IMG/VR virus record: IMGVR_UViG_3300037454_000146 | Coordinates: 35,374-99,373 of that record | DNA length: 64,000 bases | Strand: one strand, 5' to 3' | DNA from: a virus | Shown here: positions 1 to 64,000 of the stretch, in pieces | How the letters are laid out: each line of letters starts with the position of its first letter | Position numbering within the stretch: position 1 is the first letter of the stretch | Notes under the pieces: generated by a model | Databases searched by the model: none | Seen by the model: the letters and a program-made list of their open reading frames with translations, nothing else | What the model was told of the DNA's origin: nothing | Translations under genes and position numbers: made by a program

Positions 1-225
1 ATAATAATATCTGCCGCCCATATAGTAGCCACTGTGTCCGTCCTCCGCCTCTATCATAGCGATAGTGGTCTTGAGAGACTTCATTGTGTGAGTGAGCTTA
101 TCAAGATACTCCAAATCGCCAGCACTCAGTTCTCCGCCAGAGCCATTAATCTTCTCGTTTGCATTTTCAAGTTCCTTTGAGACCGTCTCACAAAGGTCAT
201 ACAGGGTATCTAACTTCTTATCCAT
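1..225 (-). CDS. hypothetical protein, N-terminal 75 codons only (ORF runs off the left edge)
   Basis: ATG at 225 preceded by AAAGGTAGG. Frame is open to position 1 (MDKKLDTLYDLCETVSKELE...). Last visible gene of the leftward operon. Confidence 0.5.
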   Translation of the reverse strand, partial: MDKKLDTLYDLCETVSKELENANEKINGSGGELSAGDLEYLDKLTHTMKSLKTTIAMIEAEDGHSGYYMGGRYYY

Positions 226-239
226 ACTCTACCTACCTT

Positions 240-728
240 TCATCTAATTCTGCGAGTGCCAATATACTCAAAGATAATATTAGCGTTCATCACATTGATT
301 GGTTGTGTGCTTATATTGCGTACTGAAACACTCTGACAGCCACAAAGACTTGGTACTGCCACGATTATTGAAGCTCCAACATTATCACCTGATACATCTG
401 AAACCAGAGGTACGGTTACTGTCATAATGGAACTCGGATCAGTTTCACCACCTATAGCTATTGCAAGGCTGATAGGTTCAACTGTTCCTGCGGGTTCTTC
501 GGGCAAACTGATGTTGCCGTGGAACTCCACGTTGTAAAGTGTTTCATAAATACGCCTACAGCCACAACTGCAATTAGACTGAGGTGTATTGTTTGCGAGT
601 AAGAAGATTCCGCTTTCATCTCTATGGAATACAAGTCCCTCATTGCAAGGAACAGGGGACTCCGTAAAGATTACAGGTGCGGTAGCCTGTACTACTTGTG
701 TAGCGTTTGCGCTGTATTCTGCTGCCAT
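240..728 (-). CDS. hypothetical Cys-containing protein
   Basis: ORF 240..737. ATG at 728 with GGCGGTGA upstream; GTG at 737 is the alternative start. CSCGC and CGC motifs. No recognisable family. Confidence 0.5.
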   Translation of the reverse strand: MAAEYSANATQVVQATAPVIFTESPVPCNEGLVFHRDESGIFLLANNTPQSNCSCGCRRIYETLYNVEFHGNISLPEEPAGTVEPISLAIAIGGETDPSSIMTVTVPLVSDVSGDNVGASIIVAVPSLCGCQSVSVRNISTQPINVMNANIIFEYIGTRRIR

Positions 729-746
729 AGTTATCACCGCCCATCA

Positions 747-1637
747 TTAAAATGAGCCGTTGCAACCGCAAGCGTTAGTGCAGCAGTTAGGATTCTGCAC
801 CATATAAGCAGGGATAGCACGAGGAGCTACATACTGCTCTACCTCGTTAGCGAGATTTCTCTGACCAAGCTGGATAGCCGCCGTCTGAACGTCCTGTGAA
901 GCCTGTCCACGAGCGAACATAAGCTCTGAGCGAAGCTGTGCGATGATGTCATTCTTGCTCTCAATCTTGTCTGAGCAAAGCTGATCCTTGATGCTCTGAA
1001 TACCGCTATTAAAGGCTGTGAGAAGCGCATTAGTATTCTGAGCGTCGGCGGTTCTTGTTGCACATCCTTCCTGTGCGAGTGTGTACTTTACGTCAGCTGT
1101 AGCCGCACGATTCTCGCAACAGCAAGTAGCAAGCTGAGACTGAATAGCATTTAAGCCCTGAGAATTAGCAGTCTGAGCCGCATAACTTCTTTCAAGGTTT
1201 GCTATTTCGTTGCCATAGAGCTGCTGTGCAAGTGCGTTCTGTGCACCAAAGACTGAATTGTTCACGCCGTTAAAGCCGTTAGCAAGGTCGTACCTCATAT
1301 CGCCGCAGCACTGACAAAGCTGAGTGCTAAGTCCCTGTATGCCGTCACGAATAGAAGTCACATTGCTATTGAGCATCTGGTCACGGAATCCGTCGTTGAT
1401 GTTCTGGCTGTTGTTGAGCCACGGATAAAGACCAAAGCCGTCTGCCATACCCATTCCCATCATTGCGCCATAACCGCCGCCAAAGCCACCAAAGCCGAAG
1501 CCGCCGTTACAGAGTGCAATAAGGAACAGTATGCCAAGCCAACTGTCTCCGCCACCAAAGAGTCCGTTGCCACCGCCGTAACCACCAGTAGGAGATACGA
1601 GCATTGTTGTGTCCATTCCGTTTTCTGTAAGAGCCAT
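747..1637 (-). CDS. Gly-rich N-terminus plus one hydrophobic segment plus long Cys-rich helical region; function unknown
   Basis: Start taken at ATG 1637, preceded by GAAAGGAGGG. GGYGGGNGLFGGG...LGILFLIALCNGGFGFGGFGGGYG, then Q/A/N-rich helices with CC/CCC motifs, ending NPNCCTNACGCNGSF. Confidence 0.55.
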   Translation of the reverse strand: MALTENGMDTTMLVSPTGGYGGGNGLFGGGDSWLGILFLIALCNGGFGFGGFGGGYGAMMGMGMADGFGLYPWLNNSQNINDGFRDQMLNSNVTSIRDGIQGLSTQLCQCCGDMRYDLANGFNGVNNSVFGAQNALAQQLYGNEIANLERSYAAQTANSQGLNAIQSQLATCCCENRAATADVKYTLAQEGCATRTADAQNTNALLTAFNSGIQSIKDQLCSDKIESKNDIIAQLRSELMFARGQASQDVQTAAIQLGQRNLANEVEQYVAPRAIPAYMVQNPNCCTNACGCNGSF

Positions 1638-1787
1638 AAAGCCCTCCTTTCTCCCCATAACTTTTAGGGGTTGAGCGTTCACATCCGTATGTGTGAACGG
1701 GTTTTATATATCAAGGCGGAATTGCCTTAATACCATTAGAAAGGTAAAGACTATAACTCATTGTGAGCCATAGCTTTACACTATAAC

Positions 1788-1997
1788 TCACTTCCTACCA
1801 AGCATTGCGTTTACACGCCCTTGAAGCATTGGCGGGATTCTGCCGTTATCGGCTAAGTATTGTACAATTTGTTGTGGAGTTGTAAGCTCCTTTGGGATAT
1901 TCATTCCCGTAAGATATTGCATAGGGTTCTGCATAAACTGCTGATATAATGCGTTCATATCAGGCTGTTTCTGCACAAAAGGATTACCCATCACCAT
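1788..1997 (-). CDS. hypothetical protein (69 aa)
   Basis: ORF whose start overlaps the stop of the upstream gene (1984-1997). Same operon. Confidence 0.45.
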   Translation of the reverse strand: MVMGNPFVQKQPDMNALYQQFMQNPMQYLTGMNIPKELTTPQQIVQYLADNGRIPPMLQGRVNAMLGRK

Positions 1998-2394
1998 TCA
2001 ACTCCTTTACTATTTTCTGCATATCATCAATAATTGTTTTATAAGATTCAAACTCTGTCTTTGTCATATACTCCGACATATCTGGCACAACTGCGGTAGT
2101 TGTTTCTTGTTGCTGTTGCTCCTGTGGAGTGGTTCTTTTAACCATGTCGTATATTTCAAATACGGGCGGTTCAAGAATTGACATTCCAACAGATTTCTTA
2201 TAAAGGCAGCCTTCGTTTTCATTTATGAAGTTTGTTGTTGTATTAGGCGGAGTGTTCCACCTATACGCAACATCTTGTGAAGGCACATTTATAAAAGTTG
2301 TAATTTGCGATTGTTGCATTGGCGGACTCGTAGGATATTGTTGCCCGTAAGAATTATATCCGCCAGTAGGGAAGTAAGGAACTCCATAAGCCAT
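1984..2394 (-). CDS. hypothetical protein, Y/P/Q-rich N-terminus
   Basis: 136-aa ORF abutting the stop of 2395..2778. Low-complexity N-terminus (GGYNSYGQQYPTSPPMQQSQ). Confidence 0.5.
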   Translation of the reverse strand: MAYGVPYFPTGGYNSYGQQYPTSPPMQQSQITTFINVPSQDVAYRWNTPPNTTTNFINENEGCLYKKSVGMSILEPPVFEIYDMVKRTTPQEQQQQETTTAVVPDMSEYMTKTEFESYKTIIDDMQKIVKELNGDG

Positions 2395-2778
2395 TTACTC
2401 ACCTTCTTTCGTGTAATAATATATCGGCATTACATGACCGCTATCCCAAGCGTCATAATAATCACCATTAACTACCGCTACGGCGTGAGTACCAGTCGCC
2501 ACGATGTATTTGCCAGTCGGGTGATCGTTTGCAAAATCTACAAGTGAATAGCAGAACGGGCAGTCATTAGGACAGATATATCTCTTAAAACCCAAACTTC
2601 TAAGATACCAGTCCCACGATGCGTTTGTATTGCCCCAATCTCCTAAGTAAAATCCTTCGGCGCAAAGAGTAGTATAGATTTCGTCCCACGATATTCCTGT
2701 AACAATGTTAATAGCCCTTATCACGCAATCGCCAGCGTAGTAGTTCCCACGAGGGTTTTCATTAAAGTTTACATACAT
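2395..2778 (-). CDS. putative papain-fold cysteine peptidase-like protein (possible lysis or virion enzyme)
   Basis: 127 aa. Candidate Cys nucleophile in YAGDCVIRAI and candidate His/Asp in GTHAVAVVNGDYYDAWD. Assignment rests on motif spacing only. Confidence 0.35.
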   Translation of the reverse strand: MYVNFNENPRGNYYAGDCVIRAINIVTGISWDEIYTTLCAEGFYLGDWGNTNASWDWYLRSLGFKRYICPNDCPFCYSLVDFANDHPTGKYIVATGTHAVAVVNGDYYDAWDSGHVMPIYYYTKEGE

Positions 2779-2787
2779 AAGCCCTCT

Positions 2788-3306
2788 TTATGCCTTTCTT
2801 GCTTGCTCATCGTAAATAGTTGCCAAGTCCCAATCAATAGCATCTCTCACTCTGTAAAGTAGTTCTGCATCTCTCAGTTCTTTGTCAACGTCCTTAACGT
2901 ATTGCAAAACAAAGTCTGCGGCGGCTATCTCTGACATATCCACAAGGTTGCGATAGGAGTCCTCGTATATTACTTTGCTTTTCTTTTCCCACTCAATCCA
3001 CTCTTTAAGGGCGTACTGAATGAGATGAATTTTGTCATCTGGCGATAGCTTATCGTTTGGACGTTCTAATATGTCCAGATTCAATATATCCACTTGCGGT
3101 GGATTATCTGACGTTATCAGTATGTGATGATGTTGCGCGGCATACTTCTCTAACTTCAAAAGACCATCAGATTCGTCGTGAAGTTGCTTCTTCTGCCGTT
3201 TAGCATCGGCTTCGAGGTCTATGAAGTTGAACAGTTCCGTGAGCTGAGTGTGGATCATCATAGCCCCAACCATGCGGTTTGATAACTTCTTGAATATTTC
3301 GTGCAT
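2788..3306 (-). CDS. hypothetical helical protein
   Basis: ATG 3306 preceded by AAAGGAGGTG. The ORF track gives 2788..3324. Confidence 0.55.
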   Translation of the reverse strand: MHEIFKKLSNRMVGAMMIHTQLTELFNFIDLEADAKRQKKQLHDESDGLLKLEKYAAQHHHILITSDNPPQVDILNLDILERPNDKLSPDDKIHLIQYALKEWIEWEKKSKVIYEDSYRNLVDMSEIAAADFVLQYVKDVDKELRDAELLYRVRDAIDWDLATIYDEQARKA

Positions 3307-3417
3307 TGGCGCACCTCCTTTCATAGTAAAGGCGCAACCAAACTAATGATTGCGCCCATTTGCTTAAAAACGACAGCCACTTTTTGGCTATATACCGTTG
3401 TTTTAAATCCGATGAAA

Positions 3418-3504
3418 TTACCTTTTCTTATAATACAAATAGCCTACGGCTCTACCACCAATTCCCGCTATTAATAATCCTACTAAAAATTTAATTATTT
3501 CCAT
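3418..3504 (-). CDS. 28-aa single-pass membrane peptide (MEIIKFLVGLLIAGIGGRAVGYLYYKKR)
   Basis: Below the ORF-track cutoff and read by hand. ATG 3504, TAA 3420-3418, AAAGGTGA upstream. Hydrophobic core with a basic tail. Sits just downstream of the tail fibre gene. Confidence 0.4.
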   Translation of the reverse strand: MEIIKFLVGLLIAGIGGRAVGYLYYKKR

Positions 3505-3532
3505 ATCAAATCACCTTTTTATTGCAATACGA

Positions 3533-4579
3533 TTATACTATATATGCCCCTGTTTTCTTTACTATTGCAATATCGTTAAAGCTATAAGCCCCGTTTCCCT
3601 GTATACAATTAAGTATATTAATTTTGAAGATATAGTCGCCATTACTTAAAGCAGATACAGGCAGGGCTACTTTGAAATCTGCCGCCGAACCATTATGACC
3701 GAAAACAAGAGTATTATAATCAGATGATTTCGTGAATGTAAGGTAATATACGCCGTTATTTGTCATAATTATATTATCTGTAAGATACCGCACTAATGTA
3801 TTGCCATTAAACGCCGACATTTGAAATCTCAGATTTGTTTGAGTGTCGGTCGTGGTTTGAGTGATTATACCAGTTGATGTGTCGATAGTTGCATTAGCCT
3901 TTACACTCAAATTAGATACATTATAATTATTAGTCGCAAATGGCATAATAAGGCTTAATAAAATATTGTTTTTATTTGTTTCGATTTGCTCCACGTCCGC
4001 AGATGTAATACCGCTGTTCACTGCTGCAAGCTGTGCTGTGGTGAGTGTTGCCTGCTTGCCGTCGAGCGCTGACTTAACAACCTTGTTCTGTACAGGGTTT
4101 GTGGATGTTCCGTTGAGAGCAGAATCGACTGTTGTCTTGTTAGCCTGTACCTCTATACCAGCGAGTTTCGATTTCTCATCGTTAGTATAGTCATTCGTTG
4201 ACAGTCCCTTGCCTGTTTCGGGCTGTACTGCTGTTGCACCAAGAGCCGCACCGCTTCTGATTGTCGCAAGGTCTGAAATCGTATTCTGTTTTGAACCGAG
4301 AGCTGTGTCAACTTCTGTTTTTGTATAAGTTGTTGACTTATCAGCTTTATCATCGAGAGCAGTCTCAACGTCACCAAAGCTATCAAGTGTTTCTCCGTCC
4401 TTAATAGCCGCGATATCAGCTCTTGCAACAGTATCTTCGGAACTTACCTCACCAGATGCGTTGATTGTCTGTGTTCCGTCAGGATTATCTACTATCTGAA
4501 TGTTTGAACCGCCTTTAAAGTGGGAGTTTACATATTCCGCAGAACCGTTAAGAGCCGCGCCTAATGTTACTATATCCAT
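3533..4579 (-). CDS. tail fibre protein
   Basis: Repeated fibre-type motifs (KTEVDTALGSKQ, GKGLSTNDYTNDEKSKLAGIE, TVDSALNGTS, VVKSALDGKQ) followed by a C-terminal globular domain. Lies at the end of the tail module. Confidence 0.75.
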   Translation of the reverse strand: MDIVTLGAALNGSAEYVNSHFKGGSNIQIVDNPDGTQTINASGEVSSEDTVARADIAAIKDGETLDSFGDVETALDDKADKSTTYTKTEVDTALGSKQNTISDLATIRSGAALGATAVQPETGKGLSTNDYTNDEKSKLAGIEVQANKTTVDSALNGTSTNPVQNKVVKSALDGKQATLTTAQLAAVNSGITSADVEQIETNKNNILLSLIMPFATNNYNVSNLSVKANATIDTSTGIITQTTTDTQTNLRFQMSAFNGNTLVRYLTDNIIMTNNGVYYLTFTKSSDYNTLVFGHNGSAADFKVALPVSALSNGDYIFKINILNCIQGNGAYSFNDIAIVKKTGAYIV

Positions 4580-4595
4580 ATATTAAAACACCTCC

Positions 4596-4901
4596 TCACG
4601 CAAGAATAGTCGCCCATACATTAGTAAAACCGCTTGCACTATCAAGCGAGATTGTGTGCAGACCACTTGCGTCGGCGGCGTAAATTTCATTATCAGTTAT
4701 AGTGTCTACAACTGCAAAGTCCTTTAATCTAACCAGAGAAAGAACCTTATAATCGCCATTAGCGGTCAGCTTGCCAACCACCTTGCAAGAGCCTGTGCCT
4801 GAAGCCTTAATTCTGATGTCTGAACCAGTTGAAACTTTCATTTCATTTACGACACCATTTGCGTATAAGTCTCCATTAATAACAGAATATCTGTTTGCCA
4901 T
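4596..4901 (-). CDS. hypothetical tail-module protein
   Basis: 101-aa ORF between baseplate and fibre genes. Confidence 0.45.
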   Translation of the reverse strand: MANRYSVINGDLYANGVVNEMKVSTGSDIRIKASGTGSCKVVGKLTANGDYKVLSLVRLKDFAVVDTITDNEIYAADASGLHTISLDSASGFTNVWATILA

Positions 4902-4920
4902 AACTCATCACTTTCCTTTC

Positions 4921-5532
4921 TTACGCGGGCAGTAAGCAGAACACTTGTCCTACAAGCGTGTCGCCTTGCCCTATTGCATTGTGTAAAATAAAAGATAACT
5001 TGCCCGTGTGGAGTGTGTTGTCCTCAAACTTTGCCTCTATGTCATAGACGGCGCTGTCCGACAAATTGCGGAGCACACCGTAATAACTCCCCGAAATTGC
5101 CCCCACAGAGAACGGGTAAACATTTGCCACTGTTGCGATAGCGGTGTCAGCCGAAATTGCCGATTCCGCCGTTATTTGAAACGCCGCGAGAACAGCATTA
5201 TCGGTCATGCGAATTTGAATCACTGACGAATCCGCCAAATCCTCGCTTGCGGTAAACTCTAAGTCCGCGCTATGTTTGCTTTGCGCCGCCACAACATAAG
5301 ACGTAGAGTTGCTGATGTACCCGCGATACGCGAGCTTCACCTCGTCGCCGACCTCAATCAGCGAGCCACTCAGATTCTTTACAGTGAAAATACGTTTATC
5401 CGAAATCATCTCCACGCGCACGTAGTTGTTAGCCTGTAAAGCCAAAACCTTGCACGGCGCGATAGAGATAAAATCGGCATCGAGGAGGGCGGCTTGCACG
5501 CGCTCGTCAATGAGTTTTACTATCGTGTTCAT
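4921..5532 (-). CDS. hypothetical tail/baseplate protein
   Basis: 203-aa ORF overlapping the stop of 5529..7352 by 4 nt. Confidence 0.5.
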   Translation of the reverse strand: MNTIVKLIDERVQAALLDADFISIAPCKVLALQANNYVRVEMISDKRIFTVKNLSGSLIEVGDEVKLAYRGYISNSTSYVVAAQSKHSADLEFTASEDLADSSVIQIRMTDNAVLAAFQITAESAISADTAIATVANVYPFSVGAISGSYYGVLRNLSDSAVYDIEAKFEDNTLHTGKLSFILHNAIGQGDTLVGQVFCLLPA

Positions 5533-7352
5533 ATGCCACCTCCCTCAATTCCTGTATTGTCGGGCAACCATGATGTTTGGGTTGCGTTTACTGTCATTGC
5601 CTCTGCGCTCAAAGGCATTGTAATACTATTCACCACGAAAGTCGCGTGGTCAAGATTATACCTTTTGTCTGTTATGCCAATTGTGCGATTTACGTCCAAG
5701 TGCGGGATTATCGGGCAAGAGAACGTGATTGACATTCCTTGCATTGCTTCCTTCATAAGCAGATAGTCCGCGTATGCCTTGCACCGCGCTTGCATTTCGG
5801 ATTGTGGTACGTTCACGTATGGGATTTCAACGTCTGCCATGCGACGTATGCCCGCGCCATCAAGTCGCAAAGGTGACGCGGGATTATTGTTTGCCGCCGT
5901 GTACGACACGTTTTCGAGGTCGCTCTCGTTTGTGTAGACCGTAACGACGTTATAGCCATCGAGGTTAAAGTCCACGCTCGCGTTGCTGTACATATCGTCC
6001 TCATCTGAGAAGTCCCACTGGTGCGCCATAAAGCGGTAGCCGTCTATGCGGCTTTCGTCCGCCATTACCTGAAAGCAGAAGTGTCCGTTGGTATTGTAGT
6101 ACGCGTCCGCGCCGTAACCGTCAGCGATAGAGCTGAAAAGCGTCGAGATGTAGTCGTTGCTGTTTATGGTGATTTCGTTCTGCGTGCGGATTCCGTCAAA
6201 CTTTGTGCTTATTATGGGCGTTATTGGGTCTACGGGATATGCTGACGCGCCCGTCCTATGATTCAGATACGGGGAACTAAATTCGTTCCACATCAATGTG
6301 TCTTTAATAACGTTGGTCAACGTCGTGCCAGCCTCTACGATACAAGAGGTATCCAACATTCCCGTCTTAATCGTGCCGTCCAAAGCGCCGCCTTTGTCCA
6401 CGCCTTGTATGCTTACCGTATCGCCGTCACACGTCGCCTTTTGTGTGTAGAACACGCCATAGCTCCACCAGTATGTTTTTTTGCCAACCTCTATGCCAAG
6501 CCACAATTTGAACTTGCGATTAAACCATATCGCGCTATCTTGCGACGGCAGATACTTCTTTTCCACGTTAATGAGATTCAGCGAGCATGAGCGTCGTGTG
6601 ATTTGTTCATTGTTTATTGTAACTTGCCCCGATGAGCCAAGAGATACGTCGCGGGTAATTTCACCAATGACGTTCTCGTAATAGCCGAGGAGTTCTACGC
6701 GAATCTTATAGCGGCGATGTTTTTGCCGTAAGGCATAGAGATATTCCGCATTGTACTCGTCGTAAAATTCGAGCGGGTCAACGGTCGGCGCGGGCGGAGG
6801 AGGAGGGGTATATTCTATATTGGGTTGCAACAAGTTGAAGGGATATCCGTTGTTCCACTCTTGACTTATTCGCCATAGCTGTGCAGGATACGGTGCTGTC
6901 ATTGCAGGCTCGATGATGTCAGGCGCGTCAATCGGCACAGGATAGCCGTTTTCACCTATCTCAAAGGCTATTCCATCATCATACGTTACCTTACAACCTG
7001 TTATTTCGGAAGGCGTAATATTTGATGTGTCTGAATATTTTAAACACATTTTGAAATACATCGTGGTTTGATATGATGATAAATCAAATGTGTACGGTGA
7101 ATTATACCAACCTATATCACAAGTATTTGGCGGAGATGTTGTTACATAGCCAACAAGGTCAACTTGAATAGTTTTCCCTGTCGATACTGTCGCACTGGCT
7201 GTGAGTTTTCTTCCGACAAAAGTCGCGGGGAGTTGTATATAATTAATAGAGCGGACACGAGTTGAAGATTCTGTTGGTATGCCGCTTGCGAGCGTTCCCT
7301 GTTCTATCCCATATGATAGCACATCAATAGTTCTTATCGCCACGTTACTCAA
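5529..7352 (-). CDS. tail-associated (Tal/prophage-tail-type) baseplate protein
   Basis: 607 aa, downstream of the tape measure and distal tail genes. Has a PPPPPAP linker. Assignment is by position and size. Confidence 0.5.
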   Translation of the reverse strand: MSNVAIRTIDVLSYGIEQGTLASGIPTESSTRVRSINYIQLPATFVGRKLTASATVSTGKTIQVDLVGYVTTSPPNTCDIGWYNSPYTFDLSSYQTTMYFKMCLKYSDTSNITPSEITGCKVTYDDGIAFEIGENGYPVPIDAPDIIEPAMTAPYPAQLWRISQEWNNGYPFNLLQPNIEYTPPPPPAPTVDPLEFYDEYNAEYLYALRQKHRRYKIRVELLGYYENVIGEITRDVSLGSSGQVTINNEQITRRSCSLNLINVEKKYLPSQDSAIWFNRKFKLWLGIEVGKKTYWWSYGVFYTQKATCDGDTVSIQGVDKGGALDGTIKTGMLDTSCIVEAGTTLTNVIKDTLMWNEFSSPYLNHRTGASAYPVDPITPIISTKFDGIRTQNEITINSNDYISTLFSSIADGYGADAYYNTNGHFCFQVMADESRIDGYRFMAHQWDFSDEDDMYSNASVDFNLDGYNVVTVYTNESDLENVSYTAANNNPASPLRLDGAGIRRMADVEIPYVNVPQSEMQARCKAYADYLLMKEAMQGMSITFSCPIIPHLDVNRTIGITDKRYNLDHATFVVNSITMPLSAEAMTVNATQTSWLPDNTGIEGGGI

Positions 7353-8193
7353 CTCCTATCGGAAAGCCGACAGTATCGTGAAGATATTGTGCGTCCTTCA
7401 TCTGTGCGGTTGTAAGGCTATATACAACACCCGCGATTGTGGTTACAGGCAAGGCATTCTCAACGATATTCTTGCCCGAAGCGGTTGTGTAGCCCACTCC
7501 GCTTCCCTTGCCGATAACACAGCAGTTGTTGATGTTGTTGCCGAGATTAACTGCGATGTTTGCATTTTCTGCGGTGATATCGAACAATGTATTATCCCAT
7601 GACCAATCCGTAAGTGCGACTTGCGGTGAGCAATTCAAGTATTTCACCCTTATATTACCATAATAAATAGTATTCTTATCATTATTCCCACTATACCGAT
7701 TAACTAAGATTTTGCAGTTTCCCGTGCTTGTTTCGATATTTGCCGCAATTTTCTGCACATCAGCATTAATTCGCGGTGAATTCTGATACGCGGCTCGAAT
7801 CAATGCCGCATTGTCAACGCGACCCGAAAAGCCAACATTTTTAACAATGTCTGCACCATTATTGGGGTTAATATCTATGGCATATCCGCCAGTCAGATAT
7901 AGGTTTGTGAAGGAAATGTTTTTTATCCACCGTTCCACTTGTTGACCCGAGGGTGTCGCAAGGGTAATTGCCGCGCTATCCGTTCCCGAATGGCAGAGGT
8001 TGTTTATCGCATACCCTTTGCCATCAAGTGTGTGTGTGTTTGTGGTTGATACTGTTACATTTCCCTCGGGAGCTTCAATATCATTCGCAAGCTCAATATA
8101 GTTTTCTGACACTCCGTCGAATGCCTCTAACAGCTCACTCCAATCATGGACGATGTAGGGGTCTGAGCTTGTTCCGCTTCCGCCTAATGCCAT
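7345..8193 (-). CDS. beta-helix-type tail spike/receptor-binding protein (paralogue of 8207..9334)
   Basis: N-terminus GGSGTSSDPYIVHDWSELLEAF followed by N/G-rich repeats typical of right-handed beta-helix proteins. Confidence 0.45.
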   Translation of the reverse strand: MALGGSGTSSDPYIVHDWSELLEAFDGVSENYIELANDIEAPEGNVTVSTTNTHTLDGKGYAINNLCHSGTDSAAITLATPSGQQVERWIKNISFTNLYLTGGYAIDINPNNGADIVKNVGFSGRVDNAALIRAAYQNSPRINADVQKIAANIETSTGNCKILVNRYSGNNDKNTIYYGNIRVKYLNCSPQVALTDWSWDNTLFDITAENANIAVNLGNNINNCCVIGKGSGVGYTTASGKNIVENALPVTTIAGVVYSLTTAQMKDAQYLHDTVGFPIGVE

Positions 8194-8206
8194 ATAATCC
8201 CTCCTT

Positions 8207-9334
8207 TCATTCTATTAGCGTGCCGCCTGTGATTAACATACCAGACTTAAATGACGTACTGTAATAAGTACAACTTGTCGGCAACGTAGCTCTATCAAGT
8301 TGATTTATTGAAAAAGAGTATCGCCCAATTGAATTTGTGGTCATGGGGAATATGCAATCCTCGTCGCCGATTTCTCTAAGTTGAACATTGCCATTAAAAG
8401 CACCAAGACGATTTATCGTTATCCAATCAGATTGCCATAATTCATTCGCGTCAAACTCCCACGGGCTGTCACCGCCAGTTGTGAAACCAGCATTATTCAA
8501 AGCCGTTTCGTCAGCCAGCGTTGCTGAATCAAGCCCTGTCCAACTGGTTGTACCGACAGTAAATGTCATTTTGTCTGAATTATAAAACGCCGCCGCATCG
8601 GGGACGGGTTGGTCAGGATAACTATCCCATCTCGCAGTAGGTGTGTCCGCCTTTAAATCAATCAGTGAATCGGGATAAGTTGTATCGCCAACCTGTTTTA
8701 CGGTGTCGTAAATCGAAAGCCACGTTGAGCATTTTGCAATACCCTTAATGGTACTCGCGTTAAGGTCAATTCTGTCAAGCTGTCCACATTGGCAATCCCA
8801 ATCAAGATATATTTCGCAATTGTTGAGCCGCACATGATTTGCTTGTCCGCCCCCTAAGAAATACACAAATCGAGATTTACCCTTAAACTCCATTTGGCAA
8901 TTGGTTAGCGTAAAATTCTGCAAATACGCCTTAGATAGCATATACACGTCAGCGGTAGAACCACCCTTAAACTGACAAGTTACACGCAAATTCTCCGCGT
9001 CATTTTCGAGCTCAATGATTGAAAGAACCTCGTTCACAAATAATCCGTCGATATAAAGCCCCTCGACCGTCCCCTTGAAGTTTATAGCCTTGGTACTAAA
9101 CTTATTGCCGAAAATTACCAAATGCCTCCAATGTGCGTCGTTGCCTATAATGTTAGGGTAAATAACCAATCCCGTATTCGTCGTAAAACCTTGCGGGTAA
9201 ACGTGCCCGAAATTGATAGTGGTACGATTTGCAAATTTCACGTAACTGCCAATATTATCGACGACATTATACTCCGAAAATTCGTCCCAATTATTAACAA
9301 CCCAAGGGTCAACTTGTGTTCCGCTTCCAGCCAT
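8207..9334 (-). CDS. beta-helix-type tail spike/receptor-binding protein
   Basis: N-terminus MAGSGTQVDPWVVNNWDEFSEY parallels that of 7345..8193. Confidence 0.45.
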   Translation of the reverse strand: MAGSGTQVDPWVVNNWDEFSEYNVVDNIGSYVKFANRTTINFGHVYPQGFTTNTGLVIYPNIIGNDAHWRHLVIFGNKFSTKAINFKGTVEGLYIDGLFVNEVLSIIELENDAENLRVTCQFKGGSTADVYMLSKAYLQNFTLTNCQMEFKGKSRFVYFLGGGQANHVRLNNCEIYLDWDCQCGQLDRIDLNASTIKGIAKCSTWLSIYDTVKQVGDTTYPDSLIDLKADTPTARWDSYPDQPVPDAAAFYNSDKMTFTVGTTSWTGLDSATLADETALNNAGFTTGGDSPWEFDANELWQSDWITINRLGAFNGNVQLREIGDEDCIFPMTTNSIGRYSFSINQLDRATLPTSCTYYSTSFKSGMLITGGTLIE

Positions 9335-9346
9335 AACATCGCCTCC

Positions 9347-11335
9347 TTATTCAATAATCTGTATGTTATCGGGCAAGCATACGGTATTAATGTTTGCCTC
9401 ATAAAACGCTGTCGAACATATCTGAGTGACTATTTTACCATTAAGTGTATTAGGAATCTGCGGATTCTTATAATTACCAATATATGCAATAATGATAGCT
9501 TTGCCATTTTCAATTGTATAAATATAATCCGCTTCGCTTGTCGGGTCGTACTCGTCGGGTATATCACGAGCACAACGATACTGCTCAGAATCTTCAAATA
9601 TAGATGTGTCGCCGCCGCTTTGTGCGAGATAATACTCAATCTGAATATTATCAACGTCCGCACATTCAGCCCACGAGAACGTGAAACGTGTCGGTATTTT
9701 GTAATAATCTTCCTGATATTCCACAGATGGACTCTCCACTATATTGACAACCCAAACGTCGCCCTTTTGCGATTTTAACAAGAACGGGTGAGGGGCGGAG
9801 ATAAACTCGCGCCAAGCCCTTACAAGAGAAATGTCATCGTGATATTTGTGGTCGCAACAATTGAAATATCCAACATAACCCGATAGCGTACCAGTCATGT
9901 AGTTGACCTCTGTCGAGGACATGGTGGTATATTTACTATATCCGACCTGAAGAACGTTGCCAAGATTCTGCGCAACCGTTGTGTTTTCTATATCACATAT
10001 AAACTTCCAAGTATCTGTGAGCGTGTAACTGTTTTCGCCATTAGGCTCAAGGGCTGAAATGAAATATCCGTCAAAATTCGTCTTGACATTACAGTGGCTT
10101 ATGCTACGCAGATAAGGTTGACCCGTTGTTGCATTATAAGGAATTGTAGTATATTCATAATTGCCTTTAGTAGAAACCTTGAAGTCAAATTGAACTTCTT
10201 TGCCAGTTAAGCGCACGGTTTTGCCTGTATTGAGGTCTGTACGATAATATCGAGTGCTTCCACCCGCATTGTTCTTATCGTAACAACAACCATAGCCGTT
10301 AATAGGATGCCATACGTGAGTAATTTCGATGGGCGAGTAGTCGTCAATTCCTTCTATATCAATCATCGTATATGCGGAATAAGTTACGTTATCCTGAGTA
10401 ACCATATCGCAAACCACACGATAATACACCTTGGATATATCTTCGCCTTCATCATCTATAAATCTGGCAAAACAATTCTTGAATAAGTATTCCAATCTCT
10501 GAGAGAATATTTTACCCGATTTCTCAATCTCGATAGCTGAAGCCGATTCTGTATCACTCGTTTGTGCATAGAGCGTCATCTCATAATACTTTATAGGCGT
10601 GTTATTTGCCTGTGAGTAAGCGCCTGTAACATACAAACTATCATCAGGATTATGTTGATACCCTAATTCGAGCGTCAAACTCGGCAGAGCACGGCACATG
10701 AAATAATATTGCGGGCTGATAAGATAATTTGAATATATTTGATAGCGTGCGCCCGTAGTCGGCAAATTCGTGAACGCCGAGTCTATCGTGACCGCGCCAT
10801 ACTGGTCGTATGTGTCCGCTGGCAGATAATTCTCGATAAACCGCCTCTCGCCGTTTATCTCTATCACCATGCCAGCCATCACCACATCGTCAACCTTCGT
10901 GGGGTAATACTTGCCGTCGTTGCCGTTATAGCCCCACTCATACAGCGGCAAATGTTTGTCAATGAAAAGCACCGTGGGACTGCCCGAGCCGCCGCTCTGA
11001 ATAGACCCGCGACATACGGGAATGTCGTACAAATTATTCTCGCCCGCAAGGTCGCGTTGCGCCATCATCACTTGCCACACGTAGTCGTGACCGTCCGTAA
11101 GCCCTTGTGCGCTGGTCGCCATTGTTATTTGGTCGCCGTTAAACGCGGGACAACCGCCGTGGCTTTCCATTGCTTCGCCCCAATAGCCAATACCGATTTT
11201 TTCGCCAGTCGCCATATCCGTCGCTTTAATGTTGTAGTACGAGAGCCTGTCTCCGTTGAACGTGAAGGACATAACCGTTGAGTTCGCAGGTTTCGCCGTG
11301 TTCTCAGGACTTACATTTGTTGGGTATTGTAGCAA
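9347..11335 (-). CDS. large tail protein with C-terminal BspA-type leucine-rich repeat
   Basis: Start proposed at TTG 11335, 7 nt after AAAGGAGG (11350-11343). The track starts at 11368. C-terminus (IIAYIGNYKNPQIPNTLNGKIVTQICSTAFYEANINTVCLPDNIQIIE) looks like an LRR_5/BspA repeat. Confidence 0.5.
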   Translation of the reverse strand: MLQYPTNVSPENTAKPANSTVMSFTFNGDRLSYYNIKATDMATGEKIGIGYWGEAMESHGGCPAFNGDQITMATSAQGLTDGHDYVWQVMMAQRDLAGENNLYDIPVCRGSIQSGGSGSPTVLFIDKHLPLYEWGYNGNDGKYYPTKVDDVVMAGMVIEINGERRFIENYLPADTYDQYGAVTIDSAFTNLPTTGARYQIYSNYLISPQYYFMCRALPSLTLELGYQHNPDDSLYVTGAYSQANNTPIKYYEMTLYAQTSDTESASAIEIEKSGKIFSQRLEYLFKNCFARFIDDEGEDISKVYYRVVCDMVTQDNVTYSAYTMIDIEGIDDYSPIEITHVWHPINGYGCCYDKNNAGGSTRYYRTDLNTGKTVRLTGKEVQFDFKVSTKGNYEYTTIPYNATTGQPYLRSISHCNVKTNFDGYFISALEPNGENSYTLTDTWKFICDIENTTVAQNLGNVLQVGYSKYTTMSSTEVNYMTGTLSGYVGYFNCCDHKYHDDISLVRAWREFISAPHPFLLKSQKGDVWVVNIVESPSVEYQEDYYKIPTRFTFSWAECADVDNIQIEYYLAQSGGDTSIFEDSEQYRCARDIPDEYDPTSEADYIYTIENGKAIIIAYIGNYKNPQIPNTLNGKIVTQICSTAFYEANINTVCLPDNIQIIE

Positions 11336-11389
11336 GTTACCGCCTCCTTTCATATAGTTTAGGCGCACACCGAAGTATGCGCCTGTTAG

Positions 11390-14300
11390 TTATCTGCGCG
11401 GCTTGAATACCTGACTTTCGGTCAGAACCGTCTGCATATAGGATTCCATTTGTCTCGCGAATTGCTCCGCGTTCTGTACGTTGGGGAGATTGATTACTGT
11501 GCCGTTAAATGTGACCGCGTTTGCCGTGTCGGATTTCTTGCCCAAATTCTGTGCGATTCGCATATTGCCCGTAATAGCAGAAGGTGTTAGCGCGGGAGAG
11601 TTGTGTAGCGCATTATAGAGCTTTGCCGCATCGGTCGAATTGAGCACGAGCTCGGGGCGTTGCTTTGTTCCGTGGAGCATTGCAAGTCCCGTATAAGTAT
11701 TCACTCCGCCGTCTGCGTATGCGCCTATTTTTCGTAAATATGCGTCCCAAGCCGAATTAACATCTTGATTATACTTAGACAAATCTTCTTTAACGATAGC
11801 TCTCCTAATACCATATTCGTCTACCTCTAACCTATCAAGTCTCTTTTCAATATCGTCTATGCGGTTGTCATAAGAAGAATAGTCCATACCCGCAACAGAC
11901 TCATTGAGTTCATCTTGGGCTTGAGTTAATTTGCTTATGATAGTCGAATACTTTTTATAAAACGAATCAAGATTTCGAGCCATATCGCCCTCGTCACTAC
12001 CCATGCTTAATGAAATATTGTAGGCTTCTTTATAAAAATCTTGAACCGAGTCTTTGGCTTCTTTCGCAACATTTTGCACCTTAGATTTGTATTCTTGCCA
12101 TTTCTTAATTTCTTTATCAACGGCTGCAATCTGTTTGTTTGAGGCTTCGATACTCTTATTTACAGCCACCATTTCTACATTAGAAACACGACTGAGCTCG
12201 TCGGCATACTTATCATATTCCGTTTCGTAATCATTAAGAATATCTAAGTCCTGCTCGGCAATCTTATCACGCCAATCAGCACCAAGTATCTGCTCGGCAA
12301 GTCGCTCATCTTCTGCTTTTTGCCTTTTTTGAGTAACACCTTCCCATTGTTTCAGATATTCCTCTAAGACCTTAATATCTTGATTAGCTTGCGCCTTATC
12401 TACTTCCCGTTGAGCCTTATCAATATCTGACTTCTTAGCCTCATACTGCCAACCGCCCGCTTCTGTATAGGTACGAACTTTCTTGTTTTTAGCATTTTCG
12501 AGATTTGCAAGTTTCTCCGCGAGGTCAAGAGCTTCTTCACGCTCCTCGTTCTGCTCCTTAATTGCTTCAATCTGTTCCTTGATAGCGTTTTGAACGGTAT
12601 TTGCAACCTTTTCGTAATTCTCAGTAATTTCTTCGAGAGCGTCTTTCTGTTCCTGCAAGACCGTGAGTTGCTCCTCCATTGCTTCTTTAGAGGCTTCAAT
12701 AGCAGATTTTTCAGCTTCATAACCCTCTATAACGGAATCAATTTTGTATTCCTGTGCCTTTAAAAGAGTGTCCGCTTCTTCATTGAGTTCTTTAGTAAGA
12801 TTGTTAAGCGCTTGCTGACGGTCTACTGTGTCACCAAGACTTCCGTTGTAATATTGCAACACAACATTATTGCGATCCCAATCCTCTCCAATCTCAACAA
12901 CTTTTTGTTCTGCCGTCTCTAACTGATTCTGCAATTCAACGTATTGATAATAGTTAGGATTGTGAGAGTTTTTACGCATTTCAGACCACGTGTTCATTTC
13001 AGCCCGAATTGAAGCTACTTCTTCTTGCGCGGCTTTTTTAGCATTAAGCAACTCAATTTGTTTGAGCTCTATAGATTGAATTTGTTTTTGAATATAAGCA
13101 TCTTTCAGGTCAATAAGTTGTTGCTCTGTGACTTTAAATTGTCCACTAATACTATCAAAACTTGCAGGACTTAAATATTTAGTGCCTAATTCGTCATCCA
13201 ACTTATACAAGTCCATAAATGCATCTCTGTCAATACCGTTGCCATTAGCAAGCGTCTGAAGTGCTGACTTCATAGCGTCGATATTCTTTAACGTCGTTTT
13301 CTTTAATTCGTCATAGCTTTCATACCAAGCCTCAGACATACTTTCGATTGCTGTAATTGCACCAGAAGCTCCTGTTTCAAAGGAAGAAAACAATGAATCT
13401 ACGTCTTGTTGCAAAGAAGGATAGTCTGCCCCAATTTTATTTAGCTCTTGCCTAATCTCATCAAGGCTTTGCGCCGCTTGTCTCTTTTTTATAGTGGTAT
13501 TATCACCCGCAATAACGTGATTTAATTCTTTGGCTTTATCAATCAAAGAATTGTAATTATCTAATACGTCTTGTGGAACTTCAAACGAATTATAATATTT
13601 GGTTTGACGCTCCATTTGGTCGGCATCGGCTTTATCAACTTCATATTTTGCTCTTGCCGCTACGTATTGCGCCATTAAGCCCTTATAAATATCTTCGTCA
13701 TATCCGTCGATTTCTTTATAAGTGTCGGCTATTTTTTTCCAGCCCTCAACTTGCTCCTCTAAAGTACCCATAACTGCAATGTCAGCTTCTTTGCCCCACA
13801 TATCAGTAGCTATATGGTCAAAAGCAACCCCTGTGTCATGGAACAGCTTTAACATATTAGACAAGTCGGTTGTTGTATCGGCTTTTATCTTTGCACGATA
13901 AAATTGAGTTGAATCAGAATCGGCAATTCTTGCATTTTTGTCAGTACCCTCAAGCGATTCAACGGCTTGTTTGTACCTCTTTTGATTTTCGGTATCGAAA
14001 ATGTAATCTTCAACCTTTTCTTTTTTTAACTGTCTTATCTTTTCAATTTCTTCCGATAATTTGCCATTAACCAAATCAATACCCTCGGCTTCTTCGCCAT
14101 ATTTGGATATTAATTCGCCTTGCATTGAAGATAATTCCTTTTGGATTCCAACTAAATCATCTGTAGAAGTATAAAGTTGAAGGTATCTATCCATTATTGA
14201 ATCTAACGAATTGATTTCCTCGCCCATAGCCTCTATAGATTGATGACCAGAATCGCGCAACTCTTTTGCGGCTTCAGCAGCTTTTTCTTCTGCGTGATAC

Positions 14301-14623
14301 CACTCGTCAATTTGTTTAACAACTAATGATAAAGCATAACTTAACCCAAATGATATAGCCGCATTAAGAGCTGCGGTTGCAACTTGTAATGCAATAGTCT
14401 TAGCACGAGCAACCACGAGGGATTTGACATACCCGCCCATTGTTGCTTCTGCACCATTAAGCCCTGATAGATAATTTTTTAGTCCGACATTCGAGCCGCT
14501 AATCTCATCATCAAAAGCCTCTTGGACATATTTAGCTTTATTAAGAGAATAGTTATAATCGTCTAAACTCGTTGTTATCTTCTTTATATCATTGCCAAAT
14601 TTACTAATGTCAGAACCGAATAT
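11390..14623 (-). CDS. tail tape measure protein, exon 2 (1,077 codons)
   Basis: No Shine-Dalgarno before ATG 14626. In frame with exon 1 after the predicted splice at 14624/14623. Long coiled-coil with hydrophobic helices near the N-terminus (TIALQVATAALNAAISFGLSYALSLVV). Confidence 0.7.
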   Translation of the reverse strand: MFGSDISKFGNDIKKITTSLDDYNYSLNKAKYVQEAFDDEISGSNVGLKNYLSGLNGAEATMGGYVKSLVVARAKTIALQVATAALNAAISFGLSYALSLVVKQIDEWYHAEEKAAEAAKELRDSGHQSIEAMGEEINSLDSIMDRYLQLYTSTDDLVGIQKELSSMQGELISKYGEEAEGIDLVNGKLSEEIEKIRQLKKEKVEDYIFDTENQKRYKQAVESLEGTDKNARIADSDSTQFYRAKIKADTTTDLSNMLKLFHDTGVAFDHIATDMWGKEADIAVMGTLEEQVEGWKKIADTYKEIDGYDEDIYKGLMAQYVAARAKYEVDKADADQMERQTKYYNSFEVPQDVLDNYNSLIDKAKELNHVIAGDNTTIKKRQAAQSLDEIRQELNKIGADYPSLQQDVDSLFSSFETGASGAITAIESMSEAWYESYDELKKTTLKNIDAMKSALQTLANGNGIDRDAFMDLYKLDDELGTKYLSPASFDSISGQFKVTEQQLIDLKDAYIQKQIQSIELKQIELLNAKKAAQEEVASIRAEMNTWSEMRKNSHNPNYYQYVELQNQLETAEQKVVEIGEDWDRNNVVLQYYNGSLGDTVDRQQALNNLTKELNEEADTLLKAQEYKIDSVIEGYEAEKSAIEASKEAMEEQLTVLQEQKDALEEITENYEKVANTVQNAIKEQIEAIKEQNEEREEALDLAEKLANLENAKNKKVRTYTEAGGWQYEAKKSDIDKAQREVDKAQANQDIKVLEEYLKQWEGVTQKRQKAEDERLAEQILGADWRDKIAEQDLDILNDYETEYDKYADELSRVSNVEMVAVNKSIEASNKQIAAVDKEIKKWQEYKSKVQNVAKEAKDSVQDFYKEAYNISLSMGSDEGDMARNLDSFYKKYSTIISKLTQAQDELNESVAGMDYSSYDNRIDDIEKRLDRLEVDEYGIRRAIVKEDLSKYNQDVNSAWDAYLRKIGAYADGGVNTYTGLAMLHGTKQRPELVLNSTDAAKLYNALHNSPALTPSAITGNMRIAQNLGKKSDTANAVTFNGTVINLPNVQNAEQFARQMESYMQTVLTESQVFKPRR

Positions 14624-14660
14624 CATATATTAAAAATCGTTTTTTTATTTGATTTTTAAC

Positions 14661-14689
14661 TTGACAAATTAGAAAATATTTGTTATAAT
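14661..14689 (+). promoter_or_regulatory. consensus sigma-A promoter for the zinc-ribbon gene
   Basis: TTGACA (14661-14666), 17-nt spacer, TATAAT (14684-14689). Confidence 0.7.
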
Positions 14690-14714
14690 ATAATAGAAGA
14701 AAGGGGTTGATGTT

Positions 14715-15230
14715 ATGAAAAATAATCTTATCAACGAAATTAAAAAATATTCAATCGCAGATTTAAAGATTATATTAGACACTCAACAAGATTTATATAC
14801 CATTGACGAGATGAACATTATTAGAGATTATTATGAAAAGTGTAAAAATGAATACATATCTAAGCACACACCAAAGCTAATCCCTTGCCCTAAATGTGAC
14901 GCGCAAAATGATTTTAATTCTACAACTTGCACATATTGTGGTCAACCTATAAACAACAAACCTTATTTAGATAGAATATGCAACGAAATGCTTGGGATTA
15001 TAACCGCAGAAGATGTGAAAGACGACAACGATGATTATAATGGCAAATCCCCCTCGTTCTTATTCCAGTATATAATCAGCTTCATAATACCTCTTATTGG
15101 TTTAATTGTAGGTGGCGTGTTTATTGCAAGCGATGACGAAGATAAGAACGCGTCGGGCAAGATTTGTATTGCGATTAGCATTATATCTATCATTGTAAGC
15201 ACCACTCTATATGTTTTAATATCAAAATAA
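14715..15230 (+). CDS. zinc-ribbon membrane protein (moron; possible exclusion or defence factor)
   Basis: CPKC...CTYC zinc ribbon and two C-terminal TM helices (FLFQYIISFIIPLIGLIVGGVFI; ICIAISIISIIVSTTLYVLI). AAAGGGG RBS. Opposite strand to all flanking late genes. Confidence 0.6.
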   Translation: MKNNLINEIKKYSIADLKIILDTQQDLYTIDEMNIIRDYYEKCKNEYISKHTPKLIPCPKCDAQNDFNSTTCTYCGQPINNKPYLDRICNEMLGIITAEDVKDDNDDYNGKSPSFLFQYIISFIIPLIGLIVGGVFIASDDEDKNASGKICIAISIISIIVSTTLYVLISK

Positions 15231-15234
15231 CCTC

Positions 15235-15263
15235 TTGACAAAATCTCTTGCTTGTGCTATAAT
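15235..15263 (+). promoter_or_regulatory. consensus sigma-A promoter for the repeat RNA and toxN-like gene
   Basis: TTGACA (15235-15240), 17-nt spacer, TATAAT (15258-15263). Confidence 0.7.
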
Positions 15264-15292
15264 AACCTTGCGGAGCAATCCGCACCGTGTCG

Positions 15293-15382
15293 TGTCGCTC
15301 CCGATTAGCGTCTAATAAATCATCGGATATGAATGTTTGTCGCTCTCTGATATGCGACTAATAAATCGTCAGACTCAAATCT
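15293..15382 (+). ncRNA. candidate type III antitoxin RNA: two imperfect ~45-nt tandem repeats
   Basis: Repeat units start at 15293 and 15338. Both begin TGTCGCTC and share the core GCG(T/A)CTAATAAATC(A/G)TC(G/A)GA. They lie between the promoter and the toxN-like ORF. Confidence 0.55.
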
Positions 15383-15408
15383 AAAGCCTTGCCTAATCGC
15401 AGGGCTTT
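15383..15408 (+). terminator. hairpin between repeat RNA and toxin ORF (attenuator-type terminator)
   Basis: AAAGCCUUGC-CUAAUC-GCAGGGCUUU, a 10-bp stem with one G.U pair. Only a weak U tract follows. Confidence 0.4.
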
Positions 15409-15425
15409 ACTATTAGGAGTATTTT

Positions 15426-15878
15426 ATGATTACAGGTCACTTCTATTTTCTCAAGCCAGAATATACACAACAATTTGCAAATCCAAAGTTTATGAATAAC
15501 AATGAACATAACCGCCCGTATTTCTGTGCCTTTACAGAGGATAGCCACATCTTTTGGCTTGTGCCGATTTCCTCTAAAGTGGATAAATTTGAACGTATTT
15601 ACAACAATAAAGTTGGTCGTTATGGTAAGTGTGACACCATTGATTTCTGCCACATCCTCGGCAGAAAGAAAGCGGTTTTAATCCAGAATATGTGTCCTGT
15701 AACACAAGAGTTTATTTTGAATGAGTATAACGATCCGCATGGTAAGCCAGTACAACTTTGTGAGAAAGTGCGCAAGCGCATTACTCATAAAGCAAAGAAA
15801 GTCCTCGTTCTTCACCGCAAAGGCGTTGACCTGTTGTTTGGGGACGTTCTAAAAATTAAAAAAGAATTATCAAAATAG
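15426..15878 (+). CDS. ToxN/AbiQ-family (type III TA) endoribonuclease toxin-like protein
   Basis: 150 aa. N-terminal FYFLKPEYTQQF, then NRPYFCAF...IFWLVPISSKVDKF. This resembles the ToxN/AbiQ pattern (FY..S.KY..YL ... Y.APLTSPK.K) as recalled from memory. TAGGAG RBS. Preceded by tandem repeats and a hairpin. Confidence 0.65.
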   Translation: MITGHFYFLKPEYTQQFANPKFMNNNEHNRPYFCAFTEDSHIFWLVPISSKVDKFERIYNNKVGRYGKCDTIDFCHILGRKKAVLIQNMCPVTQEFILNEYNDPHGKPVQLCEKVRKRITHKAKKVLVLHRKGVDLLFGDVLKIKKELSK

Positions 15879-15884
15879 TTGAAT

Positions 15885-16475
15885 ATCGTACCCCTAATTC
15901 CATTCACTGAGACTGAATTATGAGGTGATGAAAAAATGAGTTTTGTTTATAAACCCGTACACGTTAGAGCATATTATCGTATACGTTACGGCGCACTGGA
16001 ATATGTGCGTGAACACTATCGCTCATATCCCATAAGATAATGGGAGTTCACCAGTAATTTGGTCAGGATTCAAACTCTTTAATCCAGTGGACGGAACTAA
16101 GGGTACGATTTTTCTGCTTTCTCCACGCTTGCAGTAGCGCAAAACAATAGGGGAGAATCCTCTTTGAAACCAACGCATTTCTGCGCCTATGGACTATATC
16201 TTTGTGGTGTTACGCCACAGCTTCTTTTAGTCTCTGAACCTTCCCTTGCGGGCTTGGCTGCTGATTAACCGTTAAACAACCTTTAGCTTTTGAGCATGGG
16301 TTATCCGCATAATTTTTTCTGCTTTCGCAACATTCACGCTTGCAACCAGTGGTTGCTACGTTGTAGTCTACGCGGCTTTGGGTACTTCCAGCAATTAAAA
16401 AGCTCATTTGTGAGGGACGTATCACCCCGCAACAATTTCGTAACAATGCGAGGTTAGGCATATTCGGTTAGGTTT
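15885..16475 (-). ncRNA. group I ribozyme core and peripheral stems
   Basis: Minus-strand elements: P AAUUGCUGGAAG (16396-16385), Q AAUCAGCAGCC (16266-16256), R GGUUCAGAGACUAAA (16240-16226), S AAGAUAUAGUCC (16202-16191). GNRA hairpin CCCGCAAGGG (16252-16243). A 17-bp closing stem pairs 16109-16093 with 15901-15885. Confidence 0.75.
15936..16040 (+). CDS. possible 34-aa basic peptide (MSFVYKPVHVRAYYRIRYGALEYVREHYRSYPIR)
   Basis: GAGGTGA 7 nt upstream of the ATG. Lies inside a peripheral stem-loop of the intron on the opposite strand and may be fortuitous. Confidence 0.2.
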   Translation: MSFVYKPVHVRAYYRIRYGALEYVREHYRSYPIR

Positions 16476-18989
16476 ACCTATCCCTTTGAAGCTGCCGACA
16501 GCGGCGAGCCCTGTAAGTAAAGTCGGGAGTGTCCCGAACTTGTCGATGATTTTTGTCAGTATCTCTAAAAACTCTTTGGCGGTGTCTACCACGCCCTTAA
16601 TAAAGTCGCTACCTACGACCGTCTGAGCGAGGTCTTGGTATGCCGCCTTTAAGCTGTCAATAGAATACTGAATCGACTTCGCGTATTCTTCTTGCTCGCG
16701 ACGTGCAGAGCCCGCAGAACCCTCGGCGGTCTTGTAAACCTTTTCAAGCAACTCGCCGTTTTCGAGGATTGCCGCACCTATATTCGACTGACGTTTGCCA
16801 AATAGCTGCTCAAGAACTGAGCTTCGCGAGAGGTCATCAAGTTGACCCCACACCTTAGAGATTTCGAGAAGAATCTGATATGTTGATTTATATGTTGTGT
16901 CGTCAAGCTGAATGTCTACGCCTGTAAGCGCAAGCATCTGCTGTCTGAGCTTCGATATATTTTCAGCCGCACCCTCTGCATCCTCACCAATCTGTTCAAG
17001 CTCTGTCTTGGTTGAACGGAGACGAAGTGATACGGTTTTGATGCCCTGTCCGACAGTGGTCGGGTCTTGGGCGACAGTGTTTGCCGTGGTGATAAGCGCT
17101 ATACTTTCGCTCAGAGTGTTATTTCCAGCCGCTAACGCGGAAGCAGAGCGTTTGAGAGCCTCACCTATACCACCAGAAGATATTGCGAAGTTATTGCCGA
17201 CTTCGTTAAATTTGTCTACAATTTCTATCGAGTTCTGCGCCTCTATATTAAAGGCTTTCATCGTAGACACTAAATCTTCTGCCGCTTGTGTTTCAGTTAT
17301 GCCGTCGCCGACATTCTGATAAAGTATCGCAACCTTACCGAGCTCCTCCGCGTCGGGCAAAGATTCACCCAGTCGTGCAAAGGTGCTTGTGGCGTTGATT
17401 ACGTCGGTTATGCTCGCACCGAGCTCTTTGGCGGTATTGCCCGCAGACTTCTGAAATTTTCTGAAATCTTCTTCGGTCGCTTCAGTAACCTTGCGAAGTT
17501 CAACCATTGCCGTGTCAAGCGCCGTTACCTCGTTTACCATATCTCTAATCTGCCTCTTGACAAAATTAAAGACCATATTCGCGGTAATGTAGCTCGACAT
17601 TAGTTTGAATGAATTTAAGAATTTACCCCAAGCACTTTCACCTTTGAGTCCTGCGGCTTCAGCCTCTTTACCAAAGATGCGGAACTCCTCGCCAAGATGT
17701 TTAACTTCACTCGCGCTCAAATCCGCGCCTTTCGCCATACGAGATGTCAAGTCCGCCCACTTGGAGGCGAAAGTTGTGCCGTCAGACATTTGCTTGGTAG
17801 AATCTATGGCTCTCTTATTAGCAGAAGCATACGCTTGCATATCTGCTGAGAGTTTCTTAATCTTATTAGATAAAGAAGTTTCTCGACTAAGAGCCTTTTC
17901 TTCCTTTTGAGCCGCCTTTAAACCATTGGTAATATCTTGAATGGCTTGGCTTACTTCTCCATATTTCTTACTCCATTCTAAGCCACGACCAGATTCACTT
18001 TCAATCCGCTGCAACTCTACGAGATTTTTACTTGCATTTGCAAGATTGTCACCCAAAGACGATTTCGCGGACTCATCTGATAGAGCATCTATATCTTTTC
18101 TTAACGCATTAAGCGTATTATCAAAATTTTTAGCTTTGTTAATTGCGTTATCAAATATATTAAAGGAACTTCCAGTCGATTTTAGCGACGTTCCGATATT
18201 AGCCGCAGCCGTCTTGAGATTATCAAGTGCCTTCTGTGCGGATTCCACAGAGCCAACGCCAGACTCTAAATCAATAATGGCGTTACGAGCTGTGGTCAGC
18301 GGCTCAATTAAACCACTTTCGATTGATTTGTGGCTTGCCTCGAAATTAGCAAGCTCTTTACTTAGTCTTGCTAAATCTTGCTGTATTTTGCCAACGCCCT
18401 TGTCAGAATAAGAACCACCAATATACTCAAACTTTTGACCAGTAGAATCAAGCAAGAAATTAAGTTCTCTAACCTCGCCAGAAGCAGCCTGTATTCTCGC
18501 AATTATCTTATTTATACTATCCGCCGACTCTTGATCGTTATATTTGCCTGTAACGGTAACAGTACCCAATGATGATAGGCGACTTTGTATTGTAGCCATT
18601 GTACGCTCGGCGTTGATTATCCCGTCTGCATTTGTCGCAACCTTAAACGGCTCAACAAACCTACTATCTAAATCCGCAAGCGTTTTCTTTAAAGTGAGAA
18701 CTTTGTTTGTTACAGTTTCGACACTCTTAGCAACATTCTCGATGTTTTGCGCCGATTGTCCAGTACCAGCCTGTATTTCTATTTTGGGAATATCTATTTT
18801 CAGTTTTTTAGATATTTCGCTAACTTGATTTTGCAGAGTAGCCAAACTGTTTGTGTCGAGACTACAAGCTATTGATAATGCTTTGTTGGCATCCAATCGC
18901 TTTTTAACTTCTTCTAAATCTTTTTCAATTGTACTGACGGTCTTGGGTATGTCCAAACTCGCCACTATTTCAATTCTGTTATCGTCCAT
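16476..18989 (-). CDS. tail tape measure protein, exon 1 (838 codons; TP901-type core)
   Basis: Contains NTAKELGASITDVINATSTFARLGESLPDAEELGKVAILYQNVGDG...ISSGGIGEALKRSASALAAGNNTLSESIALITTANTVAQDPTTVGQGIKTVSLRL. The unspliced frame runs 17 further codons into the intron and stops at 16422. Confidence 0.8.
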
Positions 18990-19006
18990 TTCATCACCAC
19001 TCTTTC

Positions 19007-19495
19007 TTAATACCAGTCAGATATATCTACATCCCATGAAACTGTTACGCCCCAACGGTTGCTTGCATTGAATTTTTGCACTCCTTTGCTAATATAATCA
19101 TATCCGTCAAAACGTCTAAATCTATCTTCTTCGCCAGTATAACCATGCCAACACCAACCGTTTAGCATAAGCACATTAACTGGACTTCTATGGTCTTTGT
19201 TAAAGTTCCACGCCCACACATTGTTGCTAAATTTGAGGGACAACTTAATACGGTTGTCCTTTATTCTTGCCTGTATGAAATCTTCGGCGTATAGCGCAGT
19301 CCGCAGGTTTGCACCATCAGGTCTGCGCTTATAATAACTTGGGCTGTAACTGTCATACATGAAGTCAATCTCGTCTTGTATACAGTCATAAAGATAATCC
19401 ACAGCTTCTTTGAGATTTTGCTCTACCGTTTTACCATTAGCAAGTTTTGCCTTTTTAATAACTATGCGTTTAAGCTGTTCTGCAATAGAAGCCAT
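19007..19495 (-). CDS. hypothetical protein (tail assembly chaperone position)
   Basis: 162 aa immediately upstream of the tape measure. GAGGAG RBS. Confidence 0.35.
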   Translation of the reverse strand: MASIAEQLKRIVIKKAKLANGKTVEQNLKEAVDYLYDCIQDEIDFMYDSYSPSYYKRRPDGANLRTALYAEDFIQARIKDNRIKLSLKFSNNVWAWNFNKDHRSPVNVLMLNGWCWHGYTGEEDRFRRFDGYDYISKGVQKFNASNRWGVTVSWDVDISDWY

Positions 19496-19507
19496 GTCAT
19501 CATCTCC

Positions 19508-20053
19508 TCACTTCTTTTTAGTTTTCTTTACGCTTTGTTCTACAACAGCCTCTACAAACTCCTGCTTGTCTACCTTGTCGAGCTTTTCAAGCACTTCCTT
19601 AATATCGGCAAGATTCTGTGTGTTATCCGTATTAATTATTGCCGATAAGTCAGCACAAAGCTTGTCAAATGAGGTCTGCCTTGTTGCTATGATATAGTCA
19701 ATCTGCCTGTCAATCGCAGACTCCACTTCGCCCCAAACAGGCAACTTCACAACGTCGGCTTCAATCTGCGAATACCAGTTGCCGCCCTGCGTTGTCTTGA
19801 ATATCTCGTTTACATCAGCATCTTCAGGCTCAATGTCGGTCATGTACTTGATGATAGAGTAGCGACGAGCTATCTCGCGATTTTCTGCGTGATATTCACC
19901 GTCCACGAATGAGGACTGCGCTACAGTCTGCACGATTGACGCAAATGTGTCTACGTCAAGATAGGTCTTGATTGTGACAGGTGCGCTATTAATGCGCTTG
20001 GTTGTGTTCTTGAGGGCAAAGTTCTTGCCGATAACGTCTGTAAGTTTACTCAT
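19508..20053 (-). CDS. hypothetical protein (tail assembly chaperone position)
   Basis: 181 aa, second gene upstream of the tape measure. No overlap or slippery site seen. Confidence 0.35.
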   Translation of the reverse strand: MSKLTDVIGKNFALKNTTKRINSAPVTIKTYLDVDTFASIVQTVAQSSFVDGEYHAENREIARRYSIIKYMTDIEPEDADVNEIFKTTQGGNWYSQIEADVVKLPVWGEVESAIDRQIDYIIATRQTSFDKLCADLSAIINTDNTQNLADIKEVLEKLDKVDKQEFVEAVVEQSVKKTKKK

Positions 20054-20117
20054 GTTAAAATCTCCTTTTTATTAGTTTACTTTCTCGCTTATATCCGTGT
20101 TGAAATAAGCACAAAAG

Positions 20118-20660
20118 TTAGATTTGAGTCTCAACTGCATATCGCCCGATAGCGATAGCGTCAGATACGTCGTCTACTTGTATATCAAGATTATAATAAT
20201 CGTTTACTTTCTGCCTTATATCTTCTTTTCGTTCTGGTCGCTTTACACCTCTGCCGTATTTGCCCCACGCCGTTATCCACTTTGATTCCTCTATAATGGT
20301 ATACTTAACATTGTGTTTGTGGGCAATGTGTGCTATGAAGCCTTGCAGTCTTGCAAGCGACCTAAACCCTTTCGGATTTGCATTTTCAAATATTTCCTCA
20401 AACCATATCTCGTCAGGCTTGAACTTCTCAATAAGCTTTTCGAGTTGGTCTGTTATCGCCGTTATTCGGAGTAGAGTAGTGCCATAATCCGCTTCGGGCA
20501 TAATAATACTGATAAGGTGCGGTTCTTCTTCTACTCGCAACTCATCAGCTCGTTTACTCATTTTTGGTTTTATTAGGCAATAATCTTTTAGCTTGCCATT
20601 AACAAAAAAGCCAGCCCCCGTTGCGGAAGTTGACTGGTCTATGCTCAAAACTCGTTTCAT
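20118..20660 (-). CDS. RuvC-like Holliday junction resolvase
   Basis: Start at ATG 20660 after AGGAGG. LSIDQSTSATG, FEEIF and DDVSDAIAIG match the RuvC-fold acidic residues. Confidence 0.6.
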   Translation of the reverse strand: MKRVLSIDQSTSATGAGFFVNGKLKDYCLIKPKMSKRADELRVEEEPHLISIIMPEADYGTTLLRITAITDQLEKLIEKFKPDEIWFEEIFENANPKGFRSLARLQGFIAHIAHKHNVKYTIIEESKWITAWGKYGRGVKRPERKEDIRQKVNDYYNLDIQVDDVSDAIAIGRYAVETQI

Positions 20661-20702
20661 ATTTCCTCCTATAAAAAAGCACACCCGAAGGTGCGCTGTA
20701 AA

Positions 20703-21794
20703 TTATTCTGCGTATTTCCAGATGCAATTGGCATATATTTCTTTCTTATTCTGACAACATAGTGACACATAATAAGAATTATATCCATTTTGTTTTATTT
20801 CTGAGAGCGATGCATATTGATTTAATAAAACATTATTCATATCATATTGCTCATATTTAATAGCGTTCTGTTGCGATTGCAATTCTTGATAATATAAACG
20901 GTCATTCTCCAAATTTTCGGTCGATTCATTTTCGTATCTCCACACATAACCAAAAGCAGTATCAACCATTCTCCTACAACAAGACGAAATCAGCGATCTG
21001 TTTGTATAACCAGTTTTATCTTCAATTTCTCTAATTGAATTAAAACTACAAATTAGATTCATACCCATATCGTATTGATTAATTTTTAATCTTTGAGCCT
21101 TTTCATTAGCATAATCCAAGCGTTTTTGTAACAACTCATCAGAATAATCTTCCTCTTTAATCCATATAAATCCTTTATAAGAACGCTTAATACCACTTGC
21201 TACCGCTGACACACAGCTATGAATATAGCCATCTTGTTCAGCCTCTGTCAATGAATTGTATTTATGAAGTATTTCTCCACTATCTTTATCTATTTTATAT
21301 ATAGGACGAATACAACGTTCTTTATTTCTTTCAGCAATTCCCGTATTATCTTTTGTATAATCAGTTCTTTTCTTTCGAGTGCCAGAAGCCCAAGATTCTT
21401 TTTGAGCTTTTCTCATATTATTACAAGCATCAGCAGGAATTGGAACTCCCAAATGAGCCATTGATTGCCTAAGTCGTGTTTCCTCAGTAATTTCTTTATT
21501 TAAATTTCCGCCTTTTTCAATATTAAATCCTCTTTTAAGATTTGTAGAATCGTAAAAAGCAATTAATTCAATTTCTTTTGTTTCAGCTTCTTCTTTTGAT
21601 AAATTATCATACAATATCTCCGAAACTATACAATCCCATCCGTTTTTTAATATGAATCTGAAGAAGTGAATATTGTCTTTATACCCTCGACCTCTATCAA
21701 ACCTTCTTTTCGGGTTTTTCTGACAAGTGACTCCGATATATACTCGACCATCTGGGACAGTGTGTTTATACACTTTATATTTCTTTTCTTCCAT
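20703..21794 (-). CDS. GIY-YIG homing endonuclease with three NUMOD/IENR-like DNA-binding repeats
   Basis: YKVYKHTVPDGRVYIGVT...R...E...N core. Three C-terminal repeats of the type Y(D/K)...L..(Y/F)(N/A)S..E(A/I)......(G)Y....(I/V)S..C......(G/A)(F/Y/C)(I/V)W. Confidence 0.75.
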   Translation of the reverse strand: MEEKKYKVYKHTVPDGRVYIGVTCQKNPKRRFDRGRGYKDNIHFFRFILKNGWDCIVSEILYDNLSKEEAETKEIELIAFYDSTNLKRGFNIEKGGNLNKEITEETRLRQSMAHLGVPIPADACNNMRKAQKESWASGTRKKRTDYTKDNTGIAERNKERCIRPIYKIDKDSGEILHKYNSLTEAEQDGYIHSCVSAVASGIKRSYKGFIWIKEEDYSDELLQKRLDYANEKAQRLKINQYDMGMNLICSFNSIREIEDKTGYTNRSLISSCCRRMVDTAFGYVWRYENESTENLENDRLYYQELQSQQNAIKYEQYDMNNVLLNQYASLSEIKQNGYNSYYVSLCCQNKKEIYANCIWKYAE

Positions 21795-21864
21795 ACAAAC
21801 CTCTCTTCACTCTCATTAGTTGCTCTGTGTGGATATAAAAATATCCATAACTTTTCCTAATTAT

Positions 21865-21893
21865 ATTATACCACTAATTTTATGCTCTGTCAA
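21865..21893 (-). promoter_or_regulatory. consensus promoter driving the GIY-YIG gene
   Basis: Minus strand reads TTGACAGAGCATAAAATTAGTGGTATAAT (17-nt spacer). Confidence 0.65.
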
Positions 21894-21900
21894 GGGGTTT

Positions 21901-21940
21901 ATAAAAATTAGGGGTAAGTTTCTGTAAAGTCACTTACCCC
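21901..21940 (-). terminator. rho-independent terminator after 21949..22275
   Basis: 9-bp stem GGGGTAAGT/ACTTACCCC (21911-21919 with 21932-21940), followed on the minus strand by TAATTTTTAT. Confidence 0.6.
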
Positions 21941-21948
21941 TTTCTTAA

Positions 21949-22275
21949 TCAATCATTATAAAGCTTTGATTTCTTTGTCTTTTTAAGCACCGTCTTTTCC
22001 TCATTAGATTTCTCGACAGTTAAAATATCCTTAATTTGCTCGGCAATACTCGGTTTTAAATTGCTTAAATCACTATCGGCTGTAATGCCAAGATTTTCAA
22101 AAGCAATACGAGCATCATCCTTACCATATAACTTGGAGTTATACTGTTCAATTATCATATAAATTTGATAGTGTTCATGCGTGTCAGTATAAAACTTCCA
22201 CGCATGAGTACCAGCACATGAAGGACAATATGAATATTTCTCACCGCAAATTAAGCATTTTGTGAGATTAGCCAT
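21949..22275 (-). CDS. zinc-ribbon protein, function unknown
   Basis: CLICGEKYSYCPSC at the N-terminus. 108 aa. Confidence 0.5.
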   Translation of the reverse strand: MANLTKCLICGEKYSYCPSCAGTHAWKFYTDTHEHYQIYMIIEQYNSKLYGKDDARIAFENLGITADSDLSNLKPSIAEQIKDILTVEKSNEEKTVLKKTKKSKLYND

Positions 22276-22289
22276 TATATGCCTCCTTA

Positions 22290-23156
22290 TTATTCGCCAG
22301 CCACAACCATTCTATAAAGCTCACGATCCTCAGAGCAATAATCATAGCTACAAGTTAAGTTACAGTCAATATTCTGATCGAGTGCCATACCCAGAGTATA
22401 ATTTGTCTGGAATTTTGCTGATGGGAATATAAAGTATGCGTAAATAGGTGATGTCTTATCACAAACATCGTAACCTCTTACAAGAACCTTTACTACAGAA
22501 GCAACAGGGAACTCCTCTGCGGAGTTAATAATCTGAATTGCATTAGCAGTATCATACTCATAAGTAATGAGGATAGATGAACCTTCATCATAATCTGCAT
22601 TAAGAACAGTAATTGTATCTGCCGAACCGCTACCCTTTGTGAATACAAATTCACCAGAAGAAGGTGTAGTCGTACCCTTTTCAAGCTTCTTTCTTGTTGA
22701 ACCGTCTTTTGTCAGAAATGCAGCCGATACCTTGTATACAGGAGTTCCAGCAGTACCACTATTTCTTACAGCCTGTGCAAGCGCGATAGTTGTAGTGGTT
22801 GTATCGATTGTAACCTTACCAGCGGTTGCAACAAGTTTTACTGTCTCAAATTTTGGAACAGCAATCTTGTCATCATTTGTTCCTCTTTCAACCTCTGATC
22901 CGTTCATGGCTGCCACTAATTCTAATGTCAACAGTGGAGTTGAAAATGAAACATTACAAGACTTGGCTCTCGAAATTGAGAATATAGTATTTCCTTGAGC
23001 GTCCGTCTTAGTATCTTCCTCTGCATCTACGTTAATCTGAAAATCAGCCACCTGATTCGTCATGAAAGCAAGTGATCCGTCGCTATTTTCACCGACTACA
23101 TAAATGGCTCTTTCAGGCACGAATGTAGAGAGATCTGTGCTAAAAGCTACTGCCAT
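22290..23156 (-). CDS. putative major tail (tube) protein
   Basis: 288 aa, T/S/G-rich beta-type composition. Lies between the head-tail genes and the chaperone/tape measure block. Assignment is by position. Confidence 0.45.
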   Translation of the reverse strand: MAVAFSTDLSTFVPERAIYVVGENSDGSLAFMTNQVADFQINVDAEEDTKTDAQGNTIFSISRAKSCNVSFSTPLLTLELVAAMNGSEVERGTNDDKIAVPKFETVKLVATAGKVTIDTTTTTIALAQAVRNSGTAGTPVYKVSAAFLTKDGSTRKKLEKGTTTPSSGEFVFTKGSGSADTITVLNADYDEGSSILITYEYDTANAIQIINSAEEFPVASVVKVLVRGYDVCDKTSPIYAYFIFPSAKFQTNYTLGMALDQNIDCNLTCSYDYCSEDRELYRMVVAGE

Positions 23157-23176
23157 ATTATTACCACCTTTCTGTG

Positions 23177-23935
23177 TTAGTCAATTGGTTTTAGCCAATC
23201 TAATTCTTTCTTAATTTTGCTGTATTCAATACAGCCACTATATAAACCTTGATATAAATGATTTGCATTATCAATTATCGAGATACGTTTCAAACTATCA
23301 AAGAACGCATACACTTTCATATCCCACACTTTATCCCAACCATACTTGAAGTTTGGGTGGTTTACGAGAGCCGAAATGTATGGCAAGTAAGCCGAGTGAG
23401 TGCCTTTAAAAGCACGAAGTCTCTCTTGATATTTAGCGTCATTTCGAGCGTCAATTATCAACTGCTTCTTTGCAAAACCGCCTTTGACCTGTGTGTACTG
23501 AGGTTGTGGCATACCATGCATTTTGCGAATATACGCCGTCATTTCCTCAAAAATATCACTATTGAATTTGATGCCACTTTTATCAACCATACACAATTCG
23601 TTATCACACTCTACAGGAATAAAAGATGAAAAGTCTAAATCACCGAATAAAGGAGATGTGTCTAACTTGTTATTCTCTTTATCCTTGTGGTTGGACAACA
23701 TCATTGCAAATATGGTGAACATTTGAAAATTTGTTATCTCAGTATAATCAATTCCCATATCTTCTAATTGCGCACATCGGTCTATATTAGTTGCTGTGAA
23801 TACTGAAATCATGGAGAGATATTCGCTCTCCCCATAATCACATATTTCGCCCAAAGTTGGGCATTTTATTTCAACACCGTTTGGCAACTTATAATTGTCG
23901 CCACGGTATAGTTTTAATTCGTCAATGTCTCGCAC
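23177..23935 (-). CDS. hypothetical head-tail module protein
   Basis: 252-aa ORF in the operon. Confidence 0.45.
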   Translation of the reverse strand: MRDIDELKLYRGDNYKLPNGVEIKCPTLGEICDYGESEYLSMISVFTATNIDRCAQLEDMGIDYTEITNFQMFTIFAMMLSNHKDKENNKLDTSPLFGDLDFSSFIPVECDNELCMVDKSGIKFNSDIFEEMTAYIRKMHGMPQPQYTQVKGGFAKKQLIIDARNDAKYQERLRAFKGTHSAYLPYISALVNHPNFKYGWDKVWDMKVYAFFDSLKRISIIDNANHLYQGLYSGCIEYSKIKKELDWLKPID

Positions 23936-23941
23936 GAGAGA

Positions 23942-24439
23942 TCACCCCTCGCACAATCCACTATCCAAATCTACCGCCTCAAACACAAGCTGTCTAAACC
24001 TGTATGTCGTATTAACGCTACCTGCTGTGTCCGACTTTAATTGAAGCGTACCCACGCCGAAATCCTGCCGTCCCTCATATTTTTCTTCTATGAGTTCTGC
24101 AAGGTAGTCCATACGAGTTCCACTTTCGCCAACCATATCCATGTGCATATCCTCTTGGTGAGTGAGCACATAAAACACGATTGTCGGGTGAACCCAAATG
24201 TTGCTGTCACTACTGCCGTAACGTGTACGACGCTCTGGTATGTCAATCTCGATGAGAATATAGGAACGCACTTGCTCCTCAGTTTGAGGAATGAAGTAAT
24301 GGCAAAATATTCGTTTCCATACAAGGTCATCGGGATCTTCATCAGGATTTAAGCCGAGAGCATTTATGATTTCTTCGTCTTGAGATAATTCAGAAACGAT
24401 TTTGTTTTTCCATTCTCGTATGCATTTTGACTTAGCCAT
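23942..24439 (-). CDS. hypothetical head-tail module protein
   Basis: 165-aa ORF in the operon. Confidence 0.45.
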   Translation of the reverse strand: MAKSKCIREWKNKIVSELSQDEEIINALGLNPDEDPDDLVWKRIFCHYFIPQTEEQVRSYILIEIDIPERRTRYGSSDSNIWVHPTIVFYVLTHQEDMHMDMVGESGTRMDYLAELIEEKYEGRQDFGVGTLQLKSDTAGSVNTTYRFRQLVFEAVDLDSGLCEG

Positions 24440-24453
24440 CTCTCAGCACCTCC

Positions 24454-25437
24454 TCACACAGCCCCTATAATATCGACCAGTAACTCCGATGATAAGCTGC
24501 CCGCCGTTGCAACAACCTTGAAACTTGCACCGACCATTGCACTATCATTAGCACACTTCACCACGCACTTGTTACCAGTCTGCGTCATAGTAATCTTACC
24601 TTCCCACATCTCGGAATATACCAAAGTAAACACAATATTATACTCTGTCTCCGCTGTAAAGGTCTTACGACCACCAATGCGAATTGATGGACTGCCCGCA
24701 TAACTTATGAGGATGGGGGATGTCGGTTGCGGTACATCGCTCGGATTTACATAGTCGCAAAGCATTAAGTCAACTCTGTCAACGTCGGGGTTAATCTCGG
24801 TTTCCGTGAGTACAAGCAGAATACAACCCTTGCCGTCATATCTCGGCTCGGCTGTTCCGTCATATCCCATAGTTACCGTATCGACACGAGTAATGTCGTA
24901 ACATTTTGGAGACTCTATGTTGAAGTCAACCATAAGACGCTTGTCCGATTTCAGTTTTAAAGTTTCCTCATCAATCGGCAAATACACCATGAGCTGATTT
25001 GAGCCAACAACTATGACGTTATTGTACTTCTCGCCGTTGTTATACTTCGAGGCACTGAGCACTACCGACCAACGCTCAATAATATCCGCTTCTGTATTCT
25101 GCCATTTGAGGACGTAGTTGCACTGTTGCATCTTGCCATATGTGTAAACTTCCTTATCCCAATCACATGAGACTATAAGCCACATAGCATCTGCCCATTC
25201 AACATAATCGCCAGCGTCAAAATATTCATCGGGCAAACTTTTTACGTCCTTGTAATAGGGGAGAGTACCGTCATCAATAACGAGTTTCTGCGGTACGCCA
25301 TTAACAAGACAATCTTTGCAGGAGAGGGAGTTGACGGCATTGATTTTCAAATTACGTTTTTCTTGGTATAAAGTGCGTTCTCTCACGGTATTTCCGCGAA
25401 ACTTAACTCGCGCCTTATACGAATCGAAATCCGCCAT
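24454..25437 (-). CDS. hypothetical head-tail module protein
   Basis: Start taken at ATG 25437 (MADFDSYKARV...), immediately after the stop of 25439..25771. The track extends to 25539. Confidence 0.45.
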   Translation of the reverse strand: MADFDSYKARVKFRGNTVRERTLYQEKRNLKINAVNSLSCKDCLVNGVPQKLVIDDGTLPYYKDVKSLPDEYFDAGDYVEWADAMWLIVSCDWDKEVYTYGKMQQCNYVLKWQNTEADIIERWSVVLSASKYNNGEKYNNVIVVGSNQLMVYLPIDEETLKLKSDKRLMVDFNIESPKCYDITRVDTVTMGYDGTAEPRYDGKGCILLVLTETEINPDVDRVDLMLCDYVNPSDVPQPTSPILISYAGSPSIRIGGRKTFTAETEYNIVFTLVYSEMWEGKITMTQTGNKCVVKCANDSAMVGASFKVVATAGSLSSELLVDIIGAV

Positions 25438-25438
25438 A

Positions 25439-25771
25439 CTATCCCTCCTTTGCAAAATATTTCTTGTTGATACTTTCGATGTGGCGAATTGCCTTGAACA
25501 CCTCGCGCCTACAAACAGGCACATCAACGTCGTTATCAATAAGATACTCGACGATATTTAGAGCACTCATAAACTGAGGTTCTTCAATAAGCTGCCTATA
25601 TAAATGATAGCTCCCCACCATTTCAACTTTAAGGCTTTCAAGATATGTGGTGAGCGTTTGACAGCCTTCTTCTTTCATCGGCAGAATCTTGTAAATCTTT
25701 CCAATCATATATTGGAAGTAATTCTGAAACGCCTTTTCATCCAACTCAGCATAATCTATCTTCACACTCAT
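25439..25771 (-). CDS. hypothetical head-tail connector-region protein
   Basis: 110-aa ORF with 4-nt overlap to the upstream gene. Confidence 0.45.
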   Translation of the reverse strand: MSVKIDYAELDEKAFQNYFQYMIGKIYKILPMKEEGCQTLTTYLESLKVEMVGSYHLYRQLIEEPQFMSALNIVEYLIDNDVDVPVCRREVFKAIRHIESINKKYFAKEG

Positions 25772-26193
25772 ACTAAATCTCCTACGTCATTGTGAATAAA
25801 CGAATATTCTTTAATGCGTGATAAAAAATTAGCGTGAGCCGTTAAATAGGTAGTGTTGACCTTATCAAGCAGATTGGCGGGAGAGAACGTAGTAAAATCC
25901 TTTGTGCTCAATGCGTTGCGCAGTAATTCAAGATTATTGCGATACGGTTTCAGCCACGATTCAATCATTCCCTCGGACAGTATGTCAATCTCATCAAGGT
26001 CTAAATCCTCGGTAAAACCGTTCTCGTCGGTCAGAGATAAATCCTTTTTACAGGATTCCAAAAACCTCACAACAGCCTGATTGAGTAAACCACTCATAAC
26101 AGTATTAGCGTCACCTACCGCCATATCTGCCAAATCGTAGTCATTAATCTTGTCGAGAAAACTGTTGTAAACTACGTTATAAGCCGTCGCCAT
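25768..26193 (-). CDS. hypothetical head-tail connector-region protein
   Basis: 141-aa ORF whose ATG overlaps the upstream stop. Confidence 0.45.
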   Translation of the reverse strand: MATAYNVVYNSFLDKINDYDLADMAVGDANTVMSGLLNQAVVRFLESCKKDLSLTDENGFTEDLDLDEIDILSEGMIESWLKPYRNNLELLRNALSTKDFTTFSPANLLDKVNTTYLTAHANFLSRIKEYSFIHNDVGDLV

Positions 26194-26735
26194 TAAGTCA
26201 CCTCGTCCATATCAAAACTAATTCCCAGCGCCTTTTCGAGAGCTTCCGTTTTAGCCTTTGAATCAAGACGCGAATCATTGTCCGCAAGCATTGTATACGC
26301 TTTTGTGGTAATTGTCTCCTTAACGGCTTTAGGCAGATTGGGAACAATCTCACCTATCTTCTTTGCCGAAAAATCGAATATATCGTCAATCGTCTCATAA
26401 AGACCGTTTGATACATAATACTTGTCTACATTAAGCGCTTTGTAAATTTGCTCTGCGGTATAATCATCTGTGTCCTCAATAGTAATCCAGTTATTCACAA
26501 AAAACTTCTTCTGACTGTTACGCATAGAAACGAGCTCGCCGTATTCCATTTCAATAACCGTACCAGATTCGTCCCATGTTTCCTCATATCCCGTTTTCTT
26601 AGACTTGTAGTACAGCACGCCGCCTACGTTACTTCTAACAGGAATAAGATAATCTGAATCTATCTTTACCTTTACAGGCTTGGGAGCTTCTACTTGAATA
26701 GGAGCTTCGGTTACTTTCTTTGCAGTTCTTGCCAT
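26193..26735 (-). CDS. hypothetical head-associated protein
   Basis: Start at ATG 26735 after AAGGAGA (MARTAKKVTEAP...). The track extends to 26846 and overlaps the capsid gene. Confidence 0.45.
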   Translation of the reverse strand: MARTAKKVTEAPIQVEAPKPVKVKIDSDYLIPVRSNVGGVLYYKSKKTGYEETWDESGTVIEMEYGELVSMRNSQKKFFVNNWITIEDTDDYTAEQIYKALNVDKYYVSNGLYETIDDIFDFSAKKIGEIVPNLPKAVKETITTKAYTMLADNDSRLDSKAKTEALEKALGISFDMDEVT

Positions 26736-26799
26736 TTGAAAAATCTCCTTTAACCCATAATAAGGGCGGTGTATTTCAACCGCCCATTGTCTTATTTGA

Positions 26800-27780
26800 T
26801 TATGTGAAATCGTAAACACCCATTGTTGCAGAAACAGCAACGGCAATACCCTCGCGACGGATTACAGTGTACTCCTGTGTGAGGTCAGCGTTGTCAGCAG
26901 CATCTCTTGCAATTACGATAGGCTCGCCCTCGATATAGTGCTTGATGAACTTATCGTCAGCAGCGATTACGTAAACTCTTGTGTCAGAGAGTACGAAGTT
27001 GTCATTTGCGTCAAGATAGTTGCGGAGTCTAATGCAATCTGTACCATTAAACTTTCCGCTGTAACCCATCTCATAGAAATCATCCTTCACCGTCTCACCA
27101 GTCTGAGCCATTGTGAAGTTTCTGAGGGCTGTTCTTGTGCCAAATACATAAGCAGTCTTGCCTGTTGCAGCCTCTACCTTTTCAATAAGACCAAGCAGAC
27201 CAGCCTCGGTTGCAGAACCAGAAGCAGTTACTGTGAATCTTGCTGTAGAGAGGTTATTAAGCTGCTTTGCAACGCTTGCATAGAACTCGCGCTCGAAGCT
27301 CTTAGCAACACGGTTTACAAACTCAACCCAATCAATGCGACCAGAGAGTATGAGAATGAGCTCCTCATAAATCTTGACAGCCTTGTTTACGGGTGTGAGA
27401 GCAACCTTCTGACCGCCGATAAGTCTCTGACGGCGAATACCCTGTGTGCCATTAGCAACAACGTCAACAGTAAGGAGTGAGTTGTCGGGGATAAGGAACT
27501 CAGGCTTGTCGCCCCACTCGCCGCTCTTTGTCTCAATCCAATTAGCGATAGGAGAATCCTCGAAACCAGCAACGTCGAGAGCGACATCAATAAGCTCCTC
27601 GACTACAGCAAAAAGCTCGGGGCACTTGCCGTCACGGATTGCCTTGTAGTCGATAGTTGTAGAGCCGTTGTTAGCTTCCTTAATCTTATTTACGATAACA
27701 TCAGTGGGGTTGCCCTCTGCAAACGCAGTAGGAACACCACGATAAGCGTCAATACAGAGCTTTCTAAAATTTGCTTCCAT
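26800..27780 (-). CDS. putative major capsid protein
   Basis: 326 aa, downstream of the scaffold-like gene in the order portal, scaffold, capsid. Size is typical for an HK97-fold capsid protein. Not verified by homology. Confidence 0.55.
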   Translation of the reverse strand: MEANFRKLCIDAYRGVPTAFAEGNPTDVIVNKIKEANNGSTTIDYKAIRDGKCPELFAVVEELIDVALDVAGFEDSPIANWIETKSGEWGDKPEFLIPDNSLLTVDVVANGTQGIRRQRLIGGQKVALTPVNKAVKIYEELILILSGRIDWVEFVNRVAKSFEREFYASVAKQLNNLSTARFTVTASGSATEAGLLGLIEKVEAATGKTAYVFGTRTALRNFTMAQTGETVKDDFYEMGYSGKFNGTDCIRLRNYLDANDNFVLSDTRVYVIAADDKFIKHYIEGEPIVIARDAADNADLTQEYTVIRREGIAVAVSATMGVYDFT

Positions 27781-27806
27781 AGTACAATACCTTCCTTTCT
27801 ATAAAA

Positions 27807-28301
27807 TTAGAGAACCTCGTAAACGAACATTGTAGTGCCGCCTACGTTTTCTGTTGCGAGATACTTAGCAAAGTTCTTATCAGCATTAGCTGTAGATGTT
27901 GCTACCCAACCGCCGTCTGTCGCATTGATATATGCGTTTGTAGACGAAGGAGTACCGCTTACTACTGCGCCAGCAATAGAGAATATGTCGCACTTTACGA
28001 GCTTAGAAACACGGATTATATCACCATTAGAATTGAAAAAGTTCTCAAGAGGCTTCTTCTCTGTTGTGTAAGCGTGCTCGGGAGATGTAACAACCCAAAC
28101 GTCAGCGGCATCTGCGCCGTTAGCTGTTGCGGTCTTAAATACCTCTCTCTCTCCGTAGTAAGGCTCTGCGTTGCTTGTAACAAGAGTTGTAACCTTGATG
28201 GGTGCGCCGTTGTCTATATCGCCGTAAGCTACACCAGTTCTGATGAGTGCGCCGTCGTGTGTATAAGAACACGAGTCGCTTCTAAAAATACCATGTGCCA
28301 T
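27807..28301 (-). CDS. hypothetical head protein (decoration/accessory position)
   Basis: 164 aa between the scaffold-like and capsid genes. Confidence 0.35.
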   Translation of the reverse strand: MAHGIFRSDSCSYTHDGALIRTGVAYGDIDNGAPIKVTTLVTSNAEPYYGEREVFKTATANGADAADVWVVTSPEHAYTTEKKPLENFFNSNGDIIRVSKLVKCDIFSIAGAVVSGTPSSTNAYINATDGGWVATSTANADKNFAKYLATENVGGTTMFVYEVL

Positions 28302-28324
28302 AAACTTTTAACCTACCTTTCTTA

Positions 28325-29572
28325 TTAATCGTTATTTCCATATCTCTCGAAGATGTCGCCATAGGGCGAAACCTTTGTGGGAGTTGCGCCAACCGAGAAT
28401 TTGATTGATTCGGTCTTGGTTGACTTGTTGTCATTAAGGGCGAATGTACTCATAGCAAACTTGCCAACGAGAATCATACACTCCTTATCAAGCTGTTCAA
28501 GGTCATAATCATTGGATTTAGCCTTAAGCTCGTTGTACTCGGGCATTTCGCCAATGCGACCGTCGTACTTGGAGAAGATTTCGTTCTCTGCCTTTTCTCT
28601 CTCAGCCTTTTCAGCCGCGATCTTAAAGGGAGTAAGAATCTCAATCTGCGAATTGAGGTCAGCAATCCGAGCCTCATATTCGGCGTTCTTAATCGTAAGA
28701 GCGTCGATTGCGACAAGAGAATCGTTGTAAAGCGCCTCGTAATCTACGGGTGCTTCCTCCGCGCTGTTGGTCGTTGTCTCAGGGTCAGTTGCTTCAGATT
28801 CATTTTCATTTGAAAAAGCCTCGGGCTCTGTTCCCTCAGTGACTTCCGTCTCCTCGGATTCGTTTACAATTTCCTTGTTCTCGTCCATGTTTTCACCTTC
28901 CTCATCTCCAAAAGCAAAGACTTCGGACATAGCCTGTTTCATTTCGTTCATCTTTATTGCGAAATCGTCCGCGCTAAAGTTAATGGGAGTTACGTCTGCG
29001 GATATAAAGCAAGGCTCTACATTCTCCTCGCGATTATCTGATTTGTAAAGCAGACAGAGAGCACTAAACTCAAAGTCGAGTACCTCAATGAAATTACTAT
29101 CTTCCTCAAGAGGACGGTACTGAGCACAGTTTACTTCCATTGACTGATTCCACCAAACTTCGTCAGAATAAATTGTCTCTTTGAGCTCGGGGTATCTGCC
29201 AGTCCATAGAATCGCCTCGCAAGTAAGATATTCAACATCAGTGCCATACTCATTAATGGTTTCCCACTCAAAAGTATCTGCCTTTACAACGCCAAAAGGA
29301 ACGCAAAGTGATTTGATAGACCAATCTTCCCAATCTATGTACATATCGTGTCCGCCAATGCGATACTCTCCATTCTCGTCCTTAAAAAGATGAGCAACGA
29401 CAGGCGCATAATTTAGTGAATTGAGATGAGCCTCAACTACATCACGGCTAAAATAAGACATATTGCGATTCTTGCCTGTAGCCATTACCTTAATCTTAAC
29501 AAGCGTAAACTCGCTATTAAGCTCCTCAAGTACGGTAAATTTCGTAGATGAATTAATGCTAAACTTATCCAT
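28325..29572 (-). CDS. putative scaffolding / prohead-processing protein
   Basis: 415 aa. Globular N-terminal half, very acidic middle (DEEGENMDENKEIVNESEETEVTEGTEPE) and a coiled-coil C-terminal part. Lies between portal and capsid. Confidence 0.45.
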   Translation of the reverse strand: MDKFSINSSTKFTVLEELNSEFTLVKIKVMATGKNRNMSYFSRDVVEAHLNSLNYAPVVAHLFKDENGEYRIGGHDMYIDWEDWSIKSLCVPFGVVKADTFEWETINEYGTDVEYLTCEAILWTGRYPELKETIYSDEVWWNQSMEVNCAQYRPLEEDSNFIEVLDFEFSALCLLYKSDNREENVEPCFISADVTPINFSADDFAIKMNEMKQAMSEVFAFGDEEGENMDENKEIVNESEETEVTEGTEPEAFSNENESEATDPETTTNSAEEAPVDYEALYNDSLVAIDALTIKNAEYEARIADLNSQIEILTPFKIAAEKAEREKAENEIFSKYDGRIGEMPEYNELKAKSNDYDLEQLDKECMILVGKFAMSTFALNDNKSTKTESIKFSVGATPTKVSPYGDIFERYGNND

Positions 29573-29614
29573 TGTTTTACTTCTACCTCCTTTCTCAGTA
29601 GTTTCTCACATTAC

Positions 29615-29812
29615 TCAGAAACACAAGAGGTTTCGCTTCATATAATGCCACTCCTCGTCTGAAAACTTTTCAGCCAAGTATCGTTGCAAAGCCTCTGTAT
29701 CGGCAAAAGCATAAACAGTCTTGCCATTGATTTCTGTTTTTGTATAAGTAAAGCCCAAAGCAGCAAGTTCTTCCTGTGCTTTAGGCTGTACCACCATTAT
29801 AAATTTGTCCAT
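29615..29812 (-). CDS. hypothetical small protein
   Basis: ATG 29812 after GAGGTGG (MDKFIMVVQPKAQEEL...). Confidence 0.4.
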   Translation of the reverse strand: MDKFIMVVQPKAQEELAALGFTYTKTEINGKTVYAFADTEALQRYLAEKFSDEEWHYMKRNLLCF

Positions 29813-29822
29813 TGATTCCACC

Positions 29823-31334
29823 TCACTTGTATTCATTAGAGGTATTCTCGTTATTCTCAGTGTTATCCGTAGGATTTTCCTCTGTCGGTCTACCACTTTC
29901 TCCGTCTATTCCGCCGTTGCTCATTGTATTCGAGCTAATAAGTGGACGATTGAGAATTTCGTCACAACACTTGAGAATATCGTTTTCAAGATAGCTCTGA
30001 TTTATTACATCTATAGGCTCTAAGCCGAGCGATGCCGCATAGTATAACTTACTACACATTCCGTACTGAGAAGCCTTTAAGTAATAATTCTGCACTCTCT
30101 CAAACGTGTAAATGCTCTGTTCTAAGAAGCAAATCTCAAACAGATTCTTCATCTCCATTTTCTGAATTTTAACATTGTATACGTGTTGCACTTGACGAAT
30201 AATCTTCATCATCATGGACTCTACAGGACGTATCGCAAGTTCAAGAGACTGCGAAGTTACATTATCCATAATACCAAACAACACAGGAGCAATACCAAAA
30301 TTATTGAACAGGTCTTTAGTCGCGTCCTTTGTGTAGTTCTTAGTTGCATCATTGCTATCCTTTAAAGTAACAGTGTCAAGTCCAAATGGCGACATTGCAA
30401 CGCCGATACCTTCTGGCACTTGGTTGGCAGTAAGATTATAGTATTTTTGTGCTTGCTCAAAGCTCAGTTTAGGTACGCCGTCTGTGTCAGTCGGAATACG
30501 ATAATGTATGAGTTTGTAGTTGTCAAGCATTGCGCCGTCTTTCTTAATTTCCTCATAAGTGTCAAGATCAATAATAGACTTGAATATGCCTACGAATGGC
30601 GGCACTGTCCAATCCATTTCGGGATCAAACTTGACGCATATCTGCTTCTTTGGCTCAAACCAACGCTTCGTTTTGTTTGGCTCAATTATCCACTTACCAT
30701 CAAGGTCTTTCTTACCCTTATAAGCCCAATACGCAGCCTCAAAGTCTCTACCGTACTGTGGTAAGTAGATAAGCGTTTTCTGCGTAAAGTAATCAAGGTC
30801 AAATGAGAAACGCCAAACACCATTCTCAATACTTGTGATGATACAATACTCAGGGCGCACAGGTTTAATAAAGTAGTTATCAGTATCGTCATACTCGATA
30901 CCAAAGAACACACCGTCAAGGAGACAGGTTGTCATAATCTGTGGCAAGTAGGATTTTAGTTTGTAATGACTAACTGTACGGCATAATTTGCGGTACTCCT
31001 TATTGAAAGTTGCAGTACCCTTATTGCCCGTATCACCAACAGGACGTATGAGATAATTGTTTAACTCTAATGTTGCAAGCATTGTTATTGCTCTGCGGTA
31101 ATGTGGCGACACGGCGTAAAAGAAGTGACTAATCTCACGAAGCATTTTCTCCGACGCTGGCTTATCAGGGCAGAGAAGTGCTTTTAATATTTTGTCTCGC
31201 GGGTGCTTTTTGAGAAAGATGTTTCGCTGGTCAACCGCCGTTGTAAGGTCTGCAAGAACCTGTTTGCGAAGTCGTGCAAAGTTGCGGTAGTCGTAGAGTT
31301 CATCTATCTCAGTTTGATTTAATTCGTCTTTCAA
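29823..31334 (-). CDS. putative portal protein
   Basis: 503 aa directly downstream of the large terminase. TTG start 8 nt after AAAGGAG. Assignment is by position and size. Confidence 0.6.
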   Translation of the reverse strand: MKDELNQTEIDELYDYRNFARLRKQVLADLTTAVDQRNIFLKKHPRDKILKALLCPDKPASEKMLREISHFFYAVSPHYRRAITMLATLELNNYLIRPVGDTGNKGTATFNKEYRKLCRTVSHYKLKSYLPQIMTTCLLDGVFFGIEYDDTDNYFIKPVRPEYCIITSIENGVWRFSFDLDYFTQKTLIYLPQYGRDFEAAYWAYKGKKDLDGKWIIEPNKTKRWFEPKKQICVKFDPEMDWTVPPFVGIFKSIIDLDTYEEIKKDGAMLDNYKLIHYRIPTDTDGVPKLSFEQAQKYYNLTANQVPEGIGVAMSPFGLDTVTLKDSNDATKNYTKDATKDLFNNFGIAPVLFGIMDNVTSQSLELAIRPVESMMMKIIRQVQHVYNVKIQKMEMKNLFEICFLEQSIYTFERVQNYYLKASQYGMCSKLYYAASLGLEPIDVINQSYLENDILKCCDEILNRPLISSNTMSNGGIDGESGRPTEENPTDNTENNENTSNEYK

Positions 31335-31348
31335 TTAATCATCTCCTT

Positions 31349-33103
31349 TCATCTGTAGGTTTTGGCAGGACGGGATAGGAAGAAGTCGGCAACTCCTGAT
31401 TCTTCATTTATTATACGCTTCTGTAACACCTGTTCTAATTGAAGGCATACCCACCAGTTATATTCGAGTGATGAGAAACGGTCTTTTCGCATACCAGTTT
31501 TCTCTTTTACCTTTATGTTTACACCCTTTGTCTCTGTCTGTAAATTGATAAGCTCATTTATAAGTAAGGTTGTATGAATATAAGGCATCTGTAATTCAAT
31601 CTTTTCTTGTGGAGTAAGCGAATTATATCCTCTAAACCCAGCAAGAATTTCTTCTGCATCAAACTCTGATACAAGAAGATTTATTCTGTTTTGTCTAAAG
31701 GCTTCTCTTAACGCAAGAGCCATATCATTATTTAACTGTGCCGTTGCATTGATTGCCCATATAACCTTTGGAGCTGTCTTATCCAAACATCTGTCAGCAA
31801 ATACAGAATCGTTACAACATGATAACGCTCTGTAAGTAGTTGCCAACTCATTGTCATAAATATCTCGACAAAGATGATCGTAGACAGATACACCAACACC
31901 TCTTGTATCAATTACGAGCTGCGTACAATGATATTGCTCAAACAACCTTCTCACTCTAAGAGCCAAATCTTCTGAATGTAATCCCTCATGGTTCTCAGTG
32001 TAGATTATATTACCTACATAGCGATTGTCTTTATTAGGTAACGCACTATTGATAAAAATTGATGCCGCATCGTTATCATGTTTTGTAGAAGCCAAAAGAG
32101 CAACGTCCAAAGACAAGATACGTTCCTCATTTTTAGCAAGAGGCGGTATCTTCAAATTTTTATCAGCCATTAGATTTGAAATCTGTGGCGGATATACAGG
32201 CACTTTAAGTTTTCTATTCCTTGATAAATCATCATAAGAGAATAGAGCATTTTCATCGTCACCCAACCATTCACACTCCATTTCCATTTGGAATGAAAGT
32301 TCATTGAAATCAGACTCCGACATCTCATCTTCTACCTGTTCACGACTTAGTAAATTTTCTTTAATAGCTAACTCATAAGGCAAACCACAACAGAAATATC
32401 GCTTCGTATCATCAACAAGATTGGTAGCAAAAGCCTTTAATTTCTCAAAACTCCAATGCTGTTTATACCAAGCAGACGAAAGATAAAGTTCTTTATTTCT
32501 TTCTGTTAAATGAGCGTACTCTGGTTTGCTTAAATATCTTGGTTGACGAGGCGCAGTGTTGAATTTACGCAATACCTTGTTGATAATATCAAGGTCAATC
32601 ATGCGAAATTCGTCACATACGATTATGTTGGATCTATTAGAGCGAGCACCGTCATTTGCCGTTACAACTTTTATTCGTGAGCCATTTTTAAATGATATAT
32701 ACGCATCTTGACCTTTGGTGTTAGCCGTTTCTATTTCATTTCTTAAATTTGCCGAATTTGGCATAAGAATGGTCGTTATTTTTTCAAGTACATTTATACT
32801 CTGTGAACGATTCTTTGCAGCTACGCATATTTGTGTTTCGGGATAAAGAATACATCTTACTACGCAGAATATCGCAGTAAGAAAGGTTTTGCCTTGTCCA
32901 CGCGAAGCGATGTACATGAAATAATTTGACCAATTCATTAGGAATAATAATATTTTCTGAAATAGTTTGAGATGTATATTCAGATAATCGGCACAAAACC
33001 TATGAGGATTTGCTCTGTAATAGCTACACCAAATGCCAACACCTGTCATCATGCGCTCTACTTTATCATTAGCTATTTCTTTATCAGTCTTTTTCGCCGC
33101 CAT
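31349..33103 (-). CDS. terL: terminase large subunit
   Basis: Walker A SRGQGKTF and Walker B IIVCDEF, with a C-terminal nuclease-type acidic region (LSLDVAL...VIDTRG). 584 aa. Confidence 0.8.
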   Translation of the reverse strand: MAAKKTDKEIANDKVERMMTGVGIWCSYYRANPHRFCADYLNIHLKLFQKILLFLMNWSNYFMYIASRGQGKTFLTAIFCVVRCILYPETQICVAAKNRSQSINVLEKITTILMPNSANLRNEIETANTKGQDAYISFKNGSRIKVVTANDGARSNRSNIIVCDEFRMIDLDIINKVLRKFNTAPRQPRYLSKPEYAHLTERNKELYLSSAWYKQHWSFEKLKAFATNLVDDTKRYFCCGLPYELAIKENLLSREQVEDEMSESDFNELSFQMEMECEWLGDDENALFSYDDLSRNRKLKVPVYPPQISNLMADKNLKIPPLAKNEERILSLDVALLASTKHDNDAASIFINSALPNKDNRYVGNIIYTENHEGLHSEDLALRVRRLFEQYHCTQLVIDTRGVGVSVYDHLCRDIYDNELATTYRALSCCNDSVFADRCLDKTAPKVIWAINATAQLNNDMALALREAFRQNRINLLVSEFDAEEILAGFRGYNSLTPQEKIELQMPYIHTTLLINELINLQTETKGVNIKVKEKTGMRKDRFSSLEYNWWVCLQLEQVLQKRIINEESGVADFFLSRPAKTYR

Positions 33104-34166
33104 TTACAGCACCTCCAAACACTGAGTCAAAGAGAGCTTCATCATCGCCTTCATACTGCGGTTTCTCAACCTTATACTTTGCCATTTCTTCGTCATACAT
33201 TCGTGCATAATTGTTTTTTATACCAATCATCTTGCACAAATGTCCTAAGAAATAAACCGTAATATACTTTACAATGCCGTCCACATCTTTCCATTCAGGA
33301 TCGGGTTCTGGTATTGGTTTTTCTTCTTCAAATTTCTTTATCAGCGTTCCAAAACTTTGACTATCAGCAAGAGCATTATCATTGTTTTGTACAGGTTTCA
33401 GATTTGCAGAACCAAGTAATGACTGGAATGTGTCCATAGCGTCTTTGACTTTGCCACCCGTTTGTTGTGCTATTTGAATATTCAACTGAGCTATACAAAG
33501 ATTTTTGAACAATTCTTCTTGTGCCTTTGTCTTTGCTTCGCATCGTGCTGTCCAGTCATCATATTGTTCTTGCAAGAATTTGTATTGTTCCATACTATAT
33601 CCCATACCAAACATAGATATAGTTTTCTTCCGCACCTTTAAATCTGCAAGGTCGTCTTTGGCATCTATCAAATCTTCTGCGTCGTTTATGTTGACACTCG
33701 CCCTTTCTTTGATAGTATCAAGATATGTTGTGCCTCTTTGTTTATACTGAGGAAGTTGCATCTTACTCGGATATGCTCCTATACGCGATCTATCAGATGA
33801 TATTTTTCTGCACGAAGCCAATATATCATCTGCATAATACCAGTCGAAAATTTGACACATACGGTCAACAGCTTTTTCTTCATTGCTCGAATAAAAATCC
33901 GTTAATGTATGAAAATATTTATCTACGCAAGTTTTACATATTGTAGTATAACCGCCATTTCCCGCAAATAGAGGACTATTTGAAAAAGGGAAGTTGCCCT
34001 TTTGCTTTGTGTATTTTTTGCCGCAACAAGTACAATAAAACTCTGTTCTTTCTTCTTCTGCCATTATACGTCCAACTTGGACATTCTTATCTATTTTAGT
34101 TTTAGAAGTGCGAGAATTTGCTGTTTTCTTCGTACTTCCTGTGTTACCTCTCGGCACTCCACTCAC
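33084..34166 (-). CDS. putative terminase small subunit / DNA-recognition protein (start uncertain)
   Basis: Overlaps the terL start by 20 nt. Basic N-terminus and a CTCCG...CKTC zinc ribbon. Assignment is by position only. Confidence 0.35.
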   Translation of the reverse strand: MSGVPRGNTGSTKKTANSRTSKTKIDKNVQVGRIMAEEERTEFYCTCCGKKYTKQKGNFPFSNSPLFAGNGGYTTICKTCVDKYFHTLTDFYSSNEEKAVDRMCQIFDWYYADDILASCRKISSDRSRIGAYPSKMQLPQYKQRGTTYLDTIKERASVNINDAEDLIDAKDDLADLKVRKKTISMFGMGYSMEQYKFLQEQYDDWTARCEAKTKAQEELFKNLCIAQLNIQIAQQTGGKVKDAMDTFQSLLGSANLKPVQNNDNALADSQSFGTLIKKFEEEKPIPEPDPEWKDVDGIVKYITVYFLGHLCKMIGIKNNYARMYDEEMAKYKVEKPQYEGDDEALFDSVFGGAVNGGEKD

Positions 34167-35077
34167 TCCTTTAACTCATTATCTAATATCTCAGAGATAT
34201 TAGAATATTCATAATATGGTATGCGAATAAGCTTAATGCCATTATCCTTGCAATATTTATCTTTAATAGCATCATGCATTTGTATTTTTTCAAACTCTTT
34301 TTCCGCCCATTCACCGCCTCTACCAGCGAAATCAATAGGCATCATGTGATGTCTCCCATCAAACTCACACAACGTATTATTATCAGGCAAATAGAAATCG
34401 AATGGCAACATATCTTTATCAGCACACTCTACAAAGCGTTTTTGTTCTTCAAAACGAATATTGTGTTCTTTAAGATATTCTGCAATTCTCAATTCGCCCT
34501 TGCTTCGATTAGCACAACCACAACTGATAATGTTTTCGGATTTTAGATTACTACCAGTCACAACAGTCATATTCCCACAGTCGCAAAGACAATTCCAAGC
34601 TGGCTCTTTTCCAATATTGCTGGCTCTACTAATAACCGTAAGAAAATTATATCTATTGCCTGTAATATCAATAAAATGTGTTTCCCTATTTCTGTCTTTT
34701 ACATAGCATCCGCAAGAACGCGTTTCACCATCGCGAAGATTACACCCTTGCACTACAGTTTCATTACCACAGTCACATATGCAACGCCACATTGGTTGGA
34801 TTCCTTTGTTAGCTTCTCTGTTCAACACAACAAGCCTTCCGAATCTTTTGCCCGTAAGGTCAATTAAATTGTTTTTACTTCTTTGACTTGTCGCTTCTCT
34901 GTTATAACAGCCACATGACTTAGTATGCCCATTTTTTAAGTTTCCACTTGCAACTACACAAGTATTACCACAATCGCATAAGCAATTCCATGCGGTTAGA
35001 TGTCTTTTATTCTCGGCTCTACTAACAACGGTCAATCTACCAAATTTCATCCCAGTTAAATCAATAAACTTTGCCAT
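34163..35077 (-). CDS. free-standing homing-endonuclease-like protein: three zinc modules plus a Vsr/DUF559-type PD-(D/E)xK domain
   Basis: Three repeats of DLTG..FGRL.V......W.C.CDCGN...V....L..G...SCGC. C-terminus has LPFDFYLP...LCEFDGRHH...IKLIRIPY. Confidence 0.6.
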   Translation of the reverse strand: MAKFIDLTGMKFGRLTVVSRAENKRHLTAWNCLCDCGNTCVVASGNLKNGHTKSCGCYNREATSQRSKNNLIDLTGKRFGRLVVLNREANKGIQPMWRCICDCGNETVVQGCNLRDGETRSCGCYVKDRNRETHFIDITGNRYNFLTVISRASNIGKEPAWNCLCDCGNMTVVTGSNLKSENIISCGCANRSKGELRIAEYLKEHNIRFEEQKRFVECADKDMLPFDFYLPDNNTLCEFDGRHHMMPIDFAGRGGEWAEKEFEKIQMHDAIKDKYCKDNGIKLIRIPYYEYSNISEILDNELKE

Positions 35078-35226
35078 TTTTTGTTCCCCTTTCTATCCCC
35101 ACTTATTACACAACAAGTGAGGGCGGTAGGGGAACAAACCACCCTCATATACGGGTAGCTACTCCCATATATTCTGTTGTTTGGTAAAGCTCCGACCTCG
35201 TGCGGTCATCACTCCATAAGAGGGGA

Positions 35227-36192
35227 TTAACCCCTCATCTTTTCCACAAACTGTGGTAAACTTATAGTCGGTACTCTAAAGCTAAACTCTGGCGACTTCA
35301 TAGCGTTACCATAAGCTCTCGTGACCAGTGCATCCGTCAAAAAGTATTCACACTTGCTCAGACTATTCTTATAATACTCCCGACATCTTTCAATGTATTT
35401 TTCAATGTGTGCCTCATCGTAGGTGTCATATAACTCTTGTAAATAGATATAATTTACCACAACACCGTTTGCAATAAAGGCTTGTGCAATCTCGTTATCA
35501 AGTAAATCGCGCTTTACACACTCTTGAATAAAACCGTCATTCATAGCCACGAAATCATACAACACATTAAACCGCGTCTCGGGCGACTTTGCTCTGGTGG
35601 TACTCGTCTCATTATAAAGCCATGAATAACAAACCTTATCTACCGTATGGGCTTTGGGGTCATACGCTAAGAATGTCTGATTCCACAAAACATCCTCGTT
35701 GGTACGAAGCCCCTCGGCGAAACGTATATTGTGCTTGTCAACAAATTCGCGCTTAATCAGCTTACCGTGCATCCAAGTGACTGATTCATTTGTGACATTA
35801 ATAAAAAACTTGCCGTCTCTACGGACATCATTCTCAAATGCACCACACACTAAATCAGAATCGTTTTTGATTGCGTGAGAAAGCAAAATCTCGGCAGCTA
35901 AAGACGAAGCAAGGGTATCGTCTGCATCTACAAACATTATGTAGGGCTCGGAGCTATTATCTATTCCATATTGCCGCGCCATTCCACAACCGCCGTTTTC
36001 TGGACGCACAAGAAATATAACGTCTATATCGTACTTGTTAATTATGTCAGAGTAATCAAGCCCGTCACAGTCGTCAACAACGTAAACCTGAATCCTATCT
36101 TTAATGGTCTGTATTTCGATTGAAGCGAGGGTGCGCCCAAGCGTTGCCCTTGCTTTATATGTTGGGATAATAATTGCTATCTGCTTATCCAT
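35227..36192 (-). CDS. family-2 (GT-A) glycosyltransferase
   Basis: Start at ATG 36192, 6 nt after AAGGAGA. IAIIIPTYKARATLGRTLASIEIQT...VYVVDDCD...IMFVDADD (DxD motif). Confidence 0.7.
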   Translation of the reverse strand: MDKQIAIIIPTYKARATLGRTLASIEIQTIKDRIQVYVVDDCDGLDYSDIINKYDIDVIFLVRPENGGCGMARQYGIDNSSEPYIMFVDADDTLASSLAAEILLSHAIKNDSDLVCGAFENDVRRDGKFFINVTNESVTWMHGKLIKREFVDKHNIRFAEGLRTNEDVLWNQTFLAYDPKAHTVDKVCYSWLYNETSTTRAKSPETRFNVLYDFVAMNDGFIQECVKRDLLDNEIAQAFIANGVVVNYIYLQELYDTYDEAHIEKYIERCREYYKNSLSKCEYFLTDALVTRAYGNAMKSPEFSFRVPTISLPQFVEKMRG

Positions 36193-36319
36193 ACACATTC
36201 TCCTTAAACTCAAATTTGGTGCGGTCGCCGTCTCATGCAACTTAGACCACATAGGGGCGCAACGCCCCAATTTTTAAGGAGGAAATAAAAATTTGAAGTT
36301 ATCTAATAAAATGTGGGTT

Positions 36320-37348
36320 CTATTTTATATCAGCAATACCCTTATTTTCTTGCTGTATAATGCCATCTGCGCTAAAGTATTTACCAAAGTCATCAGCCGC
36401 AGAAGCATCGTTGTAGTGGCTAATCATTTCTACAGACTCCCACTTGAAAAATTCTTTTATAACTTCTGACGGTATGTTCATTTGAACGAGCTCGGTACAC
36501 AATGCGTGTCTAAGAGCATGAAAATAGAAAGGACAACCGAGAATCTGAGTAAACTCATCTTTCCAATTCTCAATATCTGTTCTCTGTTCCCAAACGTCGC
36601 CGCGCTTTATAACAAGAACCCACTCACTGTCAATACCTAATTCTTCACGCTTCTTGCGCCATAAATCCATATAGGTATCAACTTTATTCATTACATACTT
36701 GTTTATCTGTTTGCCACGCACACCACGACCTTTGGCTCTTACCTTATCTGTTTTATAAAGGCAACCAAACTCTAAGTGGTCTGTGTTAAAGTATTCCATT
36801 TTCATTTGAAGCAGTTCTGCCTTACGCATACCTGAATAAGCAAGAATTGCAATGCAAACAGCCCTATCATATTCTTCACGTTTTACAAGTTCATCAAGTA
36901 ACTTCTGCACCTGTTCTGTAGAAAGCACAGTCTTTTCTCTGACGGCTTCATTTACAGGCGACTCAATTTTCTTGATAATACTGCGGTAATCTTCGTAACC
37001 TTCTTCCTCGTCCAATATGTTCTCGATATAATTGGAAAGGGAAGAAATTGTGGATTTAACTCGCCTTATCCTACGAGGACTCCATTTCCACACATTAAGA
37101 GCATGATTCTGAAATCTCGCAAAGTCACGTTTACTAATCTTGATAAATTCCTTATTGGCGTTTTCCTCTAAATTCCAAACAAAGAATATTTCAAGGTCAG
37201 AATTATATGCAAAAATAGTCTTAGGACTTCTGTCAATTGAAGCAAGGTAATCAAGAAAGTCTTTGCTCAACTGAACATTTTCGGGATTAATCTGCTTAAT
37301 CTTTTCATCGCTTGTAATCTTGTTGTAAACCGTTGATCTGCCTTCCAT
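36320..37348 (-). CDS. tyrosine recombinase / integrase
   Basis: N-terminal SAM-like core-binding domain. Catalytic-type residues in YSGMRKAELLQM, HALRHALCTELV and MISHYND. Confidence 0.8.
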   Translation of the reverse strand: MEGRSTVYNKITSDEKIKQINPENVQLSKDFLDYLASIDRSPKTIFAYNSDLEIFFVWNLEENANKEFIKISKRDFARFQNHALNVWKWSPRRIRRVKSTISSLSNYIENILDEEEGYEDYRSIIKKIESPVNEAVREKTVLSTEQVQKLLDELVKREEYDRAVCIAILAYSGMRKAELLQMKMEYFNTDHLEFGCLYKTDKVRAKGRGVRGKQINKYVMNKVDTYMDLWRKKREELGIDSEWVLVIKRGDVWEQRTDIENWKDEFTQILGCPFYFHALRHALCTELVQMNIPSEVIKEFFKWESVEMISHYNDASAADDFGKYFSADGIIQQENKGIADIK

Positions 37349-37379
37349 TCAATCATCTCCTTAAAATCAATTTTCTCCA

Positions 37380-38050
37380 CGAAATTACCTTTAATACAAT
37401 AAAGAGGAGTAAATAAATGCTTGTGGCTTTGCAGGACTTATCCTGAGTACCTACTGCTGCAAGCACAGCGGAGAGTACGGTTTTCATCTCTCGTAGAATC
37501 CTAAAACTCTACCCTCTATTTGGTCACACCAGACGGTGACGCTCCGTCCTTTTCGCCTTGAAAGGGCGATGTCCTTACTAATCATAGACGATGGTGCGAT
37601 AATGCGCAGGTTTGCTACTTGTCCGTAACCTACCAATGCGCAGGTTTGCCTTTCCACATTAGGTTGTGGCGACCATTAAAAGACCTTGTGTAGTCAGCTT
37701 GTAGGCATAACAGAGGCTTACAAGGTACATAAAACCTCGGATTTTGCGACAACAATTTAATCGTGAAGTTACTCTCCGAAGCTTGCTTTGGTGCGGATTC
37801 CAAGTCGTGACCTCAAAATCCACATGGGCGGTGTATTATAACTGACCACCGCCTTGCCAGTGTCGGTTCTCCCGTCAGGAGGAGTGGTGAGCAATCTCGG
37901 ATGTGCGCCGAGGACTTCCGCTTTTTATCGCGTTGCTTTACTACCAAGCTCATTGCCCATACGGGGCTTCATCATGCCCCGTCCCGTAATTTATTACTCG
38001 CCACAGCTTTCAGGCGAGAATTATTCCGCAGCCGACTAATGCCGACCGTT
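37380..38050. ncRNA. ORF-free, visibly G+C-richer, hairpin-dense region: candidate large structured RNA and/or attP arm region
   Basis: No ORF with an RBS. Perfect hairpins at 37827-37853, 37961-37982 and 37997-38018, with several others. 15-nt direct repeat AATGCGCAGGTTTGC at 37601 and 37635. Strand not resolved. Confidence 0.4.
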
Positions 38051-38055
38051 AATAA

Positions 38056-38469
38056 TCAAAATGCCCCATCGAAAATATCACGTTTTACTTTAAACGGCAC
38101 AATCTTTGCGTGTAGAGGCAACGTAACTTCTTCCGCCGATTTCTCAACAAAATAAAGTACATCATCCACGTAAGCATCGGGGTTGTCCAACGCCTTTTCA
38201 CAAATCATCTCTGCGCTATCAAAAAGAGTGATAAGCATATTTCCGTCCTGTGCCTGAACGTCATCATACGCCGCCTCCAAAAATTCAGGGCGCATTGCTA
38301 TAGACACTCCTCCAATTGTATACTGGTTGAGCAGTTGGCAAATTCCCATTGCGTTTTCCCAGCTCACAATCAAGCCAGCAACGCCATTTGACATTGCGCA
38401 ACTTATAAACTCTGTGGCGAAATCCCTGTAGTCAATAAACGTTTTGCACTGATTATCGTTGATTCTCAT
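38056..38469 (-). CDS. hypothetical protein
   Basis: 137-aa ORF with 4-nt overlap to the upstream gene. Confidence 0.5.
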   Translation of the reverse strand: MRINDNQCKTFIDYRDFATEFISCAMSNGVAGLIVSWENAMGICQLLNQYTIGGVSIAMRPEFLEAAYDDVQAQDGNMLITLFDSAEMICEKALDNPDAYVDDVLYFVEKSAEEVTLPLHAKIVPFKVKRDIFDGAF

Positions 38470-38807
38470 ACAATCTTAATGGTACTGCAACCCTCAATAC
38501 CCCATCTCTCAGGCTCGTCGATGAACTCGTCCACAAGTACATAGCCTTCGCAAGCTCCAACATTTCCGCTATCGTAAACAGATTTCTCACGCCACACCTG
38601 TCCGTCCACGTCATATGTCAGAGTAAAGGGATCAATATACCCCTCCCAATCAGGGTCGTGAAGGTTTATATTCTTTATGCAAATATCTTTAAGGGCAACT
38701 ATTCTCTCGAAAAGAACCTTAATGTCCTCGTAATAACCAACCACTGAAACGTCCTCGCCCTTATAGTGATGTTTGAGAACTTTCGCAAACGCCTTATCTA
38801 CGTTCAT
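38466..38807 (-). CDS. hypothetical protein
   Basis: 113-aa ORF in the operon. Confidence 0.5.
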   Translation of the reverse strand: MNVDKAFAKVLKHHYKGEDVSVVGYYEDIKVLFERIVALKDICIKNINLHDPDWEGYIDPFTLTYDVDGQVWREKSVYDSGNVGACEGYVLVDEFIDEPERWGIEGCSTIKIV

Positions 38808-38820
38808 TTATTACACTCCT

Positions 38821-39993
38821 TTAATTCAAAATAACATTATAGAATTGGCATACTTCCCCATCTTCAGCAATTGCCATAAGCTGAGTGGGCTTACCTTTCA
38901 GTCGCTTCTCAATTGTATAATCATTACCACTACCGCAAAGACTACCACCGCGACAAATCTTTACGTCATAGCAGTCATCAATCGCCATTGTGTGCATATG
39001 ACCACTGAAAATCGCATGAGGTTTATATCCTTTTGCAAGAACGAGATTGCTCAACCCCGCCTTACCAAATACGTCATTGTCGCCATGAACAAACCAATAG
39101 CCATCTATTTCTGCAAGAGTTGTATCTTGTGGCTTTGCGTAAATAAAGTTAGGATAATCCTTTAAGTGCGTAGATACAAACCAACCCACGAGATTGTCAA
39201 GTCTCTCATCTTTAACGGCTTCATCTTTTCTCGAAATCCTTGAATGATTTCCCGCAATATTTGTAAATGTTACCACAAATCCCTTGTCAACAAACGCCTT
39301 TACAAAACCAAGCATATATTCACTTGCAAGCATAATCTGTTCAATAACATTTTCCCTATTTGTAACGGCAATCGCGGCGTGAATGTTTCCGCTGCATAGA
39401 TCACCGCAGCCAGCTATAATCACATTCGATACTCCCTCTAAAATGCATCTCTGTATTGCTTTGCTCGCATATTCAGTTATGCGTTCACGAGCAATGTCTG
39501 AGTTATAACGCCCCCACTCGTTGTCAAAGCACTCACCTATATGCCAGTCGGAGCAAGTGACAATTGCTGTTTTCTTAGCGTTATTCTCTCGGAGTGCAAT
39601 CCGCAAATCTGTCGGATTGCTTTCTGTGATTACCTTTTCGAGATAGTCGAGCTTCTGTTCAACTCTTGCCGAATTATAATTCTGTCTTTGCCAAGCATTG
39701 CGCTCATCGCGGAACTGAATCTTAGCACGTTCAAGTTCACGCTTTGTATTTGAAAGCTCGTCATGGTATTCAGTAGAAATCATCTTGCTGAATACATCTT
39801 CGTAATATGCCTTTGCCATTTGAATAGGTTTTCTATATGCGCTCTCGTTGCGGTATTCCGACTCATCTTCACGCCATACCTCATTAACTTTATCAGCAAA
39901 TTCTTGCCAAGTCATCTCGCCGTTATCAACAGCTTTAGAAGTACGCCAAAGATATTGTCTTTCGTTTTCGCCGTCCAGCTTATTAAAATTCAA
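38821..39993 (-). CDS. calcineurin-like metallophosphoesterase (Mre11/SbcD-type fold)
   Basis: CSDWHIG, GCGDLCSGN, GNHSR and SGHMH motifs. Start proposed at TTG 39993, 9 nt after TAAGGAGG. Alternative starts are ATG 40017 and GTG 40038. Confidence 0.7.
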   Translation of the reverse strand: MNFNKLDGENERQYLWRTSKAVDNGEMTWQEFADKVNEVWREDESEYRNESAYRKPIQMAKAYYEDVFSKMISTEYHDELSNTKRELERAKIQFRDERNAWQRQNYNSARVEQKLDYLEKVITESNPTDLRIALRENNAKKTAIVTCSDWHIGECFDNEWGRYNSDIARERITEYASKAIQRCILEGVSNVIIAGCGDLCSGNIHAAIAVTNRENVIEQIMLASEYMLGFVKAFVDKGFVVTFTNIAGNHSRISRKDEAVKDERLDNLVGWFVSTHLKDYPNFIYAKPQDTTLAEIDGYWFVHGDNDVFGKAGLSNLVLAKGYKPHAIFSGHMHTMAIDDCYDVKICRGGSLCGSGNDYTIEKRLKGKPTQLMAIAEDGEVCQFYNVILN

Positions 39994-40021
39994 TCTCACA
40001 TTCCTCCTTAAATTCATTCCC

Positions 40022-40198
40022 TTATGTGGGTTCTTCACAAGTAACCGTAATAATTACGTCCTTGCCGTTTAGTCTGTCTATACTATCTGCTAACACCACA
40101 GGCTCATCATCTCCACGCTCGATGGCAATAATGCCGTCATCAAGATTGAGAACGCCTGAAATTGTAAATTTATTATTCCAACCGTCTTTTGTCGCCAT
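40022..40198 (-). CDS. hypothetical small protein
   Basis: ATG 40198 after AAGGAGA (MATKDGWNNKF...). Confidence 0.45.
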   Translation of the reverse strand: MATKDGWNNKFTISGVLNLDDGIIAIERGDDEPVVLADSIDRLNGKDVIITVTCEEPT

Positions 40199-40294
40199 TT
40201 TTAATCTCCTTGTTTTCCGCAAAATCGCATATTTTTCTAAAGGTGAGTAGGGAAGTACCCTATAATCTCTGCGCCCACAGGCTACCTTTAAAAA

Positions 40295-41101
40295 CTAATT
40301 TGAAATTTCACTTAAATCATTAAGATAAGCATATTCACCATATAACTCGATAGCCTTATCGTTATACGCTTTTGCAGCATCATATAACGTTTCAAAACAG
40401 CCTAAACTCAATCTCTTGTTTTTAAATCCAATGCGAGCTACAAACTTTTTAATAGATTTGTGATAAGAAACACCTTTAATATTAGTAGAAGAATAAGCAG
40501 ACAAACCTTTATTATAATTATTCTTCTCTTGAGTGCATATTCTCAGATTGGATTTCCTATTATCCATTGTATTGCCATTTTTATGGTCTACAACCACAGC
40601 ATTATCATCCAAAACCTTCATTAATAATCTTGACAAAGTGATATAGCCACGCCTTTTAACTCCATCTATCTTATTATAGTCTTTCATTGTTGTACAAAGA
40701 TATTGCGAGTCGTTTATGCTGCCATCTTTATGCTTTATCCTTTTATGATTTATATGCCAACAAAAATTTTCAACTATCGGTCTATCTTCTATGTCGAAAT
40801 AAAATTCTTCACCTTTAGAAGTATATCCAATGCAATAACCATCTTTTTCTTCTATGCGATTTCTTTTCTTCTTGGACATTATATTTTTTTCAATCATAAG
40901 ACATCCGCATGATATCGTTGGCTTTCTTTTCCTCTTTAAATTTTTCCCTGTTACATAAGTGATAGTGTGATTAGGACACGAACATTGACACTTCCATTTA
41001 GCCTCATGTTCCCCGCTTGGACTAATATAATCCTCTGCTTGTTCAAGCACCACTAACCTACCGAAAGTTTTTCCTGTTAAATCTTCTTTAACCTTTACCA
41101 T
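40295..41101 (-). CDS. HNH homing endonuclease with AP2 DNA-binding domain and N-terminal zinc module
   Basis: DLTGKTFGRLVVL...WKCQCSC...SCGC. HNH: VDHKNGNTMDNRKSNLRICTQEKNN. AP2-like: GVSYHKSIKKFVARIGFKNKRLSLGCFETLYDAAKAYNDKA. Confidence 0.75.
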   Translation of the reverse strand: MVKVKEDLTGKTFGRLVVLEQAEDYISPSGEHEAKWKCQCSCPNHTITYVTGKNLKRKRKPTISCGCLMIEKNIMSKKKRNRIEEKDGYCIGYTSKGEEFYFDIEDRPIVENFCWHINHKRIKHKDGSINDSQYLCTTMKDYNKIDGVKRRGYITLSRLLMKVLDDNAVVVDHKNGNTMDNRKSNLRICTQEKNNYNKGLSAYSSTNIKGVSYHKSIKKFVARIGFKNKRLSLGCFETLYDAAKAYNDKAIELYGEYAYLNDLSEISN

Positions 41102-41161
41102 ATTTACCCCTTTCTCGAAGAAAGGGTGGGCGGTAGTTATCCGCCAAATCCCTTCACTTGT

Positions 41162-41863
41162 TTATTCTAACTCGTCAGCCATATTTGAAAGCCAACCGCG
41201 ATAATTAGTGGTCAGCTCACACACCGCACACTTATCATCCTTTGAAAAATGATTGAGGTACTTCATGAAACCGCTTCTCTCAGGGTTGTGAAATAAGTCG
41301 CACTGTTTGCTATGCCCTATAACAACAACCTTACAAGAATCGTGCATACGAGTAAGCACCTTCTTCAACTCGTCAAAGTAATAGTTCTGCGCCTCGTCAA
41401 TAATGACAACCTTGTTCTCAAAATTCGTACCGCGCAGAAACGTGTGTGTGATTGCCTTAATATAAGCCGTGCCGTTCTTCTCATTCATAATATCGTCATA
41501 CGTCGCCGTATTGATATTAACACCTATCTTTTCAAGTGCTTCAAAGAATGGCTCGGCATAAGGCTGACTTTTTTCTTCCAATGAGCCTTTTAGGTAGCCC
41601 TGTTTTTCTTCCATACAGGGTGCGCTAATATAGACTACACCGTCGTATCGCCCATACTTAACAAGCAGATTTGCGGTAGCGGTGGCAATAGTCGTCTTGC
41701 CTGTACCCGCCTTTGCGTTGCAGAACACGATAATTTTGTCCTTAGACCATATCGCGTCTCTAAAGGCTGTCTGCTCGTCGTCAAGCTGAAAACCATAAAA
41801 CGGGTGTTCCGCCAGTGATTCGGGAACTTCCGTGTAGTCAACCATCTTAGACTTCTTAGCCAC
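41162..41863 (-). CDS. phoH: PhoH-like ATPase
   Basis: Walker A NAKAGTGKTT, Walker B VVIIDEAQN, and GHSKQCDL. GTG start after GAGGTGG. Confidence 0.75.
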   Translation of the reverse strand: MAKKSKMVDYTEVPESLAEHPFYGFQLDDEQTAFRDAIWSKDKIIVFCNAKAGTGKTTIATATANLLVKYGRYDGVVYISAPCMEEKQGYLKGSLEEKSQPYAEPFFEALEKIGVNINTATYDDIMNEKNGTAYIKAITHTFLRGTNFENKVVIIDEAQNYYFDELKKVLTRMHDSCKVVVIGHSKQCDLFHNPERSGFMKYLNHFSKDDKCAVCELTTNYRGWLSNMADELE

Positions 41864-41874
41864 TCGACACCACC

Positions 41875-42501
41875 TCAGATTATTTCATCGAGTGACTCGA
41901 CAACCTTATCCACAATGCCGAGCGATACTTGCTCCTCACCGCTCTGGATATACCAGTCCTTCGATTTATTGCGATTAAATAGCTTCGGGTCAATAGTAGT
42001 ACGCTCAAGGATATAATCGCGCATTGTATCAATCAGCTTGCGGTAGTTCTTCTGCTGTTCCTCCATTTCAGAGTACGTACCCTGTGCGCCGCCGCTACCC
42101 TGATGAATCATAGCCGTGCTGTACTTAACGGCATAGCGCTTATGTCCCGCCAGAAGCAGAAGCAGTCCCGCGCTCATCGCAACACCGCAGTTGACCGTGA
42201 TAATCGGAGTCTTGCTGGCAAGCATTACCGACGTGAGACAAAATGTCTGCTGAAGGTCGCCACCGTATGACATAATATACATAATTATCGGCTTGCGCTC
42301 CTCAACCGCCTTGCCCTTGTCCTCGCGGTTGTATTCAAGTATCTGCTTTGTGACCTCAAACAGCCAGTCGTCTATGTCACACTCTACGCTGATTCTGCGG
42401 TTCTCCCAGTCCTTATAGTAATGTACTAAGTCGGGGTTAGGGAGGCGCACGTCAGCCTCTTGCGGCACGACCACGTTTAATACCTGTACTTCTTCGTTCA
42501 T
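41875..42501 (-). CDS. ClpP-family serine protease
   Basis: GVAMSAGLLLLLAG (Ser) and MIHQGSGGAQG (His) in ClpP-like spacing. 208 aa. Lies outside the head module. Confidence 0.7.
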   Translation of the reverse strand: MNEEVQVLNVVVPQEADVRLPNPDLVHYYKDWENRRISVECDIDDWLFEVTKQILEYNREDKGKAVEERKPIIMYIMSYGGDLQQTFCLTSVMLASKTPIITVNCGVAMSAGLLLLLAGHKRYAVKYSTAMIHQGSGGAQGTYSEMEEQQKNYRKLIDTMRDYILERTTIDPKLFNRNKSKDWYIQSGEEQVSLGIVDKVVESLDEII

Positions 42502-42557
42502 GTTAATTCCACCTTAAACATTTGATACGGGCATCCACCCGCCCTCTTGCGAGGATA

Positions 42558-42746
42558 TTAGACCTTGCCGTAGACCTCTACGACCTTCTGCGACTGCGCG
42601 TACTCGTCAAGCAGAGCGAGAATGTAGCACTCCTCTGCCGCGTAATAATTGTGTCGCCGAGACTTCTGAGCCATCGTCCTTGTTATACCTTCCTTGACAC
42701 CGTGGGTGCGGAGGTACTCTGACTGAGCCTTGCTAATCTGAATCAT
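42558..42746 (-). CDS. hypothetical small protein
   Basis: 62-aa ORF downstream of the RNA polymerase terminator. Confidence 0.4.
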   Translation of the reverse strand: MIQISKAQSEYLRTHGVKEGITRTMAQKSRRHNYYAAEECYILALLDEYAQSQKVVEVYGKV

Positions 42747-42820
42747 AATTTCACTACTTTCGCGTTTTTATTTATGAACACTTGAACAAGTATTCATATA
42801 TCCATATTCCCCACTATCCA

Positions 42821-42850
42821 AAAGAGAAAAAACGGCGTAACATCGCCGTT
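42821..42850 (-). terminator. rho-independent terminator after the RNA polymerase gene
   Basis: Stem AACGGCG/CGCCGTT (42831-42837 with 42844-42850), followed on the minus strand by TTTTTTCTCTTTT. Confidence 0.65.
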
Positions 42851-42884
42851 TATCTCTTGTTAATTATTTTACTATCGTGCAAAA

Positions 42885-45740
42885 TTAGCCGATTTTTTGC
42901 TTAAAATAGTCATAATTGAATAATCTTACGCAGTTTTCGCTACTCTTTTTTGAGAGCTTATACTGCTCGTCAGAACTACTTCTTATCATTTCATACAGGT
43001 CGGCATTGCCTGTTGCAAACAACGTGTCAAAAATTGTTCTGGCAAACCCCGCATTCTTATCTTTATCAATTTCCCTAAGAAGAAGATACATTTCTACGTC
43101 GTTTAAATGAATGTTTGCAATATAGTCTACACAGCGACTTCTGATTTCTGCAACTTCTTTAATTATAAGTTTCTTTTCGTCCTTAGTCTTATCGGCATAT
43201 CCGACATAAGCACTTTGAATATTTTCTCTCATCCCCTTAATCTTATTTATAATCTCATAAACTTTATTATAAAGGCGAGAGTTTGCTTTGCGCCAATCTA
43301 CATCCATAGGCTTAATAATCTCACAGAACGGCAAATTTTTTGCTTCAATCTTGTCAGCTCTAAATTTATCAATTGCCTTTTGTAAGTAATCCATAGATGT
43401 TTCAAACTGCCTGTAATGCTGATTAGGATTAAGTGTATATCCGTTTCCGAGGGTGATATTGCGGAAGAAAAGCGGTTTCGTAAATCTCTCTTTGCCATTA
43501 ATTTCAGTATAGATGCCGTACTTTTCTTTTAATATTGTAAGCATTTTTGACGTATCAACATCAAACATCTTCTTGGCTCGGTCAATCTCAGAACCGCTGG
43601 CGGCACTGAGTATACAAATATCATCATATAATTTATGTTGATGTAGAATCGCTTCTTCATTTGGGACACCTTGTTTGACTTCATCATAAATGCGTTCCCA
43701 CATTATTGAATTAAGATACTGCGATTGATTAACAATCTGACCAATAAGGTTGACACTTGTATTTATATCAAGCTGCGCCTTTGATTTTGCGTCATAAGTC
43801 CACTGAATCTTCTTTGCCTCAATGAAACTTGTAGGAACTCTAAACTTATCGTAATTTTTCTTAGCGGCATTTATAAGGACTTCATTGTCAGTCAAAAGAA
43901 CCTGATCGCTGTCAAAATCCGCACCTTGAAGCCTTTGCAAAATATTCTCGCCAATACTATTTACATGGACAACCTCTTTACTTGATACAAAATATTTCTC
44001 ATGCAACGAGCTTGCCACATTTTTTGCTAACAACACATCACCTGAATTAATGTGTGGTGATCTTGTACCAAGAACCATTTTGCCGTACTCGAATCTCTTT
44101 GTATGAATATTGCCAACTCCTAAAATGCTTTCACCCTTAAACGTGCCGATAGCAGCTTGCAACATTTCTATGCCATTGCCAATCAACGTTTCATAATTGC
44201 CACTAATCCATATATGCCCCTTGCGATATTCTTTAAGCATAGACTTCACAAGTTCTTTGCGGAAGTTGTCATACAGCTTTGTTTCCACAAATTTGCTATT
44301 CATGCCCATTACCTTCATTACAACCTCATCACGATTAAGACAAGGCTCATCACTATCGGCTAAAGCATAAGGGTATTTGAGATGATAGCGCATTACAGCC
44401 GCGTCCTTGCGGATGAGATTAAGATAGTCAAAATTAGGCTTCAATAACGTCTGTATATCCTCACGAGTAAGTTGCAGGGAATTAAGTAGCTGATAGTGGC
44501 ACTGAACCATTCTACCGTCAAGATACTTAGTGGGCTTCTCGTACTTTACTATTCCAAAAATCGGATAGAGATTGTCAAGCCATTGCTCAATAGTCCCAAA
44601 CTTTACATACTTTATACTGGACGGAGTGGTAATAAGCTTTATATCTTCTATGCAAGTTGCTCTGGTGTAACCCTTGAGCTGAGAAACTTCTGTGATGCCA
44701 TTATCCCTAAACCAGTCCTGTATTCTTACCTTGAATGACGCACTCTTGAAGAAACGGTTGCGGAGGAGGAGCATCGTTCTGTCTGCGTAATGCTCATCAT
44801 ACATACTTACATCTAAAAGGCTCTGTCCGTCCCAAATACTATTCTTTATCTTGGCACGTTCCTCTTTGGCGACAAAATCTTCACCCTCACCATAAACCGC
44901 CACAACATCATCCACAAACTCGGACTCATAATCATCAATAACAAGTATATTTTCAGGACGTATCTCAAGAGTGTCAATGCAACTACTGGAAGGCAACGAG
45001 ATGTAGGCTTCAAATGCAGCGAGGTCAATCTTGTCACCCTCTTTTATCTTCAAACCGCACAGTTCCCATTTGTGCATTGCAGGATAAAGATTTTCGTCTA
45101 TAAAGAGACACTTACCAACGCGACTACTTCCAGATGATCTCTTGTAACGCACATACTTTATACCGTTACAGATAAACCCATTCTCGTAAAGGTCAAAGCG
45201 CAGCTCCCCACGACTCATAAGCGTCGGTATGCTCTTACTAAGTTTGATCTTGCGATTGGTTTCATCATACACAAAATACTTCGGTACACCGTCCCACACC
45301 ACAACTTCATCTTCTGCGACATCGCCAACCTTTACACCAATACAAATTCCGTCCTTATAGAATGTTCTGTCGCCATACTTACCAATCTCTTTGATGTCTG
45401 CCATGCCATATCCGTCACGCACGTATATGTCGCCGTGGCGATTCCACTCTTTATAGGCTAAGTCAAAGTCCACGTTAATAACACGCTGAGTAAATTCCTT
45501 GCCCAACTCCTTGTCGAAAAAGAATGAACTGCGGTTATGGTAGTGCTGATAGGCGACTTCACGAAGTTTCATAAGATCAAGGCTGAAGTCAAGTGTGTTC
45601 TTCCAACGCTTCAGATTAGTATTGGTGTGTCCAAGAACCACTCCTTTATCATCTACCACAGGATTAACCAATCTCTTGGCTGCATAAAGATCTTTTGCCT
45701 CGCATGAAAGTATGTATACTGAATTTGTTTCCAATCTCAT
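42885..45740 (-). CDS. YonO / RdRP-like single-subunit two-barrel RNA polymerase
   Basis: GADFDSD at residues 606-612 (nt 43925-43905), comparable with the NADFDGD/DxDGD metal-binding loop. Preceded by VLGTRSPHINSGDVLL (residues 556-571), as in the R.P....GD signature of RdRP/YonO-type enzymes. 951 aa. Confidence 0.65.
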   Translation of the reverse strand: MRLETNSVYILSCEAKDLYAAKRLVNPVVDDKGVVLGHTNTNLKRWKNTLDFSLDLMKLREVAYQHYHNRSSFFFDKELGKEFTQRVINVDFDLAYKEWNRHGDIYVRDGYGMADIKEIGKYGDRTFYKDGICIGVKVGDVAEDEVVVWDGVPKYFVYDETNRKIKLSKSIPTLMSRGELRFDLYENGFICNGIKYVRYKRSSGSSRVGKCLFIDENLYPAMHKWELCGLKIKEGDKIDLAAFEAYISLPSSSCIDTLEIRPENILVIDDYESEFVDDVVAVYGEGEDFVAKEERAKIKNSIWDGQSLLDVSMYDEHYADRTMLLLRNRFFKSASFKVRIQDWFRDNGITEVSQLKGYTRATCIEDIKLITTPSSIKYVKFGTIEQWLDNLYPIFGIVKYEKPTKYLDGRMVQCHYQLLNSLQLTREDIQTLLKPNFDYLNLIRKDAAVMRYHLKYPYALADSDEPCLNRDEVVMKVMGMNSKFVETKLYDNFRKELVKSMLKEYRKGHIWISGNYETLIGNGIEMLQAAIGTFKGESILGVGNIHTKRFEYGKMVLGTRSPHINSGDVLLAKNVASSLHEKYFVSSKEVVHVNSIGENILQRLQGADFDSDQVLLTDNEVLINAAKKNYDKFRVPTSFIEAKKIQWTYDAKSKAQLDINTSVNLIGQIVNQSQYLNSIMWERIYDEVKQGVPNEEAILHQHKLYDDICILSAASGSEIDRAKKMFDVDTSKMLTILKEKYGIYTEINGKERFTKPLFFRNITLGNGYTLNPNQHYRQFETSMDYLQKAIDKFRADKIEAKNLPFCEIIKPMDVDWRKANSRLYNKVYEIINKIKGMRENIQSAYVGYADKTKDEKKLIIKEVAEIRSRCVDYIANIHLNDVEMYLLLREIDKDKNAGFARTIFDTLFATGNADLYEMIRSSSDEQYKLSKKSSENCVRLFNYDYFKQKIG

Positions 45741-45794
45741 TCCTCCTCTATAACACTAACTACTTACCTTGTGAGCACAAAAACTAAGCGATTC

Positions 45795-46091
45795 TCAATA
45801 ACCTTTACACATTTCTCGAAGATTTTTCTCTACCCGCTCCAGCTCGTCAATGTAATTTCTGATAGTCTCTATCTGTCCGCCAGCCATTTTCTCTTTCACA
45901 AGAATCTCAGCCAGTCTCCGCAGCATTGCCGTCACCGTCTTGAAGTAGCCAACCTCATCCTGTTTGATCACGACCTCTCCACTGTCAACGCCGACTTTGC
46001 CAAACACTCCTTTTGCTTTCTCATACTTATGAACGAGCACATATTGGAACTCATCAATTTTGAAATACCAGCCGTCTAAAATTTTAACCAT
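45795..46091 (-). CDS. hypothetical protein
   Basis: Start at the ATG 6 nt after AAGGAGG (MVKILDGWYFK...). Confidence 0.5.
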   Translation of the reverse strand: MVKILDGWYFKIDEFQYVLVHKYEKAKGVFGKVGVDSGEVVIKQDEVGYFKTVTAMLRRLAEILVKEKMAGGQIETIRNYIDELERVEKNLREMCKGY

Positions 46092-46182
46092 TGTCATCCT
46101 CCTTATAAATTACTGTAAAATTCTCATTCTGCGTTTTGCCATATAGTTTGACCTGCAAAGGTGTAGCGTGGCAAATTTACAG

Positions 46183-46401
46183 TTAGTTGTCAGTATAAAG
46201 ACATATTTCTCCGTCACGTAGCTTCTGCAAGAATGCCAAACCCATTTCTTCCGAAATGTCCGACAGTCTTGTTTTGTCATAATAATCCAACAGAGCACTA
46301 TAAGCGTCAGTCTGCGCCTCATCTCTGGAATATGCCTTTATTGCAATAGTTGTTTCGTGCGTCACTGTCCCACCAACTCCTTTATCGAATAAAAATCGCA
46401 T
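46183..46401 (-). CDS. hypothetical protein
   Basis: 72-aa ORF. Preferred over the overlapping 46110..46322 frame. Confidence 0.4.
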   Translation of the reverse strand: MRFLFDKGVGGTVTHETTIAIKAYSRDEAQTDAYSALLDYYDKTRLSDISEEMGLAFLQKLRDGEICLYTDN

Positions 46402-46628
46402 TTTGTTATATCTCCGTTACAGGAACATGATTCCTGTTCTCTTGTGCCAATACACACTCCTTTACGCCAGCACTTACACTTTTGCTTACGAATCCACTCC
46501 ATTGCCATATCATCAGTAATAGGGGAGAGGTCATTATCATCTATGTTGAAGTATTTTAACAACTTACGTAAAGCAGAACCTTTCTCGTCGCCCTGTTTCA
46601 TTACGAGCTTCAGCACTTCAATCGTCAT
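46362..46628 (-). CDS. hypothetical protein
   Basis: 88-aa ORF overlapping the upstream stop. Confidence 0.45.
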   Translation of the reverse strand: MTIEVLKLVMKQGDEKGSALRKLLKYFNIDDNDLSPITDDMAMEWIRKQKCKCWRKGVCIGTREQESCSCNGDITKCDFYSIKELVGQ

Positions 46629-46956
46629 GTGACCACCCTCCCAAATCTTCCAGTCTCAGTTTAGCAGCGTAAGCCGACAACTTAGTGGGGCAGCCCTCTC
46701 CAAAGGTTATATTGTAATAAGGACAATCTTCGCAATCCTCATCGCCACGCACGCAGGTCACGGCGGCTCTCAAGGTTTCTATAAGCTCCTTTTTATAAGC
46801 ATTGCGCTCTGCCTCTAACTCAAACATCTCTTTCGCGGTTTCCTGCGCCATTGTGTCAACGGCTTTTAGATAACCCTCTCGGAACGCTTCTTCTTTTGCT
46901 TGTTTTATGTACGCCTGTATCTCAGGTTCAGTCATAAATTTACCGTCAATCCACAT
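46618..46956 (-). CDS. hypothetical protein
   Basis: 112-aa ORF; its ATG overlaps the upstream stop. Confidence 0.45.
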   Translation of the reverse strand: MWIDGKFMTEPEIQAYIKQAKEEAFREGYLKAVDTMAQETAKEMFELEAERNAYKKELIETLRAAVTCVRGDEDCEDCPYYNITFGEGCPTKLSAYAAKLRLEDLGGWSHDD

Positions 46957-47186
46957 TAAGACTCACCTCCAGTCTGCGGATAGTATTCCGAAGCCAAGTG
47001 TTGCTCTCTAACAGCAATATAAATGTTGTCTCTTAAAACTGCAAAAGCAATAGAACTTCTATTATCGTGATTTATTGCAACTATCATATCGTCCTCTGTC
47101 TTGATTTCGTCTATCCCATAGCTTTTACACAATCCAGCCAAATCGGATAGAAAACCTTTGTGCACCTCTTTCAAAGTTTCTTTCAT
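46956..47186 (-). CDS. hypothetical protein
   Basis: 76-aa ORF. Confidence 0.45.
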   Translation of the reverse strand: MKETLKEVHKGFLSDLAGLCKSYGIDEIKTEDDMIVAINHDNRSSIAFAVLRDNIYIAVREQHLASEYYPQTGGES

Positions 47187-47190
47187 ATTA

Positions 47191-47373
47191 TCACCTACCT
47201 AAAAAACTTTCTATATTAGCACCACCTAAGAACATCATCAAAGAACCCCAAACAATCCAAAGCGTTCTTTGTAATTTGCCATTTTTGTTGGTAACATCAA
47301 GTCTGCTCCATAATATATTTATAGACAAACCTGAAATAACCTGAATAATACCAAGTATTATACATCGCATCAT
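47191..47373 (-). CDS. small membrane protein (two hydrophobic helices)
   Basis: MMRCIILGIIQVISGLSINILW...LWIVWGSLMMFLGG. Confidence 0.45.
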   Translation of the reverse strand: MMRCIILGIIQVISGLSINILWSRLDVTNKNGKLQRTLWIVWGSLMMFLGGANIESFLGR

Positions 47374-47858
47374 TATTGTTCCTCCTCATCAAAAATAATC
47401 TCGTAAATGTTTGTGTCTTGATACTGCCCGTCAAAAAATCCGCTGCCGTGTAGATGTCCTACGCACTGTCCACCGTATTCCTCAACAAGTCGCCTATACA
47501 GCCTATTGGCTCTCTCATTGTTTGCCCAAGCCCAAAACTCACATCTGCGTATGCCATTAGCGACCATCTTATTGATGTCTACCAAACAATCTCGCACAAG
47601 ATCGGCATTGTAATTCTTGAAGCCTATAAGTCCAAAGTTGTACAGGCTCTTGGATTGCCAATCTATTTGGTATGAAAAGTAACCATCTATGTCGCCATTA
47701 TCATCTAAGTGAACAAGGTCGTGTCGGTTTTCGTTATTGTCTGGGATTGTCAGCTCATACGCCGAGCCGCTAAAATAATACTTGTATCTTGGGTCGTACC
47801 AACAACCGATGAGCTTACGTTTAAGTTCTTCCTTATATAACTGCGCTGGGTAAAGCAT
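47373..47858 (-). CDS. GNAT-like acetyltransferase (tentative)
   Basis: 161 aa. C-terminal RRCEFWAWANNERANRLYRRLVEEYGG resembles the GNAT acetyl-CoA-binding region. Confidence 0.4.
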   Translation of the reverse strand: MLYPAQLYKEELKRKLIGCWYDPRYKYYFSGSAYELTIPDNNENRHDLVHLDDNGDIDGYFSYQIDWQSKSLYNFGLIGFKNYNADLVRDCLVDINKMVANGIRRCEFWAWANNERANRLYRRLVEEYGGQCVGHLHGSGFFDGQYQDTNIYEIIFDEEEQ

Positions 47859-47861
47859 TGT

Positions 47862-48005
47862 TCAATTCCACTCCTTTTGATATTCGTACCACGACTGACA
47901 ACCCTGATATGTGTCGTAAGCGTCGTAGTCATTCTGTATGCTATCCGTGTACACATCGGCACACGGCTCTGTTATGGTCTGCCTGTAAGCTGTGTAGTCA
48001 TCCAC
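47862..48005 (-). CDS. possible 47-aa acidic Tyr-rich peptide
   Basis: GTG 48005, 8 nt after AGGAGG, to TGA 47864-47862. Below the track cutoff and read by hand. Confidence 0.3.
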   Translation of the reverse strand: MDDYTAYRQTITEPCADVYTDSIQNDYDAYDTYQGCQSWYEYQKEWN

Positions 48006-48074
48006 CGTTTGCGCCTCCTTTCTAACTTTGTACTGTGCGAGGAAATAAAAATACCGTCCTCATCTTTCAAGAGT

Positions 48075-48103
48075 ATTATAACACTAATTTTCTACCTTGT
48101 CAA
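48075..48103 (-). promoter_or_regulatory. consensus promoter (phage promoter family)
   Basis: Minus strand reads TTGACAAGGTAGAAAATTAGTGTTATAAT. Confidence 0.65.
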
Positions 48104-48117
48104 GAGCTTTTTTAAAA

Positions 48118-48444
48118 TTATTTTGATTCTCCAACGACAGGGAACAAATGAATAGAAAGATTAGTAAATGGCTTTATTGCATAAAGATTTTCATTTGTTT
48201 TACGTAATTTCCAATCTTCTGACCATTCATTAAGATTATGTAACATATCTTTAGTATTATTAACAATTTCCATATACTTCACTTCAGTTTTAGCCTTTTC
48301 GGACAACTGTGCGTCACACCACTGACAGTAAAGCTCTCTGAGTTCTCGAAGCTCATCAGACTTCATACATCTCGAATGTATTTCCAAAATGCCCTCGCAA
48401 GTTTTTAAATCATGCTTTCTTATTTTTTCGTCGTAATAAATCAT
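48118..48444 (-). CDS. hypothetical protein
   Basis: 108-aa ORF; its ATG overlaps the stop of the Rep-like gene. Confidence 0.5.
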   Translation of the reverse strand: MIYYDEKIRKHDLKTCEGILEIHSRCMKSDELRELRELYCQWCDAQLSEKAKTEVKYMEIVNNTKDMLHNLNEWSEDWKLRKTNENLYAIKPFTNLSIHLFPVVGESK

Positions 48445-49361
48445 TATATCTCTCCTTCTTTAATTAAAAACGCATCACTTAACCCTGTAAGCTCCATGAT
48501 TTTTTCTTTATTAGCAAAAACGCTATACAATCTTGGGTTGACACATAGGAACTCCCTTAGTTTGTCGTTCTTAGTGTCTTTAACTGAAATAAGAATGCTA
48601 CGAGTGTCGCCATTGCGATCAGGATACTGTATCTTTAAGAGCTGATTTACGAATCGTCCCGAATGAGACACGTCAAGTCCGAGTTTCTCACATAATGTTT
48701 CAACAGTCATTTTTCGTACTTTGTCTTTGTCGGTTTCAAGAGGGTTCTCACACAAAACATTATAAGTGAGGTTGATATAAGGAACTATAACATATAAATA
48801 GCCGAGCATCTTATGCGACGATACCGTAGCATTCTCATAAAGGAATCTTACGGAATGAATAAATAACTTCGCAGCCACTTGGTTTTTATCTTTTGTCATT
48901 GTGCCTTTGCCAAACTTATCAAGTGGCAATCTAAATCCCACATCATCCTCTAATAAATAATTGTTTGCCCTTGCCTCTTTTAGGAAACGCATAAATGTTC
49001 TATTATCCAACTTCAAAACTTCTTGAATATTTTGCCTCGTCATAATTCTTCCATTATCAAAAGCAATATAATTGTCCTTGTTGATGTAAGTTGCCAAATA
49101 CACGAGGCGAGCCACTGTTGGGTTGATGATATTTGTGAAGTTCACCTCTAAAGGAACATAATAATTCCACACATAAGTGCCGCCATCGCCTACCGCACTA
49201 AGGAAGTCTTTTCTGTCCTGTTTCTCAATTTCAAAATGTTTAACTCCAAATTCTCTGCGAGCATCAATCTCCGCCTGAGACTGCACATTAACTACCTCAT
49301 CATCTTGCACGGGCTTCACTAAGCCGTTCTTCATTACGACCGCTTCTATGTCATTAGCCAT
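48444..49361 (-). CDS. putative replication initiator / replisome organiser (winged-helix type)
   Basis: 305 aa, first gene after the iteron-rich ORF-free region. Internal segments suggest two winged-helix units. Assignment is by context. Confidence 0.35.
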   Translation of the reverse strand: MANDIEAVVMKNGLVKPVQDDEVVNVQSQAEIDARREFGVKHFEIEKQDRKDFLSAVGDGGTYVWNYYVPLEVNFTNIINPTVARLVYLATYINKDNYIAFDNGRIMTRQNIQEVLKLDNRTFMRFLKEARANNYLLEDDVGFRLPLDKFGKGTMTKDKNQVAAKLFIHSVRFLYENATVSSHKMLGYLYVIVPYINLTYNVLCENPLETDKDKVRKMTVETLCEKLGLDVSHSGRFVNQLLKIQYPDRNGDTRSILISVKDTKNDKLREFLCVNPRLYSVFANKEKIMELTGLSDAFLIKEGEI

Positions 49362-49415
49362 TAAAAACCACCTTTCCTAAATTGTTTGCCTATTTATAGC
49401 CTTCTATCACCATTT

Positions 49416-49462
49416 TCGCCATTTTTGTCACTTTTTTTGGGTTTTCTCGCCATTTTTGTCAC
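49416..49462. repeat. two 16-nt direct repeats TCGCCATTTTTGTCAC (iteron-like)
   Basis: Copies at 49416-49431 and 49447-49462, 31 nt apart, just upstream of the Rep-like gene start. Confidence 0.6.
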
Positions 49463-49633
49463 CTACCAAAAATGCCCATACGCCCCTAAACATAGAACTA
49501 AACTGGTGATTTTTGAGGACTGTCACTCTTATAGTATATAGTGACCAAGTTGGGGTTCTCCACAAAGTGAATTGAACGTATCATTTCTTTCTCTGTCAGA
49601 GCATACCTACCCCGTGCTTCTCTCCTCAATCCC

Positions 49634-49662
49634 ATTATAACACTAATTTCTTACTTTGTCAA
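49634..49662 (-). promoter_or_regulatory. consensus promoter for the leftward Rep-like operon
   Basis: Minus strand reads TTGACAAAGTAAGAAATTAGTGTTATAAT. Confidence 0.65.
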
Positions 49663-50430
49663 GCCCCTAAAAGAAAAAAAAATAGCCCTTACTGTAATAG
49701 TAGCCGAGAGTTCTTTGGTAGCCCATAATAATAAATATTTATTTTTCTCTTAAAGGTTGCCCAACTCGTTCCGCAACGGCGAGAATTGAAGTAGCCACTA
49801 CTCCGCAAAAGGCTCGTAAAAGTCGCCATTCGCCCCAAAGCCCAGTATTTCGCCCAAAAGCAGGGATTCCGTCAGAGTTTGCTCCGCAATTGCTGGGATT
49901 TGCATCTTCTTTTAAAGGCTATAATAGGGGATTTGTCCGAAAATGACAGCGATGAAAAATGGCATAAATTTCGCAGACTTTAAAAATTTAATGGACAGTG
50001 CGATTCATCACCTATGCCCTGCCTGTGCTGCGGAATCAGCCCCTAAAATGTAAATATAGCCCCTGATCCATCGCCAAAAAACCGCGATATATAGCCAAAC
50101 AATTGATTTGTCCAAATGCAATTGTTTAAATTCTTATTTTATTAAAGATTCTGTAAAGATTCAAGCTCCAAAATCAGTGGCGAAAAGGTGTAAACTGTTT
50201 TTGCTTTACAGGCTTGTAAAGTGGTTTTAGTTTACAGTTCGCAAAAATGACTATTAATGAAAAGTGAAGAAAATAAGAGTATTAACAATCATAGTCAAGT
50301 TATTTTACAATAAAATATGCAATTCCGATTTGCTGGTAATAATTCACACTTTTAACAAAGTCTCTTTTTGTATTATAATGGTATTATATATAAAGGGCAG
50401 CCTGATATACAAACTGTAAAGCTTGTAATA
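49663..50430. other. ORF-free origin-like region with short dispersed repeats
   Basis: Recurrent (T)AGCC, TCGCC(A/C)AAA and TGTAAA/TTTACA words. No ORF of 60 codons or more. Confidence 0.35.
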
Positions 50431-50433
50431 TGC

Positions 50434-50658
50434 CTATTTATCGGCGTTTATGACATATTCTGATAGATCAATATTATTATGTATGCAATAGTTTATACAA
50501 GCAGTCATAAAAGCAGTACGATTTAGATTATTCTTTTTAGCTCCTGAATCAATATAATTAACAATATGCGGTCTAAGATTCATTACAATGCGTTTATAAT
50601 TATCTTTTATATACTTTTGGTCATATTTCTTTTTGTCAAATTTATTTTCTTTTTCCAT
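50434..50658 (-). CDS. putative ribbon-helix-helix regulator
   Basis: ATG 50658, 8 nt after GGAGG. KKKYDQKYIKDNYKRIVMNLRP...NRTAFMTACINYCI parallels the 58095..58436 product. Divergent from the early operon. Confidence 0.4.
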   Translation of the reverse strand: MEKENKFDKKKYDQKYIKDNYKRIVMNLRPHIVNYIDSGAKKNNLNRTAFMTACINYCIHNNIDLSEYVINADK

Positions 50659-50751
50659 GATCCAAGCCTCCAAACGCCTATTTATGGGCAATTATAAAGT
50701 TTGTGCAATTTTTTATTGTATTTTTTCAAATTTATGATTTTTTTGTGCTGA

Positions 50752-50846
50752 TTTATGCACTATGTACATAGTATAAGCTGATCCGCTTACATCCTGAAAC
50801 AGCCGACAGCCTGAATTTGGCTAGTTACCGTTTATGCACTATGTAC
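50752..50846. promoter_or_regulatory. operator repeats TTTATGCACTATGTACA (two copies)
   Basis: Copies at 50752-50768 and 50830-50846. The first contains the 14-bp palindrome ACTATGTACATAGT. A half-site, ACTATGTACAC, lies in the promoter spacer at 50889-50917. Confidence 0.5.
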
Positions 50847-50888
50847 AAAGTGTGCTATTGTTTGTGAGATATGCACAAATCGCCCAAC

Positions 50889-50917
50889 TTGAAACTATGT
50901 ACACAGTGTGGTATACT
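50889..50917 (+). promoter_or_regulatory. rightward early promoter
   Basis: TTGAAA, 17-nt spacer, TATACT, with an operator half-site in the spacer. Confidence 0.5.
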
Positions 50918-51409
50918 AAAATCACAGAAGAACGAAAGACACAAACAAAGCGGTCAGACAAACCGCAAAACATAAGCCAGTAAAGGTTAGCCAGAGTGAC
51001 CGACAAATGACAGTAACTTGAAAATTAAATAGCTCCGAATCGGTAATGTGAAAAGCCGATTGACCGCGAAAAGCTGAAAAAGCAAGTAACGCGATAATAA
51101 ACAGCCGAAAAGCCTTGACGGGATAAAGAGTAACTACCTCAAAGTCAAACGCCGATTAAGTGAGATAAAACGCGGAACGCCTAAAGCAAGTACAAAGAAT
51201 ATAAATGGAGCATAACGTAACAAGAGATACAACACGCCGATATTTTTTGAAAGTTTTTCACGGCAGTTAAGCCAATCAGAAAAACAGTACAAGTCTATTA
51301 TATCACGCTTGACTGCACAATGTCAAGCGATATCTGCCAAACAAGTTCAAGAGCTTGCAAGGCAGTCCAGAACAAGCAAATTAAATTAATATTTTAAGGA
51401 GGCATCATT

Positions 51410-51742
51410 ATGAAAGTTAATGTTACAAGAAAGTCTATCGCTCAGAACTATTATTGCAAATCCGCAGGATATTGTTCTTTACAGTATCTCTTTAGAGGCA
51501 TAGAGCCTAACTTCTACACACACGGCATTTACGGATGGAACTTCGACGCGTACACACACGGTAACAAATGCGTGACTACTGGATACCGTAACATGATAGG
51601 CGATTCAATCCCCTATGACGTATGCAAGAAGTATGAAGAATCCGCCGAAAAGATATGGAGCTATGAAAATAAAGCTACATATGACGAAAAGAGAAAAGCA
51701 GCGGATGAACTTCTTGAAAAGTTTTGGAATGAGGCATTCTAA
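51410..51742 (+). CDS. hypothetical early protein
   Basis: TAAGGAGG RBS. 110 aa. Confidence 0.55.
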   Translation: MKVNVTRKSIAQNYYCKSAGYCSLQYLFRGIEPNFYTHGIYGWNFDAYTHGNKCVTTGYRNMIGDSIPYDVCKKYEESAEKIWSYENKATYDEKRKAADELLEKFWNEAF

Positions 51743-51907
51743 TAAAATTCAAATTCAATGGTTTTTGACGGGCTGCACCATAAGCAACCCGATCCCATAC
51801 CGCTATTTTTGCAATTTTTTCGTGCGGACAAACTGAAAAATTACAAAACAATAGCGCGTTTGCAATAGTGAGCGCGTGACGACTGGAATATTTAAGGAGG
51901 TTATTTT

Positions 51908-52138
51908 ATGTATACAGAGAAGGAAAGAAAACAGCTTGAAAGAGCTTTAAAACGTGTTGAGAAGTGCAGCGGGGACTGTAAACATTGTGAAAAATGTCAT
52001 ATCTACACTTCAGAAAAATCTTTTTGCTATGCTATAGGATGCGACTTATTACCGCAAAATATGTTTGATATGATTGACGATCATATCACCACATTAAGAC
52101 AAACAGCTATTGACTTACTTAAATTTGAATTATCATGA
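51908..52138 (+). CDS. hypothetical Cys-rich early protein
   Basis: TAAGGAGG RBS. CSGDCKHCEKCH motif. Confidence 0.55.
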   Translation: MYTEKERKQLERALKRVEKCSGDCKHCEKCHIYTSEKSFCYAIGCDLLPQNMFDMIDDHITTLRQTAIDLLKFELS

Positions 52139-52153
52139 AATGGAGGTTTAATT

Positions 52154-52306
52154 ATGAAAAAATATCGTGTTGATGTTTATTCAAAGTTTAATGCTGATAT
52201 GCTTGTAAGTCGAAATTATGTGTTTTTTATGACTGAGTCAGAAGCTATTGAGTACGGAAATTCCATTGCTAATGGCAATACAGTAAACGTTATTGAAGTA
52301 AAATAA
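52154..52306 (+). CDS. hypothetical 50-aa early protein
   Basis: TGGAGG RBS at 52141. Read by hand (MKKYRVDVYSKFNADML...). Confidence 0.4.
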   Translation: MKKYRVDVYSKFNADMLVSRNYVFFMTESEAIEYGNSIANGNTVNVIEVK

Positions 52307-52407
52307 AATCAAAGTTTCAAATGCTTTTCAAGTGTATCAGCGGAAAAGTTGATACACTTCATAAAGCACTTGAAAAGTGCTAATATTGGAAAATCGGAGG
52401 CGATTAT

Positions 52408-52572
52408 ATGACCATTACAAGAATAATCGACAAATACAATCCGCATAAAGTATGGATTATTAAGCGGACAAAATGCGGTCACTTTTATGTCAATCAGGAA
52501 ATATGCGGACGGAAATTTTATACAGCTTTTCAGCGTATGACAAAAAGATATATTAAGGAGGTATTATCATGA
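52408..52572 (+). CDS. hypothetical 54-aa early protein
   Basis: CGGAGG RBS. Its stop overlaps the next ATG (ATGA). Confidence 0.4.
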   Translation: MTITRIIDKYNPHKVWIIKRTKCGHFYVNQEICGRKFYTAFQRMTKRYIKEVLS

Positions 52573-52793
52573 ATACTATGGAAAAATTAAATGCTATGTC
52601 AATTATAAGCAAGTACGCACAAACCAAAAGGGAAAATTTGTATAACAATTCTCTTATGAAGGATGAGATCAAAAACATTATTGTATCATATGTAACCGAG
52701 ACGGAAAATTTATTCAAAAAAGATTTTATTACACTGGATGAGGCTGTAATGCGTATTGCAATGGCAGCGAGCTATGCGCTTGAAAATGCATAA
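52569..52793 (+). CDS. hypothetical early protein
   Basis: TAAGGAGG RBS. 74 aa. Confidence 0.55.
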   Translation: MNTMEKLNAMSIISKYAQTKRENLYNNSLMKDEIKNIIVSYVTETENLFKKDFITLDEAVMRIAMAASYALENA

Positions 52794-52892
52794 CGGAAAA
52801 ATAAAGCGGTTTTCTAAAGAGTTTTCCGCACAAAAAAGCTCTATTCCATACAGAAAAAACCACATAAAACACATATTCTAAAGGAGGTCATT

Positions 52893-53030
52893 ATGGAAAA
52901 ATGGTATGCTTTAATGCAATGTGGCATAGTCTACGAAGTGTTACATTGTACGGAAAATCAGATCAAATTAAAAGCAGCCCGATACAATCAGCAATCGGAA
53001 AAATTTTACTGGAGCTATGAAGAAGTATAA
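52893..53030 (+). CDS. hypothetical 45-aa early protein
   Basis: AAAGGAGGTC RBS. Read by hand. Confidence 0.4.
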   Translation: MEKWYALMQCGIVYEVLHCTENQIKLKAARYNQQSEKFYWSYEEV

Positions 53031-53036
53031 TAATTA

Positions 53037-53065
53037 TTGACATATCGAATGATATGTGATATTAT
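53037..53065 (+). promoter_or_regulatory. sigma-A-type promoter with extended -10
   Basis: TTGACA, 17-nt spacer ending in TGA, then TATTAT. Confidence 0.5.
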
Positions 53066-53100
53066 GGAACTATAGCAACGGAAAATTCAAGGAGGCGACT

Positions 53101-53352
53101 ATGGAAAAATATTGCATATATCACGCACGTGGCATTTTTACGGAGTCAACTGCATATGCGGAAAAATCGCAAACAGAAATACTGGATGATATTCTTGCAA
53201 GCTATCCTGCATTTGTGCAGCTTGCAAACTTTGATTCAGAAGCAGAAGCGGAAAAAGCATATAGCAAATACAATAACAATATATCAATACGGAAAAATGG
53301 TGACGGAGTTATCATAAACTATAACATCTACACGATCAAAGCGGAAAATTGA
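53101..53352 (+). CDS. hypothetical early protein
   Basis: ATG 53101 after CAAGGAGG. The track gives 53056. Confidence 0.5.
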   Translation: MEKYCIYHARGIFTESTAYAEKSQTEILDDILASYPAFVQLANFDSEAEAEKAYSKYNNNISIRKNGDGVIINYNIYTIKAEN

Positions 53353-53402
53353 ACAGAAAATTTGCACAAGTTTTCAGTCGGAAATTTGTGCAGAATCCAT
53401 AC

Positions 53403-53431
53403 TTGACAGAGTATAAAATTTGTGATATACT
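53403..53431 (+). promoter_or_regulatory. sigma-A-type promoter (phage promoter family)
   Basis: TTGACAGAGTATAAAATTTGTGATATACT. Confidence 0.5.
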
Positions 53432-53515
53432 ATAATCACAGGGAAAATCCCTGAATAGTTATGCCCTAACAAAGTAAGAAATTAAATGAAAAGTGTATTT
53501 TAAGGAGGTCTATTT

Positions 53516-53860
53516 ATGAATAATTATTTTGAAAAGGTACAGGAAATAGCGGAAAATTTAGGCTGGAATGTTGAAATTCAGGATAATATTGCTATATTCC
53601 AAAGGTATAGCGGATGCGGTCAGGACTTCAATATTGAGCTTGACATAGCGGAAACTTCAGATGAATTTGCGGATAATCTTTATAACTACTATAGCGAATT
53701 TGACGTATCGTATGAAGCTTATCTATGGTTAGATAGCACTGGTCATGGAACTAATGGAGCACCATATGAAATGATAGATGTATACAACGATATGAAAGAA
53801 TGTGAAGAAGCTATACATGAGTTATGGGCGGAAATTCACAACACAGATTTTGATGAATAA
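53516..53860 (+). CDS. strongly acidic early protein (DNA-mimic candidate)
   Basis: 114 aa with 27 Asp/Glu and 3 Lys/Arg by my count. TAAGGAGGTC RBS. Confidence 0.55.
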   Translation: MNNYFEKVQEIAENLGWNVEIQDNIAIFQRYSGCGQDFNIELDIAETSDEFADNLYNYYSEFDVSYEAYLWLDSTGHGTNGAPYEMIDVYNDMKECEEAIHELWAEIHNTDFDE

Positions 53861-53887
53861 AAGAGTGATTTAAAGGAGGTCGGAAAA

Positions 53888-54145
53888 ATGAAAATGTATA
53901 CAGAGCTTGAAATAGCTGAAATAATAGGTGATGCCAATACGGAAAAAGCAATTGAAAAAGCTTTATCTGATATACCACATGAACGATCAAAAGAATGTGA
54001 TTATTACAATATATATATTCCTTATCGCTGTAATGGCTGTATTAGGGTATATCTGGAAAAACGAGGTACACACAAATATTCAAGAATACAGCGACTTGTA
54101 AACACTACATTTAAGTATAGCGGAACGCCTGTATTTTTTGGTTAA
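53888..54145 (+). CDS. hypothetical early protein
   Basis: AAAGGAGGTC RBS. 85 aa. Confidence 0.55.
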   Translation: MKMYTELEIAEIIGDANTEKAIEKALSDIPHERSKECDYYNIYIPYRCNGCIRVYLEKRGTHKYSRIQRLVNTTFKYSGTPVFFG

Positions 54146-54238
54146 TCATACGGAAAAAGCTTGACGGGGAGCTTACAATTCCCGTCACCATAGACGATAA
54201 ACCACAAACCACAACGGAAAATTAAGGAGGTCAAAATT

Positions 54239-54508
54239 ATGAACGGAAATTTTATTGAAGCTAATCACAGTCGAGCAGTATTACATCTTGATAAGAGTAC
54301 AGCGGAAAAATTAAACAGAATCGCACCAAAGGGATGCCCATTTGATGATTATACTTTCCTTGACTTACTGAAGGATTATGTATGGCAGTACGATTGGTTA
54401 GTGCAGGGAAAAATGAGCGTTATTAACTTCATAAACATGATTAGCAATAAGAGCTATAACGCTTATGTGTACGGAAAAACAATTATTGAAGTGATTCAGG
54501 AGGCATGA
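54239..54508 (+). CDS. hypothetical early protein
   Basis: TAAGGAGGTC RBS. 89 aa. Confidence 0.55.
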   Translation: MNGNFIEANHSRAVLHLDKSTAEKLNRIAPKGCPFDDYTFLDLLKDYVWQYDWLVQGKMSVINFINMISNKSYNAYVYGKTIIEVIQEA

Positions 54509-54711
54509 CTATGAAAACATCTTGTATATGCAGCGCACCTACAAAAGCCGATTTGGAAAAGCAGATCAACAACTACTTCTTATCGGAAAACTATGTTATC
54601 ACAGACGATAACAGGGTATACAACACCAAAACGGAAAAGTATTGGAGTTCTGAAGCTGCTATAATAGTTGAGCGCAAAGGCAGATGGCAGTTCAGAAGGA
54701 TTGAGAGCTAA
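54505..54711 (+). CDS. hypothetical early protein
   Basis: ATGA overlap with the upstream gene. 68 aa. Confidence 0.5.
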   Translation: MTMKTSCICSAPTKADLEKQINNYFLSENYVITDDNRVYNTKTEKYWSSEAAIIVERKGRWQFRRIES

Positions 54712-54742
54712 ATAAAATGACTGTTTAAAGGAGGAAATTATC

Positions 54743-55432
54743 ATGTTAAATGAAATGATTAAAGAATATAAAGAGCTTATGACTTCTCTTAATGAGATCA
54801 AGGAAAAAGCAGATACTATGCACAAGGAAATGTTTAAGACAGATATTAAAGACAGACTTGCCGACAAAAACAACTGGAAAAAGCAGCTTGATGAATATGC
54901 TGAAATGGAAAAGTGTGTAAAGCACAAACAAGAATATCTGTACATTTTTCAGTATAACATATTCAATACTTTCATAGTAGAGAATATGGAAACTATGATG
55001 GGAATTATAAACAAGTATGCTAATAAACCCATTGGGGAAAAACGTAGAAGAAACTTATACGATGAGCTTTACGCTCTTATTCCAAAAGAAGTTGTTTACA
55101 CTTTCGGCATAAATGTCAAATACGGAACTTTCGGCGGAATAGAAATATACCTTGATTACAAAAACAATCGTCATTGGGTATGGATAATTGATGATAAAGA
55201 AGGCAATACCTATTCAGAACTAACCGAGGAAAAGACGATTGATATAATCAGCAAGGCGAAGGGAAAAATCATTGACGATATTGACAAGTATATTGCTGAT
55301 ACTTATGAAAAAATAGCGATCCTTAATGGAAAAATTGAAGAAGTCGAAAAGCTGTATTCAGAAGTTAGGGATGCAGCCAGTGAAATGAATATATGGTCGT
55401 ATGATACAACTGTAAAGAAGTATAGAACATAA
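54743..55432 (+). CDS. hypothetical early protein (229 aa)
   Basis: AAAGGAGG RBS. N-terminal coiled-coil. Confidence 0.55.
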   Translation: MLNEMIKEYKELMTSLNEIKEKADTMHKEMFKTDIKDRLADKNNWKKQLDEYAEMEKCVKHKQEYLYIFQYNIFNTFIVENMETMMGIINKYANKPIGEKRRRNLYDELYALIPKEVVYTFGINVKYGTFGGIEIYLDYKNNRHWVWIIDDKEGNTYSELTEEKTIDIISKAKGKIIDDIDKYIADTYEKIAILNGKIEEVEKLYSEVRDAASEMNIWSYDTTVKKYRT

Positions 55433-55526
55433 AAGTAAACGCTTGTACTTGCCTATAATGGTCAGAGCTTATAGGCAATGACAAACGCTTAGCGGAAAAT
55501 TAAAACGTATACAGGAGGTCGATATT

Positions 55527-55790
55527 ATGACAAATAAGGTAAAGGAAAACGCATATTCAGATTGGTTTGATATGATATTCAAATCATGGACATGGGAAAA
55601 GTTGACGGACAATGAGCGCACCGTATTTGTAGATCAGATGGATTCATGGTGCAATTGCAGAGGACTTCTCATTGGTACATACAAGCAGCGATGGGAAATC
55701 TTAAACGAGATGTATCACATATATCTGTTAGGCGTGGGATATGATTCACCTAATTGGAGAGACAACGCAGAGGAAAATCCAAAGTTTTAA
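55527..55790 (+). CDS. hypothetical early protein
   Basis: CAGGAGGTC RBS. 87 aa. Confidence 0.55.
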   Translation: MTNKVKENAYSDWFDMIFKSWTWEKLTDNERTVFVDQMDSWCNCRGLLIGTYKQRWEILNEMYHIYLLGVGYDSPNWRDNAEENPKF

Positions 55791-55803
55791 GGAGGTCAAT
55801 GTT

Positions 55804-56148
55804 ATGTTATCATTCAAACACATTTACAATGCGGAAAAAGCAAAGGCAGTATGCGATATGTATACTGATATTGAAAAGACTTTTGATAAAGATGGTGGGA
55901 AAATCTGGACAATGACAGCACATTTCTGGAATAACACACATAAAGTCAAGGTTATACAGGCAGCAAGCGGAGATTATCAGTACAAAATTGATGAGGGAAA
56001 TTTTGTGTGCAGTTTTGACGGAGATCAAATAACCATTAAAGAGGGCGTATATAACGGCAGAAAATGCAAGGCAGACAGCAATTTAAAGAAGTTTGAAAAC
56101 ATTTCAATGATGTTATATGCACTTGTGAAGTGCGGAAAATTAAACTGA
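55804..56148 (+). CDS. hypothetical early protein
   Basis: ATG 55804 after TAAGGAGGTC. The track gives 55741. Confidence 0.5.
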   Translation: MLSFKHIYNAEKAKAVCDMYTDIEKTFDKDGGKIWTMTAHFWNNTHKVKVIQAASGDYQYKIDEGNFVCSFDGDQITIKEGVYNGRKCKADSNLKKFENISMMLYALVKCGKLN

Positions 56149-56154
56149 GGAGGC

Positions 56155-56439
56155 ATGAATATGAATATCACGCTGAATGATTTGAGAGATATGTTTTGCA
56201 AGGCTACAAAGATAGTTCTTGTCAATGATGTATTCGACAAAGACGGAAATTACATAGACACTGAGAGAATCGAGATTAATAATCTGCTATGGGGTACACC
56301 TACATTCGGCGGAATACCCGTAGAGCTTTATCGTGTACAGGCGATAGGGAAAAATGCAGTTGAAGTAACCACAAATATGCCTAATAGAGTATTTGCAGCA
56401 TGGAAGGCATATGCAGAGGAAAATTCAGAGTACAATTAA
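56155..56439 (+). CDS. hypothetical early protein
   Basis: GAGGAGG RBS. 94 aa. Confidence 0.5.
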   Translation: MNMNITLNDLRDMFCKATKIVLVNDVFDKDGNYIDTERIEINNLLWGTPTFGGIPVELYRVQAIGKNAVEVTTNMPNRVFAAWKAYAEENSEYN

Positions 56440-56509
56440 ATAACACTTTTAAGGCGGACACTGGCGAAAAGAAATATGATGCAGTCACAAATTTTAAGGA
56501 GGTGTGATT

Positions 56510-56797
56510 ATGGCTACACTATTACAGGCAATACAGCTTGCAGAGCGATTGGAAAAGTCGCATATCAAGGTTCTGAAGTGGTTTATCCAGAACGGAAATT
56601 TTGAAGGCTCATACAGAGAGCTTGCCGAGAACATTTACGGAAATGCTAAGTATGCAAGCAACGTTCACAAGTACATAACCGTACTCGCAGATATGGGACT
56701 TCTGGTAGTCGCGGTCAATACAGAGTGCAATTGCTTTGATACAAAGCGCACATACATCTATCTGAATAAGGAGAGTGATTTAATTGACGGTAATTGA
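56510..56797 (+). CDS. hypothetical early protein (possible winged-helix)
   Basis: ATG 56510 after TAAGGAGGTG. Confidence 0.5.
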   Translation: MATLLQAIQLAERLEKSHIKVLKWFIQNGNFEGSYRELAENIYGNAKYASNVHKYITVLADMGLLVVAVNTECNCFDTKRTYIYLNKESDLIDGN

Positions 56798-56948
56798 GAT
56801 GTTGGAAAATCGGATAGCACAACATAGCGCAGCTCTATGCAGAGATTTGTCAGCCGAAGATCGCGCAAATATCACAGGCAGAATTGCAGAGGATAGGAAT
56901 TTGATATTCATTCTCACAGCCAATAAACAGATAAGTCGTGTAGAATAA
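56784..56948 (+). CDS. possible 54-aa protein
   Basis: TTG 56784, 8 nt after AAGGAGAG. Read by hand. Confidence 0.3.
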   Translation: MTVIEMLENRIAQHSAALCRDLSAEDRANITGRIAEDRNLIFILTANKQISRVE

Positions 56949-56969
56949 AAAGAAAAAGGGGAGACAATT

Positions 56970-57188
56970 ATGAGAATCGTAATCAATGGAAAATCGTATA
57001 AACTAAGAGACAATATTGCGATACGCCTACGGGGAATTGCTTTGGCTATTGTAGCGGTATTCTGCTTTATCGCAGACGTAGACACGGCAGGAATATTCTT
57101 TGCTGGACTCGCAGCGTTAATGCTATTCCCGTATGGTTGCTTGTATCGCATTGCAGAGAAAATTGTCGAGAGCGAAAGGAGAATGTGA
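56970..57188 (+). CDS. small membrane protein (two TM helices)
   Basis: GIALAIVAVFCFIADV and AGIFFAGLAALMLFPYG. Confidence 0.5.
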   Translation: MRIVINGKSYKLRDNIAIRLRGIALAIVAVFCFIADVDTAGIFFAGLAALMLFPYGCLYRIAEKIVESERRM

Positions 57189-57189
57189 T

Positions 57190-57306
57190 ATGTATGAAGC
57201 AGTAAAACACGAATTAGAACTAAGAGATACTAACCAGAGAGGTTTACTTGGAAATTTGAGTTACCTTGAAGTGTTATGTCTCGCATATAAATTACACATA
57301 TTTTAA
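57190..57306 (+). CDS. possible 38-aa peptide
   Basis: ATG 57190 after AAGGAGA. Read by hand. Confidence 0.3.
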   Translation: MYEAVKHELELRDTNQRGLLGNLSYLEVLCLAYKLHIF

Positions 57307-57320
57307 GGAGGAAAAATCAA

Positions 57321-58040
57321 ATGAATGCAAACGTAAACACACAGATTGACAACATGGTAGACAACAAAGAGGAAGCAATAAAACAATATTGTAATGACAT
57401 AATTAACTTCATACATCAAGACGTTAGCGGACTAAAGATAGCATGGAATATGTACTTAATAGAAGGATGCAAAGATAGAAATGTCGTGTACTTTATTGAA
57501 AATGCGGAAAATCATAATGTGAAGATAGGAAAAACAACTGATTTGATAACAAGATTAAAGAGACTACAGGATTGTGCGTCGCAAATTGGCATGCCTTTAC
57601 CCCACCTAAAATGCAGGTGTGTTATTTGTTGCTCTACTAAAAAAGAATGCCATGCGTTGGAAAAAGAACTGCATAATCGGTATAAAAGCAAGCGTTGTGT
57701 TGGGGAATGGTTTAATATTTCAATTGAAGAAATAAAAAAATATTTAGACAAATGTTATGCAGAGCCTATAATTATAAATAACATACTTGTATATTGTGGA
57801 CTTCCAGATGTTGAAGATATGGAAATGCCATTGATTATCGGAGATGACTACAATCGTTTTGTGGATTTATTGAATTACCTTAAAACTCATTCATTTGAAG
57901 AACATAATTTTTGGATAAAGAAATACTGTGGTATAACGTTTACAGAAGCAACTAATATTTATTGTCAATATAAGAATCGGAGATTGGATGATTTTATTAA
58001 AGATTTTTACGCGCCCTATCTTCCTAAAAATGACGAATAA
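57321..58040 (+). CDS. T5orf172 (GIY-YIG-superfamily) domain protein
   Basis: VVYFIENAENHNVKIGKTTDLITRLKRLQ...EKELHNRYKSKRCVGEWFNI matches the T5orf172/MUG113 pattern. Confidence 0.6.
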   Translation: MNANVNTQIDNMVDNKEEAIKQYCNDIINFIHQDVSGLKIAWNMYLIEGCKDRNVVYFIENAENHNVKIGKTTDLITRLKRLQDCASQIGMPLPHLKCRCVICCSTKKECHALEKELHNRYKSKRCVGEWFNISIEEIKKYLDKCYAEPIIINNILVYCGLPDVEDMEMPLIIGDDYNRFVDLLNYLKTHSFEEHNFWIKKYCGITFTEATNIYCQYKNRRLDDFIKDFYAPYLPKNDE

Positions 58041-58069
58041 AAGAAAAGCCCCTCACTAATCTGAGGGGC
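58041..58069. terminator. terminator hairpin between convergent genes
   Basis: GCCCCTCA/TGAGGGGC stem (58048-58055 with 58062-58069). The T-rich tract is on the minus-strand side. Confidence 0.55.
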
Positions 58070-58094
58070 AATATCACAGTCAGCAGAAGAACGT

Positions 58095-58436
58095 TTATTC
58101 TTCTTCTCCTTCTTTGATTGTGAGGTTGTTCACGCTAATATTATTCTCGCGGGCATAAATAGCGTCAGCTTTGATTTTTTTAATCTCATCATCGGACATT
58201 TCAAAGGCTTCAGCAATCTCATGAATTTCATCATCGCTCCATTGACCACTCGCCATCTCATCGAAAATGTATTTGCGGATTGCATTGGAAATTAGTTTGG
58301 CTTTGCTGATATTGAAATGAGCGCAATAAACACACGCGCCATTATAGGTGATTTGCTCGATATTAGCTTGAATCTTGGAGTAATGCTCTTTATTATACTT
58401 GTTGCTGGCTTTGATGTGAGCTTTTGTAACTGCCAT
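58095..58436 (-). CDS. putative ribbon-helix-helix regulator
   Basis: ATG 58436, 7 nt after AAAGGTGG. N-terminus KAHIKASNKYNKEHYSKIQANIEQ. Divergent from the promoter that carries its likely operators. Confidence 0.45.
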   Translation of the reverse strand: MAVTKAHIKASNKYNKEHYSKIQANIEQITYNGACVYCAHFNISKAKLISNAIRKYIFDEMASGQWSDDEIHEIAEAFEMSDDEIKKIKADAIYARENNISVNNLTIKEGEEE

Positions 58437-58470
58437 AAAAACACCACCTTTGTGCAAAAGTAACAATCTG

Positions 58471-58530
58471 ATAACCGTAATCTATGTTATCATTGTAGTA
58501 AAAATGTATTGCAAATAACCGTAATCTATG
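58471..58530. promoter_or_regulatory. two 16-nt direct repeats ATAACCGTAATCTATG (operators)
   Basis: Copies at 58471-58486 and 58515-58530. The second occupies all but the last base of the 17-nt spacer of the promoter at 58509-58537. Confidence 0.55.
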
Positions 58531-58537
58531 ATATAAT
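58509..58537 (+). promoter_or_regulatory. promoter of the integrase operon
   Basis: TTGCAA, 17-nt spacer, TATAAT. Confidence 0.55.
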
Positions 58538-58612
58538 GTAGCCATAGAAGAACGATTTCGTTCAATAATATTATACCATTTCCAATTGGAAATGTCAAGG
58601 AGGTCATGTAAA

Positions 58613-58882
58613 ATGAAGTTGTTTAGGAAATACATTCCGTTATGGGCAGAAAAACGCATAAAGGAATTGTACCGTGAGTGCATTAACGATGTAGTCCGCT
58701 GCCGTAAGGACGTGAACATCGAGGTTATGCTCAACGGAAAAATGGTGCTCGACAAAAAGACCGTAGAAAAACTCCGCAAGTATTCCTTCGCGGTGGGTGA
58801 GGTTGCGGCTCTTGAGGTAATGATGGACAGATTGTTTATCGAATACGATGATAAAGGAAAAATCAAAGAATTATATTTTTAA
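58613..58882 (+). CDS. hypothetical protein upstream of integrase
   Basis: ATG 58613, 7 nt after AAGGAGGTC. Confidence 0.5.
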   Translation: MKLFRKYIPLWAEKRIKELYRECINDVVRCRKDVNIEVMLNGKMVLDKKTVEKLRKYSFAVGEVAALEVMMDRLFIEYDDKGKIKELYF

Positions 58883-58894
58883 GGAGTGGTTGCT

Positions 58895-59821
58895 ATGCTA
58901 GCAAACGCAAAAGAACAGTGCAACATAATAGAGATGTTTCCGCAGAACAAGCCCGACTTCTCAGCGATGATCCCTCAGAGCATACTGCCTGATACCGAGA
59001 AGGAACTCAATGAAGTTATCAGCATAGAGGATAACATGGCGGACTCCGAAGGAATGGACGCTATGAATGAGTCTATATTTAATGGCATGATTGACTATCT
59101 ATTGGAAAAAGGCAAGACAAGAGATGCACTGATGTACGTATTACAGGCGAATTTCGGAATACGCCACAGTGATCTCATTAAGCTAAAGCTCATAAACCTG
59201 ATTGACGTTGACGGAAATTTCCGCGATAAAGTTAATTGGTGCGAGCAGAAAACAAGCAAAACTCGCCAGTATGTAATTAACGATGCAGTCAAAGCGGCGA
59301 CTATTATTTATCTCAGGACTCACGCAGATAAGAAGTTGACCGACTTCCTGTTCACGGCAGAGGGGAAAAATAAGGGATATAAGAAGGCAACCTATAAAGA
59401 CGAGAACGGAAAAGTCAAGGCACTTAGAGTGAACGGAAAATTTGTCTATGAGCGCGACGAGAACGGCAATCTTATTCCAGAACCGCTACGCAGAGATCAG
59501 GCGGAGAACACCTTGAAAGATGCTCTCATTGCCATAGGCGTAAAGCTGAAGAACGACAGACGTTGCAAAGATGGTGAGTACAAACTAAATACGCACAGCA
59601 ATCGGAAATTTTACAGCGAAAAGTTTAGTGAGGTTGCTTATGAGTTAAAGGCAAGTGGAAAGCTTAATGTGGATGCCGATGTGTTAGCATTGGTACAGCT
59701 TGATTTACGTCATAGCTCAATGCAGACTACGATGCGATATAACCACAGTTTTGATAGAATAAAGGAGGTTGTTTGTCGGAATATGAACATCGGTCTTTCC
59801 GTCTTGGAGAGATACCTTTAA
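58895..59821 (+). CDS. tyrosine recombinase / integrase
   Basis: GIRHSDLIKLK (Arg), NTHSNRKF (His..Arg) and LRHSSMQTTMRYNH (His...Tyr). Confidence 0.75.
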   Translation: MLANAKEQCNIIEMFPQNKPDFSAMIPQSILPDTEKELNEVISIEDNMADSEGMDAMNESIFNGMIDYLLEKGKTRDALMYVLQANFGIRHSDLIKLKLINLIDVDGNFRDKVNWCEQKTSKTRQYVINDAVKAATIIYLRTHADKKLTDFLFTAEGKNKGYKKATYKDENGKVKALRVNGKFVYERDENGNLIPEPLRRDQAENTLKDALIAIGVKLKNDRRCKDGEYKLNTHSNRKFYSEKFSEVAYELKASGKLNVDADVLALVQLDLRHSSMQTTMRYNHSFDRIKEVVCRNMNIGLSVLERYL

Positions 59822-59948
59822 AGAGATTGAGCCAGAAATCCCGCTGGCTTTAGACGGTGGGATGAATGGCTTTGGTAAAGTATGGATAAATGGGAAAGGG
59901 GATAAATTTATATCCTCGTAAAGCAACAAATAAAATTGGGGGGATCTG

Positions 59949-61064
59949 GTGGCAAACAAAGCGTATAAATTTAGGCTATATCCGAATGAAGAACAAAAGA
60001 TATTATTTGCAAAAACCTTTGGTTGTGTCAGATTTATCTACAATCAAATGCTTTCGGATAAGATAGCACACTATAAAGAAACTGGAATGAAACTCAATAA
60101 TACTCCTGCACAATACAAGAAAGAGTTTGAGTGGCTTAAAGAAGTTGACAGTCTTGCCCTTGCAAATGCACAAATGAATTTACAGGCTGCTTATAACAAC
60201 TTCTTTAGAACACCTAAAGTCGGCTTTCCTAAATTCAAAAGTAAAAAGAGAGATAAAGATAGCTACACTACTAATAATTGTCATTCAACTAACCAAAATA
60301 ATGGCACGGTTAGTATTATTGACGGTAAACTCAGACTTCCTAAAGTTGGTCTTGTGAGAATGCTGCAACACAGAACTATTCCAGTAACCGAAAAGATTAA
60401 GTCGGCTACAATTACAAGAACGCCATCTGGCAAATATTATGCTTCTATTCTTGTGGAGTATGACAAAATTATTCCTGAGATAGAATTATCAAAGGATAAG
60501 GCGATAGGATTAGATTACGCAAGTCATAGCTTTTATGTCGATAGTCAAGGCAGAGAAGCAGACTATCCTAAGTTCTATCGTAAGGCGCAAGACAAGCTGG
60601 CACGTGAGCAACGCAAACTTGCCAACATGAAGTATGGTAGCAATAACTACCACAAACAGAAAATCAAAGTTGCGAGAGTTCACGAAAAGATTGCAAATCA
60701 GCGTTTGGATTGGATTCATAAACTCAGTACACAGTTAGCAAACGAATACGATATAGTTTGTGTGGAAGATATAAATATGCAGAACATGGCAAAGTCACTA
60801 AAATTAGGAAAGTCAACTAATGACAATGGTTTTGGAATGTTTCGAGATATTCTTTCTTACAAACTTGCTGACCGTGGCAAAGCATTTGTAAAGATTGATA
60901 AGTGGTTTCCGTCGAGCAAGATGTGCAGGCGTTGCGGTTCTATAAACCATGAGCTTACACTTTCGGACAGAGTTTGGACTTGTAGTTGCGGAGCTACAAT
61001 CAATCGTGATGAGAACGCTGCAATAAACATAATGAATGAAGGTTTGAGAATGTTATTCTCATAA
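59949..61064 (+). CDS. tnpB: TnpB (RuvC-like RNA-guided nuclease, OrfB_IS605 type)
   Basis: N-terminus KAYKFRLYPNEEQ. RuvC residues in IGLDYAS, VCVEDINMQNM and INRDENAAINI. Zinc finger CRRCG...CSCG. GTG start. Confidence 0.85.
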   Translation: MANKAYKFRLYPNEEQKILFAKTFGCVRFIYNQMLSDKIAHYKETGMKLNNTPAQYKKEFEWLKEVDSLALANAQMNLQAAYNNFFRTPKVGFPKFKSKKRDKDSYTTNNCHSTNQNNGTVSIIDGKLRLPKVGLVRMLQHRTIPVTEKIKSATITRTPSGKYYASILVEYDKIIPEIELSKDKAIGLDYASHSFYVDSQGREADYPKFYRKAQDKLAREQRKLANMKYGSNNYHKQKIKVARVHEKIANQRLDWIHKLSTQLANEYDIVCVEDINMQNMAKSLKLGKSTNDNGFGMFRDILSYKLADRGKAFVKIDKWFPSSKMCRRCGSINHELTLSDRVWTCSCGATINRDENAAINIMNEGLRMLFS

Positions 61065-61170
61065 CCGAATAGAAGAACCGTAGGAACTACGGGGATAGCT
61101 CGTTGATACTGGTAGCAATAGCTACCTTGAGCGAGAAGCCCGTTGTCTAAAGCCAACGGGTAGTTCACTC
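61065..61170 (+). ncRNA. candidate omega (reRNA) scaffold, downstream part
   Basis: Three hairpins directly after the tnpB stop: 61078-61092, 61111-61126 and 61139-61160. The 5' end probably lies inside the tnpB 3' coding region. Confidence 0.45.
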
Positions 61171-61638
61171 AATTGTCTTGCGGCGGAGGGCGGCTTCAAT
61201 CATCATTGTAATAAGCTCGTCCTTCTTCTGAAGATAGCCATCTTTTATCGCTATCTGTTCTTTGAGGAAATCAACCCTGCGGTTTGCGAGTTCTCTTTCC
61301 TCTGCAAGTTGCTTTTCGAGTTGCTGTATGCGCTCGTTCTTGTAGCGTAGGAGCGATATGGATAAGTCTTTATCGTGAGCCTTATGTGATACCGAATCCG
61401 CCCCTAAAAGAGCCGCAGCGATGGGGCGTATGGTTTGGTCAAAGTTAAAGCTGTCATCATCTTCAGAGCCATCTCGGAACACCCTTTTGACGGTAGATAG
61501 AGACACATAATCATCTGTATTGTTCTGCTCAGCGTATTCGCAAACAATATCAACTATGCGTTTATGAGAGAATCCGTGTTCTTCCCTGTACTGTTTGAGC
61601 TGGATGATGAGTTCACGTTTGCGTTCTGTTAGTTCCAT
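61165..61638 (-). CDS. putative lysogeny regulator (N-terminal HTH-like, C-terminal coiled-coil)
   Basis: ATG 61638, 8 nt after AAAGGTGG. Divergent from the LexA-box promoter. Function is inferred from position. Confidence 0.35.
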   Translation of the reverse strand: MELTERKRELIIQLKQYREEHGFSHKRIVDIVCEYAEQNNTDDYVSLSTVKRVFRDGSEDDDSFNFDQTIRPIAAALLGADSVSHKAHDKDLSISLLRYKNERIQQLEKQLAEERELANRRVDFLKEQIAIKDGYLQKKDELITMMIEAALRRKTIE

Positions 61639-61710
61639 AAAAAAATCCACCTTTACACCAAATTAGACCTTTTTAGGTCTTGAAAAAGCCTGTAATAATA
61701 TGCTATAGTA

Positions 61711-61739
61711 ATCATATCATATTTATAGGATTGTGTCAA
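61711..61739 (-). promoter_or_regulatory. leftward promoter of the regulator gene
   Basis: Minus strand reads TTGACA, 17-nt spacer, TATGAT. Confidence 0.5.
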
Positions 61740-61752
61740 GAAAGAAATATTA

Positions 61753-61804
61753 TCACACGTTAAACACACAACTACCTTATTTATCACAAAATTTCACACG
61801 TTAA
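61753..61804. promoter_or_regulatory. direct repeats TCACACGTTAA (two copies)
   Basis: Copies at 61753-61763 and 61794-61804. The second abuts the -35 of the rightward promoter. Confidence 0.45.
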
Positions 61805-61807
61805 TCA

Positions 61808-61836
61808 TTGACAAAATAGAACAGATGTTCTATAAT
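61808..61836 (+). promoter_or_regulatory. consensus promoter with a LexA (Cheo) box in its spacer
   Basis: TTGACA, spacer AAATAGAACAGATGTTC, TATAAT. GAAC-N4-GTTC at 61819-61830 lies within the palindrome TAGAACAGATGTTCTA (61817-61832). Confidence 0.6.
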
Positions 61837-61869
61837 ATGAGTAAAGCATTATAAAGGAGGAAAACAAAA

Positions 61870-62217
61870 ATGAATGTTTTTAGCTTGCTCGGTAAAATCG
61901 TAGATGATGCGAGACACGGATTCCCGCACTTCGAGTGTTGGTGCGACGATGGGAGGGAGGTGGTGTATGATTGCTGCACCGATTTTCTCGCGGAAGAAAT
62001 GCGGACTGTGCTCGATACCGAGCTTTCTAACGGCTGTTCTATCATCTTCCGCACCGATGACGATTTGCGCTTTGAGATTTCCGAGGTAAATTACATTGAT
62101 GAAAACGGAACGGAAGTAAACTGCGATGTGAGAAATCGCATATTAAAAGACGTAATGTCGGACAACTTATTGTCTGAGTATCACAGCCTGTGCGATAAAG
62201 CGGTCGAGCTTATCTAA
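61870..62217 (+). CDS. hypothetical protein under the LexA-box promoter (antirepressor candidate)
   Basis: AAAGGAGG RBS. 115 aa, acidic, Cys-containing. Confidence 0.5.
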   Translation: MNVFSLLGKIVDDARHGFPHFECWCDDGREVVYDCCTDFLAEEMRTVLDTELSNGCSIIFRTDDDLRFEISEVNYIDENGTEVNCDVRNRILKDVMSDNLLSEYHSLCDKAVELI

Positions 62218-62225
62218 ATTATGAC

Positions 62226-62254
62226 TTGACTTTTCGTGCAGGGCTTGGTATAAT
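62226..62254 (+). promoter_or_regulatory. promoter with extended -10
   Basis: TTGACT, 17-nt spacer ending in TGG, then TATAAT. Confidence 0.55.
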
Positions 62255-62275
62255 CTAACTAAAGGAGGTTTGATT

Positions 62276-63343
62276 ATGATTTACAAGTTTAATGAGTATA
62301 TCGCTGCATTTCCGAAAAAGCCTGTATCAATTCTCAAGAAGTTTGAGAATGAACCCAAGAATCTGCACGAGATGTCAATAGAAGAAATCAATACCATCAT
62401 TGCAAGTTGGGGAGGCACAACTCCTGCGACGGCTATGAATCGCAAGAGCATGATAAAGCTGTATCTTAATTGGCTGGCTGAAACTGGTGTTTCTGTAAAG
62501 GCTAACCCAGAGGAAATCGTAGTCCCTGTCAAGAACGCAGAGTTCTTCATCTATACGGACGAGATTCTGCACGAATATTGGGATAGATATTTACAAAGCT
62601 GTGAGCGAGAAGCCGCTAAGTCGGGCGAGTTCCACAGCAGAGCAAGGTATCTCACAAGTTACGTATCAAATATCCTGTCTTTCTACGGGCTTACAGCTAA
62701 ACAAATTCTTGCACTTGACCTTAGTGACGTACAGTCAGATGGCATTGCTGGCTACAACATTTCTCTGACTCAGACGGACATTGATGTGCTGTTGGAGTAC
62801 AAGGGCTTAAATGAACTTGCTAATAATAAAAAGGTAAGCGGCACAAAGTATATAAGATCGGCTGGCACTGTAACCGAAGATACTCTTGACTACGGCATTT
62901 CACACGGGGCTTGCGGTGAAGATGTTAAGGCTTTAAAGCGCATACTAACCTGCAAGAACGTGTATAAGCTTGGTAGGTATGCGGAGATTTACGCAGAAGA
63001 AAAGCGTACAGGCAAACTCGTAGACCTCTCAAATAGAGCTATTCCCGCGGACTGGTTTATTAAGCAAATAGGACTAATAGTTGGCGGAGAAGTGAAGCCA
63101 GCGAGAATAACAGCCTATAAGAAAGACTATGAAGCATACCGTTCTGAGCGAATGGAGAGTGAGGCAAAGCAGAATATGCAACCAGCGACAAAGGTTGAAA
63201 AGCCTGTGGTTGCAGAGCAGAAGCCAGACGTAAGCGGACTGCTCGAAGCTCTCAAATATGTCGATGTGGCTATTGCCGAGGTTGATAAGATCAAGGTAAA
63301 TCTGCTTGGCATAAAGGCTCAGATTGCAAAGTTTGTTAAATGA
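62276..63343 (+). CDS. protein with integrase-like N-terminal (SAM-like) domain but no obvious catalytic RHRY set
   Basis: ATG 62276, 7 nt after AAAGGAGG. MNRKSMIKLYLNWLAETG resembles a core-binding domain. No HxxR...Y motif seen at the C-terminus. Confidence 0.45.
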   Translation: MIYKFNEYIAAFPKKPVSILKKFENEPKNLHEMSIEEINTIIASWGGTTPATAMNRKSMIKLYLNWLAETGVSVKANPEEIVVPVKNAEFFIYTDEILHEYWDRYLQSCEREAAKSGEFHSRARYLTSYVSNILSFYGLTAKQILALDLSDVQSDGIAGYNISLTQTDIDVLLEYKGLNELANNKKVSGTKYIRSAGTVTEDTLDYGISHGACGEDVKALKRILTCKNVYKLGRYAEIYAEEKRTGKLVDLSNRAIPADWFIKQIGLIVGGEVKPARITAYKKDYEAYRSERMESEAKQNMQPATKVEKPVVAEQKPDVSGLLEALKYVDVAIAEVDKIKVNLLGIKAQIAKFVK

Positions 63344-63364
63344 TAAAAATATATCGGAATAGTA

Positions 63365-63393
63365 TTGACAAAATAAAAGGTTAGAGTTATAAT
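63365..63393 (+). promoter_or_regulatory. consensus promoter of the tRNA cluster
   Basis: TTGACA, 17-nt spacer, TATAAT, followed by an 11-bp leader hairpin (about 63402-63429). Confidence 0.6.
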
Positions 63394-63491
63394 ATAATTG
63401 TGGAGAGAAGATAGATGCTTCTCTCCACGTCGCACACCCTTTCACAGGAGAGAGTTATTGCTATATCTCGATAGAGTAACAAGTTAGATAC

Positions 63492-63567
63492 TGAAGCGTA
63501 GTCAAGCGGTTAAGACAACAGATTTTGACTCTGCCATTCGGAGGTTCAAATCCTCTCGCTTCAACCA
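63492..63567 (+). tRNA. trnQ: tRNA-Gln (anticodon UUG), CCA encoded
   Basis: Hand-folded cloverleaf. Acceptor TGAAGCG/CGCTTCA (U1-A72), anticodon loop TTTTGAC, T arm GGAGG-TTCAAAT-CCTCT. Confidence 0.75.
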
Positions 63568-63700
63568 TGTGTTTCTTCATCTAATAGTTCCTTTCAGATG
63601 CCCTGCGGAGAGGGCAAAATCTCCGCAAATTTTAAAATCTACACACTTTGGCTTTGTCATTGTGTTGACCTCCTAAGCCCGTCATTGTGGCGGGCAATAA

Positions 63701-63783
63701 GCTCCCTTGCTGGAATAGGCAGACAGGGCAGTCTCAAAAACTGTTGCGAAAGCGTGTGGGTTCAAGTCCCACAGGGAGCACCA
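63701..63783 (+). tRNA. trnL: tRNA-Leu (anticodon CAA), long variable arm, CCA encoded
   Basis: Acceptor GCTCCCT/AGGGAGC, anticodon stem GCAGT/ACTGT with loop CTCAAAA, variable arm TGCGAAAGCG, T arm GTGGG-TTCAAGT-CCCAC. Confidence 0.75.
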
Positions 63784-63786
63784 AAT

Positions 63787-63874
63787 GTGGTAGTGGTGCA
63801 ATTGGCGAGACACACAGGACTTAAAATCCTGCACGACTGATACATTACGGGTTCAACTCCCGTCTACCACACCA
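63787..63874 (+). tRNA. trnL: tRNA-Leu (anticodon UAA), CCA encoded; variable arm pairs poorly
   Basis: Acceptor GTGGTAG/CTACCAC, anticodon stem CAGGA/TCCTG with loop CTTAAAA, T arm ACGGG-TTCAACT-CCCGT. The 15-nt variable region CACGACTGATACATT has no clear stem. Confidence 0.6.
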
Positions 63875-64000
63875 AACCCAGACACGTTTGACATAGCGTG
63901 TGACCTCCTTCGCCCCGATTGTCGGGGCATAACGGCAAAACAAGGGAAATACTTGCAATGCCGACCAAATAATATGCAATATCTTGTGTTTTACGGTCTG

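Follow-up and report, generated by a model that had tools for sequence, protein, structure and literature searches.

A tape-measure gene in a clade of gut Clostridia (pro)phages is very probably a single gene interrupted by a group I intron that carries a ribozyme at its 5' end and, behind it, a bay of antisense cargo. In the window, by which we mean the whole 64,000-nt stretch of viral DNA analysed, the predicted intron spans 14624–16475 on the minus strand (1,852 nt, with the ribozyme 5' and the cargo region 3') and ends in omega-G 14624. We propose that the late minus-strand transcript would fold the ribozyme, that an external guanosine would attack after U16476, held in the U.G pair of P1, that a 10-bp P10 would bring the distant omega-G into the G-binding site, and that exon ligation would then yield a 1,915-aa tape measure. 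We infer that the transcript actually splices, reaching across the 1.5 kb that separate omega-G from the core. This 1.5 kb, which follows the ribozyme and extends to the 3' splice site, would form a cargo bay with two self-contained opposite-strand transcription units, most likely expressed apart from the late operon, for example from a prophage, as accessory or anti-phage functions. Because the whole insert would be spliced out, cargo could be tolerated in an essential structural gene at no cost, so that the intron could act as a safe harbour; across relatives, it would be a hot spot for cassette exchange.

Two open reading frames form one predicted tape-measure protein

Exon 1 (16476–18989, minus strand; 838 codons) is of the TP901/PhageMin_Tail type (Pfam PF10145, 73.6 bits), and exon 2 (11390–14623, minus strand) comprises 1,077 codons plus a stop codon and lacks a ribosome-binding site of its own. 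A preliminary description of this DNA had reported the gene as two minus-strand ORFs, one of 855 aa (16422–18989) ending 17 codons past ...GSFKGIG and one of 1,078 aa (11390–14626) whose initial ATG at 14626 has no Shine–Dalgarno sequence in front of it; both ORFs and the bare ATG, like all of its coordinates, match the sequence. The join that it proposed, 16476 to 14623, is in frame and gives a single 1,915-aa ORF without an internal stop (...GSFKGIG/IFGSDISKF..., the slash marking the junction).

Alignment to intron-less homologues, which the same description had put forward as a check, found these to be single proteins, contiguous at the exact junction (G/IF...). P0056 reads GHG/IFQAEG, P0015 KIG/FF and P0067 FKGIG/F, and the corresponding residues are VKGHG/IFPTEG in L021 and FQGKG/LFGVDG in L023; the codons at the junction vary among intron-less alleles. 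The contiguous homologues extend 160–225 residues into exon 2 in the alignment. Among the 120 closest homologue clusters, alignments end exactly at the exon-1 terminal glycine in 72, compared with 30 homologues that read through the junction.

These alignments also bear on whether the intron is a short, ordinary one (~360–590 nt) followed by a separate mobile island, with the real 3' exon located elsewhere. Such an arrangement would fit an Rfam match that ends at 16171 and a G/AUAUUC at intron position 589, but the alignment of homologues to exon 2 begins exactly at 14623 (G/IFG...), the minus strand from 16171 to 14624 encodes nothing tape-measure-like in the ORF list, and L001, a relative without the proximal site, follows the same distal logic. 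We find the short intron scarcely credible.

A group I ribozyme at the 5' end of the insert

The ribozyme takes up ~360 nt (16120–16475, minus strand), from P1 to a post-P9 hairpin. A covariance-model search, likewise suggested at the outset, matched Rfam RF00028 over the full model (1–253) at 16457–16171 on the minus strand, with 60.7 bits (E = 6e-13), above the gathering score of 50. The four core elements originally recognized are in place (P, 16396–16385; Q, 16266–16256; R, 16240–16226; S, 16202–16191), as is the CCC-GCAA-GGG hairpin (16252–16243), which forms P6 with its GCAA loop. The other minus-strand helices are P2 (16453–16447/16431–16425), P3 (16404–16400/16223–16219), P4 (16393–16388/16264–16259), a large P5 extension, P7 (16232–16228/16196–16192), P8 (16218–16215/16207–16204), P9 with a GAAA loop (16186–16173) and the post-P9, P9.1-like hairpin (16156–16120). 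The boundaries given for the 1,852-nt intron stand, fixed by P1, P10, the in-frame join and the intron-less homologues, but only ~360 nt of it are ribozyme and the remainder is antisense cargo. The original group I interpretation is supported and, though not wrong, was incomplete, having missed that the 3' 1.5 kb encodes opposite-strand genes.

We scored covariation on a hand-written canonical structure across six sequences from two lineages. Helix cells were paired in 88% of cases versus 31–45% in slid controls, and 11 pairs were double-changed versus 2–4, with none of 500 shuffles reaching the observed values. P3, P4, P5, P6 and P7 were 94–100% paired, and compensatory pairs occurred in P3 (4/5), P7 (one) and the post-P9 hairpin (two). 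The conserved core helices P3–P8, including the P3/P7 pseudoknot, are held by compensatory changes; with six sequences only, this evidence is supportive rather than exhaustive. The canonical structure replaced an RNAalifold consensus, which mis-paired P2 with P8 and in which the P3/P7 pseudoknot cannot be drawn. The MAFFT alignment has P2 and P2.1 out of register, with poor scores for both, and four apparent compensatory pairs in P2.1 were dropped as they depended on the alignment register. The single-sequence folding energy of the ribozyme is no better than that of shuffles (z = −0.52) and is uninformative.

Among relatives, the Rfam group I model gave 62 bits for L001, 50.2 for L011 and 44.4 for L004, while L009, L013, L015 and L061 were missed by Rfam gathering or permissive searches. 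Since the homology of L009 to L004 and L011 is obvious, we take these misses to reflect low model sensitivity rather than intron absence; in the missed lineages, motifs, hairpin compensation and P1/P10 logic argue for group I identity. As the model misses several ribozyme lineages, group I introns of these lineages are probably under-counted.

P1 and P10 place the predicted splice sites

The internal guide sequence (16455–16469, minus strand) consists of a P10 strand, AACCGAAUAU (16469–16460), and the P1 3' strand, GCCUA (16459–16455). GCCUA pairs, as had been noticed, with the end of exon 1, UAGGU (16480–16476), closing with a terminal U.G (U16476.G16459), and the 5' splice site lies directly after U16476. 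The preliminary description further held that six bases of the guide pair with the bases following G14624; the pairing is there, but it runs to 10/10 bp, involving the exon-2 strand AUAUUCGGUU (14614–14623, minus strand) directly after the omega-G. An unprompted inverted-repeat search also found this P10 (16460–16469 with 14614–14623, 100% complementary), and the 11-mer made up of G and the exon-2 strand has a single occurrence in the 64-kb window, where the 3' splice site is predicted. Together with the Rfam score, these two results point to more than coincidence. The assignment of G14624 as the omega-G is borne out by the 10/10-bp P10, the in-frame join and a junction that is the same as in intron-less homologues.

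The guide sequence co-varies with both exons in 12 related loci that belong to at least four diverged ribozyme lineages. Across relatives, P1 takes the forms UAGGU with GCCUA, AUCGGU with GCCGAU, GUGGGU with GCUCAC and CUGGGU with GCUCAG, its pairing co-varying in L013, L018, L015, L061 and L024; P10 variants are AUAUUCGGUU/AACCGAAUAU, AUAUUCUCU/AGAGAAUAU, AUAUUCACAC/GUGUGAAUAU, AUAUUUGG/CCAAAUAU and AUAUUCAAAACA/UGUUUUGAAUAU. Both helices are kept by compensatory changes in relatives interrupted at the same codon.

Compensation of P1 and P10 across at least four lineages would be pointless without splicing, which argues against a relic ribozyme lying between genes for two separate polypeptides of 855 and 1,078 aa, the second started at ATG 14626, with the cargo as ordinary intergenic morons. 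Two polypeptides would accord with an ATG (14626–14624) exactly at the intron end in the window, L001 and L004, with gene callers that annotate two ORFs in every relative, and with the CptIN cassette described below, which is also plainly intergenic in L005, L006 and L007. However, the window's ATG lacks a Shine–Dalgarno sequence, the intron ends in UUG rather than AUG in L009, L013, L015 and L018, the core is under structural selection, the exon-1 tails past the junction are unconserved read-through of intron RNA, and the intron-less homologues are single proteins. A relic is therefore very unlikely.

Splicing could also be crippled in this particular genome, a defective phage or prophage, either by the 1.5-kb cargo or by a cryptic proximal 3' splice-site candidate, G15887/AUAUUC (15886–15887, minus strand). 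The distance from core to omega-G is indeed long, and the cryptic site, at intron position 589, offers a 6-bp P10 and a joined frame that stops after 24 codons. Yet the ORFs of both exons remain long and unbroken (838 and 1,077 codons), P10 has 10/10 bp at the distal site versus 6 bp at the cryptic one, and cargo-bearing introns of 959–2,992 nt recur in many diverged relatives with intact exons; with 72 of the 120 closest clusters interrupted, interruption is common rather than exceptional. We see a slim chance that splicing has failed here. Being nearer the core, the cryptic G/AUAUUC could compete with the real 3' splice site.

Two antisense units in the cargo region

The unit nearer the ribozyme is, by toxin homology and repeat design, a CptIN type III toxin–antitoxin cassette, with presumptive toxin and antitoxin activity. 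Its toxin gene, cptN (15426–15878, plus strand; antisense to the intron), encodes a 150-aa protein of the type III endoribonuclease toxin family that matches PDB 4RMO_A over residues 1–136 of 150 (E = 7e-21) and phrog_33519 (E = 6e-19); weak matches to Pfam ToxN and PADLOC AbiQ would be expected of a sister family. Where the CptN of Eubacterium rectale has SSR, the window's toxin has SSK, a difference that might matter for catalysis and that we counted against this reading of the cargo; a CptN homologue was absent from 50,697 cultured phage records.

The cptI antitoxin unit (15235–15409, plus strand) comprises a promoter (15235–15263; 12/12 sigma-70-type consensus with an extended −10), a 5' hairpin (15268–15284), two 45-nt direct repeats (15293–15337 and 15338–15382) and a further hairpin (15382–15409), which is followed by a weak T-run and stands ahead of the toxin's Shine–Dalgarno sequence and ATG. 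An inverted/direct-repeat search and a custom period scan detected the repeats; Tandem Repeats Finder reported none upstream of the toxin because two diverged copies score below its threshold. The CptI repeat unit is 45 nt (PMC4627078), and the window's repeats fit the published cptIN definition of 40–48 nt in 1.9–3.4 copies (PMC3401426). They show internal compensatory changes and are conserved in seven loci, the CptIN design being common to the window, L001, L004, L005, L007, L009 and L022. The cargo may have a defence phenotype; CptIN gave E. coli no protection from the six coliphages with which it was challenged, and its anti-phage protection has never been shown (PMC3401426).

The second unit (14661–15230, plus strand) starts with another 12/12 consensus promoter (14661–14689), 37 nt from the 3' splice site, and continues with a 171-aa protein (14715–15230) that has a zinc ribbon and a C-terminal membrane-spanning part; its Pfam zinc-ribbon matches fall below threshold, and it has no PHROG or PADLOC match. 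Promoters with 12/12 consensus are also present in L001 and L009, terminators abut the ribozyme, and the cargo units probably use these promoters. Convergent transcription started at these two window promoters might impede the late transcript.

The stretch that separates the ribozyme from cptN contains a 231-nt element delimited by 28-nt inverted repeats (15882–16112), present in L004 and absent in L001. Its 34-codon ORF (15936–16040, plus strand) has a strong Shine–Dalgarno sequence and no family match, and because the element holds a plus-strand hairpin followed by a T-run, it may supply the terminator of the toxin unit. Searches of Pfam, PADLOC and PHROGs found no homing endonuclease domain (LAGLIDADG, GIY-YIG, HNH, His-Cys box, PD-(D/E)xK or EDxHD) in the 171-, 150- or 34-aa ORFs, and the cargo ORFs have no match to the transposase or TnpB that characterize IStrons. 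The window does encode a NUMOD1 protein (20703–21794), outside the intron, and a TnpB (59949–61064), 45 kb from it.

Cargo differs among relatives interrupted at one codon

Cargo differs among at least 15 loci at the same glycine codon, which thus shows the attributes of a hot spot: units with their own promoters, flanking terminators and variable genes at a fixed position among syntenic relatives. L004 has a toxin 99% identical to that of the window together with L001's 90-aa gene, and its ribozyme belongs to a different lineage; L005, L006 and L007 carry the same CptIN cassette between two tail genes, the tape measure being uninterrupted in L005 and L007. In L061, DarT (E = 4e-32) and DarG (E = 2.5e-94), a strong match to PADLOC defence-system models, lie inside a solved 2,992-nt intron. 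Other interrupted relatives hold NsnA-like or PD-T4-2-like genes, lipoproteins and zinc-ribbon proteins; the pair in L072 matches PD-T4-2 in PADLOC, strongly for subunit A and at E = 5e-5 for subunit B. For L060 and L072, which bear the NsnA-like and PD-T4-2-like cargo, the evidence is of an interruption only, its 5' part resembling lineage C and its 3' splice site unsolved. Pfam, PHROGs and PADLOC returned nothing informative for the zinc-ribbon, membrane and lipoprotein cargo.

Of 18 interrupted genome loci, two (L024 and L061) were solved by a strict splice-site solver, and a relaxed one added none; L051 and L069 were solved by hand, and neither solver gave a solution for L027, L029, L044, L060 or L072. 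We withdrew a group II assignment for L025, L033, L057, L065 and L073, in which Rfam finds no such intron; a ribosomal L10 leader lies just downstream in L033 and L073. In favour of a prophage context, relatives were located in Clostridia chromosomes and the window has integrase-family genes. Cultured phages yielded no close DNA relative beyond the intron core.

A more far-reaching reading makes the intron a dedicated, exchangeable carrier of defence or accessory genes, its cargo coupled to it through antisense RNA and its cassettes mobile. Late intron RNA would be perfectly antisense to the CptI repeats and the cptN mRNA, and a 1.85-kb RNA set free on prophage induction and splicing would reset the toxin–antitoxin state, so that the toxin is either silenced, to the phage's own advantage, or unleashed. 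As the cargo is lodged in an intron at the most conserved tape-measure codon, whole defence cassettes could pass from phage to phage through intron homing or recombination in the flanking exons, perhaps with help in trans from the nearby free-standing NUMOD1 endonuclease. We consider such coupling possible but unlikely, and favour a split gene whose intron carries self-contained antisense cargo.

Implications and comparison with known systems

Annotations of these gut Clostridia (pro)phages routinely, and wrongly, divide the tape measure into two genes; recognizing the intron restores tape-measure proteins that range from 1,900 aa to over 2,800 aa and set tail length. Through self-splicing, accessory genes with their own transcription can land in an essential structural gene and be tolerated there, the same codon hosting CptIN, DarTG, NsnA-like, PD-T4-2-like, lipoprotein and zinc-ribbon genes in different relatives. 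Such a site would be an intragenic defence or moron hot spot, which intergenic island-finding methods would overlook. A phage-borne CptIN in its native host group also provides a context for testing abortive infection or addiction. In the literature searched, with incomplete coverage, no group I intron was described as carrying antisense or defence cargo, and an intron serving as a swappable bay for such cargo was not found in the searchable literature.

Introns of this kind are not new: tape-measure genes have been known to contain group I introns since 2008 (Tourasse & Kolsto, PMC2504315). As set out there, TMP-IVS1/2/3 of Bacillus cereus-group prophages are likewise self-splicing group I introns at conserved tape-measure sites, different intron lineages having adapted P1 and guide to the same site and many lacking a complete homing endonuclease. 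In the accessible part of that paper, they appear as ribozymes, some of them with remnants of an endonuclease, and there is no report of unrelated or antisense cargo; their hosts are Bacilli, whereas here the hosts are gut Clostridia (PMC2504315). IStrons (CdISt1 and others; PMC3984707, PMC4227781), in which a group I intron has an IS605 element in its 3' end, also place a foreign module between a 5' ribozyme core and the 3' splice site, with splicing making the insertion harmless. The IStron cargo is its own transposase and TnpB, whereas here it is an opposite-strand toxin–antitoxin pair and membrane/zinc-ribbon genes with promoters of their own.

Classical mobile phage introns (T4 td, nrdB and sunY; SPO1; Twort; the I-TevI-like one of Enterocloster phage CB457P1) share the same ribozyme core, and the P3–P5 region shows DNA similarity to many Firmicutes phage introns. 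Their ORF region, too, lies outside the catalytic core, and in sunY the ORF is also 3' of it. However, their ORFs are sense-strand homing endonucleases that drive mobility, of which the cargo ORFs here have none.

The cassette itself resembles CptIN of E. rectale (PDB 4RMO; Blower 2012, Rao 2015) in toxin homology, a toxin of ~150 aa, two 45-nt tandem repeats, the hairpin between repeats and toxin, and gut Clostridia hosts. Each of the 33 CptIN loci on record in 2012 was scored as chromosomal, with no phage-borne case (PMC3401426), whereas this one lies in the intron of a phage structural gene. Prophage morons and defence hot spots such as those of P2 and P4 (PMC9122126) similarly hold variable, independently transcribed cassettes at a fixed position in syntenic (pro)phages. 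Known hot spots lie between genes, whereas the one proposed here would sit inside an essential gene and be tolerated through RNA splicing.

A probable intron with plus-strand genes splits the tape-measure gene

Re-checking against the sequence confirmed every coordinate of the preliminary description, which had proposed a 1,852-nt group I intron (14624-16475, minus strand) in the tape-measure gene. The tape-measure ORF (18989-16422, minus strand; TP901/PhageMin_Tail type, Pfam 73.6 bits) runs 17 codons beyond ...GSFKGIG, and the second ORF (14626-11390, minus strand; 1,078 codons) begins with an ATG ahead of which we found no Shine-Dalgarno. The P, Q, R and S boxes, the GCAA hairpin, the guide sequence and the putative omega-G, G14624, lie where they had been placed, and joining 16476 to 14623 produces one ORF of 1,915 aa. 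At ~0.15 nm per residue, a tape measure of this length would correspond to a tail of roughly 290 nm. A covariance-model search matched the full length of Rfam RF00028 at 16457-16171 (minus strand); its 60.7 bits (E = 6e-13) exceed the gathering score of 50. Complementarity between the guide and the start of exon 2 (P10) exists at the proposed splice site but extends over 10 of 10 bp rather than 6: an unprompted inverted-repeat search paired 16469-16460 (AACCGAAUAU) with 14623-14614 (AUAUUCGGUU), and G plus this exon 10-mer occurs once in the 64-kb window. The boundaries of the 1,852-nt intron stand, but the ribozyme spans only 16475 to ~16120, the other 1.5 kb consisting of plus-strand genes.

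Homologous proteins and guide-exon co-change define the predicted splice sites

We queried proteins with 600 aa centred on the junction and took the best 120 protein clusters. In 72 of these 120 the alignment ends at residue 838 (+/-3) and the protein ends <=70 residues further on, with unconserved tails, while in 30 the alignment extends as far as 225 residues into exon 2. Intron-less homologues place the junction exactly (protein clusters P0056, 'GHG|IFQAEG'; P0015, 'KIG|FF'; P0067, 'FKGIG|F'), and uninterrupted prophage alleles among the related loci (L-numbers) agree (L021, 'VKGHG|IFPTEG'; L023, 'FQGKG|LFGVDG'; L026, 'FQGVG|LFTTIEDEAK'); L013, once spliced in silico, reads 'FKNIG|IFSTIEDEAT', comparable to L026.

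At 12 interrupted loci (the window, L001, L004, L009, L013, L015, L016, L018, L024 and L061, with L051 and L069 less complete), the last base of the interruption is G and the join is in frame. Exon 2 starts AUAUU(C/U), giving 'G|IF...', in 11 of the 12, the exception being L024 with CUAUUU. Across interrupted loci the guide sequence co-changes with both exons, in P1, its pairing with the end of exon 1 (exon/guide strands UAGGU/GCCUA, AUCGGU/GCCGAU, GUGGGU/GCUCAC and CUGGGU/GCUCAG), and in P10 (...GGUU/AACC..., ...UCU/AGA..., ...ACAC/GUGU..., AUAUUU/AAAUAU and a 12-bp variant, AUAUUCAAAACA/UGUUUUGAAUAU). Without splicing of these RNAs at precisely these positions, such co-change would be difficult to account for. 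Nearer the core, G|AUAUUC recurs at 15887|15886 (minus strand; intron position 589), where a hairpin element ends, and offers a candidate cryptic 3' site with a P10 of 6 bp. Joining there would lead to a stop after 24 codons; L004 shares this site and L001 lacks it.

Comparative evidence for the ribozyme fold

For a covariation test, canonical helices including the P3/P7 pseudoknot were placed on an alignment of the window's ribozyme and five relatives from two lineages. Across these six sequences 88% of cells were paired, versus 31-45% when the 3' partners were slid, and 11 pairs carried double changes, versus 2-4 in the slid controls; P3, P4, P5, P6, P7 and the post-P9 hairpin were 94-100% paired. 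Single-sequence folding energy was unremarkable, and the group I evidence is thus comparative, not thermodynamic. Two copies of a motif, GCAAGCGUG...GAAAGCAGAAAAA, occur in the ribozyme (minus strand), in the P5 extension (16314-16344) and the post-P9 hairpin (16109-16133), and could represent either a duplication within the ribozyme or two modules for tertiary contacts.

RF00028 returned no match, permissive thresholds included, to the ribozymes of L009, L013, L015 and L061. Yet clear homology connects L009 with L004 (44 bits) and L011 (50 bits), and L061 and L015 have R/S boxes of group I type together with covarying hairpins. Databases probably under-detect group I introns of these lineages.

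Cargo between the ribozyme and the 3' splice site

The intron's plus-strand genes form the sole real plus-strand island within a 49-kb block of minus-strand genes. Unit 1 has a promoter at 14661-14689 (plus strand; 12/12 match to TTGACA-17-TATAAT, extended -10), 37 nt from the 3' splice site, and encodes a 171-aa protein with zinc-ribbon and membrane segments (14715-15230, plus strand). Unit 2, also on the plus strand, comprises a second 12/12 consensus promoter (15235-15263) followed by a 5' hairpin, two direct repeats of 45 nt (15293-15337 and 15338-15382), a hairpin (15382-15409) and then a Shine-Dalgarno, and the gene for a putative 150-aa toxin (15426-15878) matching CptN of PDB 4RMO (E = 7e-21). 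Published loci of this type III toxin-antitoxin, cptIN, have 1.9-3.4 copies of a 40-48-nt repeat, then a terminator and a gene for a ~149-aa toxin (PMC3401426), and the processed CptI RNA unit is 45 nt (PMC4627078), an architecture that the predicted unit 2 fits. Six further CptN loci also have a two-unit array, and the internal stem is compensatory between units.

A 231-nt element (15882-16112), flanked by 28-nt inverted repeats that are 82% complementary, separates toxin and ribozyme; L004 has it and L001 does not. Its 34-codon ORF (15936-16040, plus strand; MSFVYKPVHVRAYYRIRYGALEYVREHYRSYPIR) has a strong Shine-Dalgarno and no family match. No homing-endonuclease domain was found in any cargo ORF.

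Related phages carry different cargo

The window is one of the large SPbeta-like phages (Yom/Yon-type structural genes) of gut Clostridia. Because related tape-measure genes occur in bacterial chromosomes (Lachnospiraceae, Eubacteriales, Ruminococcus and others), at least the wider group is temperate; the window itself encodes integrase-family proteins.

Ribozyme and cargo combine variously. L001, with a ribozyme 92% identical to the window's, carries a diverged CptIN (53% identical) and a 90-aa membrane protein, and L004, with a ribozyme of a different lineage, carries the window's toxin (99% identical) and the 90-aa gene of L001. Two loci share the L004 ribozyme lineage: L009 has CptIN only, and 6 nt separate its -35 hexamer from the 3' splice site, while L016 has a 107-aa CptN-like ORF. 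L011 (Rfam 50.2 bits) and L015 (lineage D) carry lipoprotein or membrane proteins. L061, whose ribozyme matches that of L015 with many hairpin compensations, has a solved intron of 2,992 nt containing DarT (E = 4e-32), DarG (E = 2.5e-94) and an antisense zinc-ribbon gene. L013, L017, L018, L024 and L044 are interrupted at the site and carry zinc-ribbon proteins, with 3' splice sites solved in L013, L018 and L024 only; also interrupted there, with 3' splice sites unsolved, are L060 (an NsnA-like, GmrSD-type gene) and L072 (a PD-T4-2-like pair, GmrSD-type plus HEPN). Five interrupted prophage loci are without solved splice sites.

The gene adjoining the 3' splice site nearly always lies on the antisense strand. 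One small zinc-ribbon family recurs there in antisense (L013 7370-7846, L017 6401-6880, L018 6951-7415, L061 7281-7736 and L051 6584-6871), with a C-terminus of roughly KPKCPTCGS..KIS..SK..G..GL.SK...QF.C..CGYKW and no informative family match.

In L005, L006 and L007 an antisense CptIN cassette sits between two tail genes, which argues that the cassettes are mobile modules; L005 and L007 have an intact, unsplit tape-measure gene. The 3' region of the intron thus reads as one landing place among several.

Other putative mobile elements

A 363-aa NUMOD1-domain protein is encoded in the tail module (20703-21794, minus strand), ~1.7 kb upstream of the tape-measure start and next to a 496-nt gap (21795-22289); the domain is typical of homing endonucleases. 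L009 and L011 have no gene at this position. One possibility is that it works as a stand-alone endonuclease able to act in trans on the intron, which has none of its own. The window is rich in further genes linked to mobility or recombination, namely those for an HNH+AP2 endonuclease, a GIY-YIG/T5orf172 protein, an IS605-type TnpB (59949-61064, plus strand) and two tyrosine-recombinase-family proteins, and it also has three tRNA genes; the other positions noted for this set are 40295-41101 (-), 57321-58040 (+), 36320-37348 (-), 58886-59821 (+) and 63492-63871 (+).

L004 carries a second interruption (3036-4328, ~1.29 kb) within the same exon 1 of the tape-measure gene, with a sense-strand 309-aa ORF giving weak Vsr-like and zinc-finger matches, which looks like a classical endonuclease-bearing intron. 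L006 has a separate group I intron (4879-5200, minus strand; Rfam 59.6 bits) directly after a truncated tube-like gene, indicating that several tail genes of these phages have introns. A tyrosine-integrase-family gene of ~350 aa directly precedes the tape-measure gene, in the same orientation (L013 3830-4882, L015 3884-4930, L017 2827-3879, L018 2827-3876), mid tail module, an odd position for an integrase. In two loci, a tape-measure-like fragment that ends close to the site is followed ~800 nt later by a ribosomal protein L10 leader (L033, 5718-5831; L073, 5828-5951); rather than introns, both are probably the ends or remnants of prophages beside host genes.

Proposed mechanism

We propose that the ribozyme core folds at the 5' end of the intron, as in other group I introns, that external guanosine would attack after U16476 and that the long P10 would bring in the distant omega-G. 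The sense transcript should pass the cargo terminators, because in the sense direction the A-run precedes the hairpin. The consensus promoters suggest cargo expression that does not depend on the late operon, and the intron would render insertion into an essential gene phenotypically silent.

Comparison with known systems

Group I introns in tape-measure genes are already known from B. cereus prophages (PMC2504315), and we rate the novelty as lying in the architecture of intron plus cargo, the intron itself being of a known kind. The literature searched, whose coverage is incomplete, yielded no account of a group I intron with antisense or defence cargo, and a 2014 review of such introns in bacteria makes no mention of antisense ORFs or of tape-measure genes. 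CptIN has been scored as purely chromosomal, with no role assigned and no demonstrated anti-phage activity (PMC3401426); among 50,697 cultured-phage records, none encodes the window's CptN toxin. IStrons are a precedent for a foreign module lodged towards the 3' end of a group I intron, and for them the same silent-insertion logic was already proposed (PMC3984707, PMC4227781), but there the passenger is a transposon, whereas here it is accessory or defence DNA. Likewise, the known prophage defence hot spots lie between genes (PMC9122126), whereas here the cargo lies inside one.

Follow-up and report, generated by a model that had tools for sequence, protein, structure and literature searches.

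The locus considered here raises the question of how a phage tape-measure gene can be interrupted by a cassette of oppositely oriented genes, what these genes encode, and why they lie there. The window that we analyzed comprises 64,000 nucleotides of the IMG/VR virus record IMGVR_UViG_3300037454_000146 (positions 35,374 to 99,373). A sequence-only reading of this window had placed the cassette inside the tape-measure gene, within a group I intron, antisense to the gene and equipped with its own promoters, and this placement is borne out by an Rfam match, by guide pairings and by the open reading frames (ORFs) of the cargo (Table 1). From the sequence features described below, we consider it fairly probable that the cargo is a prophage moron block that occupies the long 3′ arm of the intron and is removed by splicing.

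Table 1. Features of the interrupted tape-measure locus (window coordinates; a slash marks the splice junction).
Feature	Positions	Strand	Details
Tape-measure exon 1	16476-18989	minus	838 codons, ends in phase 0; Pfam PF10145 PhageMin_Tail, 73.6 bits
Tape-measure exon 2	11390-14623	minus	1,077 codons plus stop
Predicted junction of ligated exons			GGU/AUA in RNA, read type TAGGTATATTYGGT; peptide …FKGIGIFGSDISK…
Group I intron	14624-16475	minus	1,852 nt, last base omega-G at 14624; Rfam and guide-sequence scan
Ribozyme core P2-P9	16171-16457	minus	RF00028, 60.7 bits
Internal guide sequence ACCGAAUAU-GCCUA	16455-16468	minus	14 nt; pairs with both exon ends
Peripheral helices 3′ of P9	16110-16170	minus	90-97% identity even where the core type of relatives differs
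Sigma-A promoter of membrane-protein gene	14661-14689	plus	12/12, TG-extended -10; starts 37 nt from 3′ splice site
Zinc-ribbon protein gene	14715-15230	plus	171 aa, Shine-Dalgarno AAAGGGG
Sigma-A promoter of cptIN	15235-15263	plus	12/12 TTGACA-N17-TATAAT, TG-extended -10
cptI antitoxin RNA	15294-15384	plus	two tandem ~45-46-nt repeats, spacing 46 nt (repeat search)
Hairpin between cptI repeats and cptN	15384-15407	plus	attenuator/terminator-like; -14.2 kcal/mol, z-score -2.55
cptN, type III toxin endoribonuclease by family	15426-15878	plus	150 aa, Shine-Dalgarno AGGAG
Terminal module with 34-aa ORF (15936-16040, Shine-Dalgarno GAGGTGA)	15885-16109	plus	~24-nt inverted repeats at bounds

A tape-measure gene in two exons

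Judged by their sequences, the two tape-measure ORFs are one gene. When joined, the exons yield an ORF of 1,915 amino acids that has no internal stops (…FKGIG/IFGSD…), and uninterrupted homologues (P0001, P0029, P0030, P0006, L007, L011 and Thomasclavelia phage TR-TP1) span the same junction. The apparent ATG of exon 2 (14626) is not preceded by a Shine-Dalgarno (SD) sequence, which sets it apart from most genes of this phage that start with ATG, and exon 2 of the related locus L003 carries no start codon at the junction. Gene callers report the tape measure as two to four separate ORFs. Searches of 50,697 GenBank phages by megablast and tblastn gave nothing close to the locus or to CptN, and returned only distant, uninterrupted tape measures.

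Boundaries and integrity of the ribozyme

The match to RF00028 exceeds the gathering score of 50 and aligns the whole model (positions 1-253). The ribozyme makes up the first ~370 nucleotides of the intron, and cargo on the plus strand fills the other ~1.45 kb. What Rfam marks as ‘P1’ corresponds to P2, because the guide sequence forms the true P1. In this P1, the GCCUA portion of the guide pairs with UAGGU at the end of exon 1 (16480-16476) and places a U·G pair at the 5′ splice site. The ACCGAAUAU portion pairs with AUAUUCGGU, the first nine bases of exon 2 (14623-14615), to form P10, and at 9 bp this helix is unusually long. When the guide was used to scan 3 kb of sequence, the best target preceded by a G was 14623, with nine of nine Watson-Crick pairs, and the junction at this site contains no stop and reads GIG/IFGSD. 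The sequence-only reading had implied a 3′ splice site at 14624, and the guide sequence leads to the same position.

Relatives whose tape-measure gene is interrupted by an intron at this codon maintain these pairings. Across nine distinct sequences, 93% of the P1 and P10 cells are paired, compared with 34-42% in slid controls; the U·G pair at the 5′ splice site is present in all nine, and both sides have changed across loci in four of the nine P10 pairs. The same guide rule produces in-frame KG[IVK]G/[IV]FG junctions in L003, L005, L016, L027, L037, L047, L049, L050, L052 and L057, and a terminal G lies before the best-pairing target of the scan in 11 of 12 loci. For L054, the 3′ site was set by eye and has a P10 of 6 bp. 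RNAalifold analysis of nine cores predicts 85 pairs, 30 of which show compensatory changes, and P7 covaries from GACU/AGUC to GAGU/ACUC through a C:G to G:C swap. The core of L027 scores 69.5 bits with RF00028. The type B cores carried by most relatives fall under the Rfam gathering score (from no hit up to 44.4 bits), and therefore their assignment rests on covariation instead.

Such patterns bear on the possibility that the intron is dead, such that the gene is split into two tape-measure polypeptides with the cassette in the gap and no splicing occurs across the cargo. This gap is long (1.85 kb), and both the separate ORFs given by gene callers and the sub-threshold type B cores would agree with a broken gene. 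However, we regard this explanation as very improbable, given that the guide-exon pairings are kept by compensatory changes and give phase-0 junctions across the 12 loci, that the core helices covary, that no SD precedes exon 2 and the junction in L003 offers no start codon, and that the homologues are single polypeptides.

Several other placements of the boundaries were considered and rejected. A 5′ splice site after CUAACCU (16451), as derived from the Rfam ‘P1’, gave a phase-1 junction (...CLT/C/SDISK). A short intron that ends after P9 (~16170) and leads into a 51-aa ORF at 16023-16178 has no P10 target there; the best alternative targets make no more than seven of nine pairs and lead to stops. 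The 60 nucleotides 3′ of P9 behave as conserved RNA helices. Likewise, the L005-type cores might have been taken for degenerate ribozymes (no Rfam hit; GACUA and AGAUAUAGUC motifs mutated), but the P7 changes are compensatory. The 5′ splice site after CUAACCU was discarded because the segment AATATGCCTA is translated in a different frame in each of the three ORF tails compared (window, L005, L003); it is therefore non-coding and serves as the guide sequence.

Inspection by eye also reveals a possible helix that would close the cargo loop, formed by AAAAAUCG (16113-16106) and CGAUUUUU (14639-14632). The equivalent region of L005 is AT-rich and ambiguous.

A CptIN toxin-antitoxin locus and a terminal module

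The cargo had initially been described as the 3′ two-thirds of the intron, ending at 15884. Its location inside the intron is correct, but the cargo accounts for ~79% of the intron, extends to ~16109 and includes a third ORF. Its GC content is 35.6%, compared with 40-44% for the exons, and SDs precede all three of its ORFs.

The toxin had been called ToxN-like. [quoted passage not shown] Values of dN/dS for cptN range from 0.03 to 0.08, which by this measure places the gene under strong purifying selection.

The cptI repeats were not called by Tandem Repeats Finder at its thresholds, and were found by a repeat search and manual alignment. When compared by eye, they align in register with E. 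rectale CptI, including both putative pseudoknot stems (S1, GUCGC/GCG(A/U)C; S2, CCGAU/AUCGG, CUGAU/GUCAG or CCGAC/GUCGG) and the AUAAAU loop. Published cptIN loci carry 1.9-3.4 copies of a 40-48-nt repeat and a toxin of ~149 amino acids (PMC3401426), and the two ~45-nt repeats, hairpin and 150-aa toxin of the window fit this description. The position of the hairpin between cptI and cptN also agrees with the published layout (PMC4627078, PMC3401426).

Downstream of cptN, the 34-aa ORF matches phrog_21154 (E=2.6e-10), and the module that carries it has a fold z-score of -6.1. From its sequence, the closing stem of this module, followed by a U-run at 16110-16120, is likely to be the end of cargo transcripts. 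The two halves of this putative terminator stem are ~175 nucleotides apart, so it is not a canonical intrinsic terminator. At the same position, L005 has a simple hairpin and U-run instead.

A zinc-ribbon membrane protein and two consensus promoters

The other cargo gene encodes a protein with CPKC...CTYC motifs and two hydrophobic segments, at residues 120-138 and 150-168, both of which are C-terminal transmembrane segments. Its score with Pfam Zn_ribbon_3 is 24.2 bits, under the gathering score of 27. A homologue with 47% amino acid identity occupies the same slot in L005, and a homology search of 5.8 billion clusters recovered only the protein itself. PHROGs, NCBIfam and PADLOC were uninformative for this protein, and a single-sequence AlphaFold model was of poor quality, with a pLDDT of 61.5.

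Both perfect promoters lie where the sequence-only reading had put them, and each matches the consensus at 12 of 12 positions. The window contains nine such perfect promoters, compared with 0.12 expected from shuffles. The earlier suggestion that the promoter at 14661 wires the cassette into phage regulation is not supported. A promoter at 48103-48075 does exist and does resemble the one at 14661 (24 of 29 bases shared). However, the phage promoters at 21893, 48103 and 49662 share a spacer motif, AAATTAGTG, that is absent from the cargo promoter at 14661, and the equivalent cargo promoters of relatives have unrelated spacers. On the basis of these alignments, the feature common to the cargo and phage promoters is a generic consensus promoter for host sigma-A.

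The intron lacks a homing endonuclease

By sequence comparison, neither a homing endonuclease nor a remnant of one is present in the intron. The absence of such a gene from the cargo had been claimed before, and Pfam and tblastn searches came back empty. The companion claim that the cargo holds no minus-strand ORF was too strict: mechanical ORFs of up to 86 amino acids exist, antisense to cptN or to the zinc-ribbon gene, but none matches Pfam. A tblastn search of the window intron with endonuclease-like ORFs borne by introns of relatives gave nothing below E=0.1. Among endonuclease families, the cargo proteins have no match apart from a trace in PADLOC, where ‘HEase’ scores 13 bits on the zinc ribbon. 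No transposase or TnpB is present in the window intron, and the TnpB gene of the window is 44 kb off (59949-61064). Within this intron lineage, 0 of 12 loci carry an endonuclease.

We found no evidence of homing. Close intron-minus alleles were absent among the hits, as the alignments of all hits with 48% identity or more break off at the intron site. Uninterrupted genes were encountered only at 45% identity or less with the junction query, or at 66% over the tail of exon 1 in L011. Likewise, comparison of the relatives for introns with and without cargo, as the sequence-only reading had proposed, revealed cargo at all 12 loci and no empty, cargo-free copy.

Recurrence of the cassette among relatives

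Among related uncultivated phages in metagenomic data, 12 non-identical loci have antisense cargo in an intron inserted at this codon. The cptN gene is intact at 10 of these, a pseudogene in L047 and deleted in L054. The genes of the second slot vary and encode small membrane or zinc-ribbon proteins. The tape-measure gene of L047 is also the site of an IStron-like intron that includes TnpB.

Two lines of comparison address the history of this arrangement. Firstly, the cptIN block of the window is 96% identical to those of L006 and L016, although the ribozyme core types differ and the exons are only 62-72% identical, and the same block stands free between tail genes in L007 and L008, antisense to them. 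These observations indicate that recombination moves the cassette, whether or not the intron accompanies it. Secondly, the type A core of the window is 77% identical to that of L027 and the cptIN locus 72% identical at the nucleotide level; the two have diverged together, and the association of intron and cptIN is old. The association covers both core types and many exon backgrounds. The suggestion that the intron is a vehicle for moving cargo between phages is therefore supported in part: cptIN is indeed shared across phages, but it also travels outside of introns, and evidence of homing is lacking.

A neutral hitch-hiker must also be weighed, in which chance alone would have put the moron into a permissive stretch of the intron, where it serves no function. 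The lower GC content of the cargo relative to the exons, the ability of the cassette to move by itself and its occasional decay (L047, L054) are what such an accident might leave behind. Against this are the age of the association, its spread over both core types and many exon backgrounds, and the dN/dS values of cptN. An accidental origin is unlikely because the arrangement recurs in ~12 divergent phages and cptN is under strong purifying selection, and we give the hitch-hiker scarcely any credence. The earlier statement that the cassette is not recent foreign junk thus proves right, on grounds other than those offered: the same-site intron with antisense cargo at 12 loci, and the selection on cptN.

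A working model and its competitors

For the moron block that we favor, the following course of events can be envisioned. Host RNA polymerase would read the plus strand from the two sigma-A promoters to yield the zinc-ribbon membrane protein, CptI RNA, the CptN endoribonuclease and the 34-aa peptide, and these transcripts would stop at the structured element and U-run just short of the ribozyme core. Processed CptI pseudoknots would keep CptN inactive until the supply of CptI runs out, as might happen when a second phage infects the cell or when the element is lost, whereupon CptN would be freed. The zinc-ribbon membrane protein is a candidate superinfection-exclusion factor. Transcription of the phage tail genes would produce a pre-mRNA that carries the cargo in antisense, and the 5′-terminal ribozyme of the intron would fold. 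Its 14-nt guide would then align the end of exon 1, through the 5-bp P1 with its U·G pair, with the start of exon 2 located 1.85 kb away. Two transesterification reactions would remove the whole cargo and restore the 1,915-aa tape-measure ORF.

Transcription of the cargo, splicing, the lysogenic timing and a role in defence or exclusion are inferences. At the level of sequence, the cargo has promoters, SDs, a terminator-like end and lower GC content, which a moron would be expected to have. Several points count against this reading. The only suggestion of lysogeny is an integrase-family hit located at the Pfam cut-off (27.2 versus 27.1 bits). Two strong promoters that run head-on into the tail operon should interfere with transcription of the tape-measure gene. 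Furthermore, CptIN of E. rectale and R. torques are functional toxin-antitoxin pairs, but when placed in E. coli they conferred no resistance to six coliphages, and therefore a defence role for the family is unproven (PMC3401426).

This last result, the sole reported test of an anti-phage effect of CptIN, lends weight to an alternative in which the cassette serves addiction rather than defence. Post-segregational killing by CptIN would keep the intron or the prophage in place and would replace homing as the means of persistence: loss of the DNA would end the supply of CptI and free the more stable CptN. According to PMC4627078, E. rectale CptIN supports plasmid maintenance. The lack of an endonuclease at all 12 loci, the failure to see an empty intron, and the interruption of all close tape-measure relatives at this site also speak for addiction. 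However, the intron persists with intact guide pairings where cptN has decayed (L047) or been deleted (L054), and the same cassette occurs outside of any intron in L007 and L008. Taken together, mechanism included, we consider this alternative rather unlikely, although the addiction and defence roles are compatible.

The orientation of the cargo invites a regulatory explanation, in which transcription of the cargo could damp leaky expression of the tape measure in lysogens, or the excised intron, which is antisense to cptI and cptN, could titrate the antitoxin or silence the toxin once the late genes fire. Every locus with an intact cassette has the antisense orientation, both perfect promoters face the tail operon, and the putative terminator of the cargo falls immediately ahead of the ribozyme core. 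Yet the free-standing cassettes are also antisense to the neighboring tail genes, so orientation is a property of the moron and not of the intron, and the cptI array of L054 is inverted. An antisense device thus seems improbable to us.

Returning to the moron block, a broader and more speculative proposal can be attached to it, which we advance only as a possibility. The intron lineage may have given up homing and may be maintained by its cargo, either through a benefit that repays the cost or by enforcement. [quoted passage not shown] Contents would be swapped between phages by recombination through conserved intron sequences, which would also provide a joint for shuffling the halves of the tape measure.

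Comparison with known systems

Group I introns that hold an ORF in a 3′ or peripheral position are familiar from the phages T4 (nrdD/sunY), Twort and SPO1. Like the window intron, these place a ribozyme with a compact 5′ core in an essential phage gene and have a remote 3′ splice site that is set by P10. Their insertion is a homing endonuclease gene on the sense strand, or none, whereas the window intron carries antisense cargo with host-type promoters, SDs and a terminator, comprising a toxin-antitoxin locus and small proteins.

A second precedent is offered by IStrons, which are group I introns fused to IS605 or IS607 elements and for which splicing across kilobase-scale 3′ cargo has been demonstrated experimentally (10.1101/2023.11.20.567912). 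They share with the window intron a 5′ core and kilobase-scale, non-endonuclease cargo before the 3′ splice site (10.1101/2023.11.20.567912). IStrons transpose, and their cargo is made up of genes for mobility (tnpA, tnpB, omega RNA), whereas the window intron has no mobility function in its cargo, a fixed site and no transposon ends at its boundaries.

The toxin-antitoxin locus itself resembles known CptIN systems in its promoter, two ~45-nt repeats, hairpin and ~150-aa CptN. It differs in its setting: in a 2012 survey, 33 of 33 cptIN loci were entered as chromosomal and none as phage-borne (PMC3401426). No cptIN locus is known to have been described within an intron. Some copies examined here also differ from known CptIN in having a 34-aa ORF module within the terminator.

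Prophage morons and superinfection-exclusion genes are known from lambda, P22 (sieA) and lactococcal phages (Sie2009, with TP-J34 Ltp as a further example). Like the cargo described here, as judged by its sequence, morons are self-contained units of promoter, gene and terminator with lower GC content that are located in late operons. They are expressed independently of these operons, as is predicted for the cargo, and many of them specify small membrane proteins or functions in abortive infection (in part from PMC10883804). They normally lie between genes, whereas the unit in the window lies inside a coding sequence, where it would be tolerated only through splicing.

In eukaryotes, a group I intron of the fungal mitochondrial LSU gene houses rps3. 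Antisense homing endonuclease genes occur in nuclear rDNA introns (PMC3679873). Eukaryotic introns can thus hold a gene that is unrelated to mobility or one on the opposite strand, as seen here, but they belong to other kingdoms, and what they carry is either an endonuclease or a housekeeping gene of the host rather than a toxin-antitoxin cassette driven by bacterial promoters. The literature that we searched, which excludes most subscription journals, yielded no relevant case of an intron whose cargo is a moron, a defence gene or a toxin-antitoxin system.

The usual view of group I introns is that of selfish DNA maintained by a homing endonuclease, and intergenic positions are assumed for the defence genes of prophages. 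The locus in the window combines both ideas, in that genes of a host-expressed type, including an RNase toxin and its RNA antidote, lie inside an essential coding sequence. If confirmed, self-splicing introns would join the hiding places for anti-phage or addiction cargo, at sites that the defence-finder and gene-calling pipelines now in use would overlook or annotate wrongly. Confirmation would also provide a natural test of how an intron persists when it is free of an endonuclease, and an example of ribozyme splicing across 1.5 kb of oppositely transcribed foreign DNA that could be of practical use for hiding payloads in engineered phages. Should the ‘defence slot’ proposal be true as well, self-splicing introns would constitute a previously unrecognized class of phage defence or addiction island.

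Intron boundaries in the tape-measure gene

Nearly all genes between 0.2 and 49 kb of the window lie on the minus strand. Two long minus-strand ORFs, the upstream one carrying a PhageMin_Tail domain, flank a 1.8-kb stretch in which convincing genes are present on the plus strand only. A full-length group I intron is recognized by Rfam on the minus strand and, because this match covers the whole model in 287 nt, a short intron was possible. Therefore, the key question is whether the two minus-strand ORFs form a single spliced gene with the cargo inside its intron.

The fused junction peptide, used as a query against 5.8 billion protein clusters, recovered single polypeptides that span both halves (homologues P0001, P0029, P0030 and P0006), as well as many proteins, 70-80% identical, that all end just past KG(V/I)GK. 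This common end indicates that relatives are interrupted at the same place. The tails of the truncated ORFs contain the same DNA string, AATATGCCTA, but each uses another frame and translates it as RICLT (window), KYAY (L005) or NMPIY (L003); L numbers denote loci from uncultivated phage relatives. The string is therefore conserved as nucleic acid rather than as protein, and we assign it as the internal guide sequence. A phase-1 junction, derived from the helix labelled P1 by Rfam, was rejected because it treats this guide as coding; we assign that helix as P2.

To form P1, GCCUA pairs with UAGGU at the end of exon 1, with the canonical U.G at the splice site. For P10, ACCGAAUAU, located 5′ of GCCUA, is the exact complement of AUAUUCGGU, which is directly preceded by a G. 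This is the textbook P1/P10 arrangement, in which the ligated exons would be contiguous on a 14-nt guide. A blind scan of the 3 kb downstream for the best guide complement with a preceding G chooses position 14623 (9/9 pairs), which is the sole candidate giving an open reading frame. The same scan of 11 relatives yields an in-frame KG[IVK]G|[IV]FG junction in 10, and in the eleventh, L054, a 6-bp P10 was found by eye. Moreover, the predicted P10 covaries across loci, in that the window has ACCGAAUAU/AUAUUCGGU, L005 and L027 have ACCAAAUAU/AUAUUUGGU, and L003 has UUUGAAUAU/AUAUUCAAA. Among nine distinct sequences, 93% of cells in the guide-exon pairing are paired versus 34-42% with the partner slid, four of the nine P10 pairs have changes in both partners, and the U.G pair never varies.

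From the guide pairings, the scan and the covariation, we therefore predict an intron of 1,852 nt. The spliced ORF would be stop-free and encode 1,915 amino acids, and uninterrupted tape measures (L007 with 37% identity, L011 and Thomasclavelia phage TR-TP1) align straight over the predicted junction. The ATG at which the downstream ORF seems to start is without a ribosome-binding site, contrary to most ATG genes of this phage, and its G is omega-G. These comparisons uphold the earlier sequence-only reading, which had placed the cargo inside an intron spliced from the tape-measure transcript.

Features of the cargo intron and of related elements (window positions unless a locus is named)
Feature	Position	Strand	Basis or remark
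Downstream tape-measure ORF	11390-14626	-
Upstream tape-measure ORF	16422-18989	-	PhageMin_Tail, 73.6 bits
Predicted intron	16475-14624	-	guide pairings, scan, covariation
Group I intron match	16171-16457	-	Rfam, 60.7 bits (gathering score 50)
Predicted P10, guide side	16468-16460	-	ACCGAAUAU
Predicted P1, guide side	16459-16455	-	GCCUA
Predicted P10, exon 2 side	14623-14615	-	AUAUUCGGU; preceded by G at 14624
Promoter	14661-14689	+	12/12 consensus match, TTGACA-N17-TATAAT with TG
171-aa ORF	14715-15230	+	Shine-Dalgarno present
Second promoter	15235-15263	+	12/12 consensus match
cptI, two direct repeats of ~45 nt	15294-15384	+	repeat search
Hairpin between cptI repeats and cptN	15384-15407	+	fold
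cptN, 150-aa ORF	15426-15878	+	Shine-Dalgarno present
Frame antisense to cptN	15393-15653	-	86 codons
Module with 34-aa ORF	15885-16109	+	~225 nt
34-aa ORF	15936-16040	+	phrog_21154; Shine-Dalgarno present
U-run	16110-16120
Segment after P9	16110-16170	-	also L005 6933-6993, L037 364-423
Promoters sharing a spacer motif	21893-21865, 48103-48075, 49662-49634	-
Terminase large subunit	31349-33103
304-aa ORF	34163-35077	-
GIY-YIG/T5orf172 protein	57321-58040	+
Tyrosine-recombinase-family protein	58886-59821	+	27.2 bits (cut-off 27.1)
IS605 OrfB/TnpB	59949-61064	+
tRNA genes	63.5-63.9 kb
Broken cptN	L047 5892-6441	-
Inverted cptI unit	L054 1690-1900
ORF between tape-measure pieces	L049 2526-3488
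Other tape-measure introns	L003 3691-3985, 5403-5834; L047 1349-1662, 3083-3513; L006 3278-4207
Free-standing cptIN	L007 4861-5685; L008 2374-3023

Two types of ribozyme core

The same site is occupied by either of two core types, which share ~65% identity. Type A is found in the window (Rfam score 60.7 bits) and in L027 (69.5 bits), whose cores are 82% identical, and type B in L003, L005, L016, L037, L047, L049 and L050 (79-98% identical among themselves; Rfam results from no match to 44.4 bits). An alignment of nine cores contains 85 consensus pairs, 30 of which show compensatory changes, and this pattern indicates that the ribozyme is under selection in relatives as well. In P7, GACU/AGUC becomes GAGU/ACUC in L005, L049 and L050, and we interpret the seemingly mutated catalytic motifs of these loci as a compensated P7. 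Both types continue after P9 with 60 nt that have 90-97% identity, and the presence of this segment on different cores argues that whole cores have been swapped between it and the shared guide region.

Cargo genes and their promoters

The cargo has a GC content of 35.6%, versus 40-44% for the exons. Its 150-aa protein matches NCBIfam equivalog NF047359 with 167.8 bits (cut-off 90) and the crystal-structure protein 4rmo with E=7e-21; Pfam ToxN and PADLOC AbiQ give sub-threshold matches only. We assign this protein as CptN, the endoribonuclease toxin of the CptIN system. The locus had been called ToxN-like, which is correct as regards a type III toxin, but the family is specifically CptN. The two antitoxin RNA repeats (cptI) conform to what has been published for the family (40-48 nt per repeat, 1.9-3.4 copies, toxin of ~149 aa; PMC3401426). 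Aligned in register with E. rectale CptI, as represented by a primer sequence in PMC4627078, they retain both pseudoknot stems and the AUAAAU loop, and stem 2 varies between copies in a compensated manner. Values of dN/dS for cptN of 0.03-0.08 (window versus six relatives) indicate strong purifying selection. The frame antisense to cptN is also open in L005, L006 and L049; given that it has no Pfam match and that synonymous sites of cptN are saturated, it is best explained by the codon usage of cptN and not as a gene.

In the 171-aa protein, a CxxC...CxxC zinc ribbon is combined with two transmembrane segments, and PHROGs, NCBIfam and the 5.8 billion protein clusters hold no informative homologue. 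The 34-aa ORF, whose PHROG has a function-less annotation, sits in a module flanked by ~24-nt imperfect inverted repeats and endowed with a very stable fold (z-score -6.1). L005 is without this module and has a plain hairpin and U-run terminator at the same position; in the window, the loop of the cptN terminator thus seems to have received the module as a MITE-like insertion. L006/L016 and the free-standing cassette of L007 encode the 34-aa peptide with 100% identity. A U-run is present immediately outside the peripheral helices of the ribozyme, and thus cargo transcripts are predicted to stop before turning antisense to the core. As had been proposed, no homing endonuclease is present in the intron: its mechanically called minus-strand ORFs have no family match, and endonuclease-like ORFs from other introns of relatives, used as queries, find nothing in it.

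Nine perfect TTGACA-N17/18-TATAAT promoters are present in the window versus 0.12 expected. The sequence-only reading had likened the first cargo promoter to the phage promoter at 48103, and 24 of 29 bases indeed match. However, its claim that the cassette is wired into phage regulation is not supported. Three phage promoters share the spacer motif AAATTAGTG(G/T)TATAAT, possibly an operator or else the -16 element of a phage promoter family. The AAATTAGTG spacer is missing from the cargo promoter, and cargo promoters of relatives keep the consensus hexamers with unrelated spacers. The similarity therefore points to a strong host-type promoter and not to phage regulation.

Recurrence, exchange and mobility of the cargo

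Relatives were collected in three ways: by looking up proteins, by searching for loci with CptN, and by matching a DNA pattern of the guide region. Twelve non-identical loci carry the intron at this codon; L001/L002, two more contigs of type A, break off within the intron and are outside this count. Of the three states envisaged earlier for relatives (cargo, no cargo or an endonuclease), only the first was found: antisense cargo is present in 12/12 loci, and empty or endonuclease-bearing versions of this intron in 0/12 each. An intact cptN is present in 10 of the 12. In L047 the gene is split into three reading-frame fragments (49, 75 and 55 aa), and the guide pairings and adjacent 113-aa membrane-protein gene are intact despite this damage. 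In L054 cptN is lost, reduced to eight codons, with a 3′-end remnant upstream in the usual orientation; the cptI promoter, repeats, hairpin and Shine-Dalgarno sequence are inverted relative to every other locus and thus share the strand of the tape-measure gene.

The gene beside cptIN differs among loci. In the window, L005 and L052, its product combines a zinc ribbon with two transmembrane segments. L006, L047 and L049 encode tail-anchored proteins (88-113 aa), L003 a 121-aa protein in which an N-terminal transmembrane segment is joined to a cysteine-rich domain, and L054 a 48-aa zinc ribbon; L050 has nothing at this position. The window and L006/L016 have cptIN blocks with 96% identity, despite different core types and exons that are 62-72% identical. 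Between L005 and L049, exon 1 (97%) and core (98%) are nearly the same, the gene beside cptIN is entirely different, and the first 300 nt of exon 2 are at background identity (61%). The starts of exon 2 are at background identity in every pair compared and, judged by these identities, the intron is the joint of a mosaic tape-measure gene. From the window to L027, the divergence of the type A core (77% identical) parallels that of cptIN (72%), which argues that their association is old.

L007 and L008 have free-standing copies of the cptIN block, either including or lacking the 34-aa module. These copies are antisense to the tail region and are flanked by a gene of 168/169 aa and another of 183/198 aa. 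They lie outside any detectable intron, and the tape-measure gene is uninterrupted at the studied site. Thus, the idea of the intron as a cargo vehicle stands in part: cargo passes from one intron to another at this site, but also moves independently of introns, and these loci give no sign of homing.

Tape-measure genes of relatives carry up to three group I introns, and that of the window has the cargo intron only. The other introns hold conventional sense-strand cargo: upstream introns encode zinc-finger ORFs (DUF4379, 309-460 aa) that are probably endonucleases, and one intron of L047 carries IS605 OrfB/TnpB in an IStron-like layout. A free-standing OrfB/TnpB in the window has 77% protein identity to the latter. 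A free-standing 304-aa ORF, which adjoins the terminase region, is 36% identical to an L049 ORF that lies between two tape-measure pieces and is presumably intron-borne; the window ORF is a possible homing endonuclease. The GIY-YIG and recombinase genes are located in a mixed-strand region past the structural and replication genes and, with the tRNA genes, are compatible with a prophage end.

Proposed function and comparison with known systems

The cassette appears to have every sequence feature of a prophage moron, including host-type promoters, Shine-Dalgarno sequences of its own on all three ORFs, a terminator, low GC content and small membrane proteins, but it is parked inside a coding sequence. 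Most likely, it is a moron that is removed by splicing. Host RNA polymerase would express the cassette while the tail operon is silent, and CptI would hold CptN inactive. The membrane protein and CptIN could then provide exclusion, abortive infection or addiction. Upon late transcription, the ribozyme would remove the cargo as part of the intron, and P10, which at 9 bp is unusually long, may make up for the 1.85 kb between splice sites. Splicing, expression, lysogeny and phenotype are all inferred here; for lysogeny, the integrase-family match lies just at the cut-off.

Toxin-antitoxin activity has been published for the cptIN family (PMC3401426), as has plasmid maintenance (PMC4627078), and the single reported test found no anti-phage effect (PMC3401426). 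Addiction is therefore a serious rival to defence, although the two may be complementary.

A 2012 survey recorded 33/33 cptIN loci as chromosomal (PMC3401426), and a tblastn search of 50,697 deposited phage genomes with CptN gave no match. In the full-text literature searched, cargo of the toxin-antitoxin, defence or moron kind was not described for any intron. IStrons are group I introns that splice experimentally with kb-scale cargo before the 3′ splice site (10.1101/2023.11.20.567912). The parts described here (group I intron, CptIN and moron) are all of known kinds. Their combination, in which antisense, self-promoted, non-mobility cargo is fixed in an endonuclease-less intron lineage, is new to our knowledge and to the searchable literature.

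Follow-up and report, generated by a model that had tools for sequence, protein, structure and literature searches.

A promoter, two imperfect tandem repeats, a hairpin and a short open reading frame (ORF), found together in 64,000 nt of viral DNA (hereafter the window; IMG/VR record IMGVR_UViG_3300037454_000146, positions 35,374-99,373, one strand), raise the question of which toxin-antitoxin (TA) family they belong to, and of how such a cassette is housed in a phage genome. A preliminary description had proposed a phage-borne type III TA locus of the ToxIN/AbiQ/CptIN kind, singling out CptIN by the repeat length of about 45 nt. Our data agree with this assignment: with a score of 167.8 bits against the CptIN model NF047359, the locus is CptIN specifically, not ToxIN and not TenpIN, and its carriage by a phage is borne out by tape-measure, terminase and portal matches in the window. 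Repeat length, copy number and toxin size all lie inside the published cptIN ranges (repeat 40-48 nt, 1.9-3.4 copies, toxin mean 149 aa). We consider it a functional and complete CptIN-family cassette, with a probability of about 0.85, for which we infer toxicity, RNA processing, splicing and phage resistance.

As a TA system, the locus is an additional member of an already known family, CptIN being the one least well understood among the three classical type III TA families. Its genomic context, with cptIN nested in a group I intron, appears to be undescribed.

Group I intron in the tape-measure gene

The tape-measure gene of the phage lies on the minus strand, where gene callers split it in two (855 and 1078 aa). 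Exon 1 (16476-18989, 838 codons) matches the PHROG 4211 tape measure (E 5.9e-82), and exon 2 (11390-14623, 1077 codons plus stop) is collinear with the uninterrupted ORFs of the related loci L002, L004 and L086. Between them we delimited a group I intron of 1852 nt (14624-16475, minus strand), on the basis of P1, P10, omega-G, in-frame ligation and an intron-less homologue. Its catalytic core (16171-16457, minus strand) matches Rfam RF00028 over the full length of the model (positions 1-253; 60.7 bits, gathering 50, E 2e-14), and the P3-P9 core is recognisable. The enclosing intron had been missed in the preliminary description.

The 5' splice site lies directly after U16476 (minus strand), where P1 pairs UAGGU (16480-16476) with GCCUA (16459-16455) and includes the U16476·G16459 wobble. 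P10, of 8 bp, pairs CCGAAUAU (16467-16460) with AUAUUCGG at the start of exon 2 (14623-14616), and the omega-G is G14624. The predicted spliced junction is GGU/AUAUUCGG, the predicted peptide across it is ...SFKGIGIFGSDISK..., and joining the exons yields a continuous in-frame ORF of 1915 aa. We also considered 16171 as a proximal 3' splice site and rejected it for want of a P10 and because it would append 35 unrelated residues.

Alternatively, the cassette could be a common intergenic moron flanked by two separate tape-measure-like genes, with the intron ending near 16171 and the second gene starting at its own ATG (14626-14624). This would accord with the two annotated genes, with the end of the Rfam match at 16171 and with sister phages that carry the same cassette truly intergenically. 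However, the 8 nt after G14624 perfectly complement the 8 nt 5' of the P1 guide, as in a canonical P10, and the joined exons are in frame. Moreover, the window junction ...GIG/IFG... is read without interruption in the intron-less homologue L086 (...KGVG/IFGD...), and L002 and L004 have a single uninterrupted tape-measure ORF across the region. The ATG at 14626 is not preceded by a Shine-Dalgarno sequence, and exon 2 gains only those 35 residues when read from 16170. In addition, three further metagenomic phages (L001, L149 and L164) harbor intron-nested cptIN with matching P1, internal guide sequence (IGS) and P10, and P1, P10 and omega-G recur there despite diverged cores (44-45 bits, E about 1e-8 to 1e-10 in L001 and L149). 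Consequently, we regard the intergenic arrangement as improbable and retain nesting within the intron. Loci L088 and L090 leave the tape-measure gene at the same codon, with no intron core detectable.

The cptIN cassette is antisense to the intron and lies in its 3' extension, which runs from the core to the 3' splice site. The stretch from P9 to the 3' splice site spans 1.55 kb and holds strong antisense promoters; such an intron may splice poorly. In L149 cptIN is the sole intron cargo, while in the window it is accompanied by a second antisense cargo gene (14661-15230, plus strand), composed of a perfect promoter (14661-14689) and orf171 (14715-15230), which encodes a zinc-ribbon protein whose C-terminal part is hydrophobic. 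At the position of orf171, L001 has an unrelated 102-aa ORF, L149 nothing and L164 a 144-aa Zn-ribbon ORF.

Downstream of cptN, an inverted-repeat search delimited an optional module (15882-16112) bounded by a 28-nt inverted repeat (15882-15909/16085-16112) and holding a 34-aa ORF with its own ribosome-binding site (RBS; 15936-16040). The predicted fold of 15876-16175 has a free energy of -90.8 kcal/mol (z -4.8). Of the related loci, L001 and L002 carry the module and L003, L006 and L149 lack it. The module is followed by a U-rich tract and a segment of about 58 nt (16113-16170), the latter common, by sequence comparison, to the intron-nested L001 and L149; the U-rich tract is likely the terminator tail of the cptIN transcript. 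No homing endonuclease domain was found in orf171 or the 34-aa ORF (Pfam), in orf171 (PHROGs) or in cptN (four libraries), and neither orf171 (Pfam, PHROGs) nor the 34-aa ORF (Pfam) gave an informative family match. Some 4 kb away (20703-21794) there is a free-standing HNH/NUMOD endonuclease gene.

CptN toxin

The 150-aa ORF at 15426-15878 (plus strand), at the position previously reported, is cptN, predicted to encode an endoribonuclease toxin. The profile and structure comparisons that the preliminary description had called for both place it in the CptN family. It matches the NCBIfam CptIN equivalog NF047359 at E 1.4e-49 (cutoff 90 bits) and, by sequence, PDB 4RMO at E 7e-21 over residues 1-136. 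Furthermore, the AlphaFold model (pLDDT 91) has 4RMO_A as its best Foldseek match (TM 0.90/0.88, rmsd 2.1 A), followed by AbiQ (TM 0.75) and ToxN_Bt (TM 0.57). Other profiles were weaker: Pfam ToxN_toxin (PF13958) gave 20.5 bits, under its gathering score of 25, PADLOC AbiQ 18.9 bits (E 3.5e-4), and NCBIfam TenpIN 16 bits (cutoff 90). Kinship with ToxN/AbiQ is at the superfamily level only.

Residues S49-S50-K51 and Y101 align with the active-site S51-S52-R53 and Y104 of the E. rectale toxin (CptN_Er). The active site of the family consists of a Ser-Ser/Thr-Arg triad and a Tyr stacking on the scissile adenine; in the window toxin the third triad position is Lys and not Arg. Among 25 homologues S50 and Y101 are invariant, and all residues invariant across the CptN family are present in the window toxin. 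Asp81 and Ser85, which specify the scissile adenine in CptN_Er, are not kept, the aligned segment being G79-R80-K81-K82. As their role has been described for one structure only, their absence is probably a subfamily difference; it nevertheless makes the cleavage specificity of the window toxin uncertain. Judging from substitution rates among its relatives (dN/dS 0.025-0.078, about 0.03, over dS up to about 1.5), cptN is under strong purifying selection.

CptN homologues are widespread, with 328 matches in Clostridia and related genomes, and relatives are encoded on at least 45 IMG/VR contigs. Neither megablast of the locus nor tblastn of CptN matched any of 50,697 GenBank phage records. When IMG/VR was searched with a DNA pattern containing one N in the 5' splice region, no match was obtained, as the base in question is missing from L001. 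A shorter 17-mer pattern gave 26 matches, mostly due to chance, of which only L001 (twice), L149 and L155 were related, the last two being newly found contigs. A general linkage between cptIN and group I introns was considered and dropped, as no such intron was detected within 3 kb in 40 other viral loci.

Promoter, hairpins and CptI repeats

Promoter, 5' hairpin, repeats, second hairpin and ORF are all present where the preliminary description had located them, exactly or within 1-2 nt, and their order (promoter, 5' hairpin, two units, terminator hairpin, RBS) is standard for the family. A single promoter precedes the repeats and a terminator-like hairpin separates them from the toxin.

The promoter (TTGACA-17-TGcTATAAT, 15235-15263, plus strand) is perfect, as had been claimed, with 12/12 consensus positions and a TG extension; eight perfect sites of the TTGACA-17-TATAAT kind occur in the window vs 0.03 expected by chance. 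Its hexamers are kept in L001, L002, L003, L004, L149 and L164, while the spacer diverges. Transcription is predicted to start near 15270, and the CptI precursor opens with a 5'-terminal hairpin (UGCGGA-GCAA-UCCGCA, 15269-15284, plus strand; dG -10 kcal/mol, z -2.5). Hairpins of different sequence are found at the matching position in most related loci, with z < -1.5 in 70%.

Between antitoxin and toxin, the previously noted hairpin is present with a slightly longer stem than described, 11 bp at 15382-15409 (plus strand; inverted repeat, dG -16 kcal/mol, z -3.15) instead of 10 bp at 15383-15408, and 98% of related loci have an equivalent. The U tract after it, UUUACUAUU, is imperfect and has no clean U run, and a consensus terminator scan does not call the hairpin; despite this it is likely a terminator. 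An Rfam isrJ match (18 bits, E 2.9) covers only this hairpin and was rejected. The RBS, AGGAG (15415-15419, plus strand), was read from the sequence 6 nt ahead of the cptN ATG, which lies 47 nt from the end of the second CptI unit.

The repeats are direct, on the same strand as the toxin and directly upstream of it, as two units spaced 45-46 nt. The motif TGTCGCTC opens both (15293 and 15338), and when offset by 46 nt they share a 25-nt core with 80% identity. Tandem Repeats Finder (minimum score 30) reports no repeats at the locus, because the units are too diverged, and was replaced by an HMM and a period scan. An HMM built from bacterial CptI units only matches both repeats independently (second repeat E 1.8e-8, first E 0.012); the repeats are therefore more than a product of chance. 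No Rfam family matches them. Homologous CptI units precede 85 related toxin genes; a 46-nt period is seen in nearly all of these loci, and 83/86 loci have exactly two units.

The presence of two units of about 45 nt was thus correctly described, yet homology to CptI of E. rectale shifts their register by about 5 nt, the units likely being 15287-15332 and 15333-15378 (both plus strand). Likewise, the identity of about 70% stands (33/46 columns, 72%, in a gapped count by eye), but not as the possible warning that had been seen in it, given that adjacent-unit identity ranges from 0.5 to 1.0 across the 85 related loci.

Each unit is predicted to form an H-type pseudoknot whose L2 loop is A-rich, both stems, S1 and S2, being formable in either one. 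In an alignment of 142 homologous units the stem positions are paired in 94% of cells, slid stem partners giving at most 45%, and double-sided changes number 177 vs 41 in shuffles and affect 10/12 pairs. In unit 1 (placed by HMM, alignment, pair counts and sequence), S1 joins 15294-15299 with 15307-15312, with one U·U mismatch, and S2 joins CCGAU (15301-15305) with AUCGG (15322-15326), L2 spanning 15313-15321. In unit 2 (placed by HMM, covariation, compensatory change and the CptI_Er-aligned register; PMC4627078), S1 pairs GUCGC (15339-15343) with GCGAC (15354-15358) and S2 pairs UCUGAU (15346-15351) with GUCAGA (15368-15373), L2 spanning 15359-15367. Part of the divergence between the units is compensatory and lies inside the stems, as in S2, where a C-G pair of unit 1 is U-A in unit 2; S1 changes from GUCGC/GCGAC to ACCGC/GCGGU in L002 and L003. 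Minimum-free-energy folds of single units (z +0.28 and -1.59) are uninformative, because the method cannot model pseudoknots.

Unit 2 is bounded by UGA^AUG and CAA^AUC and is most likely the unit excised as the mature 46-nt antitoxin, these boundaries being the probable cleavage sites. The AAAU within each repeat (UAAUAAAUC), previously put forward as the site of cleavage, aligns instead with the A-rich L2 loop. Which phosphodiester bond of the precursor is cut is uncertain; in L164 the inter-unit boundary is GUGGAUG. Because the 5' edge of unit 1, CACCGUGUCGUG, has no A-rich cleavage motif and its S1 contains the U·U mismatch, unit 1 may be a partial or helper unit.

These irregularities of unit 1, together with the 72% identity, the miss by Tandem Repeats Finder and the loss of the adenine-specifying residues, could also be expected of a decaying or domesticated remnant, with a toxin that has lost its activity or with repeats too diverged to neutralise it. 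We consider this very unlikely in view of the low dN/dS over so large a dS, the full set of family-invariant toxin residues and the compensatory changes maintaining both stems. Equally diverged units are, moreover, common in bacterial loci, and the repeat RNA is conserved to 98% with respect to L149 (87/89 positions), a copy from which the window diverges by 51% at synonymous sites and by 31% in the promoter spacer.

In the case of ToxIN, phages are known to encode antitoxin mimics, such as the pseudo-ToxI of phage PhiTE, which neutralises the host toxin. That the window repeats are mainly an anti-defence decoy of this type, neutralising a host CptN, would suit the many CptN homologues in the likely host group and the conservation of the repeat region above toxin synonymous sites, but it is just as remote. 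The repeats are always inherited together with a full-length toxin that is under purifying selection, and CptI-CptN pairs are reported to be highly cognate-specific, so that the protection offered by a decoy would be limited to a host toxin of nearly the same sequence.

Proposed mechanism and biological role

From the anatomy of the locus, transcription from the consensus sigma-A-type promoter (15235-15263) would begin at the foot of a protective 5' hairpin and proceed through two CptI pseudoknot units to a terminator hairpin whose U tract is weak. The majority of transcripts would end there, providing an excess of antitoxin RNA, and read-through would carry the RBS and cptN. By homology to E. 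rectale CptIN (4RMO), CptN would act as a metal-independent endoribonuclease, cutting the precursor at the A-rich boundaries UGA^AUG and CAA^AUC to leave a 2',3'-cyclic phosphate, and the excised 46-nt pseudoknot would be bound by CptN in an inactive, closed protein-RNA ring. Unit 2, with both boundaries, would be the excisable antitoxin, and unit 1, with a 3' site only, probably retains the 5' hairpin. If transcription of the cassette stopped or the RNA were degraded, the labile CptI would be lost and CptN would cleave cellular and phage RNA. Since the cassette lies inside the intron, splicing would remove it precisely from the late mRNA, at no cost to the tape-measure gene, and, as the cassette is antisense, the tape-measure pre-mRNA would contain neither the CptN cleavage sites nor the toxin ORF.

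We think that the cassette is a moron expressed from the lysogen; integrase-like matches, the one pointer to lysogeny, suggest that the phage may be temperate. Regarding its role, we lean towards an abortive-infection-type defence against other phages. Addiction stabilising the prophage or the intron is possible and less likely, and the two roles may operate at once. Abortive phage infection has never been shown for any CptIN, with the E. rectale and R. torques loci negative in E. coli, whereas it has been shown for ToxIN and AbiQ; the E. rectale cptIN locus stabilised a plasmid. A phage lineage with cptIN in several positions and under strong purifying selection points to a role in phage-phage or phage-host conflict, and represents natural material in which to test the role of CptIN.

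More speculatively, and doubtfully in our opinion, cptIN may have replaced a homing endonuclease as the maintenance module of the intron, producing a composite selfish and defensive element regulated by the lytic switch. Since the late tape-measure pre-mRNA would be complementary to CptI and the cptN mRNA, the lytic switch could reprogram cptIN: the antisense late RNA might silence cptN in the phage's own late phase or, alternatively, titrate CptI and so time the shut-off of host RNA. If this were true, the intron-plus-TA element would be harmless to the interrupted gene, self-stabilising and regulated by transcription of its host gene. Beside this idea we note that in L149, with cptIN as sole cargo, the cassette is still found inside the intron after a divergence of about 50% at synonymous sites.

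Comparison with known systems

Known cptIN loci numbered 33 in 2012, all chromosomal (PMC3401426), and the family has been described from bacterial and one archaeal chromosome, not from phages. The window locus resembles CptIN of E. rectale (4RMO; Blower 2012, PMC3401426; Rao 2015, PMC4627078) in toxin fold, in the Ser-Ser-basic plus Tyr active site, in two units of about 45-46 nt directly upstream of the toxin, in the H-type pseudoknot with a short L1 and a 9-nt A-rich L2, in the GUUU motif after the cleavage site and in the order promoter, repeats, terminator, toxin; even S2 is nearly shared (CCGAU/GUCGG in E. rectale, CCGAU/AUCGG in window unit 1). It differs in that its toxin is only about 29% identical in structural alignment, has Lys in place of Arg in the triad and is devoid of Asp81 and Ser85, in the boundary motif ((C/G)AAAU vs UGAAAG), in a first unit without a 5' cleavage motif, and in being phage-borne and intron-nested.

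ToxIN (P. atrosepticum, B. thuringiensis) and AbiQ (Lactococcus) share the operon logic, the pseudoknot RNA antitoxin and a self-processing endoribonuclease toxin of the same superfamily (TM 0.57 to ToxN_Bt, 0.75 to AbiQ). Unlike their toxins, that of the window stays under the Pfam ToxN_toxin threshold and matches PADLOC AbiQ weakly; ToxI units are also shorter (about 36 nt) and present in more copies, and the ToxIN complex is heterohexameric whereas CptIN forms a heterotetramer.

As an intron, the element recalls the IStrons, group I introns fused at the 3' end to an IS200/IS605 element (PMC4227781), which likewise have no homing endonuclease gene, a core at the 5' end and kb-sized cargo before the 3' splice site, and whose insertion is made harmless to the interrupted gene by splicing. 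Here, however, the cargo is a TA cassette with small morons and not a transposase with TnpB, is antisense with its own promoters, and sits at one conserved site in a phage structural gene. Introns in phage structural genes (Bacillus phage Moonbeam, cluster J mycobacteriophages) similarly interrupt an essential late gene of tailed phages, but they are ORF-less or carry homing endonuclease genes, and our literature search found none with a TA or defence system. A self-splicing intron could offer defence or addiction cargo a safe place within an essential structural gene, and the cargo range of group I introns would be wider than homing endonucleases and IS elements. Introns of this kind may be systematically overlooked by automatic annotation, as the split tape-measure gene suggests.

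Cassette and toxin

Matches to tape-measure, large terminase, portal and tail proteins mark the window as a tailed phage, in which nearly all genes between 240 and 49361 lie on the minus strand, with the exception of a plus-strand island at 14661-16040. Two tyrosine-integrase-like genes (36323-37348 and 58886-59818), together with a PHROG 506 transposase and three tRNA genes near the right end (within 59949-61064 and 63492-63871), point to a temperate phage or to a prophage end close to the window's right edge. Within the plus-strand island, re-reading of the sequence recovered all elements that the preliminary description had assigned to a type III toxin-antitoxin locus at 15235-15878. The promoter TTGACA-17-TATAAT (15235-15263) matches at 12/12 positions and has a TG extension, followed by a 5' hairpin (15269-15284; dG -10 kcal/mol, z -2.5), two repeats with a 25-nt core 80% identical and a spacing of 46 nt, a terminator-like hairpin (15382-15409; 11-bp stem, dG -16 kcal/mol, z -3.15), and a 150-aa ORF (15426-15878). 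Such promoters are clearly used by the phage, since a pattern scan of the window found eight perfect TTGACA-N17-TATAAT sites (14661, 15235, 21893, 48103, 49662, 58598, 61808, and 63365), against 0.03 expected from shuffles. The spacer motif AAATTAGTG is common to several of the eight.

The ORF, initially likened to ToxN/AbiQ endoribonucleases, is CptN by NCBIfam model, crystallised homologue and fold, and the first interpretation was thus correct at family level. In the HMM comparison proposed beforehand, the toxin passed the NCBIfam CptIN equivalog (167.8 bits, cutoff 90, E 1.4e-49), and its residues 1-136 matched the crystallised CptN of Eubacterium rectale (CptN_Er, PDB 4RMO; E 7e-21). It missed the Pfam ToxN_toxin threshold (20.5 bits vs 25) and the NCBIfam TenpIN cutoff (16 bits vs 90), and PADLOC AbiQ matched it weakly. 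The structure comparison, likewise proposed, used an AlphaFold2 model built with 25 homologues as input (mean pLDDT 91); the top match was 4RMO_A (TM 0.90/0.88, rmsd 2.1 A), followed by AbiQ (TM 0.75) and then MazF/CcdB-like toxins. The active site of CptN_Er comprises a Ser-Ser-Arg triad and Tyr104 (Rao et al., PMC4627078), with which S49-S50-K51 and Y101 of the window toxin align. Of these, S50 and Y101 do not vary across the 25-sequence alignment, and Asp81 and Ser85, the adenine-specifying residues of CptN_Er, are not kept in the window toxin. Purifying selection on cptN is strong, with dN/dS of 0.025 against L001, the closest relative of the window, 0.027 against the related phage L149 (pS 0.51), and 0.078 against L002, another related phage.

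Antitoxin RNA

The identity of the two repeats had been put at about 70% and regarded as either a novelty or a warning. The figure held (~72% in a gapped count by eye), but the anomaly did not, since across related loci the identity of adjacent units spans 0.5 to 1.0, and the diverged pair of the window is at the low end of this normal range; Tandem Repeats Finder did not report the pair. Our comparison set comprised 85 loci with toxin relatives. Five came from IMG/VR; the other 80 were drawn from GTDB species genomes, where the genome scan had returned 328 toxin-relative loci in total, mostly from Clostridia and Negativicutes such as Veillonella. In nearly all of the 85 loci the best tandem period 5' of the toxin was 46 nt. 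An HMM trained solely on clean bacterial CptI units matched both window units (second unit, E 1.8e-8; first unit, E 0.012), and detected exactly two units in 83/86 loci. The 5' hairpin was present at z < -1.5 in 70% of loci, and the terminator hairpin in 98%.

Covariation was tested on an alignment of 142 distinct units, for an H-type pseudoknot with stems S1 (5 bp) and S2 (6-7 bp). Pairing was found in 94% of the pseudoknot cells and double-sided changes in 177, vs 41 ± 5 in shuffles, and sliding the partners by 1-3 columns left pairing at 45% or less. In the window, S2 reads CCGAU/AUCGG in unit 1 and UCUGAU/GUCAGA in unit 2, including a compensatory C-G to U-A change, and S1 of unit 2 is altered from GUCGC/GCGAC to ACCGC/GCGGU in the related phages L002 and L003.

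The E. rectale antitoxin unit derived from a primer in PMC4627078, AAGUUUACCACUGACCGAUAUGUGGUAUAUAAAUGGUCGGGUUGA, aligns with the unit consensus of the present set, AUGUUUGUCGCUACUCGAUAUGCGACUnAUAAAAGGUCGAGUUCAA, and shares with it the stem positions, a short L1 loop and a 9-nt A-rich L2 loop. The alignment places the predicted scissile sites at the unit boundaries, UGA^AUG (15332/15333) and CAA^AUC (15378/15379), and would make the AAAU inside the units, previously likened to an A-rich cleavage site, the L2 loop. Since the 5' side of unit 1 (CACCGUGUCGUG) is without the boundary cleavage motif, unit 2 alone is predicted to be excisable at both ends; one E. rectale unit suffices for full antitoxicity (PMC4627078). 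Between the window and L149, the two units taken together are 87/89 identical, vs 69% identity in the promoter spacer and 51% difference at cptN synonymous sites.

Nesting in a tape-measure intron

A full-length Rfam group I intron core (16171-16457, minus strand; 60.7 bits, gathering score 50) adjoins the cassette, and the ORFs flanking the cassette (855 aa and 1078 aa) each encode half of one tape-measure protein, whose homologue is a single unbroken ORF in L002, L004, and L086. Gene callers annotate the window gene as two ORFs. Read on the minus strand, exon 1 ends in ...GGG AUA GGU at 16476; P1 is formed by UAGGU and GCCUA (16459-16455) and places the canonical U·G at the splice site, and in P10 the eight bases just 5' of the guide sequence, CCGAAUAU (16467-16460), complement at every position AUAUUCGG (14623-14616), directly preceded by the omega-G, G14624. 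Exon ligation is in frame (...SFKGIG|IFGSDISKF...) and gives a 1915-aa protein, and in L086, a homologue that has no intron, ...IKGVGIFGDL... runs across the junction, with GGCGTAGGT|ATATTTGG at the matching point of its DNA. Taken together, P1, P10, omega-G, in-frame ligation and the read-through in L086 are strong sequence evidence that a 1852-nt group I intron, from 16475 to 14624 on the minus strand, interrupts the tape-measure gene. One further contig with an identical toxin, in a Logan assembly, was retrieved by exact-sequence look-up, and gene callers split its tape-measure gene in two.

From the intron core to the 3' splice site, the antisense strand carries cptIN, a module in which an inverted repeat flanks a 34-aa ORF, and orf171 under a separate perfect promoter. 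The ends of the module (15882-16112) form a 28-nt inverted repeat, its basic ORF (15936-16040) has a separate RBS, and the predicted fold of 15876-16175 has a free energy of -90.8 kcal/mol (z -4.8). The window, L001, and L002 carry the module 3' of cptN, and L003, L006, and L149 lack it; it resembles an optional insertion (miniature mobile element or structured RNA). The product of orf171 (gene 14715-15230; 14661-15230 with its TTGACA-17-TATAAT promoter) is a zinc-ribbon protein that matches no PHROG and is hydrophobic in its C-terminal part. A free-standing HNH/NUMOD-type homing endonuclease gene (20703-21794, minus strand), ~4 kb from the intron, could mobilise it in trans; the intron is without an endonuclease gene of its own.

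In three other metagenomic phages (L001, L164, and L149), cptIN likewise lies antisense within an intron that agrees with that of the window in insertion site, P1, guide sequence, P10 and omega-G. L001 has a diverged core (44.4 bits, E 1.8e-8), is 96% identical to the window from core end to the cptIN -35 box, and carries an unrelated small membrane ORF (102 aa) in the place of orf171; L164 carries there a 144-aa Zn-ribbon ORF, and its contig stops within the intron core. The L149 intron is 1040 nt long (core 45.4 bits, E 4.9e-10), with cptIN as sole cargo and the -35 box 16 nt from omega-G. The cassette is intergenic in L002, L003, L004/L005, L006, and L165/L166, where a 162-aa gene and the next gene of the tail region flank it, and occupies a third site in L163; a group I intron within 3 kb was found in 0/40 more distant viral cptIN loci. 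Since intron-nested, intergenic and third-site copies exist, the cassette is a mobile moron, which one phage lineage keeps inside its tape-measure intron.

Known systems and proposed role

The window locus is a new member of the CptIN family, and the NCBIfam model would name it so; what we add to the preliminary description is the intron nesting of cptIN. Phage carriage was 0/33 among the cptIN loci of Blower et al. (PMC3401426), and according to a 2025 survey, phage reports are confined to toxIN, in one Clostridium phage, and now tenpIN. We found no description of phage-borne cptIN in searchable papers, and no GenBank phage record encodes a toxin relative at E < 1e-5. At least 45 IMG/VR contigs carry a relative, and PHROG 33519 (function unassigned) matches the window toxin (E 6e-19). 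Group I introns are already known in phage structural genes, phage reports were returned for introns together with tape-measure genes, and IStrons likewise bear kilobase-sized 3' cargo; no group I intron with a toxin-antitoxin or defence system as its cargo was found in the literature searched, an absence that is no proof of novelty.

Toxin identity, RNA homology and covariation, operon layout, intron signals and the in-frame junction rest on sequence and comparison. By homology to CptIN of E. rectale, the promoter would yield a precursor RNA, with a leaky terminator setting a high RNA-to-toxin ratio; CptN would cleave at the unit boundaries and be held inactive in a ring by the excised pseudoknot, and loss of transcription would free it. 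The arrangement further suggests that splicing would make the insertion neutral for the tape-measure gene, and that, owing to the antisense orientation, the pre-mRNA would contain neither the toxin ORF nor the sites that CptN targets. Neighbouring cargo in the window, L001, and the more distant phage L090 consists of small membrane or lipoprotein-like ORFs, a typical pattern of lysogen-expressed exclusion genes. As the role of the cassette we favour defence, with addiction a close second; the E. rectale system stabilised a plasmid and did not abort coliphages (Blower et al.; Rao et al., PMC4627078).

Other insertions and RNAs

In L001, a second insertion of ~1.3 kb (3036-4328) lies in tape-measure exon 1, between window-protein residues 646 and 648; absent from the window, it has a 315-aa ORF whose weak matches are Vsr-like and zinc-ribbon, and is possibly another intron or homing endonuclease insertion. 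In two more distant phages, L090 (4451-5792) and L088 (from 4442), similarity to the tape-measure gene breaks off at the same codon as in the window, after ...GGT; no Rfam intron core was detectable in these insertions, and that of L090 has an antisense lipoprotein-like ORF (MKKKTIAIFIFIFAIVIIISGCSE...). Moron-bearing insertions may have a general hot-spot at this tape-measure site. Introns are frequent among these phages, since the sister phage L003 has a separate group I intron in a different gene (4879-5200; 59.6 bits). RAGATH-18 RNAs (67-71 bits) occur near cptIN in several viral contigs of more distant relationship (L097, L101, L115, and L116), 1.2-1.9 kb 5' of cptN.
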